From the NCBI GenBank assembly GCA_040767805.1, contig JAXGNU010000006.1:1-64000 (forward strand): a stretch of DNA of 64,000 nucleotides, in the 5' to 3' direction. The DNA comes from Thermovirgaceae bacterium (GTDB lineage Bacteria > Synergistota > Synergistia > Synergistales > Thermovirgaceae). This document shows, piece after piece, positions 1 to 64,000 of this stretch. The first letter of the stretch is position 1; each line of letters starts with the position of its first letter. Position numbers and translations under genes: made by a program. Under the pieces are notes generated by a model, which saw nothing but the letters and a program-made list of their open reading frames with translations, did no database searches and was not told the origin of the DNA.

Positions 1-6
1 TCAGGG

Positions 7-1965
7 TTACCAGCCACCGCCGCCTCCCCCGCCACCGCCGCCGCCGGAGAAGCCTCCCCCGCCGCCTCCGCCGCTGAAGCCCGAACCGGACCCCGGGGCC
101 ACCGACGAGGACGCCACGGCCGTCCCGAGCCCCCCGCTGAGCCCCGTCATGAAGGAACCCGCACCCAGGGTGTAGACGGGGTACGTGCCCGTGTACCACT
201 GCGGGTCGTACTGGGCTTTCTTGAGGATCTCGTCGAAGTGGGCAGCCCACTCCTTCTCCACCCCCAGGGCTATGGCGTAGGGCAGCAGGCTTTCGAAGTG
301 ACGGGGCGTGACTTCCGGCATGTCGACCCTGGCCAGGGCCTTGATGCGCCCCTTCTCGGCGGCGGACATGTACATGCGGAGCCCCTCCACCCGGTCCATG
401 AGCTTCCTCCCCTCGGGGGTGTAGTTTTTCATGAGTTTGAAGAAGAGGACGTTCAGGAAGAAGGCCGCCGCCAGCGAGAGGGTGTAGTTGAGAGACAGCC
501 CCACCGCGAAGAGCCTGAAGAAAAGCGCCTCGACACCCATGAAGGGTATGGAAAAGAACAGCAGGAAGAGGCCCCTGATGAAGAAGCCCGCCTTTTTCCT
601 CCGGAAGCCCTCGCCCAGGGAGGCAAGGGCTGAAAAGACCATGACGCCGATCCCCAGGGTCCAGGTGCCGAGCCAGATCGAGGAAAAGATAGTGTCCTCC
701 TTCCCCGCCCCCCAGGTCCCGAGGAAGGCCGTGATGTAACCCATCAGGACGAGGGTGATCAATACGCCGAGGCCGACCCACTTCCAGTTCCTCAGGAAGT
801 AGTCTTTACCGCGGTAGGCCACGTGGTCGGTGATGGCACCCTTCGCCGAGGAGAGGATCTCGTGGTTCTCCTTGTCCACGTCGACGGACCTCCCACCGGG
901 GAAGAGGGAGGCCAGGAAGGCGTTCTCCACCAGGGGGAGGCCGTTGCGGTCCTTGTCGGTAGGGTGAAGGGTGAAGCGGTTCTTCCCCCGGTTGAAGAGG
1001 CCCTTGGGGACGTCGTGCTCCTCGATCCTCAGGTAGCCCCTCACGCCCAGGTCGATCAGGGTGGCGGTGAAGGTGTCGTCCCGGAGCTTCTGGTTGTAGA
1101 CGTAGGAGGCCATGGCCGGGGTGACGCCCTCGGGGGGGTAGAAGAGGGGGATGATGGTCCCGGGGCGGAGGTCCTTGCCCCAGCGGCTCCATACCAGGAT
1201 GTAGTAGATGAGGACCAGCACCACCGCCAGCGGCGGGAGGTACTTGCCCCAGCGCTCGGCGAAGGCCGCCCGGGCCTGCCTCTTGAGGTAGTCCTTCGAG
1301 GGGTGGATGAAGCCCTTGGGGAAGCCCGCCACGATGGTGAGGCCCTCCCTGACCCCGAGGGGGACCGTGGTCTGGAACCAGGCCGTGTTACCGGCCGTCC
1401 TGCCCATGGCGTCCTGGGCGCGGGAACCCTGGGGGCCGGTGTACCAGGCGATCTTCTCCACGGGGACGTCCTCCGGCAGGGTGACCAGGGCGGAGGCCCT
1501 GTCGATGGGGAAATCCCAGCCGGTGCCGGTGACGTTCCAGTAGAGTTCGTCGTGGTCCTCGAAGAAGCCGACCTGCTCGGTGGTCGTGTAGACGATGGTG
1601 TAGGTGTGCTCCCCCAGGGGGGCGTAGGATCCGGGGTCGCCGATGCGGACCCGCACGCCGTTGCTGATCCTTTCGGTCTTCCACGGGACGGACCCGCCGT
1701 CGAGCAGCACGGTCTGCACCGTGAAGCCGACCCGGACCCGGCCCCCGCCGGGAGAGGTGTAGTCGGTGGGGAAGTCCCGGAGAAGGCCCCTCTGGATCTG
1801 GACGTGCTCCACGAGGACGGTGATGTCCTCCCTGACGGTGAGGGTGCCGTCGCGCCCCACGCCGATGGAGCTGTCAAAGGACAGTATCCTCTCGGAGGCG
1901 GACGCCGCCGGGACGAGGGCAAGGAGCAGCAGGACAGCCGCCAGGGCGCGCCTGAAGATCCTCAT
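7..1965 (-). CDS. DUF2207-family membrane protein
   Basis: Signal peptide, 'ELYWNVTGTGWDFPID' N-domain, TM helices, 'LLPYAIALGV' and Gly-rich C-tail; classic LemA partner. Confidence 0.85.
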   Translation of the reverse strand: MRIFRRALAAVLLLLALVPAASASERILSFDSSIGVGRDGTLTVREDITVLVEHVQIQRGLLRDFPTDYTSPGGGRVRVGFTVQTVLLDGGSVPWKTERISNGVRVRIGDPGSYAPLGEHTYTIVYTTTEQVGFFEDHDELYWNVTGTGWDFPIDRASALVTLPEDVPVEKIAWYTGPQGSRAQDAMGRTAGNTAWFQTTVPLGVREGLTIVAGFPKGFIHPSKDYLKRQARAAFAERWGKYLPPLAVVLVLIYYILVWSRWGKDLRPGTIIPLFYPPEGVTPAMASYVYNQKLRDDTFTATLIDLGVRGYLRIEEHDVPKGLFNRGKNRFTLHPTDKDRNGLPLVENAFLASLFPGGRSVDVDKENHEILSSAKGAITDHVAYRGKDYFLRNWKWVGLGVLITLVLMGYITAFLGTWGAGKEDTIFSSIWLGTWTLGIGVMVFSALASLGEGFRRKKAGFFIRGLFLLFFSIPFMGVEALFFRLFAVGLSLNYTLSLAAAFFLNVLFFKLMKNYTPEGRKLMDRVEGLRMYMSAAEKGRIKALARVDMPEVTPRHFESLLPYAIALGVEKEWAAHFDEILKKAQYDPQWYTGTYPVYTLGAGSFMTGLSGGLGTAVASSSVAPGSGSGFSGGGGGGGFSGGGGGGGGGGGW

Positions 1966-1991
1966 GAAGGGAGCCCCCCACTGGAGCCGGG

Positions 1992-2543
1992 CTAGAACTG
2001 CACCCTCGGGACGGCGCGGTCCTCCTCGGCCGCCTCGAAGTATTCGCGGCTCGTGAAGCCGAAGGGGCCGGCCAGCATGTTGTTGGGGAAGACCTGGATG
2101 AGGGAGTTGAAGGCCCTCACGGTGCCGTTGTAGTACCGGCGGGCCATCTGGATCTCGGCCTCGAGTTCGCCCAGGTTCTTCTGGAGGTCCAGAAAGTTGG
2201 TGTTGGCCTTCAGTTCCGGGTAGTTTTCGGCCACGGCGAAGAGGGAGCGGATGGTCCCGGTGAGGGCGTTCTCGGCCTGGGCCCTTTCCCCGACGGAGCC
2301 GGCGCTCACCGCCGCCGCCCTCGCCTGGGTCACCTTCTCGAAGAGCTCCTTTTCGTGTTTGGCATAGCCCTTGACGGTCTCCACGAGGTTGCCCACCAGG
2401 TCGGAGCGCCGCTTGAGCTGGACGTCGATGCCGCTCCAGCCCTCGTCAACGAGATTGCGGGAACGGACCATGGTGTTGTATGTCCTCCAGACGTACAGGA
2501 CAAGGGCAGCCGCTACTACTAAAAGGATCCATAGGACGGTCAC
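1992..2543 (-). CDS. lemA: LemA family protein
   Basis: 'IDVQLKRR', 'AENYPELKAN', 'ARRYYN' motifs; GTG start chosen after GGGGTG RBS. Confidence 0.93.
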   Translation of the reverse strand: MTVLWILLVVAAALVLYVWRTYNTMVRSRNLVDEGWSGIDVQLKRRSDLVGNLVETVKGYAKHEKELFEKVTQARAAAVSAGSVGERAQAENALTGTIRSLFAVAENYPELKANTNFLDLQKNLGELEAEIQMARRYYNGTVRAFNSLIQVFPNNMLAGPFGFTSREYFEAAEEDRAVPRVQF

Positions 2544-2615
2544 GAGGATCACCCCCAGGTTGGTCGGTACGTTGCGGATAATATACATCATAAAGGGCAA
2601 AGGCCGTCAATCGTA

Positions 2616-2661
2616 TTTTGCCCTTTTCGTATACAAATGCTCAAATTCAAGGTCTGACCCC
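2616..2661 (-). repeat. ~46-bp dispersed repeat (GGGGTCAGACCTTGAATTTGAGCAWTTGTATACGAAAAGGGCAAAA), copy 1, reverse orientation
   Basis: One mismatch to the copies at 14681 and 21435. Confidence 0.95.
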
Positions 2662-2667
2662 AAAGGG

Positions 2668-2712
2668 TTGACAAGGGGGGAGAAGGTGATATTCTATTGA
2701 TAACCAATATCA
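2668..2712 (+). promoter_or_regulatory. sigma70-like promoter plus Fur/PerR-like box
   Basis: TTGACA (2668)-16 nt-TATTCT with extended TG; TGATAAC-C-AATATCA at 2698-2712 fits the 7-1-7 Fur pattern. Confidence 0.6.
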
Positions 2713-2732
2713 ATAAGAAGGAGGCGATAGTC

Positions 2733-3047
2733 ATGCCCGGATGGGATGGAAGAGGCCCCTGGTTCGGCAGCGGACCCGGCACAGGCTGGGGTATGGGCCC
2801 CTGTGGCGCCGGTTACCGCCGCGGGCGTGGTTTCCGCCGTGGAGCAGGGTTCGGAGGTTTCGGGAGAGGCTGGTACGGCCGTTATTGGGGTTATGCGCCT
2901 TACGGCGCGCCCTGGGGCCAGCCCTACCCATACCAAGCGATGGACCCGGCTGACGAGAAACAGGCTCTCCAGGAAGAACTCAGCGCCCTGGAAGCGGAGA
3001 TGAGGGCCGTCAAAGACAGGCTCGACAGCATGGAAAAGGAAGCCTGA
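2733..3047 (+). CDS. DUF5320-family Gly/Arg-rich protein with C-terminal coiled coil
   Basis: 'MPGWDGRGP..GPGTGWGMGPC' signature; AAGGAGG RBS. Confidence 0.8.
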   Translation: MPGWDGRGPWFGSGPGTGWGMGPCGAGYRRGRGFRRGAGFGGFGRGWYGRYWGYAPYGAPWGQPYPYQAMDPADEKQALQEELSALEAEMRAVKDRLDSMEKEA

Positions 3048-3074
3048 TCCGCCCCGCGGGGCGGTCCCTTCCGC

Positions 3075-3108
3075 CGGACCCGGTTCACCCGAACCGGGTC
3101 CGTGTTTT
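3075..3108 (+). terminator. Intrinsic terminator
   Basis: 12-bp stem CGGACCCGGTTC/GAACCGGGTCCG followed by TGTTTT. Confidence 0.6.
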
Positions 3109-3160
3109 ATGGGGGTCGGCTATAATCGGTTTAAAACCCTTTCAGGAGGTTCACTGAACA

Positions 3161-3526
3161 ATGAAGATAGCCATAGCTTTGGAAGATGGAAACGTCAGCC
3201 TTCACTTCGGGCATGCCCCGATCTTCAGGGTCTTCGAGACCGACGGGAAGAAGATCCTCGGCCACCAGGACCACCCCAACCCAGGGCACGCGCCGGGTGT
3301 GATCCCCCGGTGGCTCTCGGGCCTGGCGGTGGACGTGATCATCGCCGGCGGGATGGGTCCCAGGGCCGAGGAACTTTTCAGGGAAGCCGGCGTCAGGCCG
3401 GTGATAGGGGCCAGGGGCGAGGCCGAGGAAGTGGCCAGGGCCTTTCTCGACGGCACGCTCCGGTGCGGTGACAGCTCCTGCGGCCACGTGACCGGCGAGG
3501 GGCACGGGGAGCATCACCATCATTGA
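3161..3526 (+). CDS. NifB/NifX-family (FeMo-co binding-like) protein with His-rich tail
   Basis: 'HFGHAP', 'DVIIAGGMG'; C-terminal CGDSSCGH..HGEHHHH. Confidence 0.85.
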   Translation: MKIAIALEDGNVSLHFGHAPIFRVFETDGKKILGHQDHPNPGHAPGVIPRWLSGLAVDVIIAGGMGPRAEELFREAGVRPVIGARGEAEEVARAFLDGTLRCGDSSCGHVTGEGHGEHHHH

Positions 3527-4380
3527 TGGCTGAAAAACCGCTGACCGTCGCCATCGCCAGCGGCAAGGGCGGAACGGGCAAGAGCTGCGTGGCCGCTTCA
3601 CTGCTGGTGACAGTGCCGGGGCTCCTGGGCGCCGATGTCGACGTGGAGGAGCCCAACCTGGCGCTGCTCCTGGGCGCCGAGGCGGTGAGTTCTTCCCTGG
3701 TGGAGATTCCCTGGCCGGTGATCGACGACGCCCTTTGCGACCGATGCGGGGAGTGCGTCAGGAATTGCCGCTTCGGGGCCCTGCTGATGTTCGGCGGCGA
3801 GGCTCCGGTGCCCAACGACCTCTGCCACGGCTGCGGGGTCTGCTCCATGGTCTGCCCCCGGAAGGCCATCACTGAAGTAGGGAGGCCCGTGGGGGAGGTC
3901 AGGCTCTGCCGCAGGGGGGACCTTCGCCTCTACGAGGGCAGGCTACACGTGGGGATGCCCAACCCCGTGCCGGTGATCGACGCCGCCTTGAAGGCGGCCC
4001 TCGCCGAGGGTCGCAACCTGGTCGTCGATTCCCCGCCGGGGACGTCCTGCCCCATGGTCTCGGCCGTGAGGGAGGCCGACGTGGTGGTCCTGGTGACGGA
4101 GCCGACGCCCTTCGGGTACGCCGACCTGGACCTGGCGCTGCAGGTGATCCATGAACTGGGCAAACCGGCCATGGCGGTCGTCAACCGCTGCGACATGGGA
4201 GACGCCGATATTGAGGGCCTCGCGGAGAGGTACGGGGTCCCCGTGACGGCGAGGCTGCCCTTTTCGCGGGCAGTGGCCGAGTCCTACGCCGTCGGCAACC
4301 CCCCCGCGGCGACCGACGCCCTCTGGAAGGACGCCATGGTCACGCTGTGGGAGAGGGCGAAGGAGATGGCGGGAAGATGA
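3526..4380 (+). CDS. MinD-like P-loop ATPase with inserted 2x[4Fe-4S] ferredoxin domain
   Basis: SGKGGTGKS, DVEEPN, CDRCGECVRNC, CHGCGVCSMVC, DSPPGTSC, EPTPFG. Confidence 0.88.
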   Translation: MAEKPLTVAIASGKGGTGKSCVAASLLVTVPGLLGADVDVEEPNLALLLGAEAVSSSLVEIPWPVIDDALCDRCGECVRNCRFGALLMFGGEAPVPNDLCHGCGVCSMVCPRKAITEVGRPVGEVRLCRRGDLRLYEGRLHVGMPNPVPVIDAALKAALAEGRNLVVDSPPGTSCPMVSAVREADVVVLVTEPTPFGYADLDLALQVIHELGKPAMAVVNRCDMGDADIEGLAERYGVPVTARLPFSRAVAESYAVGNPPAATDALWKDAMVTLWERAKEMAGR

Positions 4381-5237
4381 AGATCCGTGAGATAACCGTG
4401 GTCAGCGGCAAGGGCGGCACCGGAAAGACCTCCATAACGGCGGCTTTAGCGGCGTCGGCCCCGGGAGGGCTGGCCCTCTGCGACGCCGACGTGGACGCGC
4501 CTGACCTGGAGATACTTCTCCATCCCGAACCCCGGGAGGAGCACGCCTTCATCGGCATGGACACCGCCGGCGTCGACAGCCAAAGGTGCATCGGCTGCGG
4601 TAAGTGCCGGGATGTCTGCCGCTTCGACGCCATAAGGATGGAAGGCGGCAAGGCGCGGGTGGACAAGACCTTCTGCGAGGGCTGCGCCGCCTGCACCCTG
4701 GTCTGCCCCGTGGGCTCCATCGCCATGGAGGAAACGAGGCAGGGGACCTGGTACGTCGGCGAGACGGGTTTCGGACCCATGGTGCACGCCAGGCTCAACC
4801 CCGGCGGTGAGAACTCGGGGATGCTGGTCCAACTGGTCCGGAAGGAGGCCCGGCGGATCGCCGAAAGCAGGGGGCTTGGGACCATCCTCACCGACGGCCC
4901 CCCCGGGATAGCTTGCCCGGCCATATCGGCCGTTACCGGCGCCGACACGGCCCTCGTCATCACCGAGCCGACGATCTCGGGTGAGCACGACCTGCTCCGG
5001 GTCGCCGAGCTCTGCCGGCGCTTCGGGACCAAGGCGGCGGTGGTGCTGAACAAGGCCGACCTGAGCGCCCAGGGCGCGGAAAGGATAAAAGAGGCATGCC
5101 GTAAGGAGGGCCTGCCTCTTCTCGCTTCCATTCCTTTTATCCCCGGCGTGGTCCACGCCGTCTCCCAGGCCAGGATCCCCCTGGCGGAACTGGAGGAGTA
5201 CCTCGGGCCTACCTGGGACCGCCTGAAGGGGCTGTGA
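4377..5237 (+). CDS. Second MinD-like Fe-S ATPase
   Basis: SGKGGTGKT, DADVDAPD, CIGCGKCRDVC, CEGCAACTLVC, DGPPGIAC; ATGA overlap with upstream gene. Confidence 0.88.
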   Translation: MKIREITVVSGKGGTGKTSITAALAASAPGGLALCDADVDAPDLEILLHPEPREEHAFIGMDTAGVDSQRCIGCGKCRDVCRFDAIRMEGGKARVDKTFCEGCAACTLVCPVGSIAMEETRQGTWYVGETGFGPMVHARLNPGGENSGMLVQLVRKEARRIAESRGLGTILTDGPPGIACPAISAVTGADTALVITEPTISGEHDLLRVAELCRRFGTKAAVVLNKADLSAQGAERIKEACRKEGLPLLASIPFIPGVVHAVSQARIPLAELEEYLGPTWDRLKGL

Positions 5238-6072
5238 CCGCCGAGGCCGCCGCCGAGAGCACCCTGGCGGCCATCTCCTCCGGCTCATCCCCGGAACGGT
5301 ACTCCTCGAGCCTGCCCGAATCGGCCAGGGTCGTGATCTCCTTGTCCACGGGGAGGCTGGCCAGGGCGGGTATGTCCCACCGGGAGCGGACCTCCTCCAG
5401 GTGACTCGGGCCGAAGAGTTCCCAGCGCTCGCCGCAGTGGGGGCAGAGGGCATAGCTCATGTTCTCCACGATGCCCAGCAGGGGCACGTCCATCAGTTTG
5501 GTCATGTGCATCATTTTTTCGACGATGCGGACCGAGAGGTCCTGGGGCGTGGTGACCATGATCATCCCGTCGAGGGCTATGGTCTGCATGACCGTCAGGG
5601 GTGCGTCGGAGGTCCCCGGCGGAAGGTCGATGACGAGTATTTCCGCATCGCCCCACTCCGTGTTGTTCCAGAATTGGCCTATCACGTTGCCTACCAGGGG
5701 GCCCCGCCACACGACGGGCTTCGACGCATCCTCCATGAAGAGGGTCATGGACATCACCTTGATGCCCAGTAAGGGCGACGTCGGCGGAACCAGCCCGGTG
5801 GGGACGCCCAGGGGCATACCCTTTACGCCGAGCATGGACGGTATGGAGGGTCCGGTGATATCGGCGTCGAGGAGGGCCGTCCTGTGGCCCAGCCGGGCGA
5901 GGCCTATGGCCAGGAGGGCCGACACGGTGCTCTTGCCCACCCCTCCCTTGCCGCTCCCGACGGCGACGATATGCTTGAAACGGCCCCTCGTGGGGACCGG
6001 CATGGAACAGGCAGCGGGGTCCTGGTCGCAGGAGCCCTGGCTGGGGCACCCCTTGCACTTGTTATCGCTCAC
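5209..6072 (-). CDS. mrp: Mrp/NBP35 (ApbC) Fe-S carrier ATPase
   Basis: GKGGVGKS, DADITGPS, VVWRGP, DLPPGTSD, ENMS..CPHC; Cys-rich N-terminus. Confidence 0.92.
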   Translation of the reverse strand: MSDNKCKGCPSQGSCDQDPAACSMPVPTRGRFKHIVAVGSGKGGVGKSTVSALLAIGLARLGHRTALLDADITGPSIPSMLGVKGMPLGVPTGLVPPTSPLLGIKVMSMTLFMEDASKPVVWRGPLVGNVIGQFWNNTEWGDAEILVIDLPPGTSDAPLTVMQTIALDGMIMVTTPQDLSVRIVEKMMHMTKLMDVPLLGIVENMSYALCPHCGERWELFGPSHLEEVRSRWDIPALASLPVDKEITTLADSGRLEEYRSGDEPEEMAARVLSAAASAVTAPSGGPR

Positions 6073-6090
6073 GAACTACACCTCTTTCTT

Positions 6091-6426
6091 TTAAAGGGGG
6101 ATCTCCATCAAGGAACCCTCATTGTACCTCTTCAGGGCCTCCTCGCAGGTCATCCCGGAGGCTTCGAAGGCGCGGATGCCGGCCGCCTTCAGGGCCGCCA
6201 CGGCGTTGGGGCCCAGCCTCGGCGCGATGAGGGCCGAAACGCCCTTGGCCGCCAGGAGCTGCACGGCCATCCCGCCGGCGCCGTGGGCCGCCTGGGTGGC
6301 CTGGTTGGGCATGGCTTCCAGGAGCGATCCCTTCTCGTCGACGATGAGAAAAAAGGGGCACCGGGCGAAACGCTCGGCCACGGGGCTTTCAAGGGTCTGT
6401 CCTTCTGAGGATAGGGCTATCTTCAT
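6091..6426 (-). CDS. NifB/NifX-family protein (orange-protein-like)
   Basis: 'MKIAL..RFARCPFF..HGAGG..GPNA' motifs; GGAGGA RBS. Confidence 0.85.
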   Translation of the reverse strand: MKIALSSEGQTLESPVAERFARCPFFLIVDEKGSLLEAMPNQATQAAHGAGGMAVQLLAAKGVSALIAPRLGPNAVAALKAAGIRAFEASGMTCEEALKRYNEGSLMEIPL

Positions 6427-6442
6427 TGGTGGTCCTCCCTTA

Positions 6443-6497
6443 TGAGAATTGTTATCAAAAACAGGAACAATATAGGTCAAGGTCGGAAGAAAGGCAA
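6443..6497 (-). promoter_or_regulatory. Promoter of nifX-mrp with Fur-like box
   Basis: Minus strand TTGCCT-17 nt-TATATT; TGAGAAT-T-GTTATCA at 6443-6457. Confidence 0.55.
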
Positions 6498-6560
6498 GGA
6501 GGGGCCTGTTGCCTCATATAAGAATCTAAGTGAAAGTCCTTCGTTGCCTCACGAAGAAAT

Positions 6561-7818
6561 CTAAGCGACCCTACCGGGTTCGGTCTCCTTTCCGGGGAGA
6601 CCCTTGTTCTTGCTCGCAAAGGCCCTGTTGAGCCTGGTCTTGAGCCGGTCCACCTCTTTCTTCAAGTCCGCCAGGTTCAGGGCCTCGAACTGCTCCTTCA
6701 GGGAGGATTTTACCTCCCTCGTGACATCTCCCGAAGCCATCAGGCGCTGGTAGGGCGTCTGGGGTGTGTCGTAGATCTTCCTGACCTTCGCCCCGACCCT
6801 AACCTTCGAAACCAGCTTCGCCGAGGGGAGGAAGAAGTTCACGTAGAGCCTGTAAACGTCATAGAGGTCGTTGAGAGCTTTCACCTCTTCGTCCGTGTCG
6901 TACCTGGCGTAGCCGGCCACCCTCCTGACGACGGACCAGTTCTTCTGTTCCACGTAGCAGTTGTCGTTTTTGTTGCCGGCCCTGGACCTGGTGAAGGTTA
7001 TCCTCTCCTCCTCGCAGTACTCCAGCAGGTGGCAGTTTATGAAGGTCGAGTCATTGTCGGAATCTATGCCCTGCAGAGGGAAGGGCAGGCGCTCCCTGAT
7101 GGATTTCAGGGCTTCCAGGGTCCAGAGCCTGGCCCTGTTCTTGACGGCCCTCAGTTCGGTCCACCCCGCCCTCCACGTCGGTGACGTCCAGGGTGAAAGC
7201 AAATTCTCCTTTGGCGTTCCCGCCCTCATGGGAAACCAGGTCTATCTCGGCGAAACCCGGTCTCTTTTCGTCCCAGTCGGCGAAGGTGCGTATCGGTATC
7301 TTGTGCTTGAGCAAAGTCCCGGGCTTCGTGGAAGAACGCTCCCTCAAGCGCAGTTTCCTCTTCCGGTCCGCCAGGATGCGGTCGATGGTGGCGGCGGAAA
7401 TGGACATGACCTTGTCCCTGGTCTCCCCGGAGAGGGTGAGATCCCCCGAGGCCTCAAGCTTTGGGACCAGCCAGGGCAGGGCCGCGGCAAGCCTCTTGCC
7501 GCAGATGTAGTCCATCATCTTCCAAAGCGAAGCCAATACAGCGGCCGCTTCACCGTCATAGGCCCTGGGCCTCTTCCTTTTCCCGCGGCCCTTATGGCCC
7601 TTCCTGTCGGCTTGCAGGATCAGGGAGGCGCCCCTGCCGCCCCCAAGGTATAGGCGCCGGCCGAAGAGGCAGAGAAGGTGGGAGGCGTAGTCCCGGTTGT
7701 AGCCCGTCGTGGCGGTAACACGGTCCAATATCAGGCCCTTCCCCTTCTTCGACGCCCTGCGGTACTCGTCAGAAGCCTGTACGATCACTTCCCTCCTCGC
7801 ACTCATCGAAAGCCTCAC
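6561..7818 (-). pseudogene. DDE transposase/integrase, frameshifted near 7165-7175
   Basis: N-part (..FAEIDLVSHEG..TLDVTDV) and C-part (GWTELRAVKN..IDSDN..NDNCYVEQKN) are in different frames; one extra base in a G-rich tract. Confidence 0.85.
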
Positions 7819-7916
7819 CCGTCCTTCCCCCTTCCTCCAGGGTCATGCCCCTTGAAGGAAGATGCTATACCCTTCGGCTAGATTCTTAGGTGAGGCAACG
7901 TATCACTTTCGTCTAG

Positions 7917-9185
7917 GGAATCTCTGAAAAAGTCCTCTAGAAACGGACCTTGACCTAGTAAAATATGGTTGTGACAGCCTTGGTTTGTCCATTCCAGCCT
8001 TCTGTACGACCATACCATCCTTTGAGGGAGCTGATCCCGCATGAAGAGCCAGAAGAGCCTTGCCAACGCCGTGACCTTCGAGAAGTTTAAAAAGACCACA
8101 AGGCGCGAGCAATTTCTGGCCGAGATGGAACAGGTCGTCCCCTGGAAGGAACTTTGCGCCCTCATTGAACCTTACTACCCCAAGCTGGGAAGGGGTAGAC
8201 CTCCCATAGGACTGGAACGGATGCTTCGGATCCATTTCCTGCAGAGTTGGTTCAACCTCAGCGACCCCGGAGCCGAAGAAGCGCTCTACGATATGGAATC
8301 CATGAGGCGATTTGTTGGGATAGACCTCGGCAACGAGCCTGTACCGGACGAAACGACGATCTGCAAGTTCCGCCACCTTCTCGAGGCCCATGACCTTGGC
8401 AAGATGATCTTCAGGGAGGTCAACGCCCACCTTGAATCAAGAGGTATGAGGCTCTCCGAGGGTACCATCGTTGATGCCACCATCATCAACGCTCCGTCTT
8501 CGACGAAGAACAAAGAGAAGAAGCGGGACCCAGAAATGCACTCCACGAAGAAAGGCAACCAGTTCTACTTCGGCATGAAGATCCACATAGGTGTCGACAA
8601 AGCCACTAAACTGGCCCACAGCCTTGTCACTACGCCTGCCAACGTGCACGACTCGCATCTCATCGGCGAACTTCTTCATGGGGGAGAAAGCGGAGTATGG
8701 GGCGACTCGGCCTACATGGGCAAGACGGAAGAGATCAACGACAAGGCTCCCATGGCCTCGGATAACACGAACAAAAGGTCCACCAGAAACAGGAAGCTCA
8801 CGGAAGAGGAGAAGGAAAGGAACAAGATGCTTTCCAAGACCCGCGTTCGGGTAGAACACGTCTTCGGTGTGGTCAAGAACGTATTCGGATACAGGAAGGT
8901 TCGCTACAAGGGTCTTGCGAAGAACACCAATGGCATCCATGTTCTCTTTGCTTTGTCTAACCTTTACATGGTCAGGAGGGAACTGCTCTCGCTCCTGGCA
9001 GGGGTGTAGTGTCCCTGGATATGGGGAGAAAGGCCAGAAAAGGAAGCAAAAGGGGCGATACAATCCTCCGAAGGCCTTGAAATGATCTTCTTAAGACCGG
9101 AATAGCCTGACTTATCCACAGGAAACGGATTCGGTTGTCAAGGTCCCAATGTTGCAACTATCAAGGTCTTTTGTTCAGAGGTTCC
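7917..9185 (+). mobile_element. IS5-family element (IS5 subgroup), 1269 bp
   Basis: IRs GGAATCTCTGAAAAA / GGAACCTCTGAACAA (13/15); CTAG target duplication at 7913-7916 and 9186-9189; lower GC. Confidence 0.93.
8041..9009 (+). CDS. IS5-family transposase (intact)
   Basis: 'LSDPGAEEALYD', 'PDETTICKFRH', 'IVDATII', 'FGMKIHIGVD', 'GDSAY', 'RVEHVF'. Confidence 0.95.
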   Translation: MKSQKSLANAVTFEKFKKTTRREQFLAEMEQVVPWKELCALIEPYYPKLGRGRPPIGLERMLRIHFLQSWFNLSDPGAEEALYDMESMRRFVGIDLGNEPVPDETTICKFRHLLEAHDLGKMIFREVNAHLESRGMRLSEGTIVDATIINAPSSTKNKEKKRDPEMHSTKKGNQFYFGMKIHIGVDKATKLAHSLVTTPANVHDSHLIGELLHGGESGVWGDSAYMGKTEEINDKAPMASDNTNKRSTRNRKLTEEEKERNKMLSKTRVRVEHVFGVVKNVFGYRKVRYKGLAKNTNGIHVLFALSNLYMVRRELLSLLAGV

Positions 9186-9214
9186 CTAGATTTTAGGTGA
9201 GGCAACTCGAGGGG

Positions 9215-9272
9215 TTGACAAAGGGGCGAAGGCGAGGTAACTTATAAAAAAGTTTGGGCATGCTAACTTTTT
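9215..9272 (+). promoter_or_regulatory. feoAB promoter with palindromic operator (DtxR/MntR-like, inferred)
   Basis: TTGACA-17 nt-TAACTT; AAAAAGTTTGGGCATGCTAACTTTTT imperfect palindrome at 9247-9272. Confidence 0.55.
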
Positions 9273-9300
9273 GGAACGATCAGCCGGGAGGTTCTTCACG

Positions 9301-9546
9301 ATGACGATGCTCTGCGCGTTGGCCAATGGACAGACCGCGAGAATAACGGCCCTTCCCCCGGGCATGAGCGGGAGGAGGCTCGAGGCGCTGGGGCTGCGCC
9401 CCGGCAAGATGGTGACCAAGGTCTCCGGCATGCCCTTTTTCGGCCCCGTGACGATCGCCCTCGACGGAAGGCAGATAGCCATAGGTCGCGGCATCTGCTG
9501 CAAGGTCTCCGTGGAACCCCTGGCGGAGAGGAACGCGAAGGGGTAA
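9301..9546 (+). CDS. feoA: Ferrous iron transport protein A
   Basis: 'RRLEALGLRPG..PFFGPVTI..IAIGRG'; directly upstream of feoB. Confidence 0.88.
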   Translation: MTMLCALANGQTARITALPPGMSGRRLEALGLRPGKMVTKVSGMPFFGPVTIALDGRQIAIGRGICCKVSVEPLAERNAKG

Positions 9547-11357
9547 TGCTGTTCAACAAATGCGCCGGCTGCCCCCTGGGTGAGTGCCCGGGCAAATGCC
9601 CCTTCTCCACCCTGGAGATCGGCGGCGATACGGACAACAAGAAGGTCCTCCTGGTGGGGAACCCCAACGTGGGGAAGAGCGCCCTCTTCACCCGCCTCAC
9701 GGGGGTTCACGCCTTTTCTTCCAATTACCCCGGCACCACGGTGGGCTTCACCGAGGGCTACCTCCGTTTCGACGGGGTCCGCTACTGCCTCATCGACGTG
9801 CCGGGCGCCTACACGCTGGAACCGACCAACGAGGCCGAGGACGTGGCGAAGCGGATCCTCGAGGAGGGGGCCGACGTGGTGGTCATCACCGTCGACGCCA
9901 CGGCCCTGGAGAGGAACCTCAACCTGGCGCTGCAGGTCCTGGAGATGGGGCTCCCCTCGGTCATCGCCCTGAACATGGTCGACGAGGCCCGCCACGAAGG
10001 GATAAGTATAGACGTCAAGGTCCTCGAAAAGGCCCTCGGTGTGCCCGTGGTGGGTACCGTGGCCGTGACGGGGCAAGGGATCAGCGAGCTGATCTCCCGG
10101 CTGAAGGACGCCAGGCCCGGCATCGCCGTGCCCGCCGAGGAGCGCTGGAGCCGCATCGGCGAGATCGCCGCCTCGGCGCAGACCATCGAGCACCGCCACC
10201 ACACGGTGAGGGACCGGATCGAGGACCTTTCGGTCCACCCCGGGTGGGGCGCCCTGCTGGGCGTTTTCGCCATCCTGGGCAGTTTCGCCGCCGTCCGGGT
10301 GATCGGCGAGGGGCTCATCGACTACCTGCTCGACCCCCTTTTCAACGGCATCCTGATGCCCCTTTTCCAGTGGCTGGGCCCCTTGCTCGGCGGCGAGGGC
10401 TCCCTCCCCTTCCGGGTCCTCCTGGGGATGCTCGTCGAAGGACGCATCGACCCGGAGCTGAGCTTCGGGCTTCTCACGACGGGCCTTTACGTCCCCCTAG
10501 TGATGGTGCTCCCCTACGTGGTGGCCTTTTACGGGGTCCTGAGCTTCCTGGAGGACGTGGGCTACCTCCCCCGCTTCGCGGTGCTCTTCGACGCCCTCCT
10601 CCACAAGGTGGGGCTCCACGGCTTCGCCATCGTGCCGAACCTGCTGGGGCTCGGCTGCAACGTCCCGGGGATCATGGCCACCAGGATCCTCGAGTCCCGG
10701 CGGGAACGCTTCATAGCGTCGACGCTGATCTCCGTGGCCGTCCCCTGCGCCGGGCTCCAGGCCATGATCATCGGCGCCCTGGGCGACCTGGGCGGCCGCT
10801 ACGTGCTGGCCGTCTACGGGACCCTCTTCGTGGCCTGGGTCATCCTGGGGAGGATAATGCACAAGTTCCTCCCGGGGTACAGCCCCGAACTGGTGGTGGA
10901 GATCCCCCCCTACAGGCTCCCGGCCTTCAAGGGCATCGGCATGAAGCTGTGGTTCAGGATAAAGGGCTTCCTGATGGAAGCCATCCCCATGGTCCTGGCG
11001 GGTGTCCTCGTGGCGAACCTGCTCTCCACCTCGGCCTTCATGGATGTCGTCTCGGCCCTGCTCTCACCCCTCTTCAGGGGCGTGCTGGGCCTGCCGCCGG
11101 AGACGGCCGGGCCGATACTGCTGGGCTTCCTGCGAAAGGACATAGCCGTGGGGATGCTCATTCCCATGAGGCTGCAGCCCGGCCAGATGGTGGTCGCCGT
11201 CGTGACCCTGGCCATGACCTTCCCCTGCATTGCCACCTTCATCGTGCTGTGGAAAGAACTGGGGGTCAAGGACATGCTCAAGACCATCGGGATAATGGCC
11301 CTGGCGGCCCTGGCGGCCGGCGGGGTGCTGAACTTCCTCTTCGCCCTCGCGTCCTGA
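9546..11357 (+). CDS. feoB: Ferrous iron transport protein B
   Basis: GNPNVGKS, NYPGTTV, DVPGAY, NMVD, 'EDVGYLPR', 'GCNVPG', 'EIPPYRLP'. Confidence 0.95.
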   Translation: MLFNKCAGCPLGECPGKCPFSTLEIGGDTDNKKVLLVGNPNVGKSALFTRLTGVHAFSSNYPGTTVGFTEGYLRFDGVRYCLIDVPGAYTLEPTNEAEDVAKRILEEGADVVVITVDATALERNLNLALQVLEMGLPSVIALNMVDEARHEGISIDVKVLEKALGVPVVGTVAVTGQGISELISRLKDARPGIAVPAEERWSRIGEIAASAQTIEHRHHTVRDRIEDLSVHPGWGALLGVFAILGSFAAVRVIGEGLIDYLLDPLFNGILMPLFQWLGPLLGGEGSLPFRVLLGMLVEGRIDPELSFGLLTTGLYVPLVMVLPYVVAFYGVLSFLEDVGYLPRFAVLFDALLHKVGLHGFAIVPNLLGLGCNVPGIMATRILESRRERFIASTLISVAVPCAGLQAMIIGALGDLGGRYVLAVYGTLFVAWVILGRIMHKFLPGYSPELVVEIPPYRLPAFKGIGMKLWFRIKGFLMEAIPMVLAGVLVANLLSTSAFMDVVSALLSPLFRGVLGLPPETAGPILLGFLRKDIAVGMLIPMRLQPGQMVVAVVTLAMTFPCIATFIVLWKELGVKDMLKTIGIMALAALAAGGVLNFLFALAS

Positions 11358-11372
11358 GCCCCGGGCCCCTCA

Positions 11373-12143
11373 TCAAACCAGCGGAAAGGCGGCCCTGAAC
11401 CCCCCCGATAGTTCCTCCAGGCTCCACGGGGTCTGAAAGACCTCGGCCAGGAGCACATCGTCCACGGCCCTCGGTGACGGGGGCTCCAGCAGCAAACCAT
11501 CTTTCAGGAAAAGGACCCTGTCGGCGAACCGCAGGGCGTAGTTTATGTCGTGGAGGGCCACGAGGATACCCCTGCCCTCTCCCCTGAGCCCGTCGAGGAG
11601 GCGGAAGACGGCGATGGCGTGCCGGGGGTCGAGGGCGCTGACGGGTTCATCCAGCAGGAGCACTTTCGTCTCCTGGGCGAGGGCCCTGGCGATGGCCACC
11701 CTCTGGGCCTCGCCCCCCGAGAGGTCCGTGACGAGCCTCTCGCCGAAGGAGGAGAGGTCCACCGCCTCCAGGGAGGCTTCAGCCGCACGGCGGTCCTCGG
11801 CGGTGAGCCTGGAAAACCTCCCCGCCGATGGGAAGCGCCCCATGAGGACCGTCTCCATGACGGTGAAGGGCGTCATGAAGCCCGTCTGCTGGGGCACCAC
11901 GGCTATCCTCCTGGCCGCCTCCCTCCTGGTGAGGGCGTCCAGGTCGTCGCCCTCCACCAGGACCCTGCCGGCATCTTTCCTGCCGATGCCCGCCGCTGCC
12001 GCCAGGAGGGTGCTCTTGCCGCTCCCGTTGGGGCCCAGGAGCGCGACTACCTGGCCGGCGGCGACCTCCAGGTCGATCTTTTTGAGGACCTCCCTTGAAC
12101 CGAGGGTCACCCTAACGCCCTCGAGGGAGAGGAGGCCGCTCAT
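11373..12143 (-). CDS. ABC ATP-binding protein, cobalamin/Fe-siderophore type
   Basis: GPNGSGKST, LSGGEAQR, LLLDEP, LHD; overlaps permease stop. Confidence 0.9.
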   Translation of the reverse strand: MSGLLSLEGVRVTLGSREVLKKIDLEVAAGQVVALLGPNGSGKSTLLAAAAGIGRKDAGRVLVEGDDLDALTRREAARRIAVVPQQTGFMTPFTVMETVLMGRFPSAGRFSRLTAEDRRAAEASLEAVDLSSFGERLVTDLSGGEAQRVAIARALAQETKVLLLDEPVSALDPRHAIAVFRLLDGLRGEGRGILVALHDINYALRFADRVLFLKDGLLLEPPSPRAVDDVLLAEVFQTPWSLEELSGGFRAAFPLV

Positions 12144-13111
12144 CTTTCCCTCCAGAGCAGGAAGCAGAACAAAGGCCCCCCGACAAGGGCCGTGATGACC
12201 CCCACGGGGAGTTCCCCCAGGGAGCGGGCCGCCATGTCCGCCAGGAGCAGGAGGAGGGCCCCGCCCAGGACGCTCAGCGGCATGAGCCTGCGGTGAGCCG
12301 GTCCGACGACGATCCTCACCAGGTGGGGCACCACGAGTCCCACGAAGCCGATGACGCCGCTCATGGAGACCACCATGGCCGTCGCCAGGGAACTTCCCAG
12401 GAGGAGCACGCCGGAGGTCCTGCGCTCGTCGACGCCCAGGGAGGCGGCGTCGGCGCCGGAGGAGAGGATATCGAGGTCGCGGGCCCAGAAGAGCCCCAGG
12501 GCCAGGACCACCGCCGCCATGGCGGCGCCCCGGGTGGCGTGGCCCCAGGTGGAGAGGGAGAAACTTCCCAGGAGCCATAGGACGATCGCGCCCACCTGCT
12601 CCCCCGCCAGGGCCTCCATGAGGGTGATGACCGAGCCGAGGATGCTGCCGACGATGACGCCGGCCAGGATGAGGCGCGAGGGCGAGGCCCTGCCGCGGCT
12701 GCCCCGCCCCAGGAGCCACACGAGCCAGAGGGCGGCGATGCTGCCAGCGAAGGCAAAGGCCGATATGAAGGGCAGGCCCAGCGTTATGGCCGCGGAGGCC
12801 CCGAGGGCGGCCCCGGCGGCCACGCCCAGCGTGTAGGGTTCGGCCAGGGGATTGAGGAGCACCCCCTGGAAGATGACCCCGCTCCCGGCGAGGACGGCCC
12901 CGGCCGACGCGGCGGCGAGGGCCCTCGGGAGGCGTATGGCGAGGACGATCTTCGACCGGGGGTCCGAGGCGGGCACGCGGCCCGTGATCACCCCCAGGAC
13001 GTCGCCCCCGGGTATGGGCACCTCGCCCACGGTAATGACCCAAAGGAGCGCGACGGCCAGGAGGGCCGAAAGGATGACGAGGGGGAGGGCCAGCCCGCCC
13101 CGGGAGCTCAT
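12140..13111 (-). CDS. FecCD/BtuC-family permease
   Basis: 'IRLPRA', 'NPLAEPYTLGV', 'IGFVGLVVPH', 'ELPVG'. Confidence 0.92.
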   Translation of the reverse strand: MSSRGGLALPLVILSALLAVALLWVITVGEVPIPGGDVLGVITGRVPASDPRSKIVLAIRLPRALAAASAGAVLAGSGVIFQGVLLNPLAEPYTLGVAAGAALGASAAITLGLPFISAFAFAGSIAALWLVWLLGRGSRGRASPSRLILAGVIVGSILGSVITLMEALAGEQVGAIVLWLLGSFSLSTWGHATRGAAMAAVVLALGLFWARDLDILSSGADAASLGVDERRTSGVLLLGSSLATAMVVSMSGVIGFVGLVVPHLVRIVVGPAHRRLMPLSVLGGALLLLLADMAARSLGELPVGVITALVGGPLFCFLLWRER

Positions 13112-14043
13112 GGCCCGCCTCCCTCCGGAGGATGGGCCCCGCCCGCTACCTCCCCGCGGAGCCGGGAGGCCCGGTCCAGGACCCTTTCGGGGGTGAAGCC
13201 CGACTCACCCGCCAGGAGGGCAGCGCCCGAGGCCCCCGCCCCGTCGGGGGTCTCCCCCAGGTCGACGGTCTGGGTCTCGAGGTCAAGGAGCGCCGAAAGG
13301 TCGCCGAAGGCCCCGCCGAGGTCCCTTTCGGTCCGAGCCGTGACGGCGAGGGAGAACCGCCCCTTCTCGCCGAGGTCCCTGAGCAGCGCAGCAGCGGCGA
13401 GCATGGGAAGGCCCCCCGAAAGGAGGACCTTCGCTCCCCCCATGGCCCCGGCCGCCAGGGCCGCGGCGACCACCATGGCAGGGTCTCCCAGCTCCGAGGC
13501 GGCCTTGAAGCCATGACCGATGAGGTCGCCGGGGCGTATGCCCAGCCTCGACGATGCGGCCTCCCAGGGGTCGGGCCCTTCACCATAGGACGGGAGGTAG
13601 TCCAGGGCGGCGCCCTTGTACCCCAGGGCCTTGAGGAAGAACCTGGCGGTGACCTCGTCGCCGGGACAGGTACTCCCGATGACGAGGCGGTCGTCAAGGC
13701 CGGCCAGGAGCCTTCCGAGGCTGAAGCCGCTGTCCCAGGTCACCCCGGCGCCGGGGAGGGCCGGGCCCTTAGCGGGGTCTCCCCCCGTCGGGACCCCCGT
13801 TTCCATGTAGGGGCACTTTGGCATTGACCTGGAACCGCAGCGGACCACCAGGGTGGGGAAATCGGCCAGGAAGCGGGCTGCCCTGGTGACCAGGACCGGA
13901 GGGGTCGGGGAGCCGCCGGAAAGGGCGGGGACCATACCGGGGTCGGTGATCCCCCACCAGGTGAAGTCGGCCTCGACGTGGGAGGGGAAACGGCCGGGGG
14001 AGGCGCTCCCGGCTTGGGAGTCCCCCGTCAGCAGGATGAACAA
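13108..14043 (-). CDS. Archaeal-type CobT-like protein with degenerate motifs
   Basis: 'PTPPVLVTRA', 'GDP', 'VLLSGG..M.A' resemble archaeal CobT; TTG start after GAGGAGG. Confidence 0.55.
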   Translation of the reverse strand: MFILLTGDSQAGSASPGRFPSHVEADFTWWGITDPGMVPALSGGSPTPPVLVTRAARFLADFPTLVVRCGSRSMPKCPYMETGVPTGGDPAKGPALPGAGVTWDSGFSLGRLLAGLDDRLVIGSTCPGDEVTARFFLKALGYKGAALDYLPSYGEGPDPWEAASSRLGIRPGDLIGHGFKAASELGDPAMVVAAALAAGAMGGAKVLLSGGLPMLAAAALLRDLGEKGRFSLAVTARTERDLGGAFGDLSALLDLETQTVDLGETPDGAGASGAALLAGESGFTPERVLDRASRLRGEVAGGAHPPEGGGP

Positions 14044-14624
14044 TCCCCATCCTCCTCTTCGACCAGTGAAAGGGCGGCCCGGAGGTGCTTGCAGTCCCCC
14101 CGGTTCCGAAAGCCGGGGCAGCTGCAGGAGCGGTGCTTCACGTCAACGGCGTAGTCGGCGGTGCCGTGGGCGATGAAGATCGTCGGGGATACGCGCTCCA
14201 GGTCACCCCGTGGGAAGGAAGACGACCCTTGGCCCGGTGAGGAGAAGGCCCTGTTCGTGAGGGCGTCGGCGGCGGCGTTCCTCTCCCGGGGGACCCACTG
14301 GAGGACGGCTCCTGTAGCGCGGGCCAGCTCGCGGGCCCTTTCGGCCAGGGGTCGGAGGCGCTCCTCGCGGACTTTCCAGAGGCCCTTCACCTGGGAGATG
14401 ACCAGCCGGCTGTCGCCGTGGACGGTGACCTTCTTGAGGCCCCTCGCGGCGATCTCCTCGAGGAGCATTATCAGGGCCTTGTACTCGGCCTCGTTGTTGG
14501 TGCCGATGCCCAGGGCCCGGGAGCACTGCCAGGCGACCCGGCCGTCGTCGTCGATTATGCAGGCCCCGGCGGCCGATTCGCCCGGGTTCCCCCGGGAGGC
14601 CCCGTCGAAATAGGCTGTAATCAT
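14028..14624 (-). CDS. rnhA: Ribonuclease HI with C-terminal SWIM zinc finger
   Basis: 'FDGASRGNPG', 'TNNEAEY', 'GDSRLV', 'WVPRERNAAAD'; C-terminal CSC..CKH. Confidence 0.88.
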   Translation of the reverse strand: MITAYFDGASRGNPGESAAGACIIDDDGRVAWQCSRALGIGTNNEAEYKALIMLLEEIAARGLKKVTVHGDSRLVISQVKGLWKVREERLRPLAERARELARATGAVLQWVPRERNAAADALTNRAFSSPGQGSSSFPRGDLERVSPTIFIAHGTADYAVDVKHRSCSCPGFRNRGDCKHLRAALSLVEEEDGDCSSC

Positions 14625-14680
14625 GGGTATTCCGTCACCTCGCCCCTGTTCTTGAAAAAGTATAACAGAGCCAGGGCTTT

Positions 14681-14950
14681 GGGGTCAGACCTTGAATTTG
14701 AGCAATTGTATACGAAAAGGGCAAAAAACGTGAACCCGTGAATCGTAAATCGTGAATCGGGAATCGTGAATCGAGGGCAAGGAACAGAAGACCAAAGGGC
14801 GTAAGACCTAAGACGGGAGACGGTAAAAGCGGAAAGCAAGGGGCTGGAGATCGGAGATCGGAAGGGGCGAAAGCCAAGGGCAAGGGTGAAGAGGCGGGAC
14901 GAGGGCGAAGGGCGGGAGGTGGGGGGTTACGGGTAGAATAGGGGCGAAGG
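14681..14950 (+). repeat. 46-bp repeat copy 2, (TCGTGAA)n array (14729-14773) and purine-rich mosaic tract
   Basis: Visible tandem heptamers; T-poor tract; first ~90 bp closely similar to 21435 onward. Confidence 0.88.
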
Positions 14951-14984
14951 CTTCACTTTTCCGATCTCGCAAGGGGGGAGAGAG

Positions 14985-16778
14985 ATGTTCGGAAAACTTC
15001 TGCACGTCGATCTTGGGACGGGGGCCTTCGGGGATCACGTCGTCCCCGAGGAGGCGGTGAGAAAGTACATCGGCGGGAAGGGGCTTGGCATCTACCTGCT
15101 GGATTCGATGACGGTCCCGGGAACAGGAGCGCTGGACCCGGGGAACGCCCTTTTCTTCCTGACCGGACCCTTCACAGGGACGATATTCCCGACCTCAGGC
15201 CGTTTCGTGGTGGTGACCAAGTCGCCCCTCACCGGGATGTACGTGGACAGCCACAGTGGGGGGCACTTCGCGAAGGAACTGCGGCGGGCCGGTTACGACG
15301 GGATCATCGTGACCGGCAAGGCGGAAAGGCCGGTCTTCCTCTGGATCGAGGACGGCAGAGCCGAACTGCGCGACGCGTCGACCCTCTGGGGGAAGTCCGT
15401 GGACGAGACGGTATCCGCCGTCAGGGGGATGACCGACGATAAGGCCCGCGTGGCCGTGATAGGGCCCGCGGGGGAGAACCTGGTGCCCCTGGCCACCATC
15501 ACCGTCGACAGCGACAGCGATCAGACCAGGGCGGGCGTGGCGGGCAGGGGCGGCGCCGGAGCGGTCATGGGGAGCAAGAACCTCAAGGCCATAGCCGCCA
15601 AGGGCACCGGGGCCATAACCGTCGCCGAGGAGGGCCCTTTCAGGGAGCAGGTGGCGGAGATCGTCAAAGCCATCAACGCCAACGACCAGGTCCACACCAG
15701 GCGCATCGTGGGGACCTCCTCGCTGGTGGAGTCCATGAGCCGCACGGGGATCCTGCCCACCTACAATTTCCAGCAGGGTTACTTCGTGCCCATCTACGGG
15801 ATCGTCTCCACCAACATGAGGCATTACACGAAGAGGGACGTGGCCTGCTCCAACTGCCCCATCATCTGCGGCAAGGTCCTGGATGACGAGGGGCACGCCG
15901 TAAAGATGGAGTACGAATCCATCGCGCTGCTGGGGAGCAACAACGGCGTGGGCGATATGCCGTCGCTGGCGCGGTCGGTGAGGGTCTGCAATCAACTCGG
16001 CCTGGACACCATCTCGGCGGGGAACGTCGTGGGCTTCGCCATGGAGTGCAGGCAGAGGGGGATCCTTCCCGAGGCGCCCGAGTTCGGCGACGCCGATGGG
16101 CAGGCAGAACTGCTGGAGGACATGGCCTACAGGAGAGGCCTGGGGGCGCTCCTGGCCGACGGGGTGAAGGCGGCCGCCGAAAGGGTCGGGAAAGGGACGG
16201 ACCATTTCGCCATCCACGTCAAGGGGATGGAGCTGCCCGGCTACGAACCCAGGGCGACCTGGGGGATGGCCCTGGCCTACGCCACCTCCGACCGGGGTGG
16301 ATGCCACCAGAGGGCCTGGACGGTGCTGGGCGAACTGGACGGGTACCTGCCCCGCTTCTCCACGGAGGGCATGGCGGCGACGGTTAAGACCATCCAGGAC
16401 GAGAGGGCGGCGGCCTATTCTCTCGTGGTCTGCGACTTCGCCCCCTACGAACAGGAGAGGGCCCTGGCCTGCCTCAGGCACGTCACGGGGTGGGACATCA
16501 CCGAGGAGGAGTACCTGGCCGCCGGTGAGAGGACCTGGAACCACACCAGGCTCTTCAACGTCCGCGAGGCGGGCGTCTCCAGGAAGGACGACGCCCTGCC
16601 GCCGAGGATGCTGGAGGACCCGCTCCCCATGCCGCCCAGGGGAGAACAGAAGGTTTCCCTCGGGCGGGGGGAGTTGGACAAGATGCTTGACGAGTACTAC
16701 GAATTAAGGGGATGGAACCGCGACGGGCGGCCCAGGACCGAGACGCTTAAGAGACTCGGGATCGAGGCGCGGTCATGA
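14985..16778 (+). CDS. aor: Aldehyde:ferredoxin oxidoreductase (W/Mo-pterin)
   Basis: 'KSPLTG', 'AGRGGAGAVMGSKNLKAI', CSNCPIIC, 'EYES', 'GLDTIS', 'YYELRGW'. Confidence 0.93.
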   Translation: MFGKLLHVDLGTGAFGDHVVPEEAVRKYIGGKGLGIYLLDSMTVPGTGALDPGNALFFLTGPFTGTIFPTSGRFVVVTKSPLTGMYVDSHSGGHFAKELRRAGYDGIIVTGKAERPVFLWIEDGRAELRDASTLWGKSVDETVSAVRGMTDDKARVAVIGPAGENLVPLATITVDSDSDQTRAGVAGRGGAGAVMGSKNLKAIAAKGTGAITVAEEGPFREQVAEIVKAINANDQVHTRRIVGTSSLVESMSRTGILPTYNFQQGYFVPIYGIVSTNMRHYTKRDVACSNCPIICGKVLDDEGHAVKMEYESIALLGSNNGVGDMPSLARSVRVCNQLGLDTISAGNVVGFAMECRQRGILPEAPEFGDADGQAELLEDMAYRRGLGALLADGVKAAAERVGKGTDHFAIHVKGMELPGYEPRATWGMALAYATSDRGGCHQRAWTVLGELDGYLPRFSTEGMAATVKTIQDERAAAYSLVVCDFAPYEQERALACLRHVTGWDITEEEYLAAGERTWNHTRLFNVREAGVSRKDDALPPRMLEDPLPMPPRGEQKVSLGRGELDKMLDEYYELRGWNRDGRPRTETLKRLGIEARS

Positions 16779-16798
16779 CGGGAGGTGCTTTTCAAGAT

Positions 16799-17830
16799 AT
16801 GTGGGATTTGGGCTTGGTGGGTTTCGGAAATGTTGGGAAGGGCCTGGCGAAGATCCTCGATCAGAAGCGGGACGCCCTGCGGAGACGCTACGGCTTTGAG
16901 TACAGGGTGACCTTCATAGCCACCGGCAGCCGGGGTTCGCTGCTGAACCCAGCGGGGATCGACCTGGGGTCGGCCCTGGCGGAGATCGGTGAAAAGGGGA
17001 GCCTCAAGGGGCACGCCGACGCCACGGAAAAGGGCGCCCTCTCGCTGATAAGGGGCAGTCACGCCCGGGTGGTGGCCGAGACGACGGTGACGGACCTCAG
17101 GACGGGTGAGCCCGGGCTCACCCATATCCGGACGGCCCTCGAGGGGGGGATGCACGTGGTCTCCACCAACAAGGGGCCCGTGTCGGTCGCCCTGCCGGAA
17201 TTGACGGCCCTGGCCGAGGGCAAGGGGCTCTCCTACCGGTTCGAGGGCGTGGTGATGAGCGGGACCCCCGCGCTGAACCTGGCCCGCGACGCCCTGGCCG
17301 GCTGCGGCATCAGCGGCGCCAGGGGGATCGTCAACGGTACCACCAACTACATCCTTTCCCGAATGGAAGAGGGCATGGGCTACGGCGAGGCCCTCGAAAA
17401 GGCCCAGGAGCTGGGCTACGCCGAAGCGGACCCCACGGGGGACGTGGAGGGCTGGGACGCCGCCGTCAAGGCCCAGGTGCTCGCCATGGTCGTCCTGGGG
17501 GAGCCGCTGCGCCTCGAGGAGGTGGAGCGCGTGGGCATAACGGGCATTACGCCCGAGGATATTGCCTCAGCCCGGGCGAAGGGCGCCAGGATCAAGCTTA
17601 TCGCCGAAGTGAGAAGGGACGGCGGGAAGCTGGCCGCCCGGGTCACGCCGGAGGAGGTGCCCTTGACCCACCCGCTGGCGGGCGTCATGGGCGCCGCCAA
17701 CGCCCTTACCTTTTACACGGACCACCTGGGGGAGGTCACCATCGTCGGGCCCGGCGCGGGGGGCGTGGAAACGGGGCAGGCCCTGCTCACGGACCTGCTG
17801 GCCCTTCACCGGCGGCACGGGAAAGCCTAG
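16799..17830 (+). CDS. hom: Homoserine dehydrogenase (no ACT domain)
   Basis: GFGNVG, 'TNKGP', 'GIVNGTTNYIL', 'GYAEADPTGDVEGWD', 'GPGAG'. Confidence 0.93.
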   Translation: MWDLGLVGFGNVGKGLAKILDQKRDALRRRYGFEYRVTFIATGSRGSLLNPAGIDLGSALAEIGEKGSLKGHADATEKGALSLIRGSHARVVAETTVTDLRTGEPGLTHIRTALEGGMHVVSTNKGPVSVALPELTALAEGKGLSYRFEGVVMSGTPALNLARDALAGCGISGARGIVNGTTNYILSRMEEGMGYGEALEKAQELGYAEADPTGDVEGWDAAVKAQVLAMVVLGEPLRLEEVERVGITGITPEDIASARAKGARIKLIAEVRRDGGKLAARVTPEEVPLTHPLAGVMGAANALTFYTDHLGEVTIVGPGAGGVETGQALLTDLLALHRRHGKA

Positions 17831-18645
17831 AGGGGACCCGAAAGGGCCGGGAGGACCGAAACCACCTGGGGGCGGACGCCCTTGCCCTGGATGATGTTTA
17901 GCAGCAGCCGGGCCGAAAGGGTGCCCAGTTCGAAGGCGGGCCAGTACAGTTTCCAGGCCCCGGGGGGGACCGCGGGGCAGCGCCGGGTGGCGCTGATGAC
18001 GAGGGTATCACCGGGCGAGGTCCCCTCCCCCGTGGGGAGGAGGCCGTCGTAGAGCCTGACGGTACCCTCTTTTTTAGGGGCGCCGCCGGGCAGGAGGGCG
18101 CCGATGCCCGGGAAGAAGGGGTTTCCCCCCTGGAAGAGTTCGACCGCCCGGCCATCGGCAAGCCGAGCCAGCTGCGAAGCGGCGGAGCCCAGGTCCACCG
18201 AGACCGTGTAGCCGCTCTCCCGCTTGGGGCCCACGATGACGGAGGGGATGTCCGCCTCCGGCGCCGGGCCGTTGTCGAAGAGGATGAAGCCGTCGACCCT
18301 CCTTGAAAGGAGCCCCGACAGGGCGTTGTGCCTCTGCTGGGGGTCGCCCCCCGTCGCGCGGGGGATGATATCGACACCGTGGCGGGAGAGGACCCTTTCG
18401 AGGCCCGCCAGGTACTCCGCAGCCCAGGGGAGGGAGATATCCTCCAGGAAGACCCCTACGGTGTCGCTCCTGCTGCTTGAAAGGCCCCTGGCGATGGCGT
18501 CGGGGCGGTAGCCCAGTTCCTTTATGGCGGCCCAGACTTTCTCGACCGTGGCGGGGCTTATGCGAGCGTCGCCCCGGAGGACCCTGCTGACGGTGGCCTT
18601 GTTGACCTGGGCGGCCCTGGCGACGTCGGACATGGTCACGCGCAT
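17827..18645 (-). CDS. LacI-family regulator
   Basis: HTH 'TMSDVARAAQVNKATVSRVL', 'LGYRPD'; short divergent sensor domain. Confidence 0.85.
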   Translation of the reverse strand: MRVTMSDVARAAQVNKATVSRVLRGDARISPATVEKVWAAIKELGYRPDAIARGLSSSRSDTVGVFLEDISLPWAAEYLAGLERVLSRHGVDIIPRATGGDPQQRHNALSGLLSRRVDGFILFDNGPAPEADIPSVIVGPKRESGYTVSVDLGSAASQLARLADGRAVELFQGGNPFFPGIGALLPGGAPKKEGTVRLYDGLLPTGEGTSPGDTLVISATRRCPAVPPGAWKLYWPAFELGTLSARLLLNIIQGKGVRPQVVSVLPALSGPL

Positions 18646-18654
18646 GGCGAAGTA

Positions 18655-18692
18655 CCGTGAATCGTAAGTCGCGGGTCGTGAATCGTGAACCG
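18655..18692 (+). repeat. Degenerate (TCGTGAA)n array
   Basis: ccgtgaa-tcgtaag-tcgcggg-tcgtgaa-tcgtgaa. Confidence 0.75.
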
Positions 18693-18714
18693 CAAACTGT
18701 GGACGGTTTTTGGT

Positions 18715-20355
18715 CTACTCAAAGCACCCGCCCCCGATGAACTCGCGGAGGATTGAGTTGTCGGGGACGAAGTCGGCGGGGATGTAGGGTACGAACCGGA
18801 GGATGTTGAGCAGGCGCTGGGCCTCCCCGAACTGCTTGGAGTCCTCCCTGACGGTCTTGAGCATCGGCTCGGCGTAACCCTTGAGGACGGAGAGTTCGAA
18901 GACCAGGGCCGAGTTGAACATCTCGTCGGCCAATTCCTGGTAGGGGAAGATGTACCGGTGGGCGCCCCGGATGACCGACGGCCACTGCGCCAGGGTCGTG
19001 CCCGCGCTTTTTCCCCTGAGCCGCCGGTCCCTCACGAGCCTTCTCAAGAGCCTGTTGTCGGTGGTGCTGGTCCTGTTATGCCTGTCCAGGCTTATGCCCG
19101 TGAGGGGCGAAACGTAGACGCTGAACTTGAGCTCCGCCGGGACCGAGCTCGAGATCCTGCTGTTGAGTCCGTGGATACCCTCGATGATGAGGATTTCGTC
19201 GGGCCTCATCGTGACCCTGGGGCCCTCTTCCCGCCTGCCCGTGAGGAAGTTGAAACGGGGCAGGGTGACCTCCCTCCCGTCGAGCAGGTCTTCGAGGTTG
19301 CCGTTTATCAGGTCGAGGTCCATGGCATCGATGGTTTCGAAGTCGTGTTCGCCCCGGGAGTCGCGGGGGGTCTTGTGGCGCTCCAGGAAGTAGTCGTCCA
19401 GGGAGACGACGATGGGCCTGGCGCCCATGGCCCTGAGGTGGATGGCCAGCCTCATCGCCGTGGTGGTCTTGCCCGACCCCGAGGGGCCGGAAATGCGGAC
19501 CAGCCTTACCTTTCGGTTTGAACTGATCCTCTCCGACATCCTGTTGAACTTCTGGCTGTGAAGCGCCTCGCTTACCAGCACCAGCTCGGCGGCCCTCTCC
19601 TCGATGACTTGGCCGTGGAGGTTCTCCATGGTCCGGACTCCCAGGATCTGCAGCCAGCCGCTGTACTCGTTGAAGACATCGGCGAGCTTCTCGGCGGGGG
19701 TGAAGGGCGGCAGGACCAGGGGGTAGGCGACGGTGGGGAACCGGAGCACCATCCCGTCGCGGAAGGGGACCAGGTCCCAGGAGGTGAGGCTCCCCGTGGA
19801 GGGCGCCAGGGGACCGTGGAAGAAGCCGTAGACGCCGTCGCACCGGTAAAGGGTCACGGGGTCAACGCCGGCGTACTTGAGGAGGTCGGCCGTATCGGGC
19901 TCGTTCTGTTGGTGCAGTATCCTCTCCGCGGCGTCGATGCTGAGGATCTCGCTTTTTATCGGGAGGTCCCTGCGGACGACCTGCTCCACGGCCTGGCGGA
20001 CCAGGCCGGTCCGTTCCGCCAGGGCCGGCCCTGACTGCAGTTCACAGTAGTAGCCGTCGCTGATGGAGTGCCGGATGAAGATGTCCTCCCCCAGGGCGCG
20101 GCGGCACGCCAGGGAGAGGGCGAAGGTCAGGGTGTCCCTGTAGACGGACATCCCCTCGAAGGAGGAGGTGTCTACGAAATCGACGATGGAGTCTTCCCTG
20201 AGGGGCCAGTCGAGGGGCCTGAGGTAGCGGTTGACGTGCCAGGCCACGATCTTCCTGTCGCGACCGGCGCCCACCCTCTCAAGGAGGTCCTGGCCGGTGG
20301 CCGGGGGATCGAGGCTGTAGACGCCCCCACCGGCTACCTCGACGGAAATGGTCAT
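18715..20355 (-). CDS. Nucleoside/uridine kinase with ThrRS-like N-terminal domains
   Basis: GPSGSGKTT, 'SLDDYF', 'IIEGIHGLN', 'RLLRRLVRD'; TGS/editing-like N-terminus. Confidence 0.85.
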   Translation of the reverse strand: MTISVEVAGGGVYSLDPPATGQDLLERVGAGRDRKIVAWHVNRYLRPLDWPLREDSIVDFVDTSSFEGMSVYRDTLTFALSLACRRALGEDIFIRHSISDGYYCELQSGPALAERTGLVRQAVEQVVRRDLPIKSEILSIDAAERILHQQNEPDTADLLKYAGVDPVTLYRCDGVYGFFHGPLAPSTGSLTSWDLVPFRDGMVLRFPTVAYPLVLPPFTPAEKLADVFNEYSGWLQILGVRTMENLHGQVIEERAAELVLVSEALHSQKFNRMSERISSNRKVRLVRISGPSGSGKTTTAMRLAIHLRAMGARPIVVSLDDYFLERHKTPRDSRGEHDFETIDAMDLDLINGNLEDLLDGREVTLPRFNFLTGRREEGPRVTMRPDEILIIEGIHGLNSRISSSVPAELKFSVYVSPLTGISLDRHNRTSTTDNRLLRRLVRDRRLRGKSAGTTLAQWPSVIRGAHRYIFPYQELADEMFNSALVFELSVLKGYAEPMLKTVREDSKQFGEAQRLLNILRFVPYIPADFVPDNSILREFIGGGCFE

Positions 20356-20358
20356 TCC

Positions 20359-21345
20359 CTAGGAATTCTGCCCTTCCGCGGGGGTCGCCTGGCAGGGCGG
20401 CCCCTCAATGGCGATCTCTTCCTTCCCGGGACCGCCGGGGTCCCTGCCCTCGACCACTTCGAGATCGGGGGTGCCGGCCCACTCGTGGAAGGAGGAGTCG
20501 TAGTTGCGGGCCTTGCCGTAACCGGCCATCCTCAGGACCATCACCAGGTAGGCGGCCCGCACGCCGGCCGTGTCGTAGACCGTGATCTCATCATCGGGGC
20601 TTAGGCCGTAACTCGAGAAAAGGGCATTGAGGTCGGCCACGTCCCGGACGGTCATGTCGGGCTTGAAGACCGCGTCCCAGGGGATGTTGATCGCCCCGGG
20701 GATGTGTCCCCCCCTGCGCTCCTGGAAGATCCTCCCGCCCTCGTACTCGAAGGGGGTCCGGGCGTCCACCACCTTGATCTCGCCGAGTTTGGAAGCGAGC
20801 CAGGGCGTGGTGACCTTGTAACCTCCCTGGAAGGCCTTGATGGAAAAAGCCACGGCCTTGGGCTTGGCGGCCGTGGTGGAGGCCTTGCCGCCGGCCGCGA
20901 GCCAGGCGTTGTACCCGCCGTCGAGGATGCGGACGTTCTCTATCCCCGAAAGGCGGAACACCCAGGTGGCCCAGCCTTCCTGCCCCCAACCGCCGCAGTC
21001 GCCGTAGACCACGATGGGCTGCTTCCCGTTTATCCCGAGGGCGCCTATCTTCTTGGAGAGGGTATCCTGGGGGAAGATCTCACCCCAACCGGGGTTCCCG
21101 GGCTGACCCTTCACGTTGGCGAAGTAGGTCCACTCGGCGTTCACCGCCCCGGGGATGTGCCCCTTGGCGTAAAGCGACGAAGCCCTGGCGTCGACGAAGA
21201 TCAGTTTCGAGGCGTTCTCCTTGACCCAGGAGGCGTCCACGAAGAGGGTGGTTTTCGAGAGGGCCGCCTCCGCCCCGAAAGCGGCGGGGGCCAGGCACAG
21301 GAGCAGGGCGAGGGCTAAAAGGGGGGTCTTTCTCAAGACTATCAT
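20359..21345 (-). CDS. Exported tandem-rhodanese (sulfurtransferase-like) protein
   Basis: Signal peptide; two 'GHIPGA' motifs; 'LDGG', 'YDSSFHEW'. Confidence 0.85.
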   Translation of the reverse strand: MIVLRKTPLLALALLLCLAPAAFGAEAALSKTTLFVDASWVKENASKLIFVDARASSLYAKGHIPGAVNAEWTYFANVKGQPGNPGWGEIFPQDTLSKKIGALGINGKQPIVVYGDCGGWGQEGWATWVFRLSGIENVRILDGGYNAWLAAGGKASTTAAKPKAVAFSIKAFQGGYKVTTPWLASKLGEIKVVDARTPFEYEGGRIFQERRGGHIPGAINIPWDAVFKPDMTVRDVADLNALFSSYGLSPDDEITVYDTAGVRAAYLVMVLRMAGYGKARNYDSSFHEWAGTPDLEVVEGRDPGGPGKEEIAIEGPPCQATPAEGQNS

Positions 21346-21431
21346 CCTTTCCTTTCGGTGTTGGAGGGCCGGGGCGCGAAAGGACCCCGACCCTGTTATT
21401 CTAACCTGCCGGGGCTCTCCGGTCGATGGGA

Positions 21432-21827
21432 ATTGGGGTCAGACCTTGAATTTGAGCAATTGTATACGAAAAGGGCAAAATCCGTGAACCCGTGAATCGT
21501 GAATCGTTAATCGTGAATCGGAAGGGCCAAAGCAAAATCTCAAAGGCGGGAACTGGAGACGGAAGGGCAAAGGCCGGGAATCGGAGGGGCAAGAAACCAA
21601 AGGGCGTGAGAAGTTAGATGTAAAAGAAAGGCGCGGGCAATAGGAAAAACGAAGGGCATGGATCGGCGGAGCCAAAGGGTTTCGCGTACCATGCCCTTAA
21701 GTCTTTTGCAGTCTGTCACCTTGTGTCCGCTTTTTTAGGCCTTGAGTTCTTCCTGCCTCCTGACGACTGACGACTGACGCTTTGTCTTTATGTATACAAA
21801 TGCTCAAATTCAAGGTCTGACCCCAAT
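21432..21827. mobile_element. ~396-bp non-coding element with 36-bp terminal inverted repeats (MITE/REPIN-like)
   Basis: 21432-21467 vs 21792-21827 inverted, 35/36 identical; heptamer arrays inside; purine-rich left half, pyrimidine-rich right half. Confidence 0.7.
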
Positions 21828-22678
21828 CACTTGTTGTTGGGATCCCACTTCCTGGCGAGGCCCTGGGTGATACGGTCGATGACGATGCCCATGATCACGA
21901 TGGATATGCCCGCCTCGAAGCCCCGACCCACGTCTATGCGGTTGATGGCCATGAGGACCTCCTGCCCGAGGCCCCTGGCCCCGATCATGGAGGCGATGAC
22001 AACCATGGCGAGGGCCATCATCGTGGTCTGGTTGACCCCGGCGAGGATCGAGGGCATGGCCAGGGGTATGCGCACCTCCTTGAGCAGTTGCCACCGGGTA
22101 GCCCCGTAGGCCCTGGCCGCCTCCTGGGCCGGTGCCGGGACCTGCCGCAGGCCCAGGCAGGTGAGCCTCATCACCGGCGGGAGGGAATAGATCAGCGTGG
22201 CGATCACCGCCGGGACCTTCCCCAGGCCGAAGAGCATCATGGCGGGGATGAGGTAGACGAAGCTGGGCATGGTCTGCATGGCGTCCAGCACCGGCTGGAT
22301 GAAGCCCGCGAAGAGGGGCAGTTCCCCCATGACGACCCCCAGGGGTATCCCGATGATGAGGGCTATGGCCACCGAGGTTATCACCAGGGCGAGGGTCTCG
22401 ATGGCCAGCGACCAGAGGCCGAAGACCCCGATGATCAGGGGGAGGGCCGCAAGGATGATTGTGGGGAGAACCTTTTTCGTGGCTATCCATGCCATGAGGG
22501 CTACAAAGACCAGGTAGGCCCACCAGGGGATGACGACCAGGACGCCCTGCACCCGCAACAGCAGTCCCAGTATGCAGGAGGAGAACCTGTCGAAGGCGGA
22601 CCCGTGGGTGTTGAGCAGCCACTTGATGGCGTGATTGACGCTCTTCGCGACGGAGTATTTCAACGCCTCAGGAAACAT
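21827..22678 (-). CDS. proW: Glycine betaine/proline ABC permease
   Basis: 'LDAMQTMPSFVYLIP', 'GVNQTTMMALAMVVIASMIGA'. Confidence 0.92.
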   Translation of the reverse strand: MFPEALKYSVAKSVNHAIKWLLNTHGSAFDRFSSCILGLLLRVQGVLVVIPWWAYLVFVALMAWIATKKVLPTIILAALPLIIGVFGLWSLAIETLALVITSVAIALIIGIPLGVVMGELPLFAGFIQPVLDAMQTMPSFVYLIPAMMLFGLGKVPAVIATLIYSLPPVMRLTCLGLRQVPAPAQEAARAYGATRWQLLKEVRIPLAMPSILAGVNQTTMMALAMVVIASMIGARGLGQEVLMAINRIDVGRGFEAGISIVIMGIVIDRITQGLARKWDPNNK

Positions 22679-23552
22679 CGCCGACTCCCGCCCTTTCCGC
22701 CTGGGACGCCGCCATGGCGGCCATCTGCTCGTCGGCCCTGCGGATCTCATCCCGCTTGTCCTGGACGAAGCGGGCCACGTAATCATCGGCGGGCCGGGCG
22801 AAGACCTCCGCCGGCCTGCCTATCTGGACGATCTCGCCGTTGCGCATCACGGCCATCCTGTCGCCGAGCCTCATGGCCTCGTCGAGATCGTGGGTGACGA
22901 AGAATATTGTCTTCTGGTACTCCTGCTGGATCCTCAGGAGTTCGTCCTGCATCTCGCGGCGGATGAGGGGGTCAAGGCCGCTGAAGGGCTCATCCATCAG
23001 GAGGATCGGGGTGTCGGCCACGAGAGCCCGGGCTATGCCCACCCTCTGGAGCATGCCCCCGCTCAGGGAAGCCGGGTAGTAGTCGACCCAGTCCTGGAGG
23101 CCGACCACCTTCAGGCTCTCGTAAGCCCTCTCATGGCGCTCCTTTTTAGGCACGCCCCGAAGCTTGAGGCCGAAGGCCGCGTTCTCCAGGACGGTCTTGT
23201 GGGGGAGGAGGCCGTAGTGCTGGAAGACCATCGCCACCTGGTTTCGTCGGAACTCGGTGAGTTCCTTCAAATTCATGGCCGTGACGTCCTGACCGTTTAT
23301 CCAGACCTCGCCCCAGGATATCTCGACCAGCCTCAAGAGGCACCGGATGAGGGTAGATTTGCCGCTCCCGGAGAGGCCCATGACGATGAAGACCTCCCCG
23401 GGTTTGACGGTGAAGGATACGCCCCGGACCGCGACGACCGTTTCGTTGGACTCGTCCAGCGCCGCGATCAGGTCCCGGTCGTCCACGTCGAAAAAGACTT
23501 CCTTGTCCGAGTAAACCTCCCAGAGGTCCTTCACTTCGATAATATTATCCAT
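22668..23552 (-). CDS. proV: Glycine betaine/proline ABC ATPase (no CBS domains)
   Basis: MGLSGSGKST, LSGGMLQRVG, 'MDEPFSGLDPLIRREMQ'. Confidence 0.92.
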   Translation of the reverse strand: MDNIIEVKDLWEVYSDKEVFFDVDDRDLIAALDESNETVVAVRGVSFTVKPGEVFIVMGLSGSGKSTLIRCLLRLVEISWGEVWINGQDVTAMNLKELTEFRRNQVAMVFQHYGLLPHKTVLENAAFGLKLRGVPKKERHERAYESLKVVGLQDWVDYYPASLSGGMLQRVGIARALVADTPILLMDEPFSGLDPLIRREMQDELLRIQQEYQKTIFFVTHDLDEAMRLGDRMAVMRNGEIVQIGRPAEVFARPADDYVARFVQDKRDEIRRADEQMAAMAASQAERAGVGDVS

Positions 23553-23561
23553 CACGGGTTT

Positions 23562-24578
23562 CTACAGTTTCGCCAGGGCTGCCTCAACCTTCCCGGCCAC
23601 GTCGCCGGGGAGCCATGACTTCCAGACACTCTTGTAATTGGTGAGGAACCAGGCGGCGGCCTCCTCGACGGTGGCCTCCTCCTGTTCCATGTAGGCCAGC
23701 ACCTCGTTGTTCTGGGCCAGCGTGGTCTCGTACTTTTCCAGGAACCCCACGACCTCGGGGTGCTTTTCGGCGAACCTGGTGTTGATGCCCTTGTGCACCC
23801 TGGCGGCGGGGAAGGCGCAGCCGTAGTCCTTGCCCTCACCCCACCGGTCTGGGTCGTAGGGCGGTTCCTCGAGCATCACCATGTCGAGCAGCCCCATGAT
23901 CCACTCGGGTTCCCAGTAGTAGGCGAGCACGGGCTGCCCCTTTTCGTAGGCCGATACGATGGCCGTCTGGAGGGCCATCTGGGAACCGGGGTCAAAGACG
24001 GTGTAACTGTCGGTGAGCCCGTAGGCCTCGAGTTTTTTCAGGTTTATGTCGTGCACCACCCAACCGGGGATAGCGTTGTAGAAGCGCCCCTTGCCGGGCA
24101 CCTCGGGGTCACGGAAGACCTCCCGGTACTTGGGTAAGTCGAATACGGACTTGAGATCGGGGGTCGTCGCCTTTATCCCCCGCTTTTCGTCCCCCTTGAT
24201 CATGTAGGCGGGGACGTACCACCCCTGGGGCGCGTCGGGGAAGATGGAGCCCAGGTCGAGGACCTGGCCGTTCTCCTCGACGGCGTCATGGTACCACTCA
24301 AGGGTGTTGTCGACCCACATCTCCATGGCTATATCCACATCACCCTGCTGGAGCCCCGTGAGGCCGGGCACCGACTCGGCGAAGAGGTACTCCGGTGAAA
24401 AACCGTAGCCGTGCTCCAGTATGAAGCCCGCGATACGGTCGTGGACCTGTACGCTGCTCCAGCTGAAATCGACCAGTACTACCCTTTCGGCTGCGATTGC
24501 GGCGGGAACTGAGGTCAGCCCCGTCACGACGGCAAGAACCAGTGCCAGGATCAATGCGCCTTTTCGTCCTGCTTTCAT
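23562..24578 (-). CDS. proX: Glycine betaine/proline ABC substrate-binding protein
   Basis: Signal peptide; 'GWYVP', 'YYWEP'; operon context. Confidence 0.88.
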   Translation of the reverse strand: MKAGRKGALILALVLAVVTGLTSVPAAIAAERVVLVDFSWSSVQVHDRIAGFILEHGYGFSPEYLFAESVPGLTGLQQGDVDIAMEMWVDNTLEWYHDAVEENGQVLDLGSIFPDAPQGWYVPAYMIKGDEKRGIKATTPDLKSVFDLPKYREVFRDPEVPGKGRFYNAIPGWVVHDINLKKLEAYGLTDSYTVFDPGSQMALQTAIVSAYEKGQPVLAYYWEPEWIMGLLDMVMLEEPPYDPDRWGEGKDYGCAFPAARVHKGINTRFAEKHPEVVGFLEKYETTLAQNNEVLAYMEQEEATVEEAAAWFLTNYKSVWKSWLPGDVAGKVEAALAKL

Positions 24579-24923
24579 GACAGAATCCCTCCTTCGAGTT
24601 GACGCACGCCGAACTGTCCTTCCTGGGACGCAGTCCCCGGCTGATACCGGCCCTTGGGCCGGTCAAAACGCACGCTCTCCGCGGGGGGTGAAGGGGGAAT
24701 TGAAAGGGGAAAACCAATTGAAAGGTTCACCGATGGTCCCCGGGAAGAGCCATGATATTACGCCGAAGAAAACCAATAGAATATTAAATTTTTGGTTCTG
24801 CGCCCCCAGGACCGGGCAATAATAATTGAACCGAAGGTAGCTGTCAAACTTTTGTATGCAATCCCCTCCGCTCCCGGCGGGAATCTTTTATGAAGTCTGA
24901 ACATTTAGTCTTATTGCGAACTC

Positions 24924-24963
24924 TTGCACAAAAGGTCTACCTGGTATATAAAGTATACTGGGT
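24924..24963 (+). promoter_or_regulatory. Promoter with overlapping inverted repeat (putative GntR operator)
   Basis: TTGCAC-17 nt-TATAAA; ACCTGGTATA..TATACTGGGT imperfect palindrome across the -10. Confidence 0.5.
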
Positions 24964-24985
24964 GGTCCAGCGGGGAGGTCGGCAA

Positions 24986-25684
24986 ATGATCGAAAAAAGA
25001 CTCCGCCATACCAGGATCTACGAGCAAGTCGTCGAGGAACTCAAGAACCTCATCGCTTCCGGTGAGCTCCTGCCGGGAGACCCCCTCCCCCCCGAGCGTC
25101 AGCTCATGGCGGAGATGGGCGTGAGCAGGAGTTCCCTCAGGGAGGCCTTCAGGGTCATGGAGCTGCTGGGGCTCATCGACAGCGTCCCCGGCAAGGGTCG
25201 CTTCGTCCGGAAACCCAGGGGCGAGGCAGCCGATTCGCGGAACATGCCCCTCGAGGACGAGGCCGTGCTCGAACTGATGGAGGCCCGCAGGGTCCTCGAC
25301 CCGGCCATCGCCGGGGCCGCGGCGATGCACGCGATGCCCGCGGACCTGATGAAACTGCGGAAAGTCCTCTCCAGGACCGAGAAGAACCTGGAGGATATCG
25401 AGAAGCGCTCCCAGGACGATTTCGACTTTCACCTGGCGCTCTCCGAGGCGACCCGGAATTTCGTCTTCATAAACATCGTGAAGATGACCTTCAACCTGAT
25501 CATGGCCACCCACGAGAGGATCTACTCGCTCCTCTCCGACAAGGAGGCTTTCCTCAACGAACACCGGGCCATCTACGAGGCGATCACCGACCACGACGTG
25601 GCCGCCGCCCAGGCGCTGGCCGCGGGTCACATCGAGAGGATCTACAAAACCTTGCAGGAAGCGCTGGCCCTTGAGGTCAAGTAA
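24986..25684 (+). CDS. FadR/GntR-family regulator
   Basis: 'LPPERQL..MGVSRSSLREA'; FCD domain 'DFDFH'. Confidence 0.92.
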   Translation: MIEKRLRHTRIYEQVVEELKNLIASGELLPGDPLPPERQLMAEMGVSRSSLREAFRVMELLGLIDSVPGKGRFVRKPRGEAADSRNMPLEDEAVLELMEARRVLDPAIAGAAAMHAMPADLMKLRKVLSRTEKNLEDIEKRSQDDFDFHLALSEATRNFVFINIVKMTFNLIMATHERIYSLLSDKEAFLNEHRAIYEAITDHDVAAAQALAAGHIERIYKTLQEALALEVK

Positions 25685-25731
25685 TTGATAGAGGCGCCAG
25701 AATTTCAAAACACCTATTGGAGGGATTTAGC

Positions 25732-26286
25732 ATGAGAGACAGGATCGTGAAGGTTTTCCCGGAGATCGACTGGGTCCAGGACAAGGGGCTCAGGGAAAAG
25801 GTGATCGCCACCATCGAGGACGCCCTCAAGACCGGCGGCTGGGAGCCCGAGGATATGGAGAAGATACCCTTCACACTCCTCATCCCCGACTGCCCCGCTT
25901 CCCTTAACGTCCACAACCGGGGCGTGACGAGGATGGCCAAGGCCATCTACGATGAGTACAACCCCCTCTACGAGAAGAACGGAGGTTTCAAACTCGACCA
26001 CGACACACTCATCGCCGGCGCCATCCTCCACGACGTGGGCAAACTGGTGGAGTACGAGAGGAAGGACGGCAAGGTCGTGAAGTCCCAGATGGGCAAGGAC
26101 CTCCGGCACCCCTTCTCCGGCGTCGGTCTGGCCATGCGGAACGGCATCCCCACCAGGATATGCCACTGCATCGCCGTCCACGCCAAGGAGGGCGACGGCG
26201 GGTACCGCTGCCCCGAGGCGGTGGTCATCAACAAGTGCGATTTCATCAACTTCGAGACCATCAAGTCGTTCCTGGGGCTTCTCTAA
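25732..26286 (+). CDS. HD-domain protein
   Basis: H..'ILHDVGK'..'RHPFSG'..D. Confidence 0.85.
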   Translation: MRDRIVKVFPEIDWVQDKGLREKVIATIEDALKTGGWEPEDMEKIPFTLLIPDCPASLNVHNRGVTRMAKAIYDEYNPLYEKNGGFKLDHDTLIAGAILHDVGKLVEYERKDGKVVKSQMGKDLRHPFSGVGLAMRNGIPTRICHCIAVHAKEGDGGYRCPEAVVINKCDFINFETIKSFLGLL

Positions 26287-26320
26287 CAAGGACGACCAAC
26301 AAACAGGAGGTGCATGACCC

Positions 26321-27601
26321 ATGGGCAAAACGATGATCGAGAAGATCATCCGGCGGGCGGCCGGCCGGGAGGTCAAGGTCGGCGAAAGGGTCTGGTGCGA
26401 TATCGACCTGTCGACGGCCCGCGACTTCGGCGGGGCCAACTGCGTACTGCAGTTCGAGGAAGTGACGGACAAAAAGGGCAAGGTCTGGAACCCCGACAAG
26501 GTGGCCTTCACCTTCGACCTCCAGGCCCCGTCCCACTCGGAAAAGGTTTCCAACAACCAGAAGATCATCCGTGAATTCGCCAAGAAGCAGGGCATCAAGA
26601 AGGTCTTCGACGTGGACTGGGGCATCGGCCAGCACGTCCTGCTCGAGAACGGCCTGGTGAAACCCGGCGACGTGATCCTGGGCACCGACAGCCACATGAA
26701 CCTCCTCGGCGGGGTGGGTGCCTTCGCCACCGGCGTGGGGAACACCGACATAGTGGCCTCCTGGTTCGAGGGGACCAACTGGTTCCGCGTCCCCGAGACT
26801 ATGAAGGTCACCGTCACGGGCAAGTTCAAAAAGGGCGTCTGCATGCGCGACCTGCTGACCCACATAGTGGGGGACCTCGGCGCCGCCGGGATGTTCTTCC
26901 TGGCCACCGAGTTCTACGGGGAGACCATCGAGAACTCGTCCCTGGCCGAGAGGATAACCCTCTGCTCCATGGTCACCGAGATGAGCGGCAAGGTGGGGCT
27001 CATCATGCCCAACGGCGAGGTCCTGGACTGGCTGGTCGGCAGGGCCGGCGACGAGGTCAAAGAAAGGGTCAAGACCCTCGCCGCCGACGCCGACGCCGTC
27101 TATGTCAAGGAACTGGAGTACAACGTGGACGACCTCGAGCCGATGACATCCTGCCCCGACGCGCCGGACAATGTTAAGAAGGTCCGCGAGGTCGCCGGCG
27201 AGCACGTGGACCAGGTCCACATCGGGTCCTGCTCCAACGGGCGTTTCGAGGACATCACGGCGGCTTTCGAGGTCCTCAAGGCGGGCGGCTTCAAGGTGGC
27301 CCCGGGCATGCGCGCCATTATCACTCCCGCCACCCGGGAAGTCATGCTGCAGTGCGCCAAGGCCGGTTACATCCAGAAGTTCCTCGAGGCGGGAGTCATC
27401 TTCACCAACCCGACCTGCGCGCTCTGCACCGCCGAGCACTACGGGGCGCTGCCGAGCGGCGACGTGGGCATGTCCACGACGAACCGGAACTTCATCGGCA
27501 AGGTCGGCAAGGGGAGCCACACCTACCTGGCGAGCCCCATGACGGCCATGGCTACCGCCGTGCGAGGCAAGATCACAGATCCCAGGGATATCCTCGGATA
27601 G
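26321..27601 (+). CDS. LeuC/HacA-type aconitase-family large subunit 1
   Basis: 'GTDSHM', 'GSCSNGR', 'PTCALC', 'TTNRNF', 'LASP'. Confidence 0.92.
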   Translation: MGKTMIEKIIRRAAGREVKVGERVWCDIDLSTARDFGGANCVLQFEEVTDKKGKVWNPDKVAFTFDLQAPSHSEKVSNNQKIIREFAKKQGIKKVFDVDWGIGQHVLLENGLVKPGDVILGTDSHMNLLGGVGAFATGVGNTDIVASWFEGTNWFRVPETMKVTVTGKFKKGVCMRDLLTHIVGDLGAAGMFFLATEFYGETIENSSLAERITLCSMVTEMSGKVGLIMPNGEVLDWLVGRAGDEVKERVKTLAADADAVYVKELEYNVDDLEPMTSCPDAPDNVKKVREVAGEHVDQVHIGSCSNGRFEDITAAFEVLKAGGFKVAPGMRAIITPATREVMLQCAKAGYIQKFLEAGVIFTNPTCALCTAEHYGALPSGDVGMSTTNRNFIGKVGKGSHTYLASPMTAMATAVRGKITDPRDILG

Positions 27602-27616
27602 GGAGGTTGGGGAAAA

Positions 27617-28144
27617 ATGGAAAAGAAGATCCTTCGCGGAAGGGCCTGGGTGTTTGGGGATGACGTCGACACGGACCTCATCTACCACAACAAGTACCTG
27701 GCCGAGACCGACCCGAAGAAGATGCCGCAGTATTCCTTCGAGTACTACCCCGGCAAGGAGCACTTCGCGAAAGAGGTGAAGGAGGGGGACTTCATCGTGG
27801 CCGGCACCAACTTCGGGTGCGGCTCCTCCCGGGAGCACGCCGTCTACTGCCTGAAGTACGCCGGCATACCCGTCGTCCTGGCCGAGTCCTTCTCGCGCAT
27901 CTATTACCGGAACGCCATAAACAACGGGTACCCGGTCCTCTTCGTGAACGGCCTGAGCCAGGCCATCAAGGACGGTAAGATCAAGGACGGCGACGAGCTC
28001 GAGGTCGACCTGGAGAAGGGCGAGATCAAGGACCTAACCAATGGCAACTCCTTCCACGGCGACGCCGTCGCGGACCTCGAGATGGACATCATGAAGGCCG
28101 GCGGCCTCATCGAGTACCTCAAGGAAAAGGCCGCGGGCAAGTAG
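27617..28144 (+). CDS. LeuD/HacB-type small subunit 1
   Basis: 'DDVDTDLI', 'NFGCGSSREHA', 'SFSRIYYRN'. Confidence 0.92.
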   Translation: MEKKILRGRAWVFGDDVDTDLIYHNKYLAETDPKKMPQYSFEYYPGKEHFAKEVKEGDFIVAGTNFGCGSSREHAVYCLKYAGIPVVLAESFSRIYYRNAINNGYPVLFVNGLSQAIKDGKIKDGDELEVDLEKGEIKDLTNGNSFHGDAVADLEMDIMKAGGLIEYLKEKAAGK

Positions 28145-28156
28145 GAGGGGGTCGGC

Positions 28157-29413
28157 ATGGGAAAGACATTCGCTGAAAAGGTACTCAGCAAGGCTGCCGG
28201 CGAGCCCGTTTCCGCCGGACAGGTCGTCATCGTCGAGCCTCACTTCTGCATGAGCCACGACAACGCCGCACCCATCTGGGGCACCTTCGAGAAGATAGGC
28301 GTCAAGAAGGTCTGGAAACCCGACCACCTGGTGTTCATCCTGGACCATGCCATCCCCGCGCCGACGGACAAGCACGCCGAGAACCACATGAAGATCCGCC
28401 AGGTGGTCAAGGAACAGGGGATCCGGTACTTTTACGACGTGACGAGCAAGGGCGGCGTCTGCCACCAGATCATGTGCGAGGAGGGCTTCGCCCTCCCCGG
28501 GCTGGTCGTCGTGGGCAGCGACAGCCACACCTGCACCTATGGCGCCTTTGGCACCTTCTCCACGGGAATTGGCCGCAGCGAGATGGCCGCCACCTGGGCG
28601 ACGGGGCAGATCTGGTTCCGCGTCCCTGAATCGATGAAGATCACCGTGACGGGCAAGTTCAAGAAGGGCGTCTCCGCCAAGGACCTGATCCTCAAGATCG
28701 CGGGCGACATAAAGGCCGACGGCGCCGACTACATGTCCATCGAGTTCCACGGCCCCGCCATCGAAGAGATGTCCCTCTCCGAGAGGATGACCCTCTGCAA
28801 CATGGGGATCGAGGTCGGCGCCAAGAACGCCGCCTGCCCCCCGGACCAGAAGGTCCTGGACTTCATCAAGCCCATAGCGAAGACGGACCAGTGGGAGGCC
28901 ATCTGGGCCGACGACGACGCGGTCTACGCCAAGGAACTGCACTACGACCTGGGAGACCTGGTCCCCGCCGTCGCCAAGCCCCACACGGTTGACAACTACG
29001 CCCCCATCGACGAGGTCAAGGGCACGCCCATCCACCAGGCCTTCCTCGGGAGCTGCACCAACGCCCGCATCGAGGACCTGCGTCTTGCCGCGGATATCCT
29101 GAAGGGCAAGGAAGTGGCCGTGAGGACCATCGTGCTGCCGGCCTCCTGGACGGTCTACCGCCAGGCGCTGGAAGAGGGGCTCATCGAGGTATTCCTCGAC
29201 GCCGGGTGCGTCATCATCAACCCGGGGTGCGGGCCCTGCATGGGCAACCACGAGGGGATACTGGCACCGGGTGAGACCTGCATCTCGACGGCCAACAGGA
29301 ACTTCAAGGGCCGCATGGGCAACAAGGACAGCTTCATCTACCTGGCCAGCCCCATGACGGTCGCCGCCTCCGCTTTAAAGGGCGAGATCTCCGATCCCAG
29401 GGAGGTGCTTTAG
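28157..29413 (+). CDS. LeuC/HacA-type large subunit 2
   Basis: 'HDN', 'DH', 'GSDSHTCT', 'GSCTN', 'CGPCMG', 'ANRNFKGRMG'. Confidence 0.93.
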   Translation: MGKTFAEKVLSKAAGEPVSAGQVVIVEPHFCMSHDNAAPIWGTFEKIGVKKVWKPDHLVFILDHAIPAPTDKHAENHMKIRQVVKEQGIRYFYDVTSKGGVCHQIMCEEGFALPGLVVVGSDSHTCTYGAFGTFSTGIGRSEMAATWATGQIWFRVPESMKITVTGKFKKGVSAKDLILKIAGDIKADGADYMSIEFHGPAIEEMSLSERMTLCNMGIEVGAKNAACPPDQKVLDFIKPIAKTDQWEAIWADDDAVYAKELHYDLGDLVPAVAKPHTVDNYAPIDEVKGTPIHQAFLGSCTNARIEDLRLAADILKGKEVAVRTIVLPASWTVYRQALEEGLIEVFLDAGCVIINPGCGPCMGNHEGILAPGETCISTANRNFKGRMGNKDSFIYLASPMTVAASALKGEISDPREVL

Positions 29414-29417
29414 CGCC

Positions 29418-29909
29418 ATGAAGATCACCGGAAAGGTATGGAAGTACGGCGACGACGTCAACACCGACGTCATATTCCCGGGGAAATACACCTACACCGT
29501 CTCGGACCGTAACGAGATGGGCAAGTACGCCCTCGAGGACCTCGACCCCGAGTTCACCAAGAACGCTCAACCGGGCGACATCATCGTCGGGGGCAAGAAC
29601 TGGGGCTGCGGCTCCTCCCGGGAACAGGCTGTCACCTGCATCAAGATGCGGGGGATCGGGGCCATCATCGCCAAGGGTTTCGCCAGGATTTACTACCGCA
29701 ACGCCCTGAACGAGGGCTTGCCCATCGTGGTGAGCCCCGAGGCCGTCGATGCCCTCGAGAAGGGCGACGAGGTCACCGTCGACTTCGACAAGAGCGAGAT
29801 CGTCACCCCCAAGGGGACCTTCAAGTTCCCGCCCTACCCCGATTTCGTCAAGGGCCTGATCGAGGACGGGGGGCTGATACCCCACGTGAAGAAGAGTTTG
29901 GGGCTGTAA
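29418..29909 (+). CDS. LeuD/HacB-type small subunit 2
   Basis: 'DDVNTDVIFPG', 'NWGCGSSREQA', 'FARIYYRN'. Confidence 0.92.
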   Translation: MKITGKVWKYGDDVNTDVIFPGKYTYTVSDRNEMGKYALEDLDPEFTKNAQPGDIIVGGKNWGCGSSREQAVTCIKMRGIGAIIAKGFARIYYRNALNEGLPIVVSPEAVDALEKGDEVTVDFDKSEIVTPKGTFKFPPYPDFVKGLIEDGGLIPHVKKSLGL

Positions 29910-29920
29910 GGGCGAAAAAA

Positions 29921-30047
29921 CCGTGAATCGGGAATCGTGAATCGAAAGGGCAAAACCCGTAAAACGTGAATCGGAAATCGTGAATCGAAAGAGCAAAGGC
30001 AAAAGCGAAAGGCGAAAAGCAAGGGCAAGGACTGTAAAACTTTAGGG
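29921..30047 (+). repeat. Two (TCGTGAA)n arrays plus purine-rich mosaic inside the operon
   Basis: ccgtgaa-tcgggaa-tcgtgaa-tcgaaag(ggc), then a second similar block. Confidence 0.82.
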
Positions 30048-30148
30048 CAAAGGCGGGTCGCAACACGAGAAGCGGGAGAGATATCCCAGCCGGCGGTGAG
30101 AGCACGTCTCCGACCCGCCTTTGATGAAACCAGGAGGGGGAAGCGCAC

Positions 30149-31390
30149 ATGGCAAGAAACGTGATGCAGGTGAAGGAAAAGAAGGACCGGTACCAGGTCT
30201 GCTATATCCCAGGCGACGATTCCGGCTTCGACGTGATGGAAGCCGCCATGATCGTCATGCAGGCCCTGGACCCCCCCATCGACTGGGTAAGAGCCGACAT
30301 GGGGTGGTGCATGTGGGAGAAGTCCTGCAAGGAGTACCCCGAGGGTGACAAGAGGAGGAACACCGTACCCCAGGAGACCATCGACAAGGTCAGGGACACC
30401 GACGCCACCTTCATGGCCGCCATCACCTCCAAGGCGGGCGTGAAGGGCTTCAAGTCGGCCATCCTCCAGATGAGGCAGATCTTCGACCTCTACATCAACT
30501 TCCGCCCGGCGAAACTGATGCCGGGGCTCGAGTGCCCCCTTAAGGGCGACCCGAAGATCGACATCAAGATCTTCCGGGAGAACACCGAGGATCTGTATTC
30601 CGCCGTGGAGTGGCGTCCCCTCCCCCGCGAGATGTTCGACCTTCACCCGGGGATGGAGCGCTTCAAGGACAAGGAGGAGGTGGCCGTCTCCTGGCGGGTC
30701 TACTCCAAGGAGGGCTGCGACAGGATCATCAGGGCCGCCTTCGAGTACGCCAAGGCCAACGGCCTGAAGAGCGTGGTCAACTGCAACAAGGCCAACGTCA
30801 TCAGGGCCACCGACGGGCTGATGAAGGAGCGCTTCCTCGAGATCGCCAAGGAGTACCCCGACATCGTCGCCCGCGAGGAGAACGCCGACGCCACGGCGAT
30901 GTGGCTCATCAAGAACCCCCAGGACTACCAGGTCATCGTCACCTCCAACGTCTTCGGCGACATCCTCTCCGACGAGGCCTCCCAGCTGGTCGGCGGCATG
31001 GGCTTCGCGCCCAGCGGCAACATCGGTGAGAACGCCGCCCTCTTCGAGCCCAGCCACGGTTCGGTGCCGAAGTACGCCCACCAGTACAAGATCAACCCCT
31101 GCGGCCTCCTGATCACCGGGGTCATGATGCTCGAGTACCTCGGCCTCAAGGACCACGCGGCCAGGCTCGAGAAGGCCATCGGCGACGTGCTCGTTGAGAG
31201 CAAGTACCTCACCTACGACATCTGGCGCGACGACAAGGCCGACAAGGACTGGGAGAAGAAGGCCGTCTCGACCCTTGACATGGCCAAGGCCATCGCTTCG
31301 AAGATCGACCCCGACTTCGACAAGAAGGCCGACGCGATCTGCGCCAAGGCCCGCGAGATGTGCGCCTGGGAGCACCTAGTCCAGAAGTAG
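30149..31390 (+). CDS. Isocitrate/homoisocitrate/isopropylmalate dehydrogenase family
   Basis: 'IPGDDSG', 'FRENTEDLY', 'KANV', 'NVFGDILSD', 'LFEPSHGSVP'. Confidence 0.92.
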   Translation: MARNVMQVKEKKDRYQVCYIPGDDSGFDVMEAAMIVMQALDPPIDWVRADMGWCMWEKSCKEYPEGDKRRNTVPQETIDKVRDTDATFMAAITSKAGVKGFKSAILQMRQIFDLYINFRPAKLMPGLECPLKGDPKIDIKIFRENTEDLYSAVEWRPLPREMFDLHPGMERFKDKEEVAVSWRVYSKEGCDRIIRAAFEYAKANGLKSVVNCNKANVIRATDGLMKERFLEIAKEYPDIVAREENADATAMWLIKNPQDYQVIVTSNVFGDILSDEASQLVGGMGFAPSGNIGENAALFEPSHGSVPKYAHQYKINPCGLLITGVMMLEYLGLKDHAARLEKAIGDVLVESKYLTYDIWRDDKADKDWEKKAVSTLDMAKAIASKIDPDFDKKADAICAKAREMCAWEHLVQK

Positions 31391-31553
31391 GGGCTGCATA
31401 CCGGGAACAGCAATTACTTGGGAAAAGGACCTTGAGCCCGGGGCTCACCTTCGGGTGGGCCCCGGCGCTTCGGGGCGACCGATGGGCATTGACCCAAATG
31501 ATACCGACCGGGTTAGGGCTCCCTACCCCACCCCGGTCCCTGGAGGTAAGAAT

Positions 31554-31826
31554 ATGAAAACTGCCCAGGCAGGGACCCTCGAGTCGATGGACTGCATCGT
31601 CACCGTTACCGAAACGGAAAAGGGGCGAGGCATATCCATCGTCATGGAGGGGGCGAGCGTCGTCCGCTTCGGCGAGGCGATGTTGAAGGCGACAAAGGAC
31701 ACCCTGAAAGGGCTGGGTGTCCGCGATATGGCCGTCTCCATCCAGGATAACGGGGCCGGCGACCTGGTGCTGAAGGCCAGGGTCGAGGCGGCCGTGAGAA
31801 GATTTACGGGGGTGAGGACCCCATGA
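31554..31826 (+). CDS. citD: Citrate lyase acyl carrier protein (gamma)
   Basis: 'AGTLES' prosthetic-group Ser motif; 'DNGA'. Confidence 0.9.
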   Translation: MKTAQAGTLESMDCIVTVTETEKGRGISIVMEGASVVRFGEAMLKATKDTLKGLGVRDMAVSIQDNGAGDLVLKARVEAAVRRFTGVRTP

Positions 31827-32704
31827 GGCTGAGAAGGACCAAGCTGTATCTACCCGGGAACAACCCCAACATGCTCCTCCGGGGGCACCTCTTCAATCCC
31901 GACGGCGTCATCCTGGACCTCGAGGACGCCGTGGCGATGAGCGAAAAGGACGCGGCCAGGATCCTCGTCAGGGATGTCCTGAAAAGGGGCGACTTCGGCG
32001 ATTGCGAGGTCACCGTGAGGATCAACGGCATGGACACGGAGTACTGGAAGGCCGACATAGAGACCGTCGTGCCCTGCGGCATCGACGGCATCCGCATACC
32101 CAAGGTGGAGGACCCCAAGGACATCGCCCTGATGGACGAGGCCCTCTCCCATATCGAGAGCAATGCCAGGATACCGGTGGGCAGGACCCTGATCTTCTGC
32201 CTGCTGGAGACGGCCCTGGGCGTTTGGAGGGCCTTCGACATTGCCAGGGCCTCGAAAAGAGTGGCCGCCATCTGCCCCGGGGGGGAGGACCTCCGGGCGG
32301 ACCTGAAGACGACCCGTTCCGAGAACAGCGAGGAGCTCATCGGCCCTCGGAGGATGATAGCCCTGGCCGCCCACGCCGCCGGCGTCGACGCCCTGGACAC
32401 GGTCTACGCCGACATCACCGACGACGCGGGGCTGAGGCGGGAAACGGAGTGGGTCAAGCAGCTGGGATTCCAGGGCAAGAGCGTCATACACCCGAACCAG
32501 ATCCCGGTAGTCCACGAGGTCTTCACGCCGACGGCCAAGGAGATCGAACAGGCCAAAAAGATCGTCGAGGCCGCCGCCGAAGCAGCCGCCAGGGGGCTCG
32601 GGGCGGTCCAGGTCGACGGCAGGATGGTCGACAAGCCCGTGGTCAAGAGGGCGGAGTACACCCTCCAAAGGGCTGGTCTGAAAGCCGGAGGTGAGAAAGC
32701 ATGA
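31823..32704 (+). CDS. citE: Citryl-ACP lyase beta subunit
   Basis: 'DLEDAV', 'VRING', 'PKVE', 'GKSVIHPNQI', 'DGRMVDKPV'. Confidence 0.92.
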   Translation: MRLRRTKLYLPGNNPNMLLRGHLFNPDGVILDLEDAVAMSEKDAARILVRDVLKRGDFGDCEVTVRINGMDTEYWKADIETVVPCGIDGIRIPKVEDPKDIALMDEALSHIESNARIPVGRTLIFCLLETALGVWRAFDIARASKRVAAICPGGEDLRADLKTTRSENSEELIGPRRMIALAAHAAGVDALDTVYADITDDAGLRRETEWVKQLGFQGKSVIHPNQIPVVHEVFTPTAKEIEQAKKIVEAAAEAAARGLGAVQVDGRMVDKPVVKRAEYTLQRAGLKAGGEKA

Positions 32705-34251
32705 CTATAAACGCCGCGGGACGCAATGTACCCGATACGATACCCGGTTACGGGGAGGTCCGGCACTTCAAGGGCCACGACAGGAGGCCCCCCGAAGGGT
32801 GCCGATTCGGCAAAAAGAACAGGGCCGCCTTCAACACCAGGAGGGACAAGACCCTGCCCGACCTCAAGGCGGCCATAAGCGCTTCGGGGCTCAAGAGCGG
32901 GATGACCGTGTCCTTCCATCACCACCTCCGCGACGGCGACTACGTGGTCAACGCCGTTATCGACGCCTGCGCCGAGATGGGCATCCGCGACCTGGTGATC
33001 TTCCCCACGGCCCTCTTCAAGGTCCATAAGCACCTGACAAAACATATCCAGAACGGGGTCATCCGCCAGATAATGGGATCCGTCAACGGGCCCATCGGGC
33101 AGCTCGCCTCCGAGGGCGGGTTCAGCGTCCCCGTCGTCCTGAGGAGCCACGGCGGGCGCCCCAGGGCCGTGACCAGCGGCGACGTGGTCATCGACGTGGC
33201 CTTCATCGCCGCCCCCACGGCGGACAATTACGGCAACCTGACGGGGGCCGTCGGCAGGTCGGCCTGCGGGTCCCTGGGGTACGCCCACAGCGACGCCCAT
33301 TACGCCCAGTGCGTGGTGGCCGTCACGGACAACCTGGTCAACTACCCGGCGCCCTGCATCCAGATCCCCCAGTTCTTCGTCGACTTCGTGGTCCCCGTGG
33401 ACAAGATCGGGGACCCCGCCGGCATCGTCAGCGGTACCACCAGGGTTACCAGGGACCCCATGAGGCTGCTGATAGCCCGTAACGCCGCGAAACTGATCGA
33501 GGCGACCCCCTATTTCAAGGACGGCATATCCTTCCAGACCGGGGCGGGGGGCATCTCCCTCGCCGTGGCGGCCTACGTCAGGGAAGCCATGCGGGAGCGG
33601 GGCATAAAGGGCAGCTTTGGGCTCGGAGGCATCACCGAGTTCTTCGTGGACATGATGAAGGAGGGGCTCTTCGAGAGGCTGCTTGACGTCCAGTCCTTCG
33701 ACCTCGCAGCGGTGAAGTCCATCGCCGAGAACACCAACCACGTGGAGATCTCGGCCGACTGGTACGCTAACCCCTGGAACGCGGGGTGCGCCGTCAACAT
33801 GCTCGACACGGTGGTTCTTGGCGCTACGGAAGTGGACAGGGATTTCAACGTGAACGTCAACACCGAGGCCGACGGGGCGATGCTCCACGGAATCGGGGGG
33901 CACCAGGACACCGCCGCCGGGGCGCAGCTGACCATCATCACCACCCCGCTGCTCCGCGGGCGGATACCCTGCGCCGTCGACTCGGTCTACACCGTCAGCA
34001 CGCCCGGCGAGGTGGTGGACGCCGTGGTCACGGAGTTCGGCGTCGCCCTCAACCCCAGGAGGCAGGACCTCATCGACGCCGCCAGGGAAGCAGGCGACGT
34101 CCCACTGGTCACCATGGACGAACTGGTGGAAAAGGCCCAGGAATTGACAGGGCCGATGACCCCCGTCGAGACGGAGGACCGGATCATCGGCGTGGTGGAA
34201 TACCGCGACGGCACCGTCATCGACGTGGTGAAGCAGCTGAAGAAAAAGTAG
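32701..34251 (+). CDS. citF: Citrate lyase alpha subunit (ACP transferase)
   Basis: 'SFHHHLRDGD', 'RSHGGR', 'FQTGAGG', 'GGHQDTA', 'EYRDGTVID'. Confidence 0.94.
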   Translation: MTINAAGRNVPDTIPGYGEVRHFKGHDRRPPEGCRFGKKNRAAFNTRRDKTLPDLKAAISASGLKSGMTVSFHHHLRDGDYVVNAVIDACAEMGIRDLVIFPTALFKVHKHLTKHIQNGVIRQIMGSVNGPIGQLASEGGFSVPVVLRSHGGRPRAVTSGDVVIDVAFIAAPTADNYGNLTGAVGRSACGSLGYAHSDAHYAQCVVAVTDNLVNYPAPCIQIPQFFVDFVVPVDKIGDPAGIVSGTTRVTRDPMRLLIARNAAKLIEATPYFKDGISFQTGAGGISLAVAAYVREAMRERGIKGSFGLGGITEFFVDMMKEGLFERLLDVQSFDLAAVKSIAENTNHVEISADWYANPWNAGCAVNMLDTVVLGATEVDRDFNVNVNTEADGAMLHGIGGHQDTAAGAQLTIITTPLLRGRIPCAVDSVYTVSTPGEVVDAVVTEFGVALNPRRQDLIDAAREAGDVPLVTMDELVEKAQELTGPMTPVETEDRIIGVVEYRDGTVIDVVKQLKKK

Positions 34252-34253
34252 CA

Positions 34254-34453
34254 TCGTGGATCGTGGATCATGAATCGTAATTCGTGAATCGTGAACCGAA
34301 AAAAATACCGATCCTTAAAAGAACGGGACCAAATTACTTCCCTAAGCCGCCAAATGGCGGCTTAGGGTTTCTTTTTGACCAATAAACACTGAAACAAAAA
34401 CCACTTTCTGTTCTCGCTCCGGGCTTTTTCCGATCCACGGTTTACGATTCACG
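34254..34453. repeat. Inverted pair of heptamer arrays (34254-34296 forward; 34431-34453 reverse) enclosing a terminator
   Basis: tcgtgga-tcgtgga-tcatgaa-tcgtaat-tcgtgaa-tcgtgaa ... tccacgg-tttacga-ttcacg. Confidence 0.78.
34340..34376 (+). terminator. Intrinsic terminator of the cit operon
   Basis: CCCTAAGCCGCC/GGCGGCTTAGGG stem followed by TTTCTTTTT. Confidence 0.85.
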
Positions 34454-34461
34454 CTTTTGTT

Positions 34462-35790
34462 TTAAATCCTCCCCACCCCGTAGTAGGAGAACCCCTGGGC
34501 CCTCACGCGCTCCGGCGAGAGTTGGTTCCGGCCGTCGAAGACCGCCGAGTCGGGCTTCATGGCGCCCTTGACCCTGTCCCAATCGGGCCTGCGGAACTGG
34601 GGCCACTCCGTGACCAGGACGAGGGCGTCGGCCCCCTCGAGGGCCTCGTAGGAGTCGGCGCAGAAGGTCACCGAGCCGTCGTCGGGGAGCAGGGCCCTGG
34701 CCTTTTCCATGGCCACCGGGTCGTAGGCCCTCAACAGGGCGCCCCGCGAGAGAAGGGCCTCGGCCAGGGCGAGGGAGGGCGCCTCCCTCATGTCATCGGT
34801 ATGGGGTTTGAAACTGAGCCCCCAGATGGCGAAGGTCCTCCCGCCCAGGTCCTCCCCGAAGTGGCCCGTTATTTTTTCAAGGAAGAACCGCCCCTGGGCC
34901 CTGTTGGCCTCCTCGACGGCCCTTAGGATGGCCAGGTCGACCCCCCTGGCCGAGGCGCTCCGGATGAGGGCCCGGACGTCCTTGGGGAAACAGGAGCCCC
35001 CGTAGCCAAGGCCGGCGTAGAGGAAGGAGGAGCCGATCCTGCTGTCGGTGCCCATGCCGATGCGGACCTCTCCCACGTCGGCGCCGACCTTTTCGCAGAG
35101 GCGGGAGAGCTCGTTCATGAAGCTGATCCTCGTGGCGAGCATCGCGTTGGAGGCGTACTTGGTCATCTCCGCCGAGGGAATGGACATGGTGTAGAAACGG
35201 TCCTCCCTCATGACGAAGGGGGCGAAGAGCTCCCTGAGCTGCCTGTCGGTATCCTCCCGTTCGGTCCCTATTATGATCCTGTCGGGGCGGAGGCAGTCCT
35301 CCACGGCGGCGCCCTCCTTGAGGAACTCGGGGCAGAAGGCCACGTCGAAGTCGAGGTCCCACCGCCCCCGGTCGGCCAGGTTTTCCCCGATGATCCTCTT
35401 GATCTCGGCGGTGGTCCCCACGGGTATGGTGGACTTGGCGACGACGATCTTGGGGGTCTCCATGAGCCCGCCAATGCGGGAGGCAACCTCGTAGACGTGA
35501 GCCAGGTCGGCGGAGCCGTCCTCCCCGGGTGGCGTACCCACGGCGATGAAGACGAAGAGGCTGGGCCGGAGGGCCTCCCCCAGGTCCGTCGTGAAACGGA
35601 GGCGCCCCTCGGAGAGGTTCCTTTTGACCATGTCCTCGAGGCCGGGCTCGTAGATGGAGACCTTTCCCTCCTTCAGGCCCTCGATCTTGGAGTGGTCGAC
35701 GTCGACGCACCAGACGTCGTTGCCGTTCTCGGCGAGGCAGGCCCCCGTGACGAGGCCGACGTACCCGGTTCCGATGATGCAGACTTTCAT
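34462..35790 (-). CDS. ugd: UDP-glucose 6-dehydrogenase
   Basis: GTGYVG, 'PEFLKEG', 'GYGGSCFPKD', 'FKPHTDDMRE'. Confidence 0.95.
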   Translation of the reverse strand: MKVCIIGTGYVGLVTGACLAENGNDVWCVDVDHSKIEGLKEGKVSIYEPGLEDMVKRNLSEGRLRFTTDLGEALRPSLFVFIAVGTPPGEDGSADLAHVYEVASRIGGLMETPKIVVAKSTIPVGTTAEIKRIIGENLADRGRWDLDFDVAFCPEFLKEGAAVEDCLRPDRIIIGTEREDTDRQLRELFAPFVMREDRFYTMSIPSAEMTKYASNAMLATRISFMNELSRLCEKVGADVGEVRIGMGTDSRIGSSFLYAGLGYGGSCFPKDVRALIRSASARGVDLAILRAVEEANRAQGRFFLEKITGHFGEDLGGRTFAIWGLSFKPHTDDMREAPSLALAEALLSRGALLRAYDPVAMEKARALLPDDGSVTFCADSYEALEGADALVLVTEWPQFRRPDWDRVKGAMKPDSAVFDGRNQLSPERVRAQGFSYYGVGRI

Positions 35791-35824
35791 GGATATCCCT
35801 CCAGGGGCAAATGATGGGGTCGAA

Positions 35825-36125
35825 AAAAGCGTAAGGGACTGTAAGGACCGTAAATCGTAAATCGTGAATCGTGAATCGAAGGGGCGAGGCCAAACCTTTA
35901 GAGCGTGAAACGTAAATCGAAAACAAGGCGACAGGAGTCAGGCGTCAGAAAAACGGAAAAGCAAAAGCGTAAGAGACCGTAAATCGTGAATCGGGAATCG
36001 TAAGAGCAAAGGCGTAAGAGACCGTAAATCGTAAATCGTGAATCGTGAATCGAAGGGGCGAGGCCAAACCTTTAGAGCGTGAGGCGGGAGACGGAAGACC
36101 AAAAGCAAGGCGGCGGGCCAAAAGC
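35825..36125 (+). repeat. Heptamer/purine-rich mosaic with an exact 63-bp direct repeat
   Basis: 35846-35908 identical to 36020-36082; partial third unit between them. Confidence 0.92.
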
Positions 36126-36145
36126 GACCCTCTCCGGGCCGTTCC

Positions 36146-36511
36146 CTACCTGCTTATGACCAGCACGCCCGAGAGGATCAGGAAGACCCCGACCAGCCTC
36201 AGGAGGGTGACCTGCTCGGCGAAGAAAAAGGACGACACCCCCAGGACTAGGATGAAGACCAGCCCCGACATGACCGGGTAGGCGACCGACAGGTCCACCC
36301 TCGTCAGGGCTGCGCTCATGAACATGAAGGAGACGCCGAAACAGACCACCCCCGTCACGGCCCAGGGGTTGCCGGCTATACGGAACACGGCCGCGGCGAA
36401 GCCCCTCTCGAGCAGGTCCTGCTGGTGGCCGAAGCCGATCTTCATCATGCTGCTGGCCGTGGCGTTGAAAAGGGCGGAGCCCAGGATCATGAGCATGCCG
36501 AGCCGGTCCAT
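36146..36511 (-). CDS. SMR/DMT small membrane protein (ArnE/F-like flippase)
   Basis: 4 TM helices, 'DLSVAYP'; divergent from arnT. Confidence 0.75.
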   Translation of the reverse strand: MDRLGMLMILGSALFNATASSMMKIGFGHQQDLLERGFAAAVFRIAGNPWAVTGVVCFGVSFMFMSAALTRVDLSVAYPVMSGLVFILVLGVSSFFFAEQVTLLRLVGVFLILSGVLVISR

Positions 36512-36623
36512 GGCGGAGCACCTCCCGCGGTTGGTAATTCGTCGGTCTATACCGTTATAATAATCCATGTTCGCGCTCTTAGAGCCCCGGATCTGAAGAA
36601 CCCCGCTGGGGAGGCCGTGTCCG

Positions 36624-38273
36624 TTGTTCTCTTCTCATAGAAAGAACCTGCTGTTCCTCCTGGCCCTCGTATCAATTCTGTACCTCGTAGCCCTCGGGAG
36701 TCACGGTCTGCTCGACCCCGACGAGGGACGTTACTCGGAGATCCCCAGGGAGATGCTCGAGAGCGGCGACTTCATCACCCCCCGCCTGAACTACGTGGCC
36801 TACTTTGAAAAGCCGGTCCTCCACTACTGGCTCACGGCCCTCTCCTTCAAGGTGCTGGGGCAGAACGAGTTCGCCGCCCGGTTCTTCCCGGCCGTACTGG
36901 CCATGGCAGGGGTGATGGTCACCTACTGGCTGGCGGACAGGATGAACGGCCCCAGGGCGGCCTTCCTGTCGGCCTGGGTCCTAGCCACCTCGCTGGTGTA
37001 CTTCGCCGTGGGGCAGATCAACATCACCGATATGCCCCTTTCCTTCTTCATGACACTGTCGATGGCCGGCTTTTGGATGGGCTACAGGCGGGACAGGAGG
37101 TACTTCGCCCTGTTCTACCTGGGAATGGCCCTGGCCCTGTTGACCAAGGGCCTGGTGGGCGTGGTGCTGCCCGCGGGGGTCGCTTTCTGGTGGATCGTGC
37201 TGACCCGCAAATGGGAGGTCACCAGGGAGGCGCTCTACCTTCCGGGCATAGCGCTCTTTTTCCTTGTGGCGGCGCCGTGGTACGTCCTCGTCTGCCTGAA
37301 GAACCCGGACTTTTTCCACTTCTTCTTCGTACAGGAGCACTTCCTCCGTTACACGACCAGGATGCACGGCCGTTTCGAGCCCTGGTGGTGGTTCATACCG
37401 ATAATCATCGTGGGCTCCATCCCCTGGGCCGGCTTCCTCCCCGGGGCGATAAGCGCTTCGCTGCCCTCGTCGGCCTCCAGCCCCACCCGCCAGGACCGGG
37501 GGAGGATCTTCCTCCTGCTCTGGTTCGGCGTCATCTTCCTTTTCTTCTCCCTTTCCAGTTCCAAACTTATTCCCTACATCGTACCGGCGATGCCCCCCCT
37601 GGCCATCATGACGGGCTCCTTCCTCGACCTCCACATGGACAGGGGCAAGAGCAGGACCCTGGGGGTGGGGCTGCTCCTGAACAGCCTGGTGCTGGCGACC
37701 TTCGGGGTGGCGGCCGCCGCCTACCCTTTCCTCGACCAACGGTACGGCAAAGAGCTGCTGCCCTTCGTGGCACCCGTGGCGGCGGTGCTGATTCTGCTGG
37801 TGATCCTCTCCTGGGCCTACTACCTGAAAGGGGAGTCCCGGAAGGTGGTGCTGGCCCTCTGCGTTTTCGCCTTTTTGAACATAGCGACCTTCAAGAATGT
37901 CTTCGGCTTCTACGACAGGATCATGAGCGCCAGGGACCTGGCATCGGCCATAAGGAGCCACGCTCGCCCGGAGGACGTAGTCGCCCAGTACCGGGATTAC
38001 GACCAAGGGCTTCCCTTCTACCTGAAGAGGAGGATCGTCCTGGTGGACTGGAGGGGCGAACTGGAGTTCGGTTCCGGACGGGGCGACCAGTCGGACTGGT
38101 TCCTCGACGAGAAAGGGTTCCTCCAACGATATTGGACCTCGGGCGAGAGGGTCCTGCTGGTGATGCGGGACGAACAGGACACCGCCTTTCTCGAGGAGAC
38201 CGGGACCATACCGCTGGTCCTGGGGCGGGCCGGGGATAAAATGCTGGTCACAAACAAGGGAGATGAACCGTGA
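36624..38273 (+). CDS. arnT: L-Ara4N transferase (ArnT, GT-C fold)
   Basis: 'DPDEGRYSEIPREM', 'EKPVLHYW', 'LTKG', 'SKLIPYI'. Confidence 0.9.
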   Translation: MFSSHRKNLLFLLALVSILYLVALGSHGLLDPDEGRYSEIPREMLESGDFITPRLNYVAYFEKPVLHYWLTALSFKVLGQNEFAARFFPAVLAMAGVMVTYWLADRMNGPRAAFLSAWVLATSLVYFAVGQINITDMPLSFFMTLSMAGFWMGYRRDRRYFALFYLGMALALLTKGLVGVVLPAGVAFWWIVLTRKWEVTREALYLPGIALFFLVAAPWYVLVCLKNPDFFHFFFVQEHFLRYTTRMHGRFEPWWWFIPIIIVGSIPWAGFLPGAISASLPSSASSPTRQDRGRIFLLLWFGVIFLFFSLSSSKLIPYIVPAMPPLAIMTGSFLDLHMDRGKSRTLGVGLLLNSLVLATFGVAAAAYPFLDQRYGKELLPFVAPVAAVLILLVILSWAYYLKGESRKVVLALCVFAFLNIATFKNVFGFYDRIMSARDLASAIRSHARPEDVVAQYRDYDQGLPFYLKRRIVLVDWRGELEFGSGRGDQSDWFLDEKGFLQRYWTSGERVLLVMRDEQDTAFLEETGTIPLVLGRAGDKMLVTNKGDEP

Positions 38274-38275
38274 CT

Positions 38276-39439
38276 ATGAGAGAGACCTTCCTGCCCTTCG
38301 CGAAACCTGACATCAGCGAGGAAGCCATAGCCGACGTGGCGGATTCGCTGAGGTCGGGGTGGATCACCACCGGGCCCAAGGCGCTGAAATTCGAGAAGTC
38401 CTTCGGGGAGTACCTCGGCGTGCCCTACGCCCTGGCGGTGAACTCGGCCACGGCGGGGCTTCACCTGTCGCTGCTCGCCTTCGGCATCGGGCCCGGCGAC
38501 GAGGTCATAACGACGCCCATGACCTTCGCGGCGACGGCCAACACGGTGATACTGACCGGCGCCAGGCCCGTGCTGGCCGATATCGACCCCGTGACGTTCA
38601 ACATCAGGCCCGAACTGGTGAAAAAGGCCCTCACCCCGAGGACGAAGGCCCTCATCCCGGTGCACTTCGCGGGGCGCCCCTGCGAGATGGAGGCCCTCGA
38701 GGAGATCGCCGAGAAGAACGGCCTCGTCATCATCGAGGACGCCGCCCACGCCCTGGGGGCGTCCCGACAGGGGAGGCCCATCGGCTCCCCGGCGCGGCAG
38801 AGGCAGGCCGCCGTCTTCAGCTTCCACCCGACGAAGAACATCACCACCGGGGAGGGGGGCATGGTCTGCACCGCCTGCGAGGACGCAGCCGAGAGGGTCT
38901 CCGTCCTCAGGCAGCACGGGATGAGCAAGGGTGCCTGGAACCGCTACGCCGCCACGGGGACCCCCCACTACGACCTGCTCTTCCCGGGCCTGAAGTACAA
39001 CATGCTCGACATCCAGGCCGCCATCGGTAACGACCAGCTGACCCGGCTGGCTTCCTTCAACGCCCGGAGGCGGGAGATAGTGAGTATGTACAGGAAGGGG
39101 CTGGAGGGCCTGCCGGGCCTCGCCCTGCCACCCGAACCCGCCCAGGGGGACGTCCACTCCTGGCACATCCTCACCCCCCTCATCGATATTGACTTCCTGG
39201 GCTTCTCCCGGGACGAGTTCATGGCCAGGATGAGGGAGTTGAACATCGGGACGGCCCTTCACTACCAGGCGCTGCACCTCTTCTCCTACTACGGGAGGGA
39301 GTACGGCTGGAAGAGGGGCGACTTCCCCGGCGCGGAGTTCGTCAGCGACAGGATAGTGTCGATACCGCTCTTCCCGGCCATGACCGACGACGACGTGGCC
39401 GACGTGATCGAGGCGATCCGGCGGGTCTGCGGGAGGTGA
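38276..39439 (+). CDS. arnB: UDP-4-amino-4-deoxy-L-arabinose aminotransferase
   Basis: 'SGWITTGP', 'IEDAAHA', 'FSFHPTKNITTGEGG'. Confidence 0.88.
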   Translation: MRETFLPFAKPDISEEAIADVADSLRSGWITTGPKALKFEKSFGEYLGVPYALAVNSATAGLHLSLLAFGIGPGDEVITTPMTFAATANTVILTGARPVLADIDPVTFNIRPELVKKALTPRTKALIPVHFAGRPCEMEALEEIAEKNGLVIIEDAAHALGASRQGRPIGSPARQRQAAVFSFHPTKNITTGEGGMVCTACEDAAERVSVLRQHGMSKGAWNRYAATGTPHYDLLFPGLKYNMLDIQAAIGNDQLTRLASFNARRREIVSMYRKGLEGLPGLALPPEPAQGDVHSWHILTPLIDIDFLGFSRDEFMARMRELNIGTALHYQALHLFSYYGREYGWKRGDFPGAEFVSDRIVSIPLFPAMTDDDVADVIEAIRRVCGR

Positions 39440-40395
39440 GAGGGTCCTTGGAGAAGGCATCCCTGGACGTTTCGGTGGTGATACCAGTCTTCAACGAGGA
39501 GGAGTCCCTCCCCGGCCTTTTCGAAAGGCTTTTCCCCGTCATGGAGGGGCTGGGCAAGAGCTGGGAGGTGGTCTTCGTCAACGACGGGAGCAGGGACCGT
39601 TCCCTGGCCCTGCTGCTCGGCGAGGTCGACCGGCACCCCGGCTCCGTCAGGGTGGTGGACTTCAACGGCAACTTCGGCCAGCACATGGCCATCATGGCGG
39701 GGTTTTCCGTATCGAGGGGCGGCGCCGTGGTGACCATGGACGCAGACCTGCAGAACCCCCCCGAGGAGATACCCAGGCTCCTGGAGAGGATGGACGCCGG
39801 CCACGACGTGGTGGGGACCATCCGGTCCACCAGGAAGGACCCCCTCTTCAGGAAGTTCGCCTCGAAGGTCGTCAACAGGGTCACCAACAGGATAACGGGG
39901 CTGAACCTCCACGATTACGGCTGCATGCTGCGTGCCTACAGCCGGCGGGTGGTGGACCTCATCAACAGCTGTCCCGAGTCGACCACCTTCATCCCGGCCC
40001 TGGCCCAGAAGTTCGCCCTCAACCCGACAGAGATAGAGGTGGGGCACTCCGAGAGGGAGCTGGGGACCTCGAAGTACAGTCTCTTCAGGCTCATTAGGCT
40101 GAACTTCGACCTGATGACGGGTTTTTCCCTGGTGCCGCTCCAGGCCGTCACGATGCTGGGGCTCCTGATCGCGGGGCTGAGCTTCGTCTTCTCCATTTAC
40201 ATGGTCCTTAGGAGGCTCATCGTGGGGCCCGAAGCGGAAGGCCTTTTCACCCTTATGACGATAAACTTCTTCCTCATGGGGGTCACCATGTTCTGCGTCG
40301 GCATCGCCGGGGAGTACATCGGCCGGATCTTCCAGGAGATACGCAAACGCCCCCGGTTCCTGGTGAACAGGATCTACGGCGATGAGGAAGAGTGA
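39436..40395 (+). CDS. arnC: Undecaprenyl-P Ara4FN transferase (GT2)
   Basis: 'VNDGSRD', 'NFGQHMAIMAGF', 'DADLQNPPEEIP', 'DYGCMLRAY'. Confidence 0.9.
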   Translation: MRGSLEKASLDVSVVIPVFNEEESLPGLFERLFPVMEGLGKSWEVVFVNDGSRDRSLALLLGEVDRHPGSVRVVDFNGNFGQHMAIMAGFSVSRGGAVVTMDADLQNPPEEIPRLLERMDAGHDVVGTIRSTRKDPLFRKFASKVVNRVTNRITGLNLHDYGCMLRAYSRRVVDLINSCPESTTFIPALAQKFALNPTEIEVGHSERELGTSKYSLFRLIRLNFDLMTGFSLVPLQAVTMLGLLIAGLSFVFSIYMVLRRLIVGPEAEGLFTLMTINFFLMGVTMFCVGIAGEYIGRIFQEIRKRPRFLVNRIYGDEEE

Positions 40396-41251
40396 AAGAC
40401 CGAGGACCGTCGTCTTCGCTTACAGCGAGGTGGGGCACCGTTGCCTCAAGGCGCTGATGGGCCTGGGAGCCGATATAAGGGGCGTCTTCACCTACGAGGA
40501 CGACAGGAACGAGAACACCTGGTTCAGCTCCGTGAAGGACCTGGCCGTGGCGGGCGGCATCCCCGTATTTACCCCCCGCGGCCTCGGCGATGGGCGCGCG
40601 GCGGCCCTCGTGGAGAGCCTGGAGCCGGAGGTGCTTTTCTCCTTCTACTACCGCGACCTCATCCCGGCAGCCATCCTCGCCATGCCCCGCCTGGGGGCCT
40701 TCAACATGCACGGTTCCCTGCTTCCCAGGTACCGGGGGAGGGCCTGCGTGAACTGGGCCATAATCCACGGGGAGACCGAGACGGGGGCCACCCTTCACTG
40801 GATGACGCCCCGCCCCGACGAGGGGGACATCGTCGACCAGGAGAGGGTACCCATCGGTGAGAAGGACACCGCCCTGGATGTGATGCTGAAGGTGGCCGAT
40901 GCCGCCGAGAAGGTGCTCACCCGGAGCCTCCCCCTCATCGAGGCCGGGAAGGCCCCCAGGATACCCCAGGACGGATCGAAGGCCACCTACTTCGGCGGGA
41001 GGAGGCCCGAGGACGGGCTCATCGACTGGGGCGCGCCGGCGAGGGATATCTGCAACCTGGTGAGGGCCGTCACCCGCCCCTACCCAGGCGCCTTCACCTT
41101 CCTGGACGGGCGGAAGGTATTCATCTGGAAGGCGACTCCCCTTGACGAAGATACCGGGGCCGCCCCCGGCACGGTGGTGGGGCGGGAGCCGCTGGTCATC
41201 GCCGCCGACAAGGGTGCCGTAAGAGTGGAGGAATGGGAACAAAAGCCGTAA
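40382..41251 (+). CDS. arnA: UDP-Ara4N formyltransferase (stand-alone ArnA N-domain)
   Basis: 'FSFYYR', 'NMHGSLLPRYRGRA', 'VRAVTRPYPGAF'. Confidence 0.88.
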   Translation: MRKSERPRTVVFAYSEVGHRCLKALMGLGADIRGVFTYEDDRNENTWFSSVKDLAVAGGIPVFTPRGLGDGRAAALVESLEPEVLFSFYYRDLIPAAILAMPRLGAFNMHGSLLPRYRGRACVNWAIIHGETETGATLHWMTPRPDEGDIVDQERVPIGEKDTALDVMLKVADAAEKVLTRSLPLIEAGKAPRIPQDGSKATYFGGRRPEDGLIDWGAPARDICNLVRAVTRPYPGAFTFLDGRKVFIWKATPLDEDTGAAPGTVVGREPLVIAADKGAVRVEEWEQKP

Positions 41252-41470
41252 ATCATGAATCGTAAATCGGGAATCGTAAGGTCAAAAGCGTAAACGGCAA
41301 TAGCAAACTTCAAAACCAGGGCAAAGGTGAAAGGTATGAGTTCTTCTTTTTCGTCTTTTCTAACACCTCACGCTCTTAAGGTTTTGCCTTGCCCTTTCGA
41401 CTCATGACTCACGATTCACGATTCACGGTTCACGGTTCACGATTTACGATTTACGATTCACGATTCACGA
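41246..41470. repeat. Fold-back cassette: forward heptamers (41246-41279), purine-rich then pyrimidine-rich core, about 10 reverse heptamers (41398-41470)
   Basis: (TCGTGAA)n ... (TTCACGA)n visible directly. Confidence 0.9.
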
Positions 41471-41487
41471 GAACAGGGAGGTTTTTT

Positions 41488-42510
41488 GTGAAGATACTCA
41501 TCCTCGGCGCCAACGGCTTTATCGGCTCCCACCTCTGTGAGCGGCTGCTCGACCACACGGACTGGGAGATCACCGCCTTCGACATCAACGACTTCAACCT
41601 CGGCAAGTGCCTGGGGAAGGACCGCTTTTCCTTCCGCAAGGGCGATTTCTACACCGACGACGAGTGGATCGAGGGGGCCCTCGGGGAGAGCGACGCCGTG
41701 CTTCCCCTGGTGGGGGTGGCCAAGCCAGCTTTCTACATCACCAACCCGGTGATGACCTTCCACCTCGACTTCGAGGCCAACCTGAAGATCGTCCGGATGT
41801 GCGTGAGGCGCGACAAGCGGGTGATCTTCCCCTCGACCTCCGAGGTCTACGGCATGAGCACCGACACGGAACTGAAAGAGGACGAGAGCCCCATCATCCT
41901 GGGGCCGGTGAGCAAGTCGCGGTGGATCTACAGCTGCAGCAAGCAGATGATGGACAGGGTGATCGCCGCCTACGGCCAGGAGGAGGGCCTGCGCTATACC
42001 CTCTTCAGGCCCTTCAACTGGATAGGGCCGCGGCTGGACACCTTCAGGGACGCCGAGGGCAGGAAGGCCCGGTCGATAACCCAGATCCTTTATGACGTGA
42101 CCCACGGGAGGGACGTCTCCCTCGTGGGCGGCGGGCGCCAGAGGAGGAGTTTCACCTGGGTGGGCGACGGCGTCGAAGCCCTCGAGGCCGTCATCAGGAA
42201 CGAAGGGGGCCGCGCCGACGGCGAGATCTTCAACATCGGCAACCCCAAGAACAACGCCTCCATCAGGGAACTGGCCCTCCTCGTCATCGAGGCCCTGAAG
42301 CCCCACCCGAAGTACGGGCCGCTGGCGGAAAGGGCGAGGCTCGTCGAGATTGACTCCAGGGACTACTACGGCAAGGGCTACGAGGACGTGCTCAACCGGG
42401 TGCCGTCGGTGGAAAAGGCCAACCTGCTCCTGGGCTGGAAACCCCGGACCACCCTCGAGGAGGCCGTGAGGATGACCGTCGAGGAGACCCTCGCCGAGCA
42501 GGGGCTTTAA
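41488..42510 (+). CDS. arnA: UDP-glucuronate oxidase/decarboxylase (stand-alone ArnA C-domain)
   Basis: 'ILGANGFIG', 'FPSTSEVYG', 'RWIYSCSKQ', 'FRPFNWIGPRLD'; GTG start after GGGAGG. Confidence 0.9.
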   Translation: MKILILGANGFIGSHLCERLLDHTDWEITAFDINDFNLGKCLGKDRFSFRKGDFYTDDEWIEGALGESDAVLPLVGVAKPAFYITNPVMTFHLDFEANLKIVRMCVRRDKRVIFPSTSEVYGMSTDTELKEDESPIILGPVSKSRWIYSCSKQMMDRVIAAYGQEEGLRYTLFRPFNWIGPRLDTFRDAEGRKARSITQILYDVTHGRDVSLVGGGRQRRSFTWVGDGVEALEAVIRNEGGRADGEIFNIGNPKNNASIRELALLVIEALKPHPKYGPLAERARLVEIDSRDYYGKGYEDVLNRVPSVEKANLLLGWKPRTTLEEAVRMTVEETLAEQGL

Positions 42511-42548
42511 AAAACAGGGTATTAACCTTTTCACCGGGAGGTGCGGCC

Positions 42549-43931
42549 ATGAATGTGCCGTCTCACATCTTCAGGGAGTACGACATAAGGGGCAACGCCG
42601 ACGAGGAATTGACCAGCGAGATCGTGAAGGCCATCGGCCTAGCCTACGGAACCTTCCTCAACCGGGAGGGGGTGAGGAAGATCACCGTGGGCGGCGACGT
42701 CCGCCTCTCAACGGAGAGGATCAGGGGTGACATCATCCAGGGGGTGACCTCCGCCGGCGTGGACGTGATCGACATAGGCATGGTCACATCGCCGCTGCTC
42801 TACTGGAGCCTCTTCCACCTTGACCTGGACGGGGCCGTCATGATCACCGGGAGCCATAACCCGAAGGAGTTCAACGGGCTCAAGCTGGCCTTCGGCAAGA
42901 CCACCCTCTACGGCGACCAGATCCAGGAGATCCGGAGGATGATCGCCGCCGACGACCTGGTCACGGCGGGGCAAAGGGGCTTTGTCACGAAGATGGACCT
43001 TTCCGGTGAGTACCTGGCGATGCTGGAGTCCAAGATCAGCCTCGGGGGAAGGAAGCTCAAGGTGGTCACCGATTCGGGTAACGCCACGGCGGGCCCCCTG
43101 GTCAACCGCTTCCTCAGGGAGATCGGGTGCGAGGTGACCCCCCTCTTCGAGGAACCCGACGGGACCTTCCCGAACCACCACCCCGACCCGACGAAGCGGG
43201 AGTACCTGCAGGACCTCATCGAGACCGTCCGGAGGGAGAAGGCCGACGTGGGCCTGGGCTTCGACGGCGATGCCGACCGCATAGGCGTCATCGATGACCG
43301 GGGAGAGATCGTCTGGGGCGACATCCTGATGATCCTCTTCTGGCGGGAGATCCTGCCCCGGCACCCGGGGGCGGAGGCCATCGTCGAGGTCAAGAGCTCC
43401 CAGGCGCTGGTGGACGAGATAAAGCGCCTGGGGGGGAAGGTGGTCTGGTGGAAGTCGGGGCACTCCCTGATAAAGGCAAAGATGAAGGAGATCGACGCCC
43501 TCTTCTCCGGCGAGGTGTCGGGGCACATGTTCTTCGCCGACGAGTTCTGGGGCTTCGACGACGCCTTCTACGCCGCGGGGAGGCTTTTAAGGATACTCTC
43601 CGCCACGGGCCGGAAGCTGTCGGAACTGCTCGAGGACGTGCCGGTCTACCACAGCACGGCGGAGACCCGCGTGGCCTGCCCCGACGAACGGAAGTTCGAC
43701 GTGATCGACCATATCCGGGACAACGCCCTCAAGGACCACGAGGCCATCACCGTGGACGGCGTGAGGATCCTCTACCCCAGGGGTTGGGGGCTCGTCCGGG
43801 CGTCGAACACCCAGCCCGTCATCGTCGCCCGGGCGGAGGGCAAATCGGAAGGGGACCTGGCGGAGTACTCGGCGGACCTGAAGAGAAGGATCCTGGAGGC
43901 CGGCGTGGAGGACTTCGACTGGGAATACTGA
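42549..43931 (+). CDS. Phosphomannomutase/phosphoglucomutase
   Basis: 'FREYDIRG', 'TGSHNP', 'FDGDADR', 'GEVSGH', 'VRASNT'. Confidence 0.94.
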   Translation: MNVPSHIFREYDIRGNADEELTSEIVKAIGLAYGTFLNREGVRKITVGGDVRLSTERIRGDIIQGVTSAGVDVIDIGMVTSPLLYWSLFHLDLDGAVMITGSHNPKEFNGLKLAFGKTTLYGDQIQEIRRMIAADDLVTAGQRGFVTKMDLSGEYLAMLESKISLGGRKLKVVTDSGNATAGPLVNRFLREIGCEVTPLFEEPDGTFPNHHPDPTKREYLQDLIETVRREKADVGLGFDGDADRIGVIDDRGEIVWGDILMILFWREILPRHPGAEAIVEVKSSQALVDEIKRLGGKVVWWKSGHSLIKAKMKEIDALFSGEVSGHMFFADEFWGFDDAFYAAGRLLRILSATGRKLSELLEDVPVYHSTAETRVACPDERKFDVIDHIRDNALKDHEAITVDGVRILYPRGWGLVRASNTQPVIVARAEGKSEGDLAEYSADLKRRILEAGVEDFDWEY

Positions 43932-43939
43932 CCCGTAGG

Positions 43940-44941
43940 TCAGGACCTCATGGACTCCAGCGTCCGGGTGAGGCCCTCCTCCAGGGTGTAGCGGGGTTCG
44001 AAACCCAGGATGGCCCCGGCCAGGGCGATGTCGGCCTGGGAGTGCCTTATGTCCCCCTCCCTCTCCGGCTCGTACCGGGGCTCCACGCCGTCACCCGCCT
44101 TCCCCGACGCCGCGCGGAGCGCCGAGAGGAGTTCGACCAGCGACACGGCCCGCCCCGTCCCGATGTTGAAGAGGGAGGCTCCGCCCTTGGGATCCTCCCG
44201 CAGGGCGGCGAGGATGTTGGCCTGCACCACGTCATCGACGTAGATGAAGTCCCTCGTGGTTTTCCCGTCGCCGTAGACCACCGGCGTTTTTCCCTCCAGT
44301 ATGCACCGGGTCCAGGTGGTTATGACCCCCGAGTAGGGGCTCCCCGGGTCCTGCCTCGGCCCGAAGACGTTCATGTACCGGAGGCCGGTGGTTCTCATGC
44401 CGCCGGAAAGCACCGAGGCGTAGAGTTCGTTCGCCCGCTTGGCGACGGCGTAGGGTGAGAAGGGGCTTAGAGGGGCGTCCTCCCCTATGGGCCCCTCGGG
44501 CTGGCGCCCGTAGACCGCCGCGGAGGAGGCGAAGACGAAGGAGCGCACCCCCGCGTCCTGGGCCGCCGTGAGCATGTTGAGGAAACCCGTGATGTTGCAG
44601 GAGTTGTTCATGTGGGGTTCCTGGAAGGACCGGGGCACCGACACGAGGGCCGCGTGGTGGAGGACGACGTCGGCACCGCGGCAGGCCTCCCTACACTGCT
44701 CCATGTCCCTTATGTCGCCCTTGATGAGGCGGAAGGAGGGGTCATGACCGGAAGAATGCCGGCAGGCCTCCTCGAGGTTCGACTCCCTCCCGGTGAGGAA
44801 GTTGTCGAGGACGACGACGCGCTGCCCCAGGGCTAGGAGGGCATCGGCGAGGTGGGAGCCGATGAAACCGGCGCCGCCGGTCACGACCCACCTCAACGGC
44901 GTAGAGGGAAGACTCTCGCGAAGCTCTTCGTACCTGGACAT
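43940..44941 (-). CDS. NAD-dependent UDP-sugar 4-epimerase (WbpP-like SDR)
   Basis: TGGAGFIGS, 'SPYAVAK', 'NVFGPRQDP'. Confidence 0.88.
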   Translation of the reverse strand: MSRYEELRESLPSTPLRWVVTGGAGFIGSHLADALLALGQRVVVLDNFLTGRESNLEEACRHSSGHDPSFRLIKGDIRDMEQCREACRGADVVLHHAALVSVPRSFQEPHMNNSCNITGFLNMLTAAQDAGVRSFVFASSAAVYGRQPEGPIGEDAPLSPFSPYAVAKRANELYASVLSGGMRTTGLRYMNVFGPRQDPGSPYSGVITTWTRCILEGKTPVVYGDGKTTRDFIYVDDVVQANILAALREDPKGGASLFNIGTGRAVSLVELLSALRAASGKAGDGVEPRYEPEREGDIRHSQADIALAGAILGFEPRYTLEEGLTRTLESMRS

Positions 44942-44978
44942 GGCTCACCTCCACCGATAGGCCCTGCCTGGTGGAATT

Positions 44979-46121
44979 CTATTCGAAAGTGATATTTAAT
45001 ACAACTACCTCGGGTCGGCTCGAGGTCCTTATCGGCGGCCCCCAGGCGCCGACGCCGCAGGAAACGTAAAAGAGGGTGCCGCCCCTTTCGTGGAAGCCCC
45101 AGTCCTGCTCGAACAACCTCGATGTGACGAGGTTGAAGGGCCAGAGCTGCCCCCGGTGGGTATGGCCGGAGACCTGGAGGGCCACGCCGGCTTCCTCCGC
45201 CTCGCCGAGGTCGTTGGGGGTGTGGTCCATCACGATCACCGGGAGGTCCCCGCCGACGCCCTCGATGGATCCAAGGGGCCTCCGGGCCGACCCGAGCAGG
45301 GAGGAGGCGCGGTCATCGCGGCCCACCAGGGTAAAGGCCCCATCGACCACAACCGATCGGTCCCTCAGGACGGTCACGCCGCCCTCGGTGAAGGAGCGGG
45401 CCGCCTCTTCGGCCCCGGAGTAGAATTCGTGGTTGCCGAGGACGGCGAAAACACCCAGGGGCGCCGACAATTTTTCCAGTTGCCCCGAAAGGTCCTCCTC
45501 CTGGGCACGGGTGACATCGGAGTCGACGATGTCCCCCACTAGGAGCACCACGTCGGGGCTGGTCGAGTTGACGATCCCGATCATGTCAGCCAGCCAGTGG
45601 TTCCTCACCAGGAGGCCCACGTGGAGGTCCGAAGCCACGGCCACCCGCAGGGGGGCCTCCCTGGGTGTCCCCCTTAGGGCCAGGTCATACTCCCTCACCA
45701 CGGGGTTTCGGGCGTTCCACCGCCCCGCCGTGACGACGGCCGCCGACAGGAGGAGGACCCCCCAGAAAGCGGCCAGGGCCGCCCGGCCCCCGGTGAGGGA
45801 GCGCGGTATGACCCTGACCCAGTGGTCGGCCAGCCGGAGGGCATCGACAAGGACCAGGAGAAGGAGGACGTAGACCATGAAGCCCAGGTACCATGATCCC
45901 AGGATGGTGAGCTGGTCCGTCAGGGCGCAGCGGCAGAAGGCGCCGCCGATCCTCCCCGCCGGGAAGGCCGCCGCGAGGACCCAGAAAACGATGACGACGG
46001 GCGCCTTGAAGGCCCCGAGGTAGGGGACGACCCTGGCGAGGTGAAACCATATGAAGAGGTTGGCCGCCCCGTAGACGCCCAGGGCGATGCCGAAAAAGGA
46101 AAGGAACGGGGAAAACCGCAT
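44979..46121 (-). CDS. Membrane-anchored metallophosphoesterase
   Basis: SDLH, GDIVD, GNHE, 'SGHTHRGQ'; N-terminal TM helices. Confidence 0.9.
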   Translation of the reverse strand: MRFSPFLSFFGIALGVYGAANLFIWFHLARVVPYLGAFKAPVVIVFWVLAAAFPAGRIGGAFCRCALTDQLTILGSWYLGFMVYVLLLLVLVDALRLADHWVRVIPRSLTGGRAALAAFWGVLLLSAAVVTAGRWNARNPVVREYDLALRGTPREAPLRVAVASDLHVGLLVRNHWLADMIGIVNSTSPDVVLLVGDIVDSDVTRAQEEDLSGQLEKLSAPLGVFAVLGNHEFYSGAEEAARSFTEGGVTVLRDRSVVVDGAFTLVGRDDRASSLLGSARRPLGSIEGVGGDLPVIVMDHTPNDLGEAEEAGVALQVSGHTHRGQLWPFNLVTSRLFEQDWGFHERGGTLFYVSCGVGAWGPPIRTSSRPEVVVLNITFE

Positions 46122-46163
46122 GGAACCTCCTTCAGGTGAACCCTCAGTTACCGATCATAAGCC

Positions 46164-46191
46164 GTAGGGGGCGGTTCGTAAACCGCCCCGC
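46164..46191 (+). repeat. GTAG-type REP-like palindrome
   Basis: GTAG then GGGGCGGTT-CGTA-AACCGCCCC hairpin; single copy in window. Confidence 0.45.
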
Positions 46192-46326
46192 GGGGGCCCT
46201 TCGAGGTTTACGGCAGGGGGATTACCATCTAGGATTCAAGGGAGGGAGCGGCCCCGGGGGCCGGCCGTGTCACCATGGAAGCGGAGAACGCCCGGGGTCG
46301 GACCCCGGGCGAAAGGGGGAGTTACG

Positions 46327-47220
46327 GTGGAGGGAAAGACCCTCGCGATAAAGGTCGACGTGGACACCCTCAAGGGCTACCTGGAGGGCGTCCCGAGGCT
46401 CCTGGACATTCTCGGGAGGCGGGATCTCCGGGTTTCCTTCTTTTTCTCCTTCGGGCCCGATAACTCCGGCAGGGCCGTCCGCCGCGTTTTCCGCAAGGGT
46501 TTCATCGGCAAGATGCTCCGCACCGACGCGCCCGGCACCTACGGCCTGAAGACCATGCTCTACGGCACGCTGCTGCCGGCGCCGCTGATCGTACCGCGGG
46601 ACCCGGGGATCTTCCGCCGCGTCCTGTCGGAGGGGCACGAGGGGGGTATCCACGCCTGGGACCACGTGACGTGGCAGGACAAGCTCGACCGTATGTCCGA
46701 GGCCAGGATGAGGGAGCACTTCGGCAGGGCCTTCGCGATGTTCCGGGATCTTTCCGGGAGGGAGCCCCGCTGCTCCGCCGCCCCTGCCTGGAAGGCGACG
46801 GCTTCAAGCCTGGCCATGCAGGACGAGTACGACTTCGACTACTGCAGCGACACCCGGGGCGTTTCCCCCTTCATCCCCCGGGTGGGGGGACGGGTCTTCA
46901 TGACCCCCCAGGTCCCCACGACGCTGCCCACGATGGACGAACTCCTTGGGACGACCGGCATCGGCGAGGGCAACCTGAACTCCCACCTGCTCGGCCTCAT
47001 GGGGTCGGGGCTGAATGTCCACACGATCCACGCCGAAATGGAAGGGGGGTCGAGGTCGGGCCTTTTCGAGGAACTGCTCGACCGGTGCCTCGAACTCGGG
47101 GTCGATATCACCACCGTCGGGGAGGCCTTGGGGCGCCTCGAAAAGGGAGCGCTCCCGGTGACGGACGTGGCCCAAAAGACCATACCGGGAAGGGCGGGCA
47201 AGGTGGCCGTCCAGGCGTGA
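46327..47220 (+). CDS. arnD: ArnD-like deformylase (polysaccharide deacetylase fold)
   Basis: 'KVDVDT', 'GPDNSGR', 'LYGTLLP', 'HAWDH', 'PTTLPTMDE', 'TIHAEMEG'. Confidence 0.88.
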   Translation: MEGKTLAIKVDVDTLKGYLEGVPRLLDILGRRDLRVSFFFSFGPDNSGRAVRRVFRKGFIGKMLRTDAPGTYGLKTMLYGTLLPAPLIVPRDPGIFRRVLSEGHEGGIHAWDHVTWQDKLDRMSEARMREHFGRAFAMFRDLSGREPRCSAAPAWKATASSLAMQDEYDFDYCSDTRGVSPFIPRVGGRVFMTPQVPTTLPTMDELLGTTGIGEGNLNSHLLGLMGSGLNVHTIHAEMEGGSRSGLFEELLDRCLELGVDITTVGEALGRLEKGALPVTDVAQKTIPGRAGKVAVQA

Positions 47221-47263
47221 CCGCGCCGAGGCCGGGGACGGCCCCTCCTGATCCCGACGCCGA

Positions 47264-48409
47264 TCAGATGCAGGCCGGTTCCGGGTAAAGGCAGCCCTCC
47301 TCGAACCGGCTGAAACGGAAGCAGCTGACGTCCAGGAAGGGTTCCTCGCCCAGGACTATCTCGGACATGATCCTCCCCGAGGAGGGCGCGAACTGGAGGC
47401 CGTGGCCGCTCCACCCGCCGACGAAGAAAAAGTTCTCCACCGGGGTTCCGCCCATGATGGCCTGCTCGTCGGGGGTCACGGCGTAGGGGCCCGTCCACTG
47501 GCGGACGACGCGGACGCCGGCCAGGCAGGGCATCTTGGGGAGCACCCTTTTCGAAATCTCCTCGGGGAACTGCCAGGAGGACTCGTAACTGGTATCTTTT
47601 TTCTCTTCGGGGTTGTCCCAGCCGAGCATGAAGGTGCCGTTGGGGCACTGCTTCCAGTAGCACCCGTCGTCGAGGCAGAGAGTCATGGGGTGCTTCATCC
47701 TCTCCACCGGCTCGGTGACGAGGATCTGGTGACGCTCCGGCGTCACGGGCACGTCCAGGCCGCACCACCCGCAGACTTCCCTGGACCAGGCGTTGACGGC
47801 GCAGACGACGGCCTCCGTCTCCCAGTCCCCCTTGTCGGTCCTGACGCCCCAGACCTTCCCGTCGCCGGTGAGAAGGCCCGTGACGGACGTCCCGGTCCTG
47901 ATATCCACCCCGAGGCCCTTGGCGGCGTCGGCGTAAGCGTAGTTCATGGCGTGGGGGTTGACGTGGCCGTCCTTCTCGTTGAAGCTGGCGCCGAGCATGC
48001 CCCTCACGTCCAGCCCTGGCGCCACTTCCTTTATCCCGTCGGGGTCGAGGATGACTGAACCGATGCCGAGGGAGTTCTGGAGCGCCACGTTTTTTTCCAG
48101 CTGTTCCAGCTGGGTCTCGCTGTAGGCTATCCAGAGGTAGCCGGCGGGGTCGTATTCCAGGTCGGCCTTGGAGCCCAGTTCCTCCTGGAGTTGGGGGATC
48201 TTCTCCATGTTGTACCGGGCCAGCCTGCAGTTGACCTCGGTGCCGAACTGGTACCGGAGGCCCGCGGCGCTGCGGCCGCTCGACCCGGAGGAGATATAAT
48301 CCCTCTCGAAGAGGACAACCTTCACCCCTCTTTTCGCCAGGTGCCAGGCTATGGAACAGCCGTGAACCCCGCCACCGATTATCGCCACGTCCGCCGTTGA
48401 ACGACCCAC
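47264..48409 (-). CDS. FAD-dependent DAO/sarcosine-oxidase-beta family oxidoreductase
   Basis: IIGGGVHG, 'SSGRSAAG', 'TPD', 'SGHGLQFAP'. Confidence 0.88.
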   Translation of the reverse strand: MGRSTADVAIIGGGVHGCSIAWHLAKRGVKVVLFERDYISSGSSGRSAAGLRYQFGTEVNCRLARYNMEKIPQLQEELGSKADLEYDPAGYLWIAYSETQLEQLEKNVALQNSLGIGSVILDPDGIKEVAPGLDVRGMLGASFNEKDGHVNPHAMNYAYADAAKGLGVDIRTGTSVTGLLTGDGKVWGVRTDKGDWETEAVVCAVNAWSREVCGWCGLDVPVTPERHQILVTEPVERMKHPMTLCLDDGCYWKQCPNGTFMLGWDNPEEKKDTSYESSWQFPEEISKRVLPKMPCLAGVRVVRQWTGPYAVTPDEQAIMGGTPVENFFFVGGWSGHGLQFAPSSGRIMSEIVLGEEPFLDVSCFRFSRFEEGCLYPEPACI

Positions 48410-48609
48410 TTTGCCCGACCCCTTTCAGGAAAGACTGAAGACCGGCCGTTGCCCCGCCACCGGTCCCCGGATATAATGCTCTGGACCTTTTAATAGATTC
48501 TATTTTCTACCCGTCCTCCAGTCAAATGCCGCCACCCGCCTTTGCTGGTACAATACCGCCTATAACCGGGACCGGCATTTCCCAGGACGACCGAAAGGAG
48601 ATGGATCAC

Positions 48610-49614
48610 ATGGAACTGACCCGTGCCACTGCAGTAGTCGACACCCATACCGGGGGCGAACCCACGAGGATAATCATCGGCGGAGGGCCCTACATCCCCG
48701 GCAAGACCATGAGCGAAAGATGGGCCTACATGAAGAACGAGATGGGGGATTTCCGCGACTTCGTCATGCATGAGCCCCGGGGTCACAGCGACATGTTCGG
48801 CGCCTTCCTGACCTCCCCCGAGAGGGATGACTCCCACTACGGCGTCATCTTCATGGATTCCGGCGATGGCGTCACCATGTGCGGGCATGGCTCCATCGGC
48901 ACGGCCCACGCCTTGGTAGAATTGGGCATGGTGCCGAGGACGGAGCCCTACACCGAGGTAGTCCTCGACTCCCCGGCGGGGCAGATCCGGCTCAAGGTGG
49001 AGGTCAAGGACGGGAAGGTGGGCGATATCACCCTGGCCAACGTCCCGGCCTTCGTCTTCAAGCGGGACGTGGAACTGGCCATCCCCTCCCTGGGCGGTAA
49101 GAAGATCCACATGGACGTCTCCTTCGGAGGCAACTTCTTCGCCATCGTCCACGCCGAGGAGATGGGCCTCACCTTGGAGAGAAACGAGGTGCCCCGGCTG
49201 CTTTCGCTGGGGCTGGAGATACTCCGCGAGGCCAACCGCGCCGTGAAGGTGCAGCACCCCACCGAGAAGCACCTGGACTTCATCGGCCTGACCGAGTTCG
49301 CCCTGGAACGGCCCGGCAGGCCCACGAAGAACTGCGTCGTCTTCGGGGAGAGCAACGTGGACCGATCCCCCTGCGGGACGGGGACCTGCGCCAAGATGGC
49401 GCTGCTGGCCGCGAAGGGCCTCCTGAAACCGGGCGAGGTCTTCGATCACGAGAGCGTCGCCGGGAGCGTCTTCCAGGGCCATTACGAGCCGGGCCCCAAG
49501 GTCGGCGATTTCGATACGATCCTCCCCTTCATCAGGGGACGGGCGAGCATCACCGGTTTCAACTTCCTGCTGCAGCAGAAGAACGACGAGATGGGCTCGG
49601 GTTTCCTGCTGTAA
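48610..49614 (+). CDS. prdF: Proline racemase
   Basis: 'DTHTGGEPTR', 'DMFGA', 'MCGHG', 'DRSPCGTGT' (both catalytic Cys present). Confidence 0.88.
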   Translation: MELTRATAVVDTHTGGEPTRIIIGGGPYIPGKTMSERWAYMKNEMGDFRDFVMHEPRGHSDMFGAFLTSPERDDSHYGVIFMDSGDGVTMCGHGSIGTAHALVELGMVPRTEPYTEVVLDSPAGQIRLKVEVKDGKVGDITLANVPAFVFKRDVELAIPSLGGKKIHMDVSFGGNFFAIVHAEEMGLTLERNEVPRLLSLGLEILREANRAVKVQHPTEKHLDFIGLTEFALERPGRPTKNCVVFGESNVDRSPCGTGTCAKMALLAAKGLLKPGEVFDHESVAGSVFQGHYEPGPKVGDFDTILPFIRGRASITGFNFLLQQKNDEMGSGFLL

Positions 49615-49675
49615 GGGGCGCGCCGCTCGGGTCGTCCCGGGGGGGTAATAAATTAAGGAAAGGCCGGGAGAGGAA

Positions 49676-50281
49676 ATGCTGGAGGAGATAAACTTCATCG
49701 CCCTGATCCCCTACGTGTTCGTCACCACCTTCACGCCGGGGCCGAACAACATCAGCTGCGCCGCCGCCGCGGCCCGGTGGGGCATGAGGCGGACCTGGGG
49801 TTACCTCCTGGGCATAAGCCTGGGTTTTTTCGTCGTCCTCCTGCTCTCGGGGGCTTTCTCGGGAGCGCTCATAAGCGCTCTCCCCGCGCTCGAGGGGTAC
49901 CTGAGGTGGGTCGGCGCCGCCTACATCCTCTGGCTGGCCTACGGCATCACCCGGAGCGAGGGCCAAGGGGGCATGGGGGGCGAGGAGCCCCTGAGGGGCT
50001 TCACCAAGGGGTTCGTGCTCCAATTCGCCAACCCCAAGGCCATCCTCTTCTCCGTCACCCTCTACACCGCCTTCCTGGGGCCCATCCTCGCCCGGCCGGC
50101 CCCGGTTTTCCTGTCGGCCGCCCTGGTCGCCGCCATAGGGTTCACCTCCATCATGGCCTGGGCCGTCTTCGGCCTCAGCATCCACCGTTTCCTGCAGAAC
50201 CCCCTCCACCACAGGATCGTCAACCTGGGTTTTTCCCTCTTGCTGGTGTGGACCGCCGCGGGGGTGGCCGGAATACTGTAA
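49676..50281 (+). CDS. LysE/RhtB-family exporter
   Basis: 'TPGPNN', 'GAAYILWLA', 'NPKA'. Confidence 0.88.
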   Translation: MLEEINFIALIPYVFVTTFTPGPNNISCAAAAARWGMRRTWGYLLGISLGFFVVLLLSGAFSGALISALPALEGYLRWVGAAYILWLAYGITRSEGQGGMGGEEPLRGFTKGFVLQFANPKAILFSVTLYTAFLGPILARPAPVFLSAALVAAIGFTSIMAWAVFGLSIHRFLQNPLHHRIVNLGFSLLLVWTAAGVAGIL

Positions 50282-50315
50282 CCGTTTATACTTCTGCTTG
50301 AGGAGGTGGAAGCCA

Positions 50316-52727
50316 ATGAAGGATTTTGAAAAGATGGGCTCTTTTTACCTGGGGAGAGAGGTGGACGACACCACCGGCTCGGCGACGGGTGAACTGCTCC
50401 TTTACGATGCCAAGGACCTCACCACCCACGGCATGATCATCGGGATGACCGGCAGCGGCAAGACGGGGCTCGCCATCTCGCTCATCGAGGAGGCCCTAAT
50501 CGACGAGATACCGGTGATAGCCATCGACCCCAAGGGCGACCTGCCAAACTTGCTTTTGACCTTCCCCGAACTGTCGCCGGGGGACTTCCTCCCCTGGGTG
50601 AGCCCCCAGGAGGCTTCCAGGGAGGGGCTCACGCCGGAGGAGTTCGCCCGGAAGACCGCGGAGACATGGAAAAAAGGCCTAGCGGAATGGGGCATCGACG
50701 GCGCCAGGATACACAAGATGAGGGAGTCCGTCGACCTGGCCGTCTACACCCCGGGTAGTACCGCCGGGAGGATGGTCAGCGTCCTCCGTTCCTTCGACGC
50801 CCCGCCGGAGGCCGTCAGGACCGACGGGGACCTCTTCCGGGAGAGGGTGCAGACCACCGCCTCGAGCCTCCTGGCGTTGATCGGGATCGAGGCCGATCCG
50901 CTGACGAGCCGGGAGCATATCCTCATCTCCAGGGTGCTGGAAGAAAAGTGGTCCCGGGGGGAATCCCTGGACATACCCTCCCTCATCGGGATGATACAGC
51001 TGCCGCCCTTCAGTTCCCTCGGCGTGCTGGACCTGGAGACCTTCTACCCCACCGGCGCGAGGATGGAACTGGCCCTGAAGCTGAACCACCTGGCGGCCGC
51101 GCCCTCCTTCGCCCCCTGGATGGAGGGGGAACCCCTCGACGCGGGACGGTTCCTCTACGCCCCCGACGGCAGGCCAAGGGCATCGATATTCACCATAAGC
51201 CATCTTTCCGAGCGGGAGAGGATGTTCTTCGTCTCCATGCTGCTGAACGAGGTGCTCGGGTGGGTGAGGACCCAGCCCGGTACATCGAGCCTGAGGGCCA
51301 TCCTCTACATGGACGAGATCTTCGGCTTCTTCCCTCCCGTGAAGAACCCGCCCTCCAAGACGGTCCTCCTCTCCCTGCTCAAGCAGGCCAGGGCCTACGG
51401 GCTGGGCGTACTCCTGGCGACCCAGAACCCCGTGGACCTGGACTACAAGGGAATAGCCAACACGGGGACCTGGTTCATCGGGAGGCTCCAGACGGAGCGC
51501 GACAAGGCGCGGATCCTCGAAGGGCTCAAGGGGGCGTCCGAAAAGGGCTTCCCCCTCCAGGAGGTCGACAGGATGATATCGGGCCTCGGCAAGCGGGTCT
51601 TCCTGCTGCACAACGTCCACGAGGACAGGCCCGTCCTCTTCCAGACCCGGTGGGCCATGTCCTACCTGGCGGGGCCCGTGACGAGGGAGCAGATAAAGAC
51701 CCTCGTGGGTGATGAGATCGCCCCGGCGGTGTCGGCGACGGCCCGGCCGGTGACATCACCCGCCGCCGGGACCTTGGCCCAGGCTTCCATCGAATCGAGG
51801 GTTATGGTCTCGGGGGTCAACTCCGTCTACCTGCCTGCACCGGCAGGGGTCGAGGCCGAATACGCCCCCTTCCTGGGCGCCTTCGCCAGCGTCCATTTTG
51901 ACGACAGGAAGCGATCGATCTCCGAGACGAGGAATTACGCCTTCGCCGTGGAGTTCGACCCCGGCCCCCTGACGGTGGACTGGCGGAACGCCTTCGAACT
52001 GAAGGCCGACCCCACCCGGCTGGCCCAGGGGGTCCCCTCGCCGGTCATGGCCGAGGCCCCGCCGGCGGGCCTCGACCCGAAAGCCTACACCCGGTGGGGT
52101 AGGGAATTCCTGAAGTGGCTGCCCCAGGAGGCCAGGCTGGCCGTCATGACCTGCCCCTCGCTGAAGGAGACCGCCAGGCCCGGCGAATCCAGGGCCGACT
52201 TTGCGGCCCGGGTGGCCCTGACCAGACGGGAGATCCGCGACGCCGAGGTCGAGAAGATCCGCCGGAAGTACGCTTCCAAGCTGACCACGCTCCAGAATCG
52301 GCTCATGAGGGCCGAGCAGGCCATCGAGAGGGAGACCGAGCAGGCCCGGCACAAGAAACTGGATACGGCCGTCTCCTTCGGGACGGCCCTGGCGGGTGCC
52401 TTCTTCGGCAGGAAGGTCAACACCTATTCAGCTTCGAGGATGGGGACCGCCATCTCCAAGGCGGCGCGGCTCCAAAAGGAGAGCGGCGACGTTGCCCGGG
52501 CGCGGGAGACCGCCGCGGCCGTCAGGCAGGAGATGGCCGAACTGGAGGCCGCGATGGAAGGGGAGGTCAACGCCCTGATCCCCGTGGATTCGCCCGAGAT
52601 GATGATCCAGGAGGAGTTCATAACCCCCAAAGCCTCAGGGGTCAGCCTCACCCTCCTGGGCCTTTTGTGGCTACCCTACTCCAGGAACCCCCAGGGAGGG
52701 CTCACCCCCCTTTGGGGAGAGTTGTGA
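50316..52727 (+). CDS. HerA/FtsK-like (DUF87/DUF853-type) ATPase with C-terminal coiled coil
   Basis: GMTGSGKT, 'IDPKGD', 'LYMDE', 'ARAYG', 'LATQNP'. Confidence 0.82.
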   Translation: MKDFEKMGSFYLGREVDDTTGSATGELLLYDAKDLTTHGMIIGMTGSGKTGLAISLIEEALIDEIPVIAIDPKGDLPNLLLTFPELSPGDFLPWVSPQEASREGLTPEEFARKTAETWKKGLAEWGIDGARIHKMRESVDLAVYTPGSTAGRMVSVLRSFDAPPEAVRTDGDLFRERVQTTASSLLALIGIEADPLTSREHILISRVLEEKWSRGESLDIPSLIGMIQLPPFSSLGVLDLETFYPTGARMELALKLNHLAAAPSFAPWMEGEPLDAGRFLYAPDGRPRASIFTISHLSERERMFFVSMLLNEVLGWVRTQPGTSSLRAILYMDEIFGFFPPVKNPPSKTVLLSLLKQARAYGLGVLLATQNPVDLDYKGIANTGTWFIGRLQTERDKARILEGLKGASEKGFPLQEVDRMISGLGKRVFLLHNVHEDRPVLFQTRWAMSYLAGPVTREQIKTLVGDEIAPAVSATARPVTSPAAGTLAQASIESRVMVSGVNSVYLPAPAGVEAEYAPFLGAFASVHFDDRKRSISETRNYAFAVEFDPGPLTVDWRNAFELKADPTRLAQGVPSPVMAEAPPAGLDPKAYTRWGREFLKWLPQEARLAVMTCPSLKETARPGESRADFAARVALTRREIRDAEVEKIRRKYASKLTTLQNRLMRAEQAIERETEQARHKKLDTAVSFGTALAGAFFGRKVNTYSASRMGTAISKAARLQKESGDVARARETAAAVRQEMAELEAAMEGEVNALIPVDSPEMMIQEEFITPKASGVSLTLLGLLWLPYSRNPQGGLTPLWGEL

Positions 52728-52749
52728 CAACGCGACCCAAGGAGGCGCG

Positions 52750-53358
52750 ATGAAAAAAAGGGTCGTCCTTTTCCTGGTCCTGACCGTCCTCATGGCGGGG
52801 ATGCTGTTGGCCTGGGGGAGGTTCGGACCCGTGCCCCACGGGCGGGTGGTTGTTCCCGAGGACCCCGGGGTGAAAACCCCGGAGGTCGAGGTGACGGCCG
52901 AACCGACGCCTGAGAGCGCCGCCTCGCCGGCCCGGAGCGGCGGGGTCGCCCCCGGTCCGGCTTTTCGCCCCGCCCAGGGGGAACCCTTCAGCCGGGAGGA
53001 CCTGGAGGCCGCCCGGACCCCCAGGGGCGATGTCATCACCGGGAGGCAAGGTGAGGCCGTCTTCGACCCCGCGAGCATCCACCCCGCCGTAGGGGACATG
53101 GCCAGGCAGGCCAAGGAGATCGTCGAGGAACTGGACAAAAGGACCCTCGAAACGACGGAGAAAGTCCTCGAGGCGCTGCCCTTCGTGAATATACGGCCGG
53201 AGAAGGCGGAACTGCGCCCCTCCGGCGACGGCGTGAAGCTGACGATCACCGTGGACCCCGAGGACATCTCCTTCGGGACCAAGCGCCGGGACGAAGCGGC
53301 CCCCGCGGCTGAAGCCTCGTCGGGGGATGAAGAGGAAGGTCAAAAACCGGGGCGATGA
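52750..53358 (+). CDS. Hypothetical membrane-anchored/exported protein
   Basis: AAGGAGG RBS, N-terminal hydrophobic segment, genome-like codon usage. Confidence 0.7.
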   Translation: MKKRVVLFLVLTVLMAGMLLAWGRFGPVPHGRVVVPEDPGVKTPEVEVTAEPTPESAASPARSGGVAPGPAFRPAQGEPFSREDLEAARTPRGDVITGRQGEAVFDPASIHPAVGDMARQAKEIVEELDKRTLETTEKVLEALPFVNIRPEKAELRPSGDGVKLTITVDPEDISFGTKRRDEAAPAAEASSGDEEEGQKPGR

Positions 53359-53426
53359 TATACAATTGCCCCACACCCCGGGGAGGGAGAACCCGCCCCG
53401 GAAGAGACGATGGAGGTGTTGGACCG

Positions 53427-53807
53427 ATGAGGAAAACCGTTGCGACACCGGGAGCGCCCGCCGCCATAGGCCCCTACAGCCAGGCCGTTTGGGCGGGCGA
53501 CCTGCTTTTCGTTTCGGGCCAGATCTGCATGGACCCGAAGACGGGCGCCCTGGTGGGAGAGACCGCCGCTGAGCAGGCGGAACAGGTCCTCAGGAACCTG
53601 GGCGCGATCCTCGAGTCCCAGGGGCTCTCCTTCGCGGACGTGGTGAAGGCCACGGTTTACGCCAAGGATATGAACGATTTCCAGGCCGTCAACGAGGTCT
53701 ACGCCAGGTTCTTCGACGCCGACCCCCCCGCCAGGGTCTTCATCGAAGTGGCGCGGCTGCCGAAGGACGTCCTGGTCGAGGTGGACGCCATCGCCGTCAA
53801 GGGCTAG
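53427..53807 (+). CDS. ridA: RidA family enamine/imine deaminase
   Basis: 'AIGPYSQA', 'SGQI', 'NEVYA', 'PAR', 'LVEVDAIA'. Confidence 0.92.
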   Translation: MRKTVATPGAPAAIGPYSQAVWAGDLLFVSGQICMDPKTGALVGETAAEQAEQVLRNLGAILESQGLSFADVVKATVYAKDMNDFQAVNEVYARFFDADPPARVFIEVARLPKDVLVEVDAIAVKG

Positions 53808-53811
53808 AGCA

Positions 53812-53840
53812 TTGACAAAGGGGCGGAAAATACGTACTGT
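53812..53840 (+). promoter_or_regulatory. sigma70 promoter of cold-shock gene
   Basis: TTGACA-17 nt-TACTGT. Confidence 0.65.
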
Positions 53841-53895
53841 TTTACCAACCGGTTAAAACGCCGGCAGATTCTTTTGTATGGGAGGCATTATCCAA

Positions 53896-54096
53896 ATGCA
53901 GGGTACGGTCAAATGGTTCAACGAAGCCAAGGGGTACGGTTTCATCACCCCCGACGAAGGCAACGATGTCTTCGTCCACTTCAGCGCGATCCTGGGTGAG
54001 GGCTTCAAGACACTGGCGGAAGGACAGCGTGTCGAGTTCGAGGTGGTGCAGGGAGAAAAGGGCCCCCAGGCCGCAAACGTGGAGAAGATCTCCTGA
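53896..54096 (+). CDS. Cold-shock protein
   Basis: 'GTVKWFN', 'KGYGFI', 'VFVHFSAI', 'GPQAANV'. Confidence 0.96.
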
Positions 54097-54136
54097 CCTC
54101 ATTCCTCAAGACATAGCGGGCGAACCATGGCGAGCG

Positions 54137-54167
54137 GCGGCACCTCCCCCGGGGGGTGCCGCTTTTT
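54137..54167 (+). terminator. Intrinsic terminator
   Basis: GCGGCACC../..GGTGCCGC stem followed by TTTTT. Confidence 0.8.
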
Positions 54168-54270
54168 AAGGGGGAAGATGAGGAAAAACCCTCACAGGGC
54201 TTGCCCTGGGGCGCAAGGGATGGGATAATCCCCTTGAACAAAGCCTTTTTTCGAGAGGAGGATGACAGCA

Positions 54271-54546
54271 GTGAACAAATCGGAACTGGTCCAGGCCGTG
54301 GCGAAATCGGTGGGCCTCACCAACACCAAGGCGGCCCAGGTGGTATCGACAGTGATCGGCGAGATCGCCGGGACCCTGGCCAAGGGTGAGAAAGTCCAGA
54401 TCGCGGGCTTTGGCACCTTCGAGGTCAGGCAGAGAGCGGCGAGAGAGGCTCGCAACCCCCAGGACCCCACGAAGAAGGTCAAGGTCCCAGCGAGAAAGGT
54501 TCCCGCCTTCCGCGCCGGGAAGGCTCTCAAGGACAAGGTCCGTTAG
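54271..54546 (+). CDS. hup: HU DNA-binding protein
   Basis: 'NKSELV', 'GFGTF', 'RNPQ', 'PAFRAGKALK'. Confidence 0.96.
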   Translation: MNKSELVQAVAKSVGLTNTKAAQVVSTVIGEIAGTLAKGEKVQIAGFGTFEVRQRAAREARNPQDPTKKVKVPARKVPAFRAGKALKDKVR

Positions 54547-54565
54547 GTTTCCGTCTTATTCCCCT

Positions 54566-54592
54566 TCCGCCCCTCGACGGGGCGGATTTTTT
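54566..54592 (+). terminator. Intrinsic terminator
   Basis: TCCGCCCC/GGGGCGGA stem followed by T6. Confidence 0.85.
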
Positions 54593-54707
54593 ATTGCCCC
54601 GGGATTGACCCCCGGCCTGCCGGCCTTCGAATCCGACCCCCATGCCGCTGAAGAGGACTGTCACGGGGCACCGGCTCATTTTTCCGAAGGAGGAGAGGTC
54701 AAGGGAT

Positions 54708-55481
54708 ATGAAAAACCTCGTCAGGATGAAGCTCGAAGCGAAGGAGACGGTGATAGGGCCCTTCGTGGGGATAGACAGTCCCGACCTGGTGGAGATCATG
54801 GGCCTGGCGGGCTTTGACTTCTGCGTCATCGACACGGAGCACGGCCCCATGGACCCGGGGTCCATCCAGGGGCTGGTAAGGGCGGCGGAGCTCTCGGGGA
54901 TGACCCCCGTGGTCCGCGTCCCCCGCGCCGAGCCCGTGGACATCCTTAAGGTCCTCGACGTGGGTGCCCACTGCATCCACGTCCCCCAGGTGAACACCGT
55001 CGAGGCGGCCGAGGCAGTGGCGCGGGCTGCCCGCTACCACCCCGAAGGCATGCGGGGCGTAGCCGTGCCGAGGGGCCTATCCTACGGGCTGAAGCCGCTG
55101 GGGGAGTCCCTGGAGGAGGCCAACCGCGAGGTCATGGTGATCGCCCACTGCGAGAGCGCCGACGGCCTGGAGAGGTTGGACGGGATAGCCGCCGTGGAGG
55201 GGATAGACATGATCTTCGTGGGGCCCTACGACCTCTCCCAGTCCCTGGGGGTGCCGGGCGATATTTTTCATCCCTCCATGGTGAAAGCCGTCGCACGGGC
55301 TCTCGAAGCGATAAACCGCGCCGGGAAGACCGCGGGGATCTTCGTCACGACCCCCGAGGAAGCGGCGCGCCGCATCGGCGAAGGGTTCCGCTACATCGGC
55401 TACAGCGTGGACGGCCTCATCTTCGGCAAGGCCTGCACCGAGGTCGTCAACACCTTGAAAAACCACAGGCGGGGCACTTGA
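54708..55481 (+). CDS. HpcH/HpaI-family aldolase
   Basis: 'IDTEHG', 'VRVP', 'LDVGA', 'FVGPYDLS'. Confidence 0.9.
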   Translation: MKNLVRMKLEAKETVIGPFVGIDSPDLVEIMGLAGFDFCVIDTEHGPMDPGSIQGLVRAAELSGMTPVVRVPRAEPVDILKVLDVGAHCIHVPQVNTVEAAEAVARAARYHPEGMRGVAVPRGLSYGLKPLGESLEEANREVMVIAHCESADGLERLDGIAAVEGIDMIFVGPYDLSQSLGVPGDIFHPSMVKAVARALEAINRAGKTAGIFVTTPEEAARRIGEGFRYIGYSVDGLIFGKACTEVVNTLKNHRRGT

Positions 55482-58400
55482 TGCACCCCTCCTGCCTGGT
55501 CATGGAGGCCCCGCAGACGGGGCACATGTCCGTATCGGAGAGGGACTCCATCATGCCCTTCTCCTCCATGTCCAGGTAGCCCATGCTGAGCAGCCCGTAG
55601 GCTATCGCGTCGGGCACGGACATGATGACGCCGTTGCCGTGCCACACCGGCTGGGAGCCCCCGATGCCCTTCATCTGCTTGATAATGGAGTGGAGCCTCA
55701 CGCCGCTCCTCAGCGAGAGGGAGATCAGCCTTCCGATGGCCTCGGTGAAGGCCATCGTCTCGTGGCCCGATTTGCCCATGGTGGTGAAGACCTCCACGGG
55801 CCGGCCGTTCACCTCGTTAACCGTCAGGTAGAGGTTGCCGTAACTGGTGGGTATCTTGGCGGTCTTCCCCCCCAGGATGAAGGGGCGCTCCATGGGGCTC
55901 TCCACCTCCGACACCTGCGGTATCGGCAGGGCCTGCTGGACGGCGGGCTTGTCCACGTAGAGGACCTGGCCCGAACGGCACCCGTCGCGGAAGACGGTGA
56001 TGCCCTTGCAGTGGGTCTTCCAGGCCAGGATGTAGGCCTTCTCCACGTCCTCCACGGTGGCGCTGTTGGGCATGTTGATGGTCTTGCTCACGGCGTTGTC
56101 CACGTTCTCCTGGAAGGCCGACTGCATCCTTACGTGCCACTCGGGGGCTATCTGGTGGGACGTCTTGAAGACCCTGGCGACCGTCACGGGCGATTCTCCC
56201 CCCTCCAGGGCCTCCACGTAGTAGCGGTTGCGGTAGGAGAACTGCTTGCCCTCCAGGACCTCCTTGGTGAACTCCAGGGCGAAGACGGGCTCTATCCCCG
56301 AGGAGCAGTCGGCGATCATGGAGAGGGAACCCGTGGGCGCTATGGTGGTTATGGTGGAGTTCCGAAGCCCCGAATCGGGCAGGGCGGGGCACGCCCCCCT
56401 CGACAGGGCCAGGGCGGCGCTCTCCTGCCGGCCTGCGGCGTTTATGGCCCCCATGATGCTCCTGCCCAGGTCCAGGGCCTCCTCCGAGTCGTAGGGTATC
56501 CTCAACTGGAAGAGCATGTCCGCCCAGCCCATCACCCCAAGGCCTATCTTGCGGGTCAACTTGACCATCTCCTCGATCCGGGGGAGAGGGTAGCGGTTCA
56601 CGTCGATCACGTCGTCGAGGAAGCGCACGGCCAGCCTGGTGGTCAGCCGGATCTTCTCCCAGTCCACCTTGCCGCCTTCCACCATGTGGCCCAGGTTTAT
56701 GCTCCCCAGGTTGCACGCCTCGTAGGGGAGGAGAGGCTGCTCGCCGCAGTTGTGGACCACCAGCCCGTTGGCATCAAAGGAGTTTTTGCCCGGGACCGTG
56801 ACGTCGAACACCTCCTCGATGCCGTCGGGGACCAGCCGATCGACGGTCGCGGCGAAAGGTTCCTTCTCCATCCTCTGCCCGTAACGGCCGAGGCCGTCCA
56901 TGAGTTTCCCCTGTTTGACGGGGTCCTGGAAACCCACCCTTTCAGAAAAAAGCCCGGTATTTTCCCCGGAGATCACCAGTTCGTGCCGCAGGGACGCCCG
57001 GTGGGCCTTCATGCCCCCCTCGCCGGCCCGCTCCTGGTTTTCATGGATCCTGCCTATGATCCCCAGCCTCAAGAGCATCCTCTGGACGGCCTTGAGGGCC
57101 GGCAATGAACCTTGGCCCAGCCGGACGATTACGCCCTTTCCCTGTTCGACCCGGATCGAACCGTCGGCGTCGAAGAACCCGCCGAGGAACCCCCTTACAA
57201 AAGCCGAAGAGGTTTCGGTCTCCATTTTTCGCGTAACGCCCTTGTCCCCGGGCGACATTCCAAGGGATAGGGCCAGGAACCCCGATGATTGAACGGCCAT
57301 GGGGCCTTGCCCCATATTCTCCTCTCCGGCGGCCTTCGCATAGGGAGCCCAAGGGGAAAGGACGGCCTCGTCCTCACCGGCCGTTCCCTCGCAGGCCAGG
57401 AGCCCGATGGCATAGCCCTGTTCCAGGGTTCCAAGGCCCTCCCAATCCGTCCACGAACGGTGGTCGTTCAGCTTTATCCTGTCGCCGTATCTGAGTTTCC
57501 CGGCGGGGACCCATTCGGTTCCCTCCCCATCGGGGGTTTTCCCTTGCACCCTTAACACCGGGTGGTCTTCGGTGAGCTTGAGGCTGAAACCCTCCCTGGT
57601 CTCGAGGCGGAAGACCGGTTTTTCCCCGGTCTTGAAAAACCCTTCTTCGGAAGAAGAAACTCTCTTTCCGTTGAGCAAAAGGTCGATCTTCCTGCCGCAA
57701 AGGTCCCCGGCTGGTTTGGGCCCCTCCACGGTATGGACCAGGGTGTCACCGGTGACGCAGGGGTTGGTAGAAGTGATGGGGCCCAGGTGGGACAGGGGGT
57801 TGTCCTTGTTCAACTTGTCCAGGAAGACCATGCCGGGGTCCCCGGTCTTCCAGGCCATCTCGCATATCAGCGCCATCAGCTCCCTGGCCTTGACGGTGCG
57901 GACGACCTCCCGGGTCCTGGGGTTCTTGAGGTCCCAGTAGCCGTCGTTCTCGACGGCCCTCATGAAGTCATCGGTGGCGCCCACGGATATGTTGAAGTTG
58001 GCGAGCTTGCCCTCCTCTGTCTTGGCCCGGATGAAGTCGAAGACGTCAGGGTGGTCGGCGTTCAGGATGCCCATGTTGGCGCCCCTTCTCATCCCACCCT
58101 GCATGACCACCTCCGTGGCGTGGTCGAACATTCCCATGAAGGAGACGGGGCCCGACGCCACGCCGTTCGTGCTGGAGACCTTGTCCCCCCTGGGCCTCAG
58201 CTCGCTGAAGTTGTACCCCGTGCCGCCGCCGGACTTGTGGATCAGGGCCATGTGCTTCAAGGAGTCGAAGATGCCCTCCATGCTGTCCTCGACGGGGAGC
58301 ACGAAGCAGGCCGCCAGCTGCCCTCCCAGGCGCCCGGCGTTCATGAGGGTGGGACTGTTGGGCAGGAAGTCCAGGCGGGCCATGATGTCGTGGAACATCT

Positions 58401-58596
58401 TGACGATGGTCTCGTCGGAGGGATCCTCCTCGGAGGCGGCGACGGAGCGGGCCACCCTCCAGAACAGCTCGTCGGGCGTCTCGATGACCTTGCCGTCCTC
58501 GTCCTTGAGCAGGTACCTCTCCTCGAGGACCCTCAAGGCGTTGTCCGACAAGGACTGGTCCCTATTCACCGGGTTTCCGGATCCGTCCATGGCCAT
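55447..58596 (-). CDS. nrdJ: Class II (B12-dependent) ribonucleotide reductase containing an intein
   Basis: 'PNSPTLMNAG', 'AACFV', TNP|CGEQ..EACNLGS, 'IAPTGS', 'KGITVFRDG'; TSCPD domain and C-terminal CxxC..CxxC. Confidence 0.94.
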   Translation of the reverse strand: MAMDGSGNPVNRDQSLSDNALRVLEERYLLKDEDGKVIETPDELFWRVARSVAASEEDPSDETIVKMFHDIMARLDFLPNSPTLMNAGRLGGQLAACFVLPVEDSMEGIFDSLKHMALIHKSGGGTGYNFSELRPRGDKVSSTNGVASGPVSFMGMFDHATEVVMQGGMRRGANMGILNADHPDVFDFIRAKTEEGKLANFNISVGATDDFMRAVENDGYWDLKNPRTREVVRTVKARELMALICEMAWKTGDPGMVFLDKLNKDNPLSHLGPITSTNPCVTGDTLVHTVEGPKPAGDLCGRKIDLLLNGKRVSSSEEGFFKTGEKPVFRLETREGFSLKLTEDHPVLRVQGKTPDGEGTEWVPAGKLRYGDRIKLNDHRSWTDWEGLGTLEQGYAIGLLACEGTAGEDEAVLSPWAPYAKAAGEENMGQGPMAVQSSGFLALSLGMSPGDKGVTRKMETETSSAFVRGFLGGFFDADGSIRVEQGKGVIVRLGQGSLPALKAVQRMLLRLGIIGRIHENQERAGEGGMKAHRASLRHELVISGENTGLFSERVGFQDPVKQGKLMDGLGRYGQRMEKEPFAATVDRLVPDGIEEVFDVTVPGKNSFDANGLVVHNCGEQPLLPYEACNLGSINLGHMVEGGKVDWEKIRLTTRLAVRFLDDVIDVNRYPLPRIEEMVKLTRKIGLGVMGWADMLFQLRIPYDSEEALDLGRSIMGAINAAGRQESAALALSRGACPALPDSGLRNSTITTIAPTGSLSMIADCSSGIEPVFALEFTKEVLEGKQFSYRNRYYVEALEGGESPVTVARVFKTSHQIAPEWHVRMQSAFQENVDNAVSKTINMPNSATVEDVEKAYILAWKTHCKGITVFRDGCRSGQVLYVDKPAVQQALPIPQVSEVESPMERPFILGGKTAKIPTSYGNLYLTVNEVNGRPVEVFTTMGKSGHETMAFTEAIGRLISLSLRSGVRLHSIIKQMKGIGGSQPVWHGNGVIMSVPDAIAYGLLSMGYLDMEEKGMMESLSDTDMCPVCGASMTRQEGCIKCPACGFSRC
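56749..57759 (-). mobile_element. Intein (337 aa) with LAGLIDADG endonuclease remnant
   Basis: Begins CVTGDT, block B 'LTEDHP', 'FLGGFFDADG', block F 'VFDVTV', ends 'VHN' before C+1; codon usage less GC-skewed than host gene. Confidence 0.95.
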
Positions 58597-58624
58597 GATC
58601 TCCCTTTCTCCTTCGCCCCCAGGG

Positions 58625-58671
58625 GCACTTGATGTGTGGTCGTTCCCGGCTGTACCCTCAACATCTAGCGT
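58625..58671. promoter_or_regulatory. Putative tandem NrdR boxes
   Basis: CCTCAACATCTAGCGT (58656-58671) fits acaCwAtATaTwGtgt; weaker box 31 bp away (58625-58640), upstream of nrdJ. Confidence 0.5.
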
Positions 58672-58733
58672 ATCACGAACATTGGGGCCTTATAATAACC
58701 CCCCGGGTCGCGATTGGGTACAGGCCTTTCGTC

Positions 58734-59651
58734 TCATAGTACTCTCAGGGAAAGGGACTTTGATAGCTCCTCGAGGACCCTGATCCCCCCTATGGAGTTG
58801 CCCCTCTCGTCGAGGGCCGGGCCCGCTACGGCCACGCCGGCCCTCCCCGCCACGGAACCCATTATCCCGCCGCCCACACCGCTCTTGGCGGGGAACCCCA
58901 CCCTAACGGCGAAGTCACCGGACCCGTCGTAGAGGCCGCAGGTCATCATGAGGGCCCTCAGGACAAGGGAGGTCCTCCTGGTGAAGACCCGCTCCCGCGT
59001 CATGGGGTTCACGCCGCCGCCGGCCAGGGTGGCCCCCATGACGGCCAGGTCCTCCACGGAGCATTCGATGGCGCACTGCCTGAAGTAGGAGTCGAGTATG
59101 TCATCCACATTCCCCTCCATGGCCTCCACGCTCCGCAGGAAGTACCCCAGGGACCGGTTCCGGTCGCTGGTCTCCTTCTCCGAAGCCGCCACCGCCTGGT
59201 TCACCCCGAGCCGTTCGTTGCCCGACATCCGGCGCGTCGTCTCCAGCACCGCCGCCAGGCGCTCGGAACTGCCGCTGAAAGGGAGCAGCGAGAGGACGAG
59301 GATGGCCCCCGAGTTGATCAGGGGGTTCTGGGGCCGGTGGGGGGCCCTCATCTCGAGCCTCATGATGGAATTGAAGGGATCGGCGCTGGGCTCCACTCCG
59401 ATCCGGGTGAAGACGGCCTCCTCGCCGCAGAGCTCCAGGGCCAGCCCCAGGGATGCCACCTTGGAGATGGACTGCATGGTGATCATCGTGCCGGTATCCC
59501 CGGCCGAACAGACCCGGCCGTCCAGCCCGCAGTAGGCCGCCGCCAGGGCCATGGGGTCCGACTTGGCCAGTTCGGGTATGTAGGTCGCCACCGCCCCTTG
59601 CTCCAGGACGCCCCTGCCGATGCTGACGGCCTCATCCAGGACGATCTCCAT
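58734..59651 (-). CDS. glsA: Glutaminase A
   Basis: 'YIPELA', 'MQSISK', 'EPSADPFN', 'CGLYDGSG', 'AKSGVGGG'. Confidence 0.95.
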   Translation of the reverse strand: MEIVLDEAVSIGRGVLEQGAVATYIPELAKSDPMALAAAYCGLDGRVCSAGDTGTMITMQSISKVASLGLALELCGEEAVFTRIGVEPSADPFNSIMRLEMRAPHRPQNPLINSGAILVLSLLPFSGSSERLAAVLETTRRMSGNERLGVNQAVAASEKETSDRNRSLGYFLRSVEAMEGNVDDILDSYFRQCAIECSVEDLAVMGATLAGGGVNPMTRERVFTRRTSLVLRALMMTCGLYDGSGDFAVRVGFPAKSGVGGGIMGSVAGRAGVAVAGPALDERGNSIGGIRVLEELSKSLSLRVL

Positions 59652-59811
59652 TCTTTACCCTCCTTTCGCCCTTCCTTCAGATACTATAAAGACACCCTCG
59701 CTGTTATTATAAAGGCGATCGCCCTTTTAAAACCCCCCTTCGGGTGAAAAGAAGACCGGGGGAGGCCCGCCCCCGGCGGGGGGACCATCCTGGCGACCAG
59801 GGAGAAGGCTC

Positions 59812-60555
59812 TTGAGCAGATACCGATCGGTCTTCCTTTCTGACCTGCACCTGGGGACGAAGTGGAGCCGCCCCGAACCGCTCGGGCGGTTCCTCGGCAA
59901 GGTGCGGTGCGATTTCCTCTACCTGGTGGGGGACATCATCGACGGGTGGAAGGTATCGCGCCTCCGCCACCTGAGCGACGCCCACAGGGACATCCTGAGG
60001 AGGCTCGGCGCCCTGGCCCGCGAGTCGGAGGTGACCTTCATCACCGGGAACCACGACGAGTTCCTGGATCGCCTCCTGGGCCTGAGGAAGGCCAGGATGC
60101 TCTTCCGCGACAGGGCCTTTCACAGGACCGCCGACGGGAGGTGCTTCCTGGTCTCCCACGGCGACGAGTTCGACCGGGTGATCCGCGGCTTCAGGTTCCT
60201 GAACACCCTGGCGGGAAGGGCCTACGAACTGACACTCCAGCTGAATGCGGCGCTGCCCCTGGCCGGCAGGCACCGGCGCTCCATCGCGGGGCTGCTAAAG
60301 AGGAAGTTCAAAAACCTCGCCTGCGCCCTCAGCGGCTTCGAAGGGAGGGTCGTGGCCGAGGCGAAGGGGGCGGGGCTCGACGGCGTCATCTGCGGCCACC
60401 TCCACAACCCCTCCATCAGGAAGGTGAGGGACGTGCTCCTCTGCAACTGCGGCGACTGGGTCGAACACTGCTCCGCCCTGGTGGAACACCCCGACGGCCG
60501 CCTCGAGGTGCTGAGCCTCGACGATACGGGCGGCCTCAATCCAGGAAGGCCCTGA
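59812..60555 (+). CDS. LpxH-like metallophosphoesterase
   Basis: 'SDLHLG', 'GDIIDGW', 'GNHD', 'HGD', 'CGHLH', 'NCGDWVE'. Confidence 0.82.
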   Translation: MSRYRSVFLSDLHLGTKWSRPEPLGRFLGKVRCDFLYLVGDIIDGWKVSRLRHLSDAHRDILRRLGALARESEVTFITGNHDEFLDRLLGLRKARMLFRDRAFHRTADGRCFLVSHGDEFDRVIRGFRFLNTLAGRAYELTLQLNAALPLAGRHRRSIAGLLKRKFKNLACALSGFEGRVVAEAKGAGLDGVICGHLHNPSIRKVRDVLLCNCGDWVEHCSALVEHPDGRLEVLSLDDTGGLNPGRP

Positions 60556-61750
60556 AGAGGGACCCCAGGTCGACGCCCCCGATGACCGTATCCTTGTAGA
60601 CCTCGTATATCTCCCTTCGAGCCTTCTCCAGGGCGGGAGGGCGGACGCCGTTGCGGATGGAAAGGGCCGCCTCGACCATGGCGGCCAGCTTGTCGCAGGC
60701 CTCTACGAGGGAACCGTCGAAGGGGTCCCACTCGTCGGCGTTGTAGAGGGAATCCATCTCCGACGACCCGAGACCGGTACGGACCCTGCCGCCCGAAGGG
60801 TCCCTGACCTTGTTCGAGAACTCGTCCTCCGTCAGGTAGCGCACCTGTCGCCTCCAACCCTCCGGCAGGAGGGGGAGGAGCCCGGTCTCCATGGACTCCT
60901 TCTCGTACTCCTTCACCAGTTCCTCGATCCCCTCGACGGAGCGCTTGACCGGGGAGACGATGTCCCGGGTGAGGACTTCGGGCAAGTCATGGAAGAGCCC
61001 GCCGTAGAAGGCGTTGCGGAGCCTCATGGGCGAGGAGCCCCTCTCCAGGGCGGCGAAGTAGGAGAGGGAGGCCACCACGAACAGGTGTTCCAGCACAGTC
61101 GTGGCGGGCACCCTGGGGAGCTGCGCCCACCGGACCTGGAACCGGAGCTGCCCGCAGAGGTCGATGAAGGCGAAAAGGCCTTTTTCCGCCATCCCCCGCC
61201 GCGCCAGGATCTCCCTGACCCCCGCCAGGTCGATGTGCTCCCCCACCCGGCTCTCGATCTCCCTCCGGGTCTCCTCGATTCCCCAGAGGTCGCGATTGAA
61301 ACGGTAGATCATCCGGAACTCCCAGTCCGTGGCCAGGAAGTGGGCGGCCCGGAGGATGACCTTTTCTCTCACCGAGTAGAGGGGATCCTCGAGGTACTCC
61401 CTGAAGCGGTCCCAGAAGCCGCCCGCCAGGGGTTCGAAGGCGCCGGCCAGTTTTTCCAGGACGAGCCTGTTGAGCCTCGGCCCGTGCCTTTCCATCATCC
61501 TGTGGAAGACGGGGGGCTTTATGTCGGTCAGCACCACCCTCTGGAGGAACTCGAAAAGCCCGCCGTCAACCAGGCGGAGCCAGTCGGGGCCGTCCCCCCG
61601 GTCCTCCTCGCAGCGGGCGATGACCCAGGCGATGATCATCTTGTGGGCCTGCTTGGCCAACTCGGTGAACTGCCCGGGCCTGGCGTGGTCATTCCACCTC
61701 GTCATCGAGGCCGCCGAAAAAAGGGTCTCCACCACGGCGGGCGTTATCAT
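60536..61750 (-). CDS. Tandem HD-domain (YfbR-like) protein
   Basis: 'MTRWND', 'TDIKPPVFH', 'VLEH', 'LFHDLPEVLTRDI', 'CDKL'. Confidence 0.8.
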   Translation of the reverse strand: MITPAVVETLFSAASMTRWNDHARPGQFTELAKQAHKMIIAWVIARCEEDRGDGPDWLRLVDGGLFEFLQRVVLTDIKPPVFHRMMERHGPRLNRLVLEKLAGAFEPLAGGFWDRFREYLEDPLYSVREKVILRAAHFLATDWEFRMIYRFNRDLWGIEETRREIESRVGEHIDLAGVREILARRGMAEKGLFAFIDLCGQLRFQVRWAQLPRVPATTVLEHLFVVASLSYFAALERGSSPMRLRNAFYGGLFHDLPEVLTRDIVSPVKRSVEGIEELVKEYEKESMETGLLPLLPEGWRRQVRYLTEDEFSNKVRDPSGGRVRTGLGSSEMDSLYNADEWDPFDGSLVEACDKLAAMVEAALSIRNGVRPPALEKARREIYEVYKDTVIGGVDLGSLFRAFLD

Positions 61751-61965
61751 GGCCGGATCCTCCCTTGGGGGCGCCGCTCGCCCCGTCAACTGGTTCCCTA
61801 ACATTATCATCCTGGGGGATGAGGAGGCAATGAAAAGGTCCGACGCCCCGAGGCTGCGAAAAAAGCGGGGTGTGCCCCTCGAGGGGGGATTACAAAGTCG
61901 CCCCCGGTAACGCCGGGGCCGGGATCCGCACCTATCGCCGAGCAAGGACCCCTGGGAAGCGGCAC

Positions 61966-62673
61966 CTAGCCCCCTAGGTAGGCTCTCCGGATCTCCGGGT
62001 CCCGGGCAAGGTCCGGGCCGGGCCCGCTCTTGACGAAAACCCCCGCCTCCAGGATGTACCCCCTGTCGCTTATCTCGAGAGCCTGGGTCGCGTTCTGTTC
62101 CACCATCAGCACCGTCACCCCCTCGTCCCTGATGCGGGCGATGGTCTCCATGACGGCCTCCACCAGGAGGGGCGCCAAACCCAGGGTGGGCTCGTCCAGC
62201 AGCAGTATTTCGGGCCCGCTCATGAGGGCGCGGGAGATGGCCAGCATCTGCTGCTCACCCCCGGAGAGGGTGCCCGAGCGCTGGGAGAGCCTCTCCCGCA
62301 GGATGGGGAAGAGTTCAAAGCACCTTTCCATCTCCGCCTCGATCTCATCGCCGCCGGCCCTCCGGTAAGCGCCCATGAGGAGGTTCTCCCGGACGGTGAG
62401 GGCCGAGAAGAGCCGCCTCCTCTCCGGGACCAGGGCGAGGCCCAGGGCCACCACCTCGTGGGGCTTCCTCGGCATGGGGCTCCCCTTGATGGCGACCCGG
62501 CCGCCGGAGGGGGGGACGACCCCCGCCAGGGTCCACATGATAGTGGACTTGCCGGCCCCGTTGGAGCCCACGATGGACACGATCTCCCCCTCCTCCACCG
62601 GGAAGGAGACCCCCTGGACGGCGTGGATCGTCCCGTAGTGGACGTGGAGGTCCTCGACGAGCAGCGCCTTCAT
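61966..62673 (-). CDS. livF: Branched-chain amino acid ABC ATPase
   Basis: GSNGAGKST, 'TLSGGEQQMLAI', 'VEQN'. Confidence 0.92.
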   Translation of the reverse strand: MKALLVEDLHVHYGTIHAVQGVSFPVEEGEIVSIVGSNGAGKSTIMWTLAGVVPPSGGRVAIKGSPMPRKPHEVVALGLALVPERRRLFSALTVRENLLMGAYRRAGGDEIEAEMERCFELFPILRERLSQRSGTLSGGEQQMLAISRALMSGPEILLLDEPTLGLAPLLVEAVMETIARIRDEGVTVLMVEQNATQALEISDRGYILEAGVFVKSGPGPDLARDPEIRRAYLGG

Positions 62674-63458
62674 CGCCGGCCCCTCCCCTTCCCGAGGTAG
62701 GCCGCCACCACGGCGGGGTCGGCCCTCACCTCATCGGGCGTCCCCCTGGCGAGAAGGGCGCCGAAGTTCATGACTACGATGGGGGAGCAGATGTTCATCA
62801 CCAGGTCCATGTGGTGCTCGATGAGGAGGATCGTCACCTGGAACCGCTCCCGGACCTCGGCGATGAGGTCGGCCAGGCCCCGGGTCTCCTCGGGGTTCAT
62901 CCCCGCCGCCGGCTCGTCCAGGAGGAGGAGGGAGGGCTCCGTCGCCAGGGCCCTGGCGATCTCCAGCTTCCTCTGGAACCCGTAGGGGAGGTTGTCGGCC
63001 TGGGTCGAGGCGAACCTCTCAAGCCCCAGCACCTCGAGGAGCCCCAGGGCCCTTTCGCGGAGTTCCCTCTCCAGGCGCCGCGTCGACGGCGTCCCCAGGA
63101 GGGAGCCCAGGAAGCTGCACCGCTCCCTCTGGAAGAGGGGCGTCAGGACGTTGTCCAGGCAGCTCCTCCTGTTGAAGAGGCGGATATTCTGGAAGGTCCT
63201 GGCTATCCCCCTTCGGACCACCCTGTCGGGCCTCAGCCCCGTGATGCTCTCGCCCCTGAAGAGCACCGAGCCAGCCGTGGGCCGGTAGAGGCCGGTGACG
63301 ATGTTGAACACCGTGGTCTTGCCTGCCCCGTTGGGCCCGATGATGCCGGTGATGCTCCCCTCGGCGACGTCGAAGGAGAGGGAATCCACGGCCCTTATGC
63401 CGTCGAAGTGCTTCGTGAGGCCCCGGACCGAGAAGAGGGGCGCCGCGGGGGCGTTCAC
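62670..63458 (-). CDS. livG: Branched-chain amino acid ABC ATPase
   Basis: GPNGAGKTT, 'RTFQNIRLF', 'LDEPAAGMN'; GTG start. Confidence 0.92.
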   Translation of the reverse strand: MNAPAAPLFSVRGLTKHFDGIRAVDSLSFDVAEGSITGIIGPNGAGKTTVFNIVTGLYRPTAGSVLFRGESITGLRPDRVVRRGIARTFQNIRLFNRRSCLDNVLTPLFQRERCSFLGSLLGTPSTRRLERELRERALGLLEVLGLERFASTQADNLPYGFQRKLEIARALATEPSLLLLDEPAAGMNPEETRGLADLIAEVRERFQVTILLIEHHMDLVMNICSPIVVMNFGALLARGTPDEVRADPAVVAAYLGKGRGRR

Positions 63459-64000
63459 GGCCGCCTCCCCGCCGCCGGGCCCGTCTCCTTGCCCCAGAGC
63501 GACGATAATTCCCGGTAGCCCATGAGGCCCTGGGGCCGGTAGACCATGATCACCACCAGGAGCAGCCCGTAGGCCACGAGGCGCCACATCTGGGCCACCC
63601 TGAGGGCCTCGGGGAGGGCGATGAAGACGAAGGAGGCTATCAGCGGTCCGGTGATGCTCCCCATCCCGCCGGCGATCACCGCCGCCAGCAGCTGGGTGGA
63701 CTGGGTGAGGGTGAACATCACCGGCTGGATGAAGGAGAGGAAGTGGGCCAGGAGTCCGCCGGAGAGGCCGCAGTAGACCGCGCTGACCACCAGGGAGAGC
63801 AGGCGGGTCCGGAAGAGCCGCACTCCGGACAACTCGGCCGCCACGGGGTCCTCCCGGACCGCCACGCAGGCCACGCCCCACCGGGAGCGCAGGAAGTTCC
63901 GCGCTACGACCACGCCGCCGGCCAGGCAGAGGAGCACCACCGGGAGGGTGGTGTAATTGTCGATACCCGGGAGCCCCCGGGCGCCGTTGGTGATTTCCAG
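63455..64000 (-). CDS. livM: Branched-chain amino acid ABC permease (5' truncated by window edge)
   Basis: 'AVRED..AA', 'GGMGSITG', 'RPQGLMG'. Confidence 0.88.
   Translation of the reverse strand: MEITNGARGLPGIDNYTTLPVVLLCLAGGVVVARNFLRSRWGVACVAVREDPVAAELSGVRLFRTRLLSLVVSAVYCGLSGGLLAHFLSFIQPVMFTLTQSTQLLAAVIAGGMGSITGPLIASFVFIALPEALRVAQMWRLVAYGLLLVVIMVYRPQGLMGYRELSSLWGKETGPAAGRRP

Follow-up and report, generated by a model that had tools for sequence, protein, structure and literature searches.

Gene content and boundaries of the operon

Positions 24986-34251 of the window, the whole stretch of 64,000 nucleotides that was analysed, hold ten genes in the order GntR-HD-LeuC1-LeuD1-LeuC2-LeuD2-Iso_dh dehydrogenase-CitD-CitE-CitF, all on the forward strand. 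The earlier note had described ten same-direction genes of these families, a terminator after citF, and a block with neither a synthase gene nor a leu context; Pfam and NCBIfam profile matches, a stem with a T-run behind citF, and the location of the source genome's leuA-leuC-leuD-leuB operon on another contig (C15) agree with that description throughout. The features are as follows.

24986-25684, + strand: GntR+FCD regulator, first gene (Pfam GntR 69.5 bits, FCD 74.2 bits)
25717-26286, + strand: HD-domain protein, metal-dependent (Pfam HD 35.6 bits)
26321-27601, + strand: LeuC1, divergent aconitase-family large subunit (Pfam Aconitase 273 bits)
27617-28144, + strand: LeuD1, small subunit of pair 1 (Pfam Aconitase_C; substrate loop DTDLIYHNKYLAETD)
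28157-29413, + strand: LeuC2, aconitase-family large subunit (Pfam Aconitase 351 bits)
29418-29909, + strand: LeuD2, small subunit of pair 2 (Pfam Aconitase_C; loop GKYTYT)
29918-30028, no strand: short tandem repeats such as AAATCGTGAATCGG, with 7-, 13- and 14-base units (Tandem Repeats Finder), inside the 239-bp spacer
30149-31390, + strand: Iso_dh-family dehydrogenase (Pfam Iso_dh 274.5 bits)
31554-31826, + strand: CitD-type acyl carrier protein (Pfam ACP/MdcD 79 bits; longest ORF from 31455)
31823-32704, + strand: CitE-type lyase beta subunit, acyl-ACP lyase (Pfam HpcH_HpaI 204.7 bits)
32701-34251, + strand: CitF-type alpha subunit, acetyl-ACP:hydroxyacid ACP-transferase (Pfam CitF 558 bits)
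34340-34367, + strand: intrinsic-terminator-like hairpin, a 12-pair stem with 9 G-C pairs, then TTTCTTTTTG

Neighbouring genes are separated by 4-34 bp or overlap by 4 bp, except at two longer spacers: LeuD2 and the dehydrogenase lie 239 bp apart, where the majority of other genera have only some 25-120 bp, and roughly 163 bp separate the dehydrogenase from CitD; an Rfam search of 24000-35000 returned zero matches. RNA-library contigs of 7548, 6803 and 5144 nt, covering 25002-32549, 24971-31746 and 24970-30113, start at 24970-25002 in three runs and span every junction from GntR to CitE, with single contigs crossing both long spacers. The regulator, which heads the cluster in 12/12 relatives' loci, stays under all NCBIfam equivalog cut-offs; its longest ORF opens at 24890, and the start at 24986, taken over from the earlier note, is an internal ATG. 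The HD protein probably starts at 25732 (its Atlas sequence begins at residue 6), matches generic HD clusters only in the Atlas, and found no relative with E < 0.3 in a PDB search; its gene lies immediately 5' of LeuC1 in 12/12 relatives and likewise in several Bacillota loci (L071, L077, L086, L088, L090).

The ten-gene order is colinear in all 12 relatives' loci, drawn from at least five families, and occurs in 28/80 loci of named public genomes, so the arrangement is not due to chance. In a further 14/80 loci (Acidaminobacter hydrogenoformans, Lachnospiraceae, Oscillospiraceae, Pyramidobacter) LeuC1D1, 73-80% identical and with an unchanged loop, lies beside CitDEF without LeuC2D2 or the dehydrogenase, and the LeuC2D2-dehydrogenase module is found in the full operon. 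The operon is thus composed of two modules, LeuC1D1 with CitDEF (hydratase and lyase) and LeuC2D2 with the dehydrogenase; therefore LeuC1D1 would feed the lyase, and LeuC2D2 with the dehydrogenase would form the other half.

Enzyme families and their relatives

LeuC1 carries three Cys for a 4Fe-4S cluster, is 73-98% identical across Synergistota and Bacillota, and meets subfamily models only, its best NCBIfam equivalog being LEU2 (366 bits vs a cut-off of 611); LeuC2 likewise reaches no equivalog (HacA_Meth 479 bits vs 550, LEU2 465 vs 611). In the LeuC tree LeuC1 and LeuC2 make up two separate 100/100 clades apart from the leu-operon LeuC, with LeuC1 on a stem of 0.97. A role in leucine biosynthesis was rejected on account of these clades and of the separate leuA-C-D-B genes on C15. 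The two small subunits have different loops, as had been noticed earlier: NKYLAET in LeuD1, aligned with the PDB small-subunit loops of 3vba (RYLVYT), 2pkp (PYLRTT) and 1v7l (RYNLTK), is identical in 69/75 orthologs, with KYLAE kept in 70/75, and GKYTYTV in LeuD2 has its KYTYT motif in 46/47. Against the homoaconitate hydratase small-subunit model NF010629 (cut-off 229 bits), LeuD2 scores 167.6 and LeuD1 106.7. We propose LeuC1 as a candidate hydratase from enoate to tertiary alcohol (homocitrate/citrate-type half-reaction), and LeuC2 as a candidate dehydratase from iso-acid to enoate (homoaconitase-type half-reaction).

The dehydrogenase retains every catalytic Arg, Tyr, Lys and Asp in the alignment, and has as its best matches the Thermus homoisocitrate dehydrogenase in the PDB (209 bits) and AksF2_Meth in NCBIfam (303 bits vs a cut-off of 540, no equivalog being reached). 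Its substrate helix, FKSAILQMR, is of the homoisocitrate dehydrogenase type and its cofactor motif, HGSVPKYAHQY, of the NADP type. The K-S-A-I-L of this helix resembles the x-S-[AG]-I-[IVL] or G-S-I-L in 14/14 listed Methanobacterium proteins that NCBI or JGI annotates as homoisocitrate dehydrogenase; among 120 relatives the helix reads SAIIT in 79 and SAILT in 7, and a representative at 527 bits vs 540 in the AksF2 model (P0140) has S-A-I-L-T-L-R. By contrast, the helix is S-x-N-V in 23 representatives of the isocitrate dehydrogenase (ICDH) type, G-x-L-L in IPMDHs, and D/E-V-I-V in the representative passing the LEU3_arch subfamily model. An assignment as isocitrate dehydrogenase was rejected, because Ile replaces Asn115 (E. 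coli ICDH numbering) and the KSAIL helix is like that of the methanogen homoisocitrate dehydrogenases, although the enzyme shares Ser113 and an NADP-type K-Y motif with ICDHs. We propose the enzyme as a candidate reductive carboxylase of a 2-oxo acid.

CitD (TIGR01608, 67.2 bits, cut-off 63.5) and CitF (TIGR01584, 625 bits, cut-off 501) exceed their thresholds, in the case of CitF that of an equivalog model, and CitE (TIGR01588, 320 bits) is under its threshold of 443; 'citrate lyase' is used here as a family name for a putative activity. CitD contains an AGTLES motif, whose Ser is presumably the carrier of the prosthetic group, and the genes for the maturation proteins CitC, CitX and CitG lie at other places in this genome. 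In the CitF tree a 100/99 split places the operon's CitF with 10/10 CitF from glmS-glmL-glmE-mal-mesAB clusters, as sister to that methylaspartate-cluster clade and not nested within it, and places E. coli CitF and all aconitase-ICDH- or Tct-linked CitF on the other side. The lyases of these clusters are putative citramalate lyases, according to PMC4682846. The operon's CitE, however, falls outside the methylaspartate-cluster clade in its own tree and has Arg91, which is present in 34/34 CitE outside that clade and replaced by L, M, V or I in 14/14 inside it; at the corresponding position, those citramalyl-/malyl-CoA lyases of solved structure that were compared carry L, M or V. This Arg lies five residues ahead of the Mg-binding Glu, and its role is putative. 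On the substrate, the lyase phylogeny is not decisive.

A proposed route and its alternatives

We propose that the operon probably cuts a 2-oxo acid by two carbons in amino-acid-fermenting Synergistota, which would be an undescribed fermentation route; in the open literature we found no paper on this ten-gene operon. First, the NADP-type dehydrogenase would reductively carboxylate a 2-oxo dicarboxylate to a 3-substituted malate, which LeuC2D2 would dehydrate to a cis-enoate and LeuC1D1 would rehydrate to a tertiary 2-substituted malate. The ACP-dependent CitDEF would then swap this acid onto acetyl-ACP and cleave it, which would yield acetate and a 2-oxo acid that has lost two carbons. The gene families and their order, conservation, modularity and presence in RNA libraries are observed; which way the route runs, how the two LeuCD pairs share the work and which substrate is used are inferred. 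We consider this general mechanism, 2-oxoacid chain elongation run backwards by one catabolic operon, likely. The linear route from 2-oxo acid through iso-acid, enoate and tertiary hydroxy acid had been suggested earlier, and is supported by the conserved order, modular occurrence and enzyme families; the suggested split of the isomerisation between two LeuCD pairs gains support from the same modules.

The likeliest series would run from 2-oxoadipate, CO2 and NADPH through homoisocitrate, cis-homoaconitate and homocitrate to acetate and 2-oxoglutarate, the latter being converted further to propionate or acetate; that the mechanism takes this form and serves lysine fermentation is a tentative proposal. 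Among three candidates of the earlier note, the reversed aminoadipate route fits best because the dehydrogenase helix is of the methanogen homoisocitrate dehydrogenase type and not that of ICDH; reductive carboxylation of 2-oxoglutarate is weakened, since the dehydrogenase lacks Asn115 and relatives possess canonical aconitase-ICDH-CitDEF clusters alongside the operon; and branched use of aconitate may apply to the hydratase-lyase module in Bacillota. According to PMC3035242, acetate and propionate are the products of lysine fermentation by Thermanaerovibrio acidaminovorans. Searches of eight Synergistales genomes for enzymes of classical lysine fermentation gave 0/8 for the Kce family and, in a search without a positive control, 0/8 for lysine 5,6-aminomutase. 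An L-lysine 6-transaminase-family gene is above the curated cut-off in 32/41 relatives vs 0/14 control genomes and is present in 22/23 operon-bearing genomes; from its product, 2-oxoadipate would be reached through a further putative dehydrogenase and a putative aminotransferase.

Several observations count against the homocitrate series. The transaminase-family gene is also found in 12/18 operon-free relatives, is unlinked to the operon, and has an in-frame TGA in the source genome's copy. The named methanogen homoisocitrate dehydrogenases have a D-I (NAD-type) motif, whereas the operon's enzyme has an NADP-ICDH-type cofactor motif besides its sub-equivalog score. Methanogen homoaconitase (YLRT, PDB 2pkp), like canonical aconitase (LPLRS), has an Arg in its loop, and neither LeuD loop has one. 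Finally, Bacillota LeuC1D1 with the identical loop neighbour 3-methylitaconate-isomerase-like, IRG1/IDS-epimerase-like and lactonase-like proteins and tricarboxylate or CitMHS transporters, and homoaconitate would be no obvious substrate there.

By the same mechanism, glutamate could pass through 2-oxoglutarate, isocitrate, cis-aconitate and citrate to acetate and oxaloacetate, which, if true, would allow glutamate to be fermented to two acetates in redox balance; we regard this citrate series as rather unlikely. In the source genome, a Thermovirgaceae-like Synergistota MAG (80.6% complete), and in its congener (91%), no canonical aconitase or ICDH was seen, the leu-operon LeuC being the sole other aconitase-family enzyme in the former, where no citrate synthase was seen either; the operon might therefore need to handle citrate too in this genus. 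The glutamate mutase E gene is absent in 5/5 Synergistales genomes, and PMC3035242 reports citrate lyase and glutamate dehydrogenase activities in T. acidaminovorans on glutamate, 2-oxoglutarate or succinate, with beta-methylaspartase and hydroxyglutarate dehydrogenase undetected. However, ICDH activity was undetected as well, and the lyase activity is not attributable to the operon because this species has three CitF copies. Moreover, in T. acidaminovorans and two other relatives (G030, G010, G034) the operon would be redundant, because an equivalog-level aconitase and NADP-ICDH adjoin another CitDEF. The CitF score, CitE Arg91, Ser113 and the K-Y motif fit citrate, as do the TctBAC tricarboxylate transporter and PrpF-family isomerase upstream of the A. 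hydrogenoformans module (trans-aconitate to cis-aconitate to citrate), but the Ile at Asn115, the Arg-free loops and the position of CitF in its tree do not.

The same CitF position and Arg-free loops would suit a reversed citramalate pathway, from 2-oxobutyrate, CO2 and NADPH through 3-methylmalate, citraconate and (R)-citramalate to acetate and pyruvate, with two threonine-dehydratase-like genes and methylmalonyl-CoA mutase of the source genome as possible 2-oxobutyrate sources; in Bacillota and Pyramidobacter, LeuC1D1 and the lyase would instead act on citraconate that the 3-methylitaconate-isomerase-like protein forms from itaconate. The isomerase adjoining LeuC1D1 is nearer 3-methylitaconate isomerase 3g7k (329 bits) than PrpF (265 bits), and the PrpD-family neighbour matches IDS epimerase/cis-aconitate decarboxylase (116-120 bits) over 2-methylcitrate dehydratase (33 bits). 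Other Clostridia have clusters of isomerase, LeuCD-type hydratase and lyase with a PEP-mutase/ICL-family lyase, an arrangement that we take to resemble the last steps of nicotinate fermentation. Nevertheless, the K-S-A-I-L helix matches neither IPMDH nor LEU3_arch, CitE with its Arg91 and the sister, not nested, position of CitF disagree, and tricarboxylate transporters flank the Acidaminobacter module; we consider this series improbable. More improbable still is that no single route exists, CitDEF fermenting citrate while the LeuCD pairs and dehydrogenase only serve biosynthesis by making 2-oxoglutarate or some other 2-oxo acid, or the operon running synthetically from acetate and a 2-oxo acid. 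The two long spacers could hold internal promoters, 20/80 loci have LeuC1D1-LeuC2D2-dehydrogenase in an incomplete ten-gene set, some 19-kb loci (L074, L078, L084, L096) lack CitDEF downstream, and the source genome encodes a 416-aa HMGL-like synthase on contig C5. Yet the order is fixed in the loci counted above, RNA-library contigs cross both spacers, LeuC1D1 keeps the lyase even where the dehydrogenase module is missing, and the operon has no transporter and is headed by a GntR/FCD regulator like catabolic operons. At millimolar concentrations, general thermodynamics would disfavour net synthesis by a lyase that uses no ATP, which counts against the synthetic direction.

Returning to the homocitrate series, the route proposed for the operon would be that of the alpha-aminoadipate and coenzyme-B elongation cycle, run in reverse.

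Organisation of the ten-gene operon and its genomic setting

An ORF listing and family scans placed all ten genes in one orientation on the + strand, in agreement with the earlier note, and they comprise a regulator, an HD-domain protein, two aconitase-family hydratase pairs (LeuC1D1 and LeuC2D2, each a large and a small subunit), a dehydrogenase and a three-subunit lyase.

Genes of the operon (window coordinates, strand, product)
24986-25684, +, GntR/FCD regulator (longest ORF from 24890)
25717-26286, +, HD-domain protein
26321-27601, +, LeuC1
27617-28144, +, LeuD1
28157-29413, +, LeuC2
29418-29909, +, LeuD2
30149-31390, +, Iso_dh-family dehydrogenase
31554-31826, +, CitD (longest ORF from 31455)
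31823-32704, +, CitE
32701-34251, +, CitF

The genes are mostly separated by gaps of 4-34 bp or joined by 4-bp overlaps, with the exceptions of 239 bp 5' of the dehydrogenase gene and about 163 bp 5' of citD, and the terminator that had been noticed after citF was recovered as a hairpin of 12 pairs followed by a T-run at 34340-34367. The promoter scan gave no convincing + strand site 5' of GntR, the Rfam scan of 24000-35000 gave no match, and neither a PDB sequence search (best E 0.3) nor the Atlas assigned a specific function to the HD-domain protein. The spacer between LeuD2 and the dehydrogenase holds short tandem repeats at 29918-30028, with the units GAATCGG, CGTGAAT and AGCAAAGGCAAA; within the genus it is long as well (L036, L042), and it measures only about 25-120 bp in most other genera.

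Operon sequences were found in RNA libraries from sludge, wherein metatranscriptome contigs of three runs, at no less than 99% identity, cover 25002-32549, 24971-31746 and 24970-30113 and span both long spacers of the operon; DNA carry-over being possible, they are no proof of a single transcript. These contigs start at 24970-25002, within 16 bp on either side of the GntR ATG (24986), and the shared start near 24970 gives a weak hint, contig ends being weak evidence, of a 5' end with a very short or absent leader.

The operon contains neither a transporter nor an oxaloacetate decarboxylase gene, and its flanks are unrelated, with a divergent OpuAC-type ABC transporter upstream and a UDP-glucose dehydrogenase (34462-35790, - strand) and an Arn-like sugar-modification cluster downstream. 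The latter (36624-42510, +) encodes an ArnT-type glycosyltransferase, a DegT-type aminotransferase, a GT2 transferase, a formyltransferase and an epimerase/dehydratase, and together with the UDP-glucose dehydrogenase it probably serves an aminoarabinose-type envelope modification in a diderm member of the Synergistota.

The host genome is an assembly of 1.65 Mb in 29 contigs with 80.6% completeness, against which absences are to be judged, and the window makes up the first 64 kb of its contig C6. The closest named proteins belong to Thermovirgaceae/Thermovirga MAGs (89% identity), and the closest public record is the MAG 'Synergistetes bacterium ADurb.Bin155' (98% identity). Within this 80.6% complete assembly, no member of the citrate synthase family was found, and the search for AcnA/B and Icd that the earlier note had called for returned no further aconitase or Iso_dh member. 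Contig C5 carries a 416-aa HMGL-like synthase (C5:99117-100367; L017 7118-8368) that scores under all equivalog cut-offs (LEU1_arch 313 bits vs 485; NifV 252 vs 463); its possible functions are Re-citrate, homocitrate and citramalate synthase, and knowing what it acts on would help to decide if citrate is made by this genome at all.

Conservation of the operon and a separable hydratase-lyase module

LeuC1 orthologs of at least 78% identity occur in 23 of the 41 Synergistales genomes, and in these 23 genomes LeuC2 always lies about 1.8 kb from the LeuC1 ortholog where the contig permits. The synteny that had been put forward as a check was confirmed, as all ten genes follow in the same order in 12/12 relatives' loci from at least five families, with protein identities of 62-99% (CitD lower, 49-93%). 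Among 80 loci in named public genomes, collected with LeuC1 as query, the ten genes are colinear in 28; another 20, many on cut contigs, hold LeuC1D1 with LeuC2D2 and/or the dehydrogenase in fewer than ten genes, including four (L074, L078, L084, L096) in which no CitDEF follows within the locus; 14 have LeuC1D1 beside CitE/F only, and 18 were too short to classify.

LeuC1D1 occurs with CitDEF, and with neither LeuC2D2 nor the dehydrogenase, in Acidaminobacter hydrogenoformans, Lachnospiraceae, Oscillospiraceae, Clostridium sp. MAGs and Pyramidobacter, wherein LeuC1D1 retains 73-80% identity; the LeuD1 loop DTDLIYHNKYLAETD is kept in 69 of 75 orthologs and its KYLAE core in 70. In A. hydrogenoformans (L090) the neighbours of this module are TctB-TctA-TctC, a PrpF-family protein and CitC, and in three further loci (L105, L085 and, from Pyramidobacter, L081) PrpF-family and PrpD-family proteins adjoin it, accompanied in L105 and L085 by an Amidohydro_2 lactonase-like protein and a CitMHS/MatC-type transporter. 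The PrpF-family protein scores best on 3-methylitaconate isomerase (PDB 3g7k, 329 bits, vs 265 for PrpF), and the PrpD-family protein reaches 116-120 bits on IDS epimerase/cis-aconitate decarboxylase (IRG1) and 33 bits on 2-methylcitrate dehydratase. Therefore, LeuC1D1 and CitDEF, standing alone with isomerase-like neighbours, can be read as a hydratase-plus-lyase module that is fed an enoate, and in the window this enoate would have to come from the dehydrogenase and LeuC2D2. In anaerobes of gut and mud, the isomerase-LeuC1D1-CitDEF module may provide a path, independent of CoA, for acids of the aconitate or itaconate type.

Comparable clusters, in which an isomerase and a LeuCD pair are joined by a lyase of the PEP-mutase/ICL type, occur in other Clostridia and Synergistales. 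More catabolic LeuCD-type pairs were seen in Clostridia (L190, L191, L194) and Synergistales (L203, L204, L205), with the loops KYLSL, QYMEL, QYMEQ, KYTKT and KYLNL; most adjoin PEP-mutase/ICL-family lyases, L191 having no lyase nearby, and the Clostridia clusters add PrpF- or PrpD-family proteins and PrpR-type activators, with an AcnX protein in L194. The catabolic 'LeuCD' hydratase family thus seems much wider than annotation indicates.

Enzyme families and the choice of substrate

Neither hydratase pair reached the cut-off of a known family. On the 3-isopropylmalate isomerase models, LeuC1 and LeuC2 scored 366 and 465 bits vs 611 and LeuD1 and LeuD2 161 and 181 vs 246; on the methanogen homoaconitase models, LeuC1 and LeuC2 scored 351 and 479 bits vs 550 (HacA_Meth) and the small subunits 149-166 vs 230 (HacB/HacB2); and on aconitate hydratase (NF005558) the two LeuC proteins scored 242 and 327 bits vs 612. 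On the model for the small subunit of bacterial homoaconitase, LeuD2 scores above LeuD1 (167.6 vs 106.7 bits, cut-off 229). LeuC1 and LeuC2 fall into two separate 100/100 clades of the LeuC tree, both outside the leu-operon clade, and the LeuC1 clade has a very long stem (0.97), yet is very conserved internally. This phylogeny was set aside as a guide to function, its deep branches lacking resolution and giving no functional placement. The substrate loops of the two small subunits do differ, as had been read from the sequence.

Substrate loops of the small subunit or swivel domain
LeuD1 of the operon: KYLAE
LeuD2 of the operon: KYTYT
leu-operon LeuD of the same genome: RYLVT
M. jannaschii isopropylmalate/citramalate isomerase: RYLVYT
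Methanogen homoaconitase (2pkp): PYLRTT
Pyrococcus enzyme: RYNLTK
Canonical aconitases of relatives (swivel-domain loop): AKVLPLRS

The dehydrogenase aligns with E. coli Icd at every catalytic residue, and its cofactor motif HGSVPKYAHQY is of the NADP-ICDH type (K-Y). Relative to NADP-isocitrate dehydrogenase, it keeps Ser113 and has Ile in place of Asn115, and its best ICDH model gives 269 bits vs 509. It carries the K-S-A-I-(I/L) helix of AksF/AksF2, but scores 303 bits vs 540 on these models and has PKYA instead of the NAD-type PDIA.

Residues at E. coli Icd positions 113, 115 and 116
Icd: S, N, V
LeuB and DmlA: G, L, L
Thermus homoisocitrate dehydrogenase: G, I, R
Dehydrogenase of the operon: S, I, L

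Of 43 orthologs, 40 keep the helix FKSAILQ(M/L)RQ, and the family is isolated, as in a search of 1.84 billion representatives the next proteins beyond its own clusters are at most 47% identical. The S-x-N-V helix class comprises 23 representatives, including those with ICDH as best NCBIfam model; G-x-L-L is found in IPMDH-type representatives, and S-(P/A)-(I/V/L)-(I/L/V) is common to those scoring best on AksF/AksF2 models. One of the representatives, P0140 (AksF2, 527 bits vs 540), has the helix SAILTLR. Its 120 relatives come from Methanobacterium, and to many of them NCBI or JGI gives the name homoisocitrate dehydrogenase; SAIIT stands in 79, SAILT in 7 and KSAIITLR in the named enzymes. 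The substrate helix is therefore of the methanogen homoisocitrate type, being common to the dehydrogenase and the named methanogen enzymes. The characterised M. jannaschii AksF acts on iso(homo)1-3-citrates and is not known to act on isocitrate. The helix Ile-Leu had also been considered as proof of an alkylmalate substrate, which was dropped because the named methanogen homoisocitrate dehydrogenases share that helix.

The lyase passes the citrate lyase equivalog cut-offs in CitF (625 vs 501) and CitD (67.2 vs 63.5), but not in CitE (320 vs 443), and the maturation genes citC, citX and citG are all in the genome, unlinked to the operon (CitG on contig C2; CitC and CitX on C11 near a glutamate dehydrogenase gene). 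In a tree of 48 CitF sequences with defined gene contexts, a 100/99 split groups nine operon-type CitF with 10/10 CitF from methylaspartate clusters and four others; on the opposite side stand E. coli, all CitF linked to aconitase-ICDH or Tct genes, and the Bacillota LeuC1D1-linked CitF on a long stem (0.77). In the tree of CitE, 14 rows make up the clade of the methylaspartate clusters, which a 100/98 split parts from all others, and the operon's CitE falls outside it with no resolved place among the other rows. The CitF and CitE placements differ, and thus the operon lyase would be an intermediate lineage, which on sequence grounds does not appear typical of either citrate or citramalate lyases. 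CitE position 91 is Arg in 34/34 sequences outside the methylaspartate-cluster clade and L, M, V or I in 14/14 within it; L, M or V also stands there in solved malyl-/citramalyl-CoA lyases and the Deinococcus CitE-like protein shown. A role of Arg91 in binding the carboxylate was set aside in spite of the perfect correlation in the sample; the residue lies five positions before the Mg-binding Glu and is therefore used as a marker only.

Synergistota are abundant amino-acid fermenters of digesters, guts and oral sites, and to our knowledge their lysine and glutamate routes to acetate are not accounted for by known pathways. According to PMC3035242, Thermanaerovibrio acidaminovorans forms acetate and propionate from lysine; the activities recorded there as present are those of citrate lyase, glutamate dehydrogenase and 2-oxoglutarate dehydrogenase, with beta-methylaspartase, hydroxyglutarate dehydrogenase and isocitrate dehydrogenase as not detected. 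Among the markers of classical lysine fermentation, the Kce/BKACE family was found in 0/8 Synergistales genomes and lysine 5,6-aminomutase alpha in 0/8, the latter in a search without positive control; the saccharopine-dehydrogenase N-domain family was likewise found in 0/8. An L-lysine 6-transaminase-family gene above the curated cut-off occurs in 32/41 relatives and 0/14 control genomes, namely in 22/23 operon-bearing and also 12/18 operon-free genomes, these genomes being kin and the counts not independent. It is unlinked to the operon, in the order MreB-CxxCxxCC-LAT, and its neighbours are housekeeping genes, so that no linked pathway is indicated. The copy in the present genome (C8:51108-52418; L210 about 9109-10419) has one in-frame TGA and scores 458 bits vs the 520.8 cut-off, with intact orthologs in relatives at 549-609 bits; the TGA may be an assembly error, a pseudogene mark or a recoded codon.

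Based on the anatomy and synteny of the operon, we consider it probable that its general mechanism is a reversed 2-oxoacid elongation ending in an ACP-dependent lyase. As to the substrate, the homocitrate series ranks ahead of the citrate, the citramalate and the non-linear or biosynthetic readings, in this order, and is put forward tentatively. In the homocitrate series, the dehydrogenase would be an NADPH-dependent carboxylating homoisocitrate dehydrogenase, LeuC2D2 a homoaconitase-type hydratase and partner of LeuC1D1, LeuC1D1 a dedicated homocitrate hydro-lyase, for a half-reaction whose enzyme the aminoadipate pathway has long lacked, and CitDEF an ACP-dependent homocitrate lyase. The candidate route, lysine to 2-aminoadipate to 2-oxoadipate, then to acetate and 2-oxoglutarate and finally to propionate, would account for the acetate and propionate reported. 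That Synergistota, and some Bacillota by gene transfer, employ these steps as a new fermentation principle turning lysine-derived 2-oxoadipate into acetate and 2-oxoglutarate is a doubtful but possible extension.

The citrate series, starting from 2-oxoglutarate, is unlikely. The citrate lyase activity reported for T. acidaminovorans extracts (PMC3035242) could come from any of three CitF copies in that genome. T. acidaminovorans (G030) and two other relatives (G010, G034) possess an aconitase at equivalog level (940-951 bits vs 612) beside an equivalog-level NADP-ICDH (635-653 bits vs 567) and another CitDEF (L125 in G010, L123/L131 in G030, L133 and L134 in G034), a cluster also seen in a Clostridia genome (L168) in the order Tct-CitXG-CitC-CitDEF-Acn-Icd; Tct genes flank it in L125 and L168, upstream in G010, and it was not found in the present genome or in G002. 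CitDEF coupled to aconitase and ICDH could serve to ferment citrate while supplying 2-oxoglutarate, or to ferment glutamate reductively. Genomes with both the canonical cluster and the ten-gene operon therefore have two pathways that follow one logic, which argues for a different operon substrate. Both LeuD loops lack the Arg of the methanogen homoaconitase YLRT and of the aconitase LPLRS, which, if the methanogen/aconitase rule is general, counts against both tricarboxylate readings, the homocitrate series included. The citramalate series, starting from 2-oxobutyrate, is more improbable still. According to PMC4682846, the CitDEF of methylaspartate clusters are taken to be citramalate lyases, and the citrate lyase of E. 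coli showed no citramalate lyase activity; the operon CitF sides with the former. A. hydrogenoformans has such a cluster too (L128, G041 C20); it is complete, glmS-glmL-glmE-mal-mesA-mesB-citD-citE-citF, as is the one in L129. In A. hydrogenoformans, CitF genes are found in three different contexts (L128, L177, L090), and there are four paralogs of the PrpF family. The methylaspartate pathway as the role of the lyase in Synergistota was rejected, as glutamate mutase E was found in 0/5 Synergistales genomes searched and the hydratases belong to another family. A non-linear or biosynthetic role of the operon is the least probable reading. The leucine-model scores of the operon's proteins are below those of LeuC, LeuD and LeuB from a separate leuA-leuC-leuD-leuB operon on contig C15, which are yet under the cut-offs, with LeuA passing one; the observation that the ten genes lie outside a leu context thereby holds.

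The homocitrate series, if true, would explain how Thermanaerovibrio forms acetate and propionate from lysine by a path other than the classical 3,5-diaminohexanoate pathway. Should the enzymes tolerate several chain lengths, the operon could shorten 2-oxoglutarate too, which would give a glutamate-to-acetate route, so far unexplained, where the methylaspartate and hydroxyglutarate pathways are both missing. The operon is a concrete candidate for the conversion of lysine or glutamate to acetate in Synergistota; if confirmed, it would represent a new carbon-carbon cleavage route that consumes CO2 and balances redox, bring a new substrate class to citrate-lyase-type complexes, supply a dedicated enzyme for the first half of a (homo)citrate-type isomerisation, and correct the names of many proteins annotated as isopropylmalate dehydratase or citrate lyase.

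Comparison with known systems

Open-access full texts and bioRxiv yielded no paper on the operon or on an isomerase-LeuCD-CitDEF route, and four known systems resemble it in part. The citCDEFXG system of Klebsiella pneumoniae and E. coli likewise has a three-subunit ACP-dependent lyase, and the operon's CitD and CitF pass its equivalog cut-offs. However, the operon's CitE is under the cut-off, its CitF branches away from that of E. coli, its maturation genes are unlinked, and it joins the lyase to two hydratases and a dehydrogenase, without a transporter or oxaloacetate decarboxylase.

Aminoadipate lysine synthesis and the coenzyme-B elongation of methanogens (AksA, HacAB or LysTU, AksF) link a tertiary hydroxy acid to a 2-oxo acid by the same three steps, and share the K-S-A-I-L helix, the Thermus homoisocitrate dehydrogenase being the best solved relative. 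Homocitrate isomerisation is divided between two enzymes in fungi and Thermus. The operon differs in its NADP-type motif, in LeuD loops without the YLRT Arg and in reaching no equivalog cut-off of these enzymes; it has a lyase where elongation has a CoA-dependent synthase, and for this reason a degradative direction is proposed.

The methylaspartate pathway (glmSLE-mal-mesAB-citDEF, with an (S)-citramalate lyase) also passes from a hydratase to a CitDEF-type lyase yielding acetate and a 2-oxo acid, and its CitF (10/10) lies on the operon's side of the 100/99 split, whereas its hydratase is a class I fumarase and the operon's are of the aconitase family, the operon's CitE stands outside its clade, and glutamate mutase was lacking in 5/5 Synergistales genomes. 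The nicotinate fermentation of Eubacterium barkeri ends with 3-methylitaconate isomerase (Mii), dimethylmalate dehydratase (DmdAB) and dimethylmalate lyase, an arrangement of isomerase, LeuCD-type hydratase and C-C lyase that recurs in the Bacillota/Pyramidobacter LeuC1D1 module and in the PEP-mutase-lyase clusters. Although resembling these end steps, the operon has a CitDEF-type lyase instead of the ICL/PEP-mutase type, and the enoate in the window is proposed to arise from the dehydrogenase and a second LeuCD pair rather than from an isomerase.
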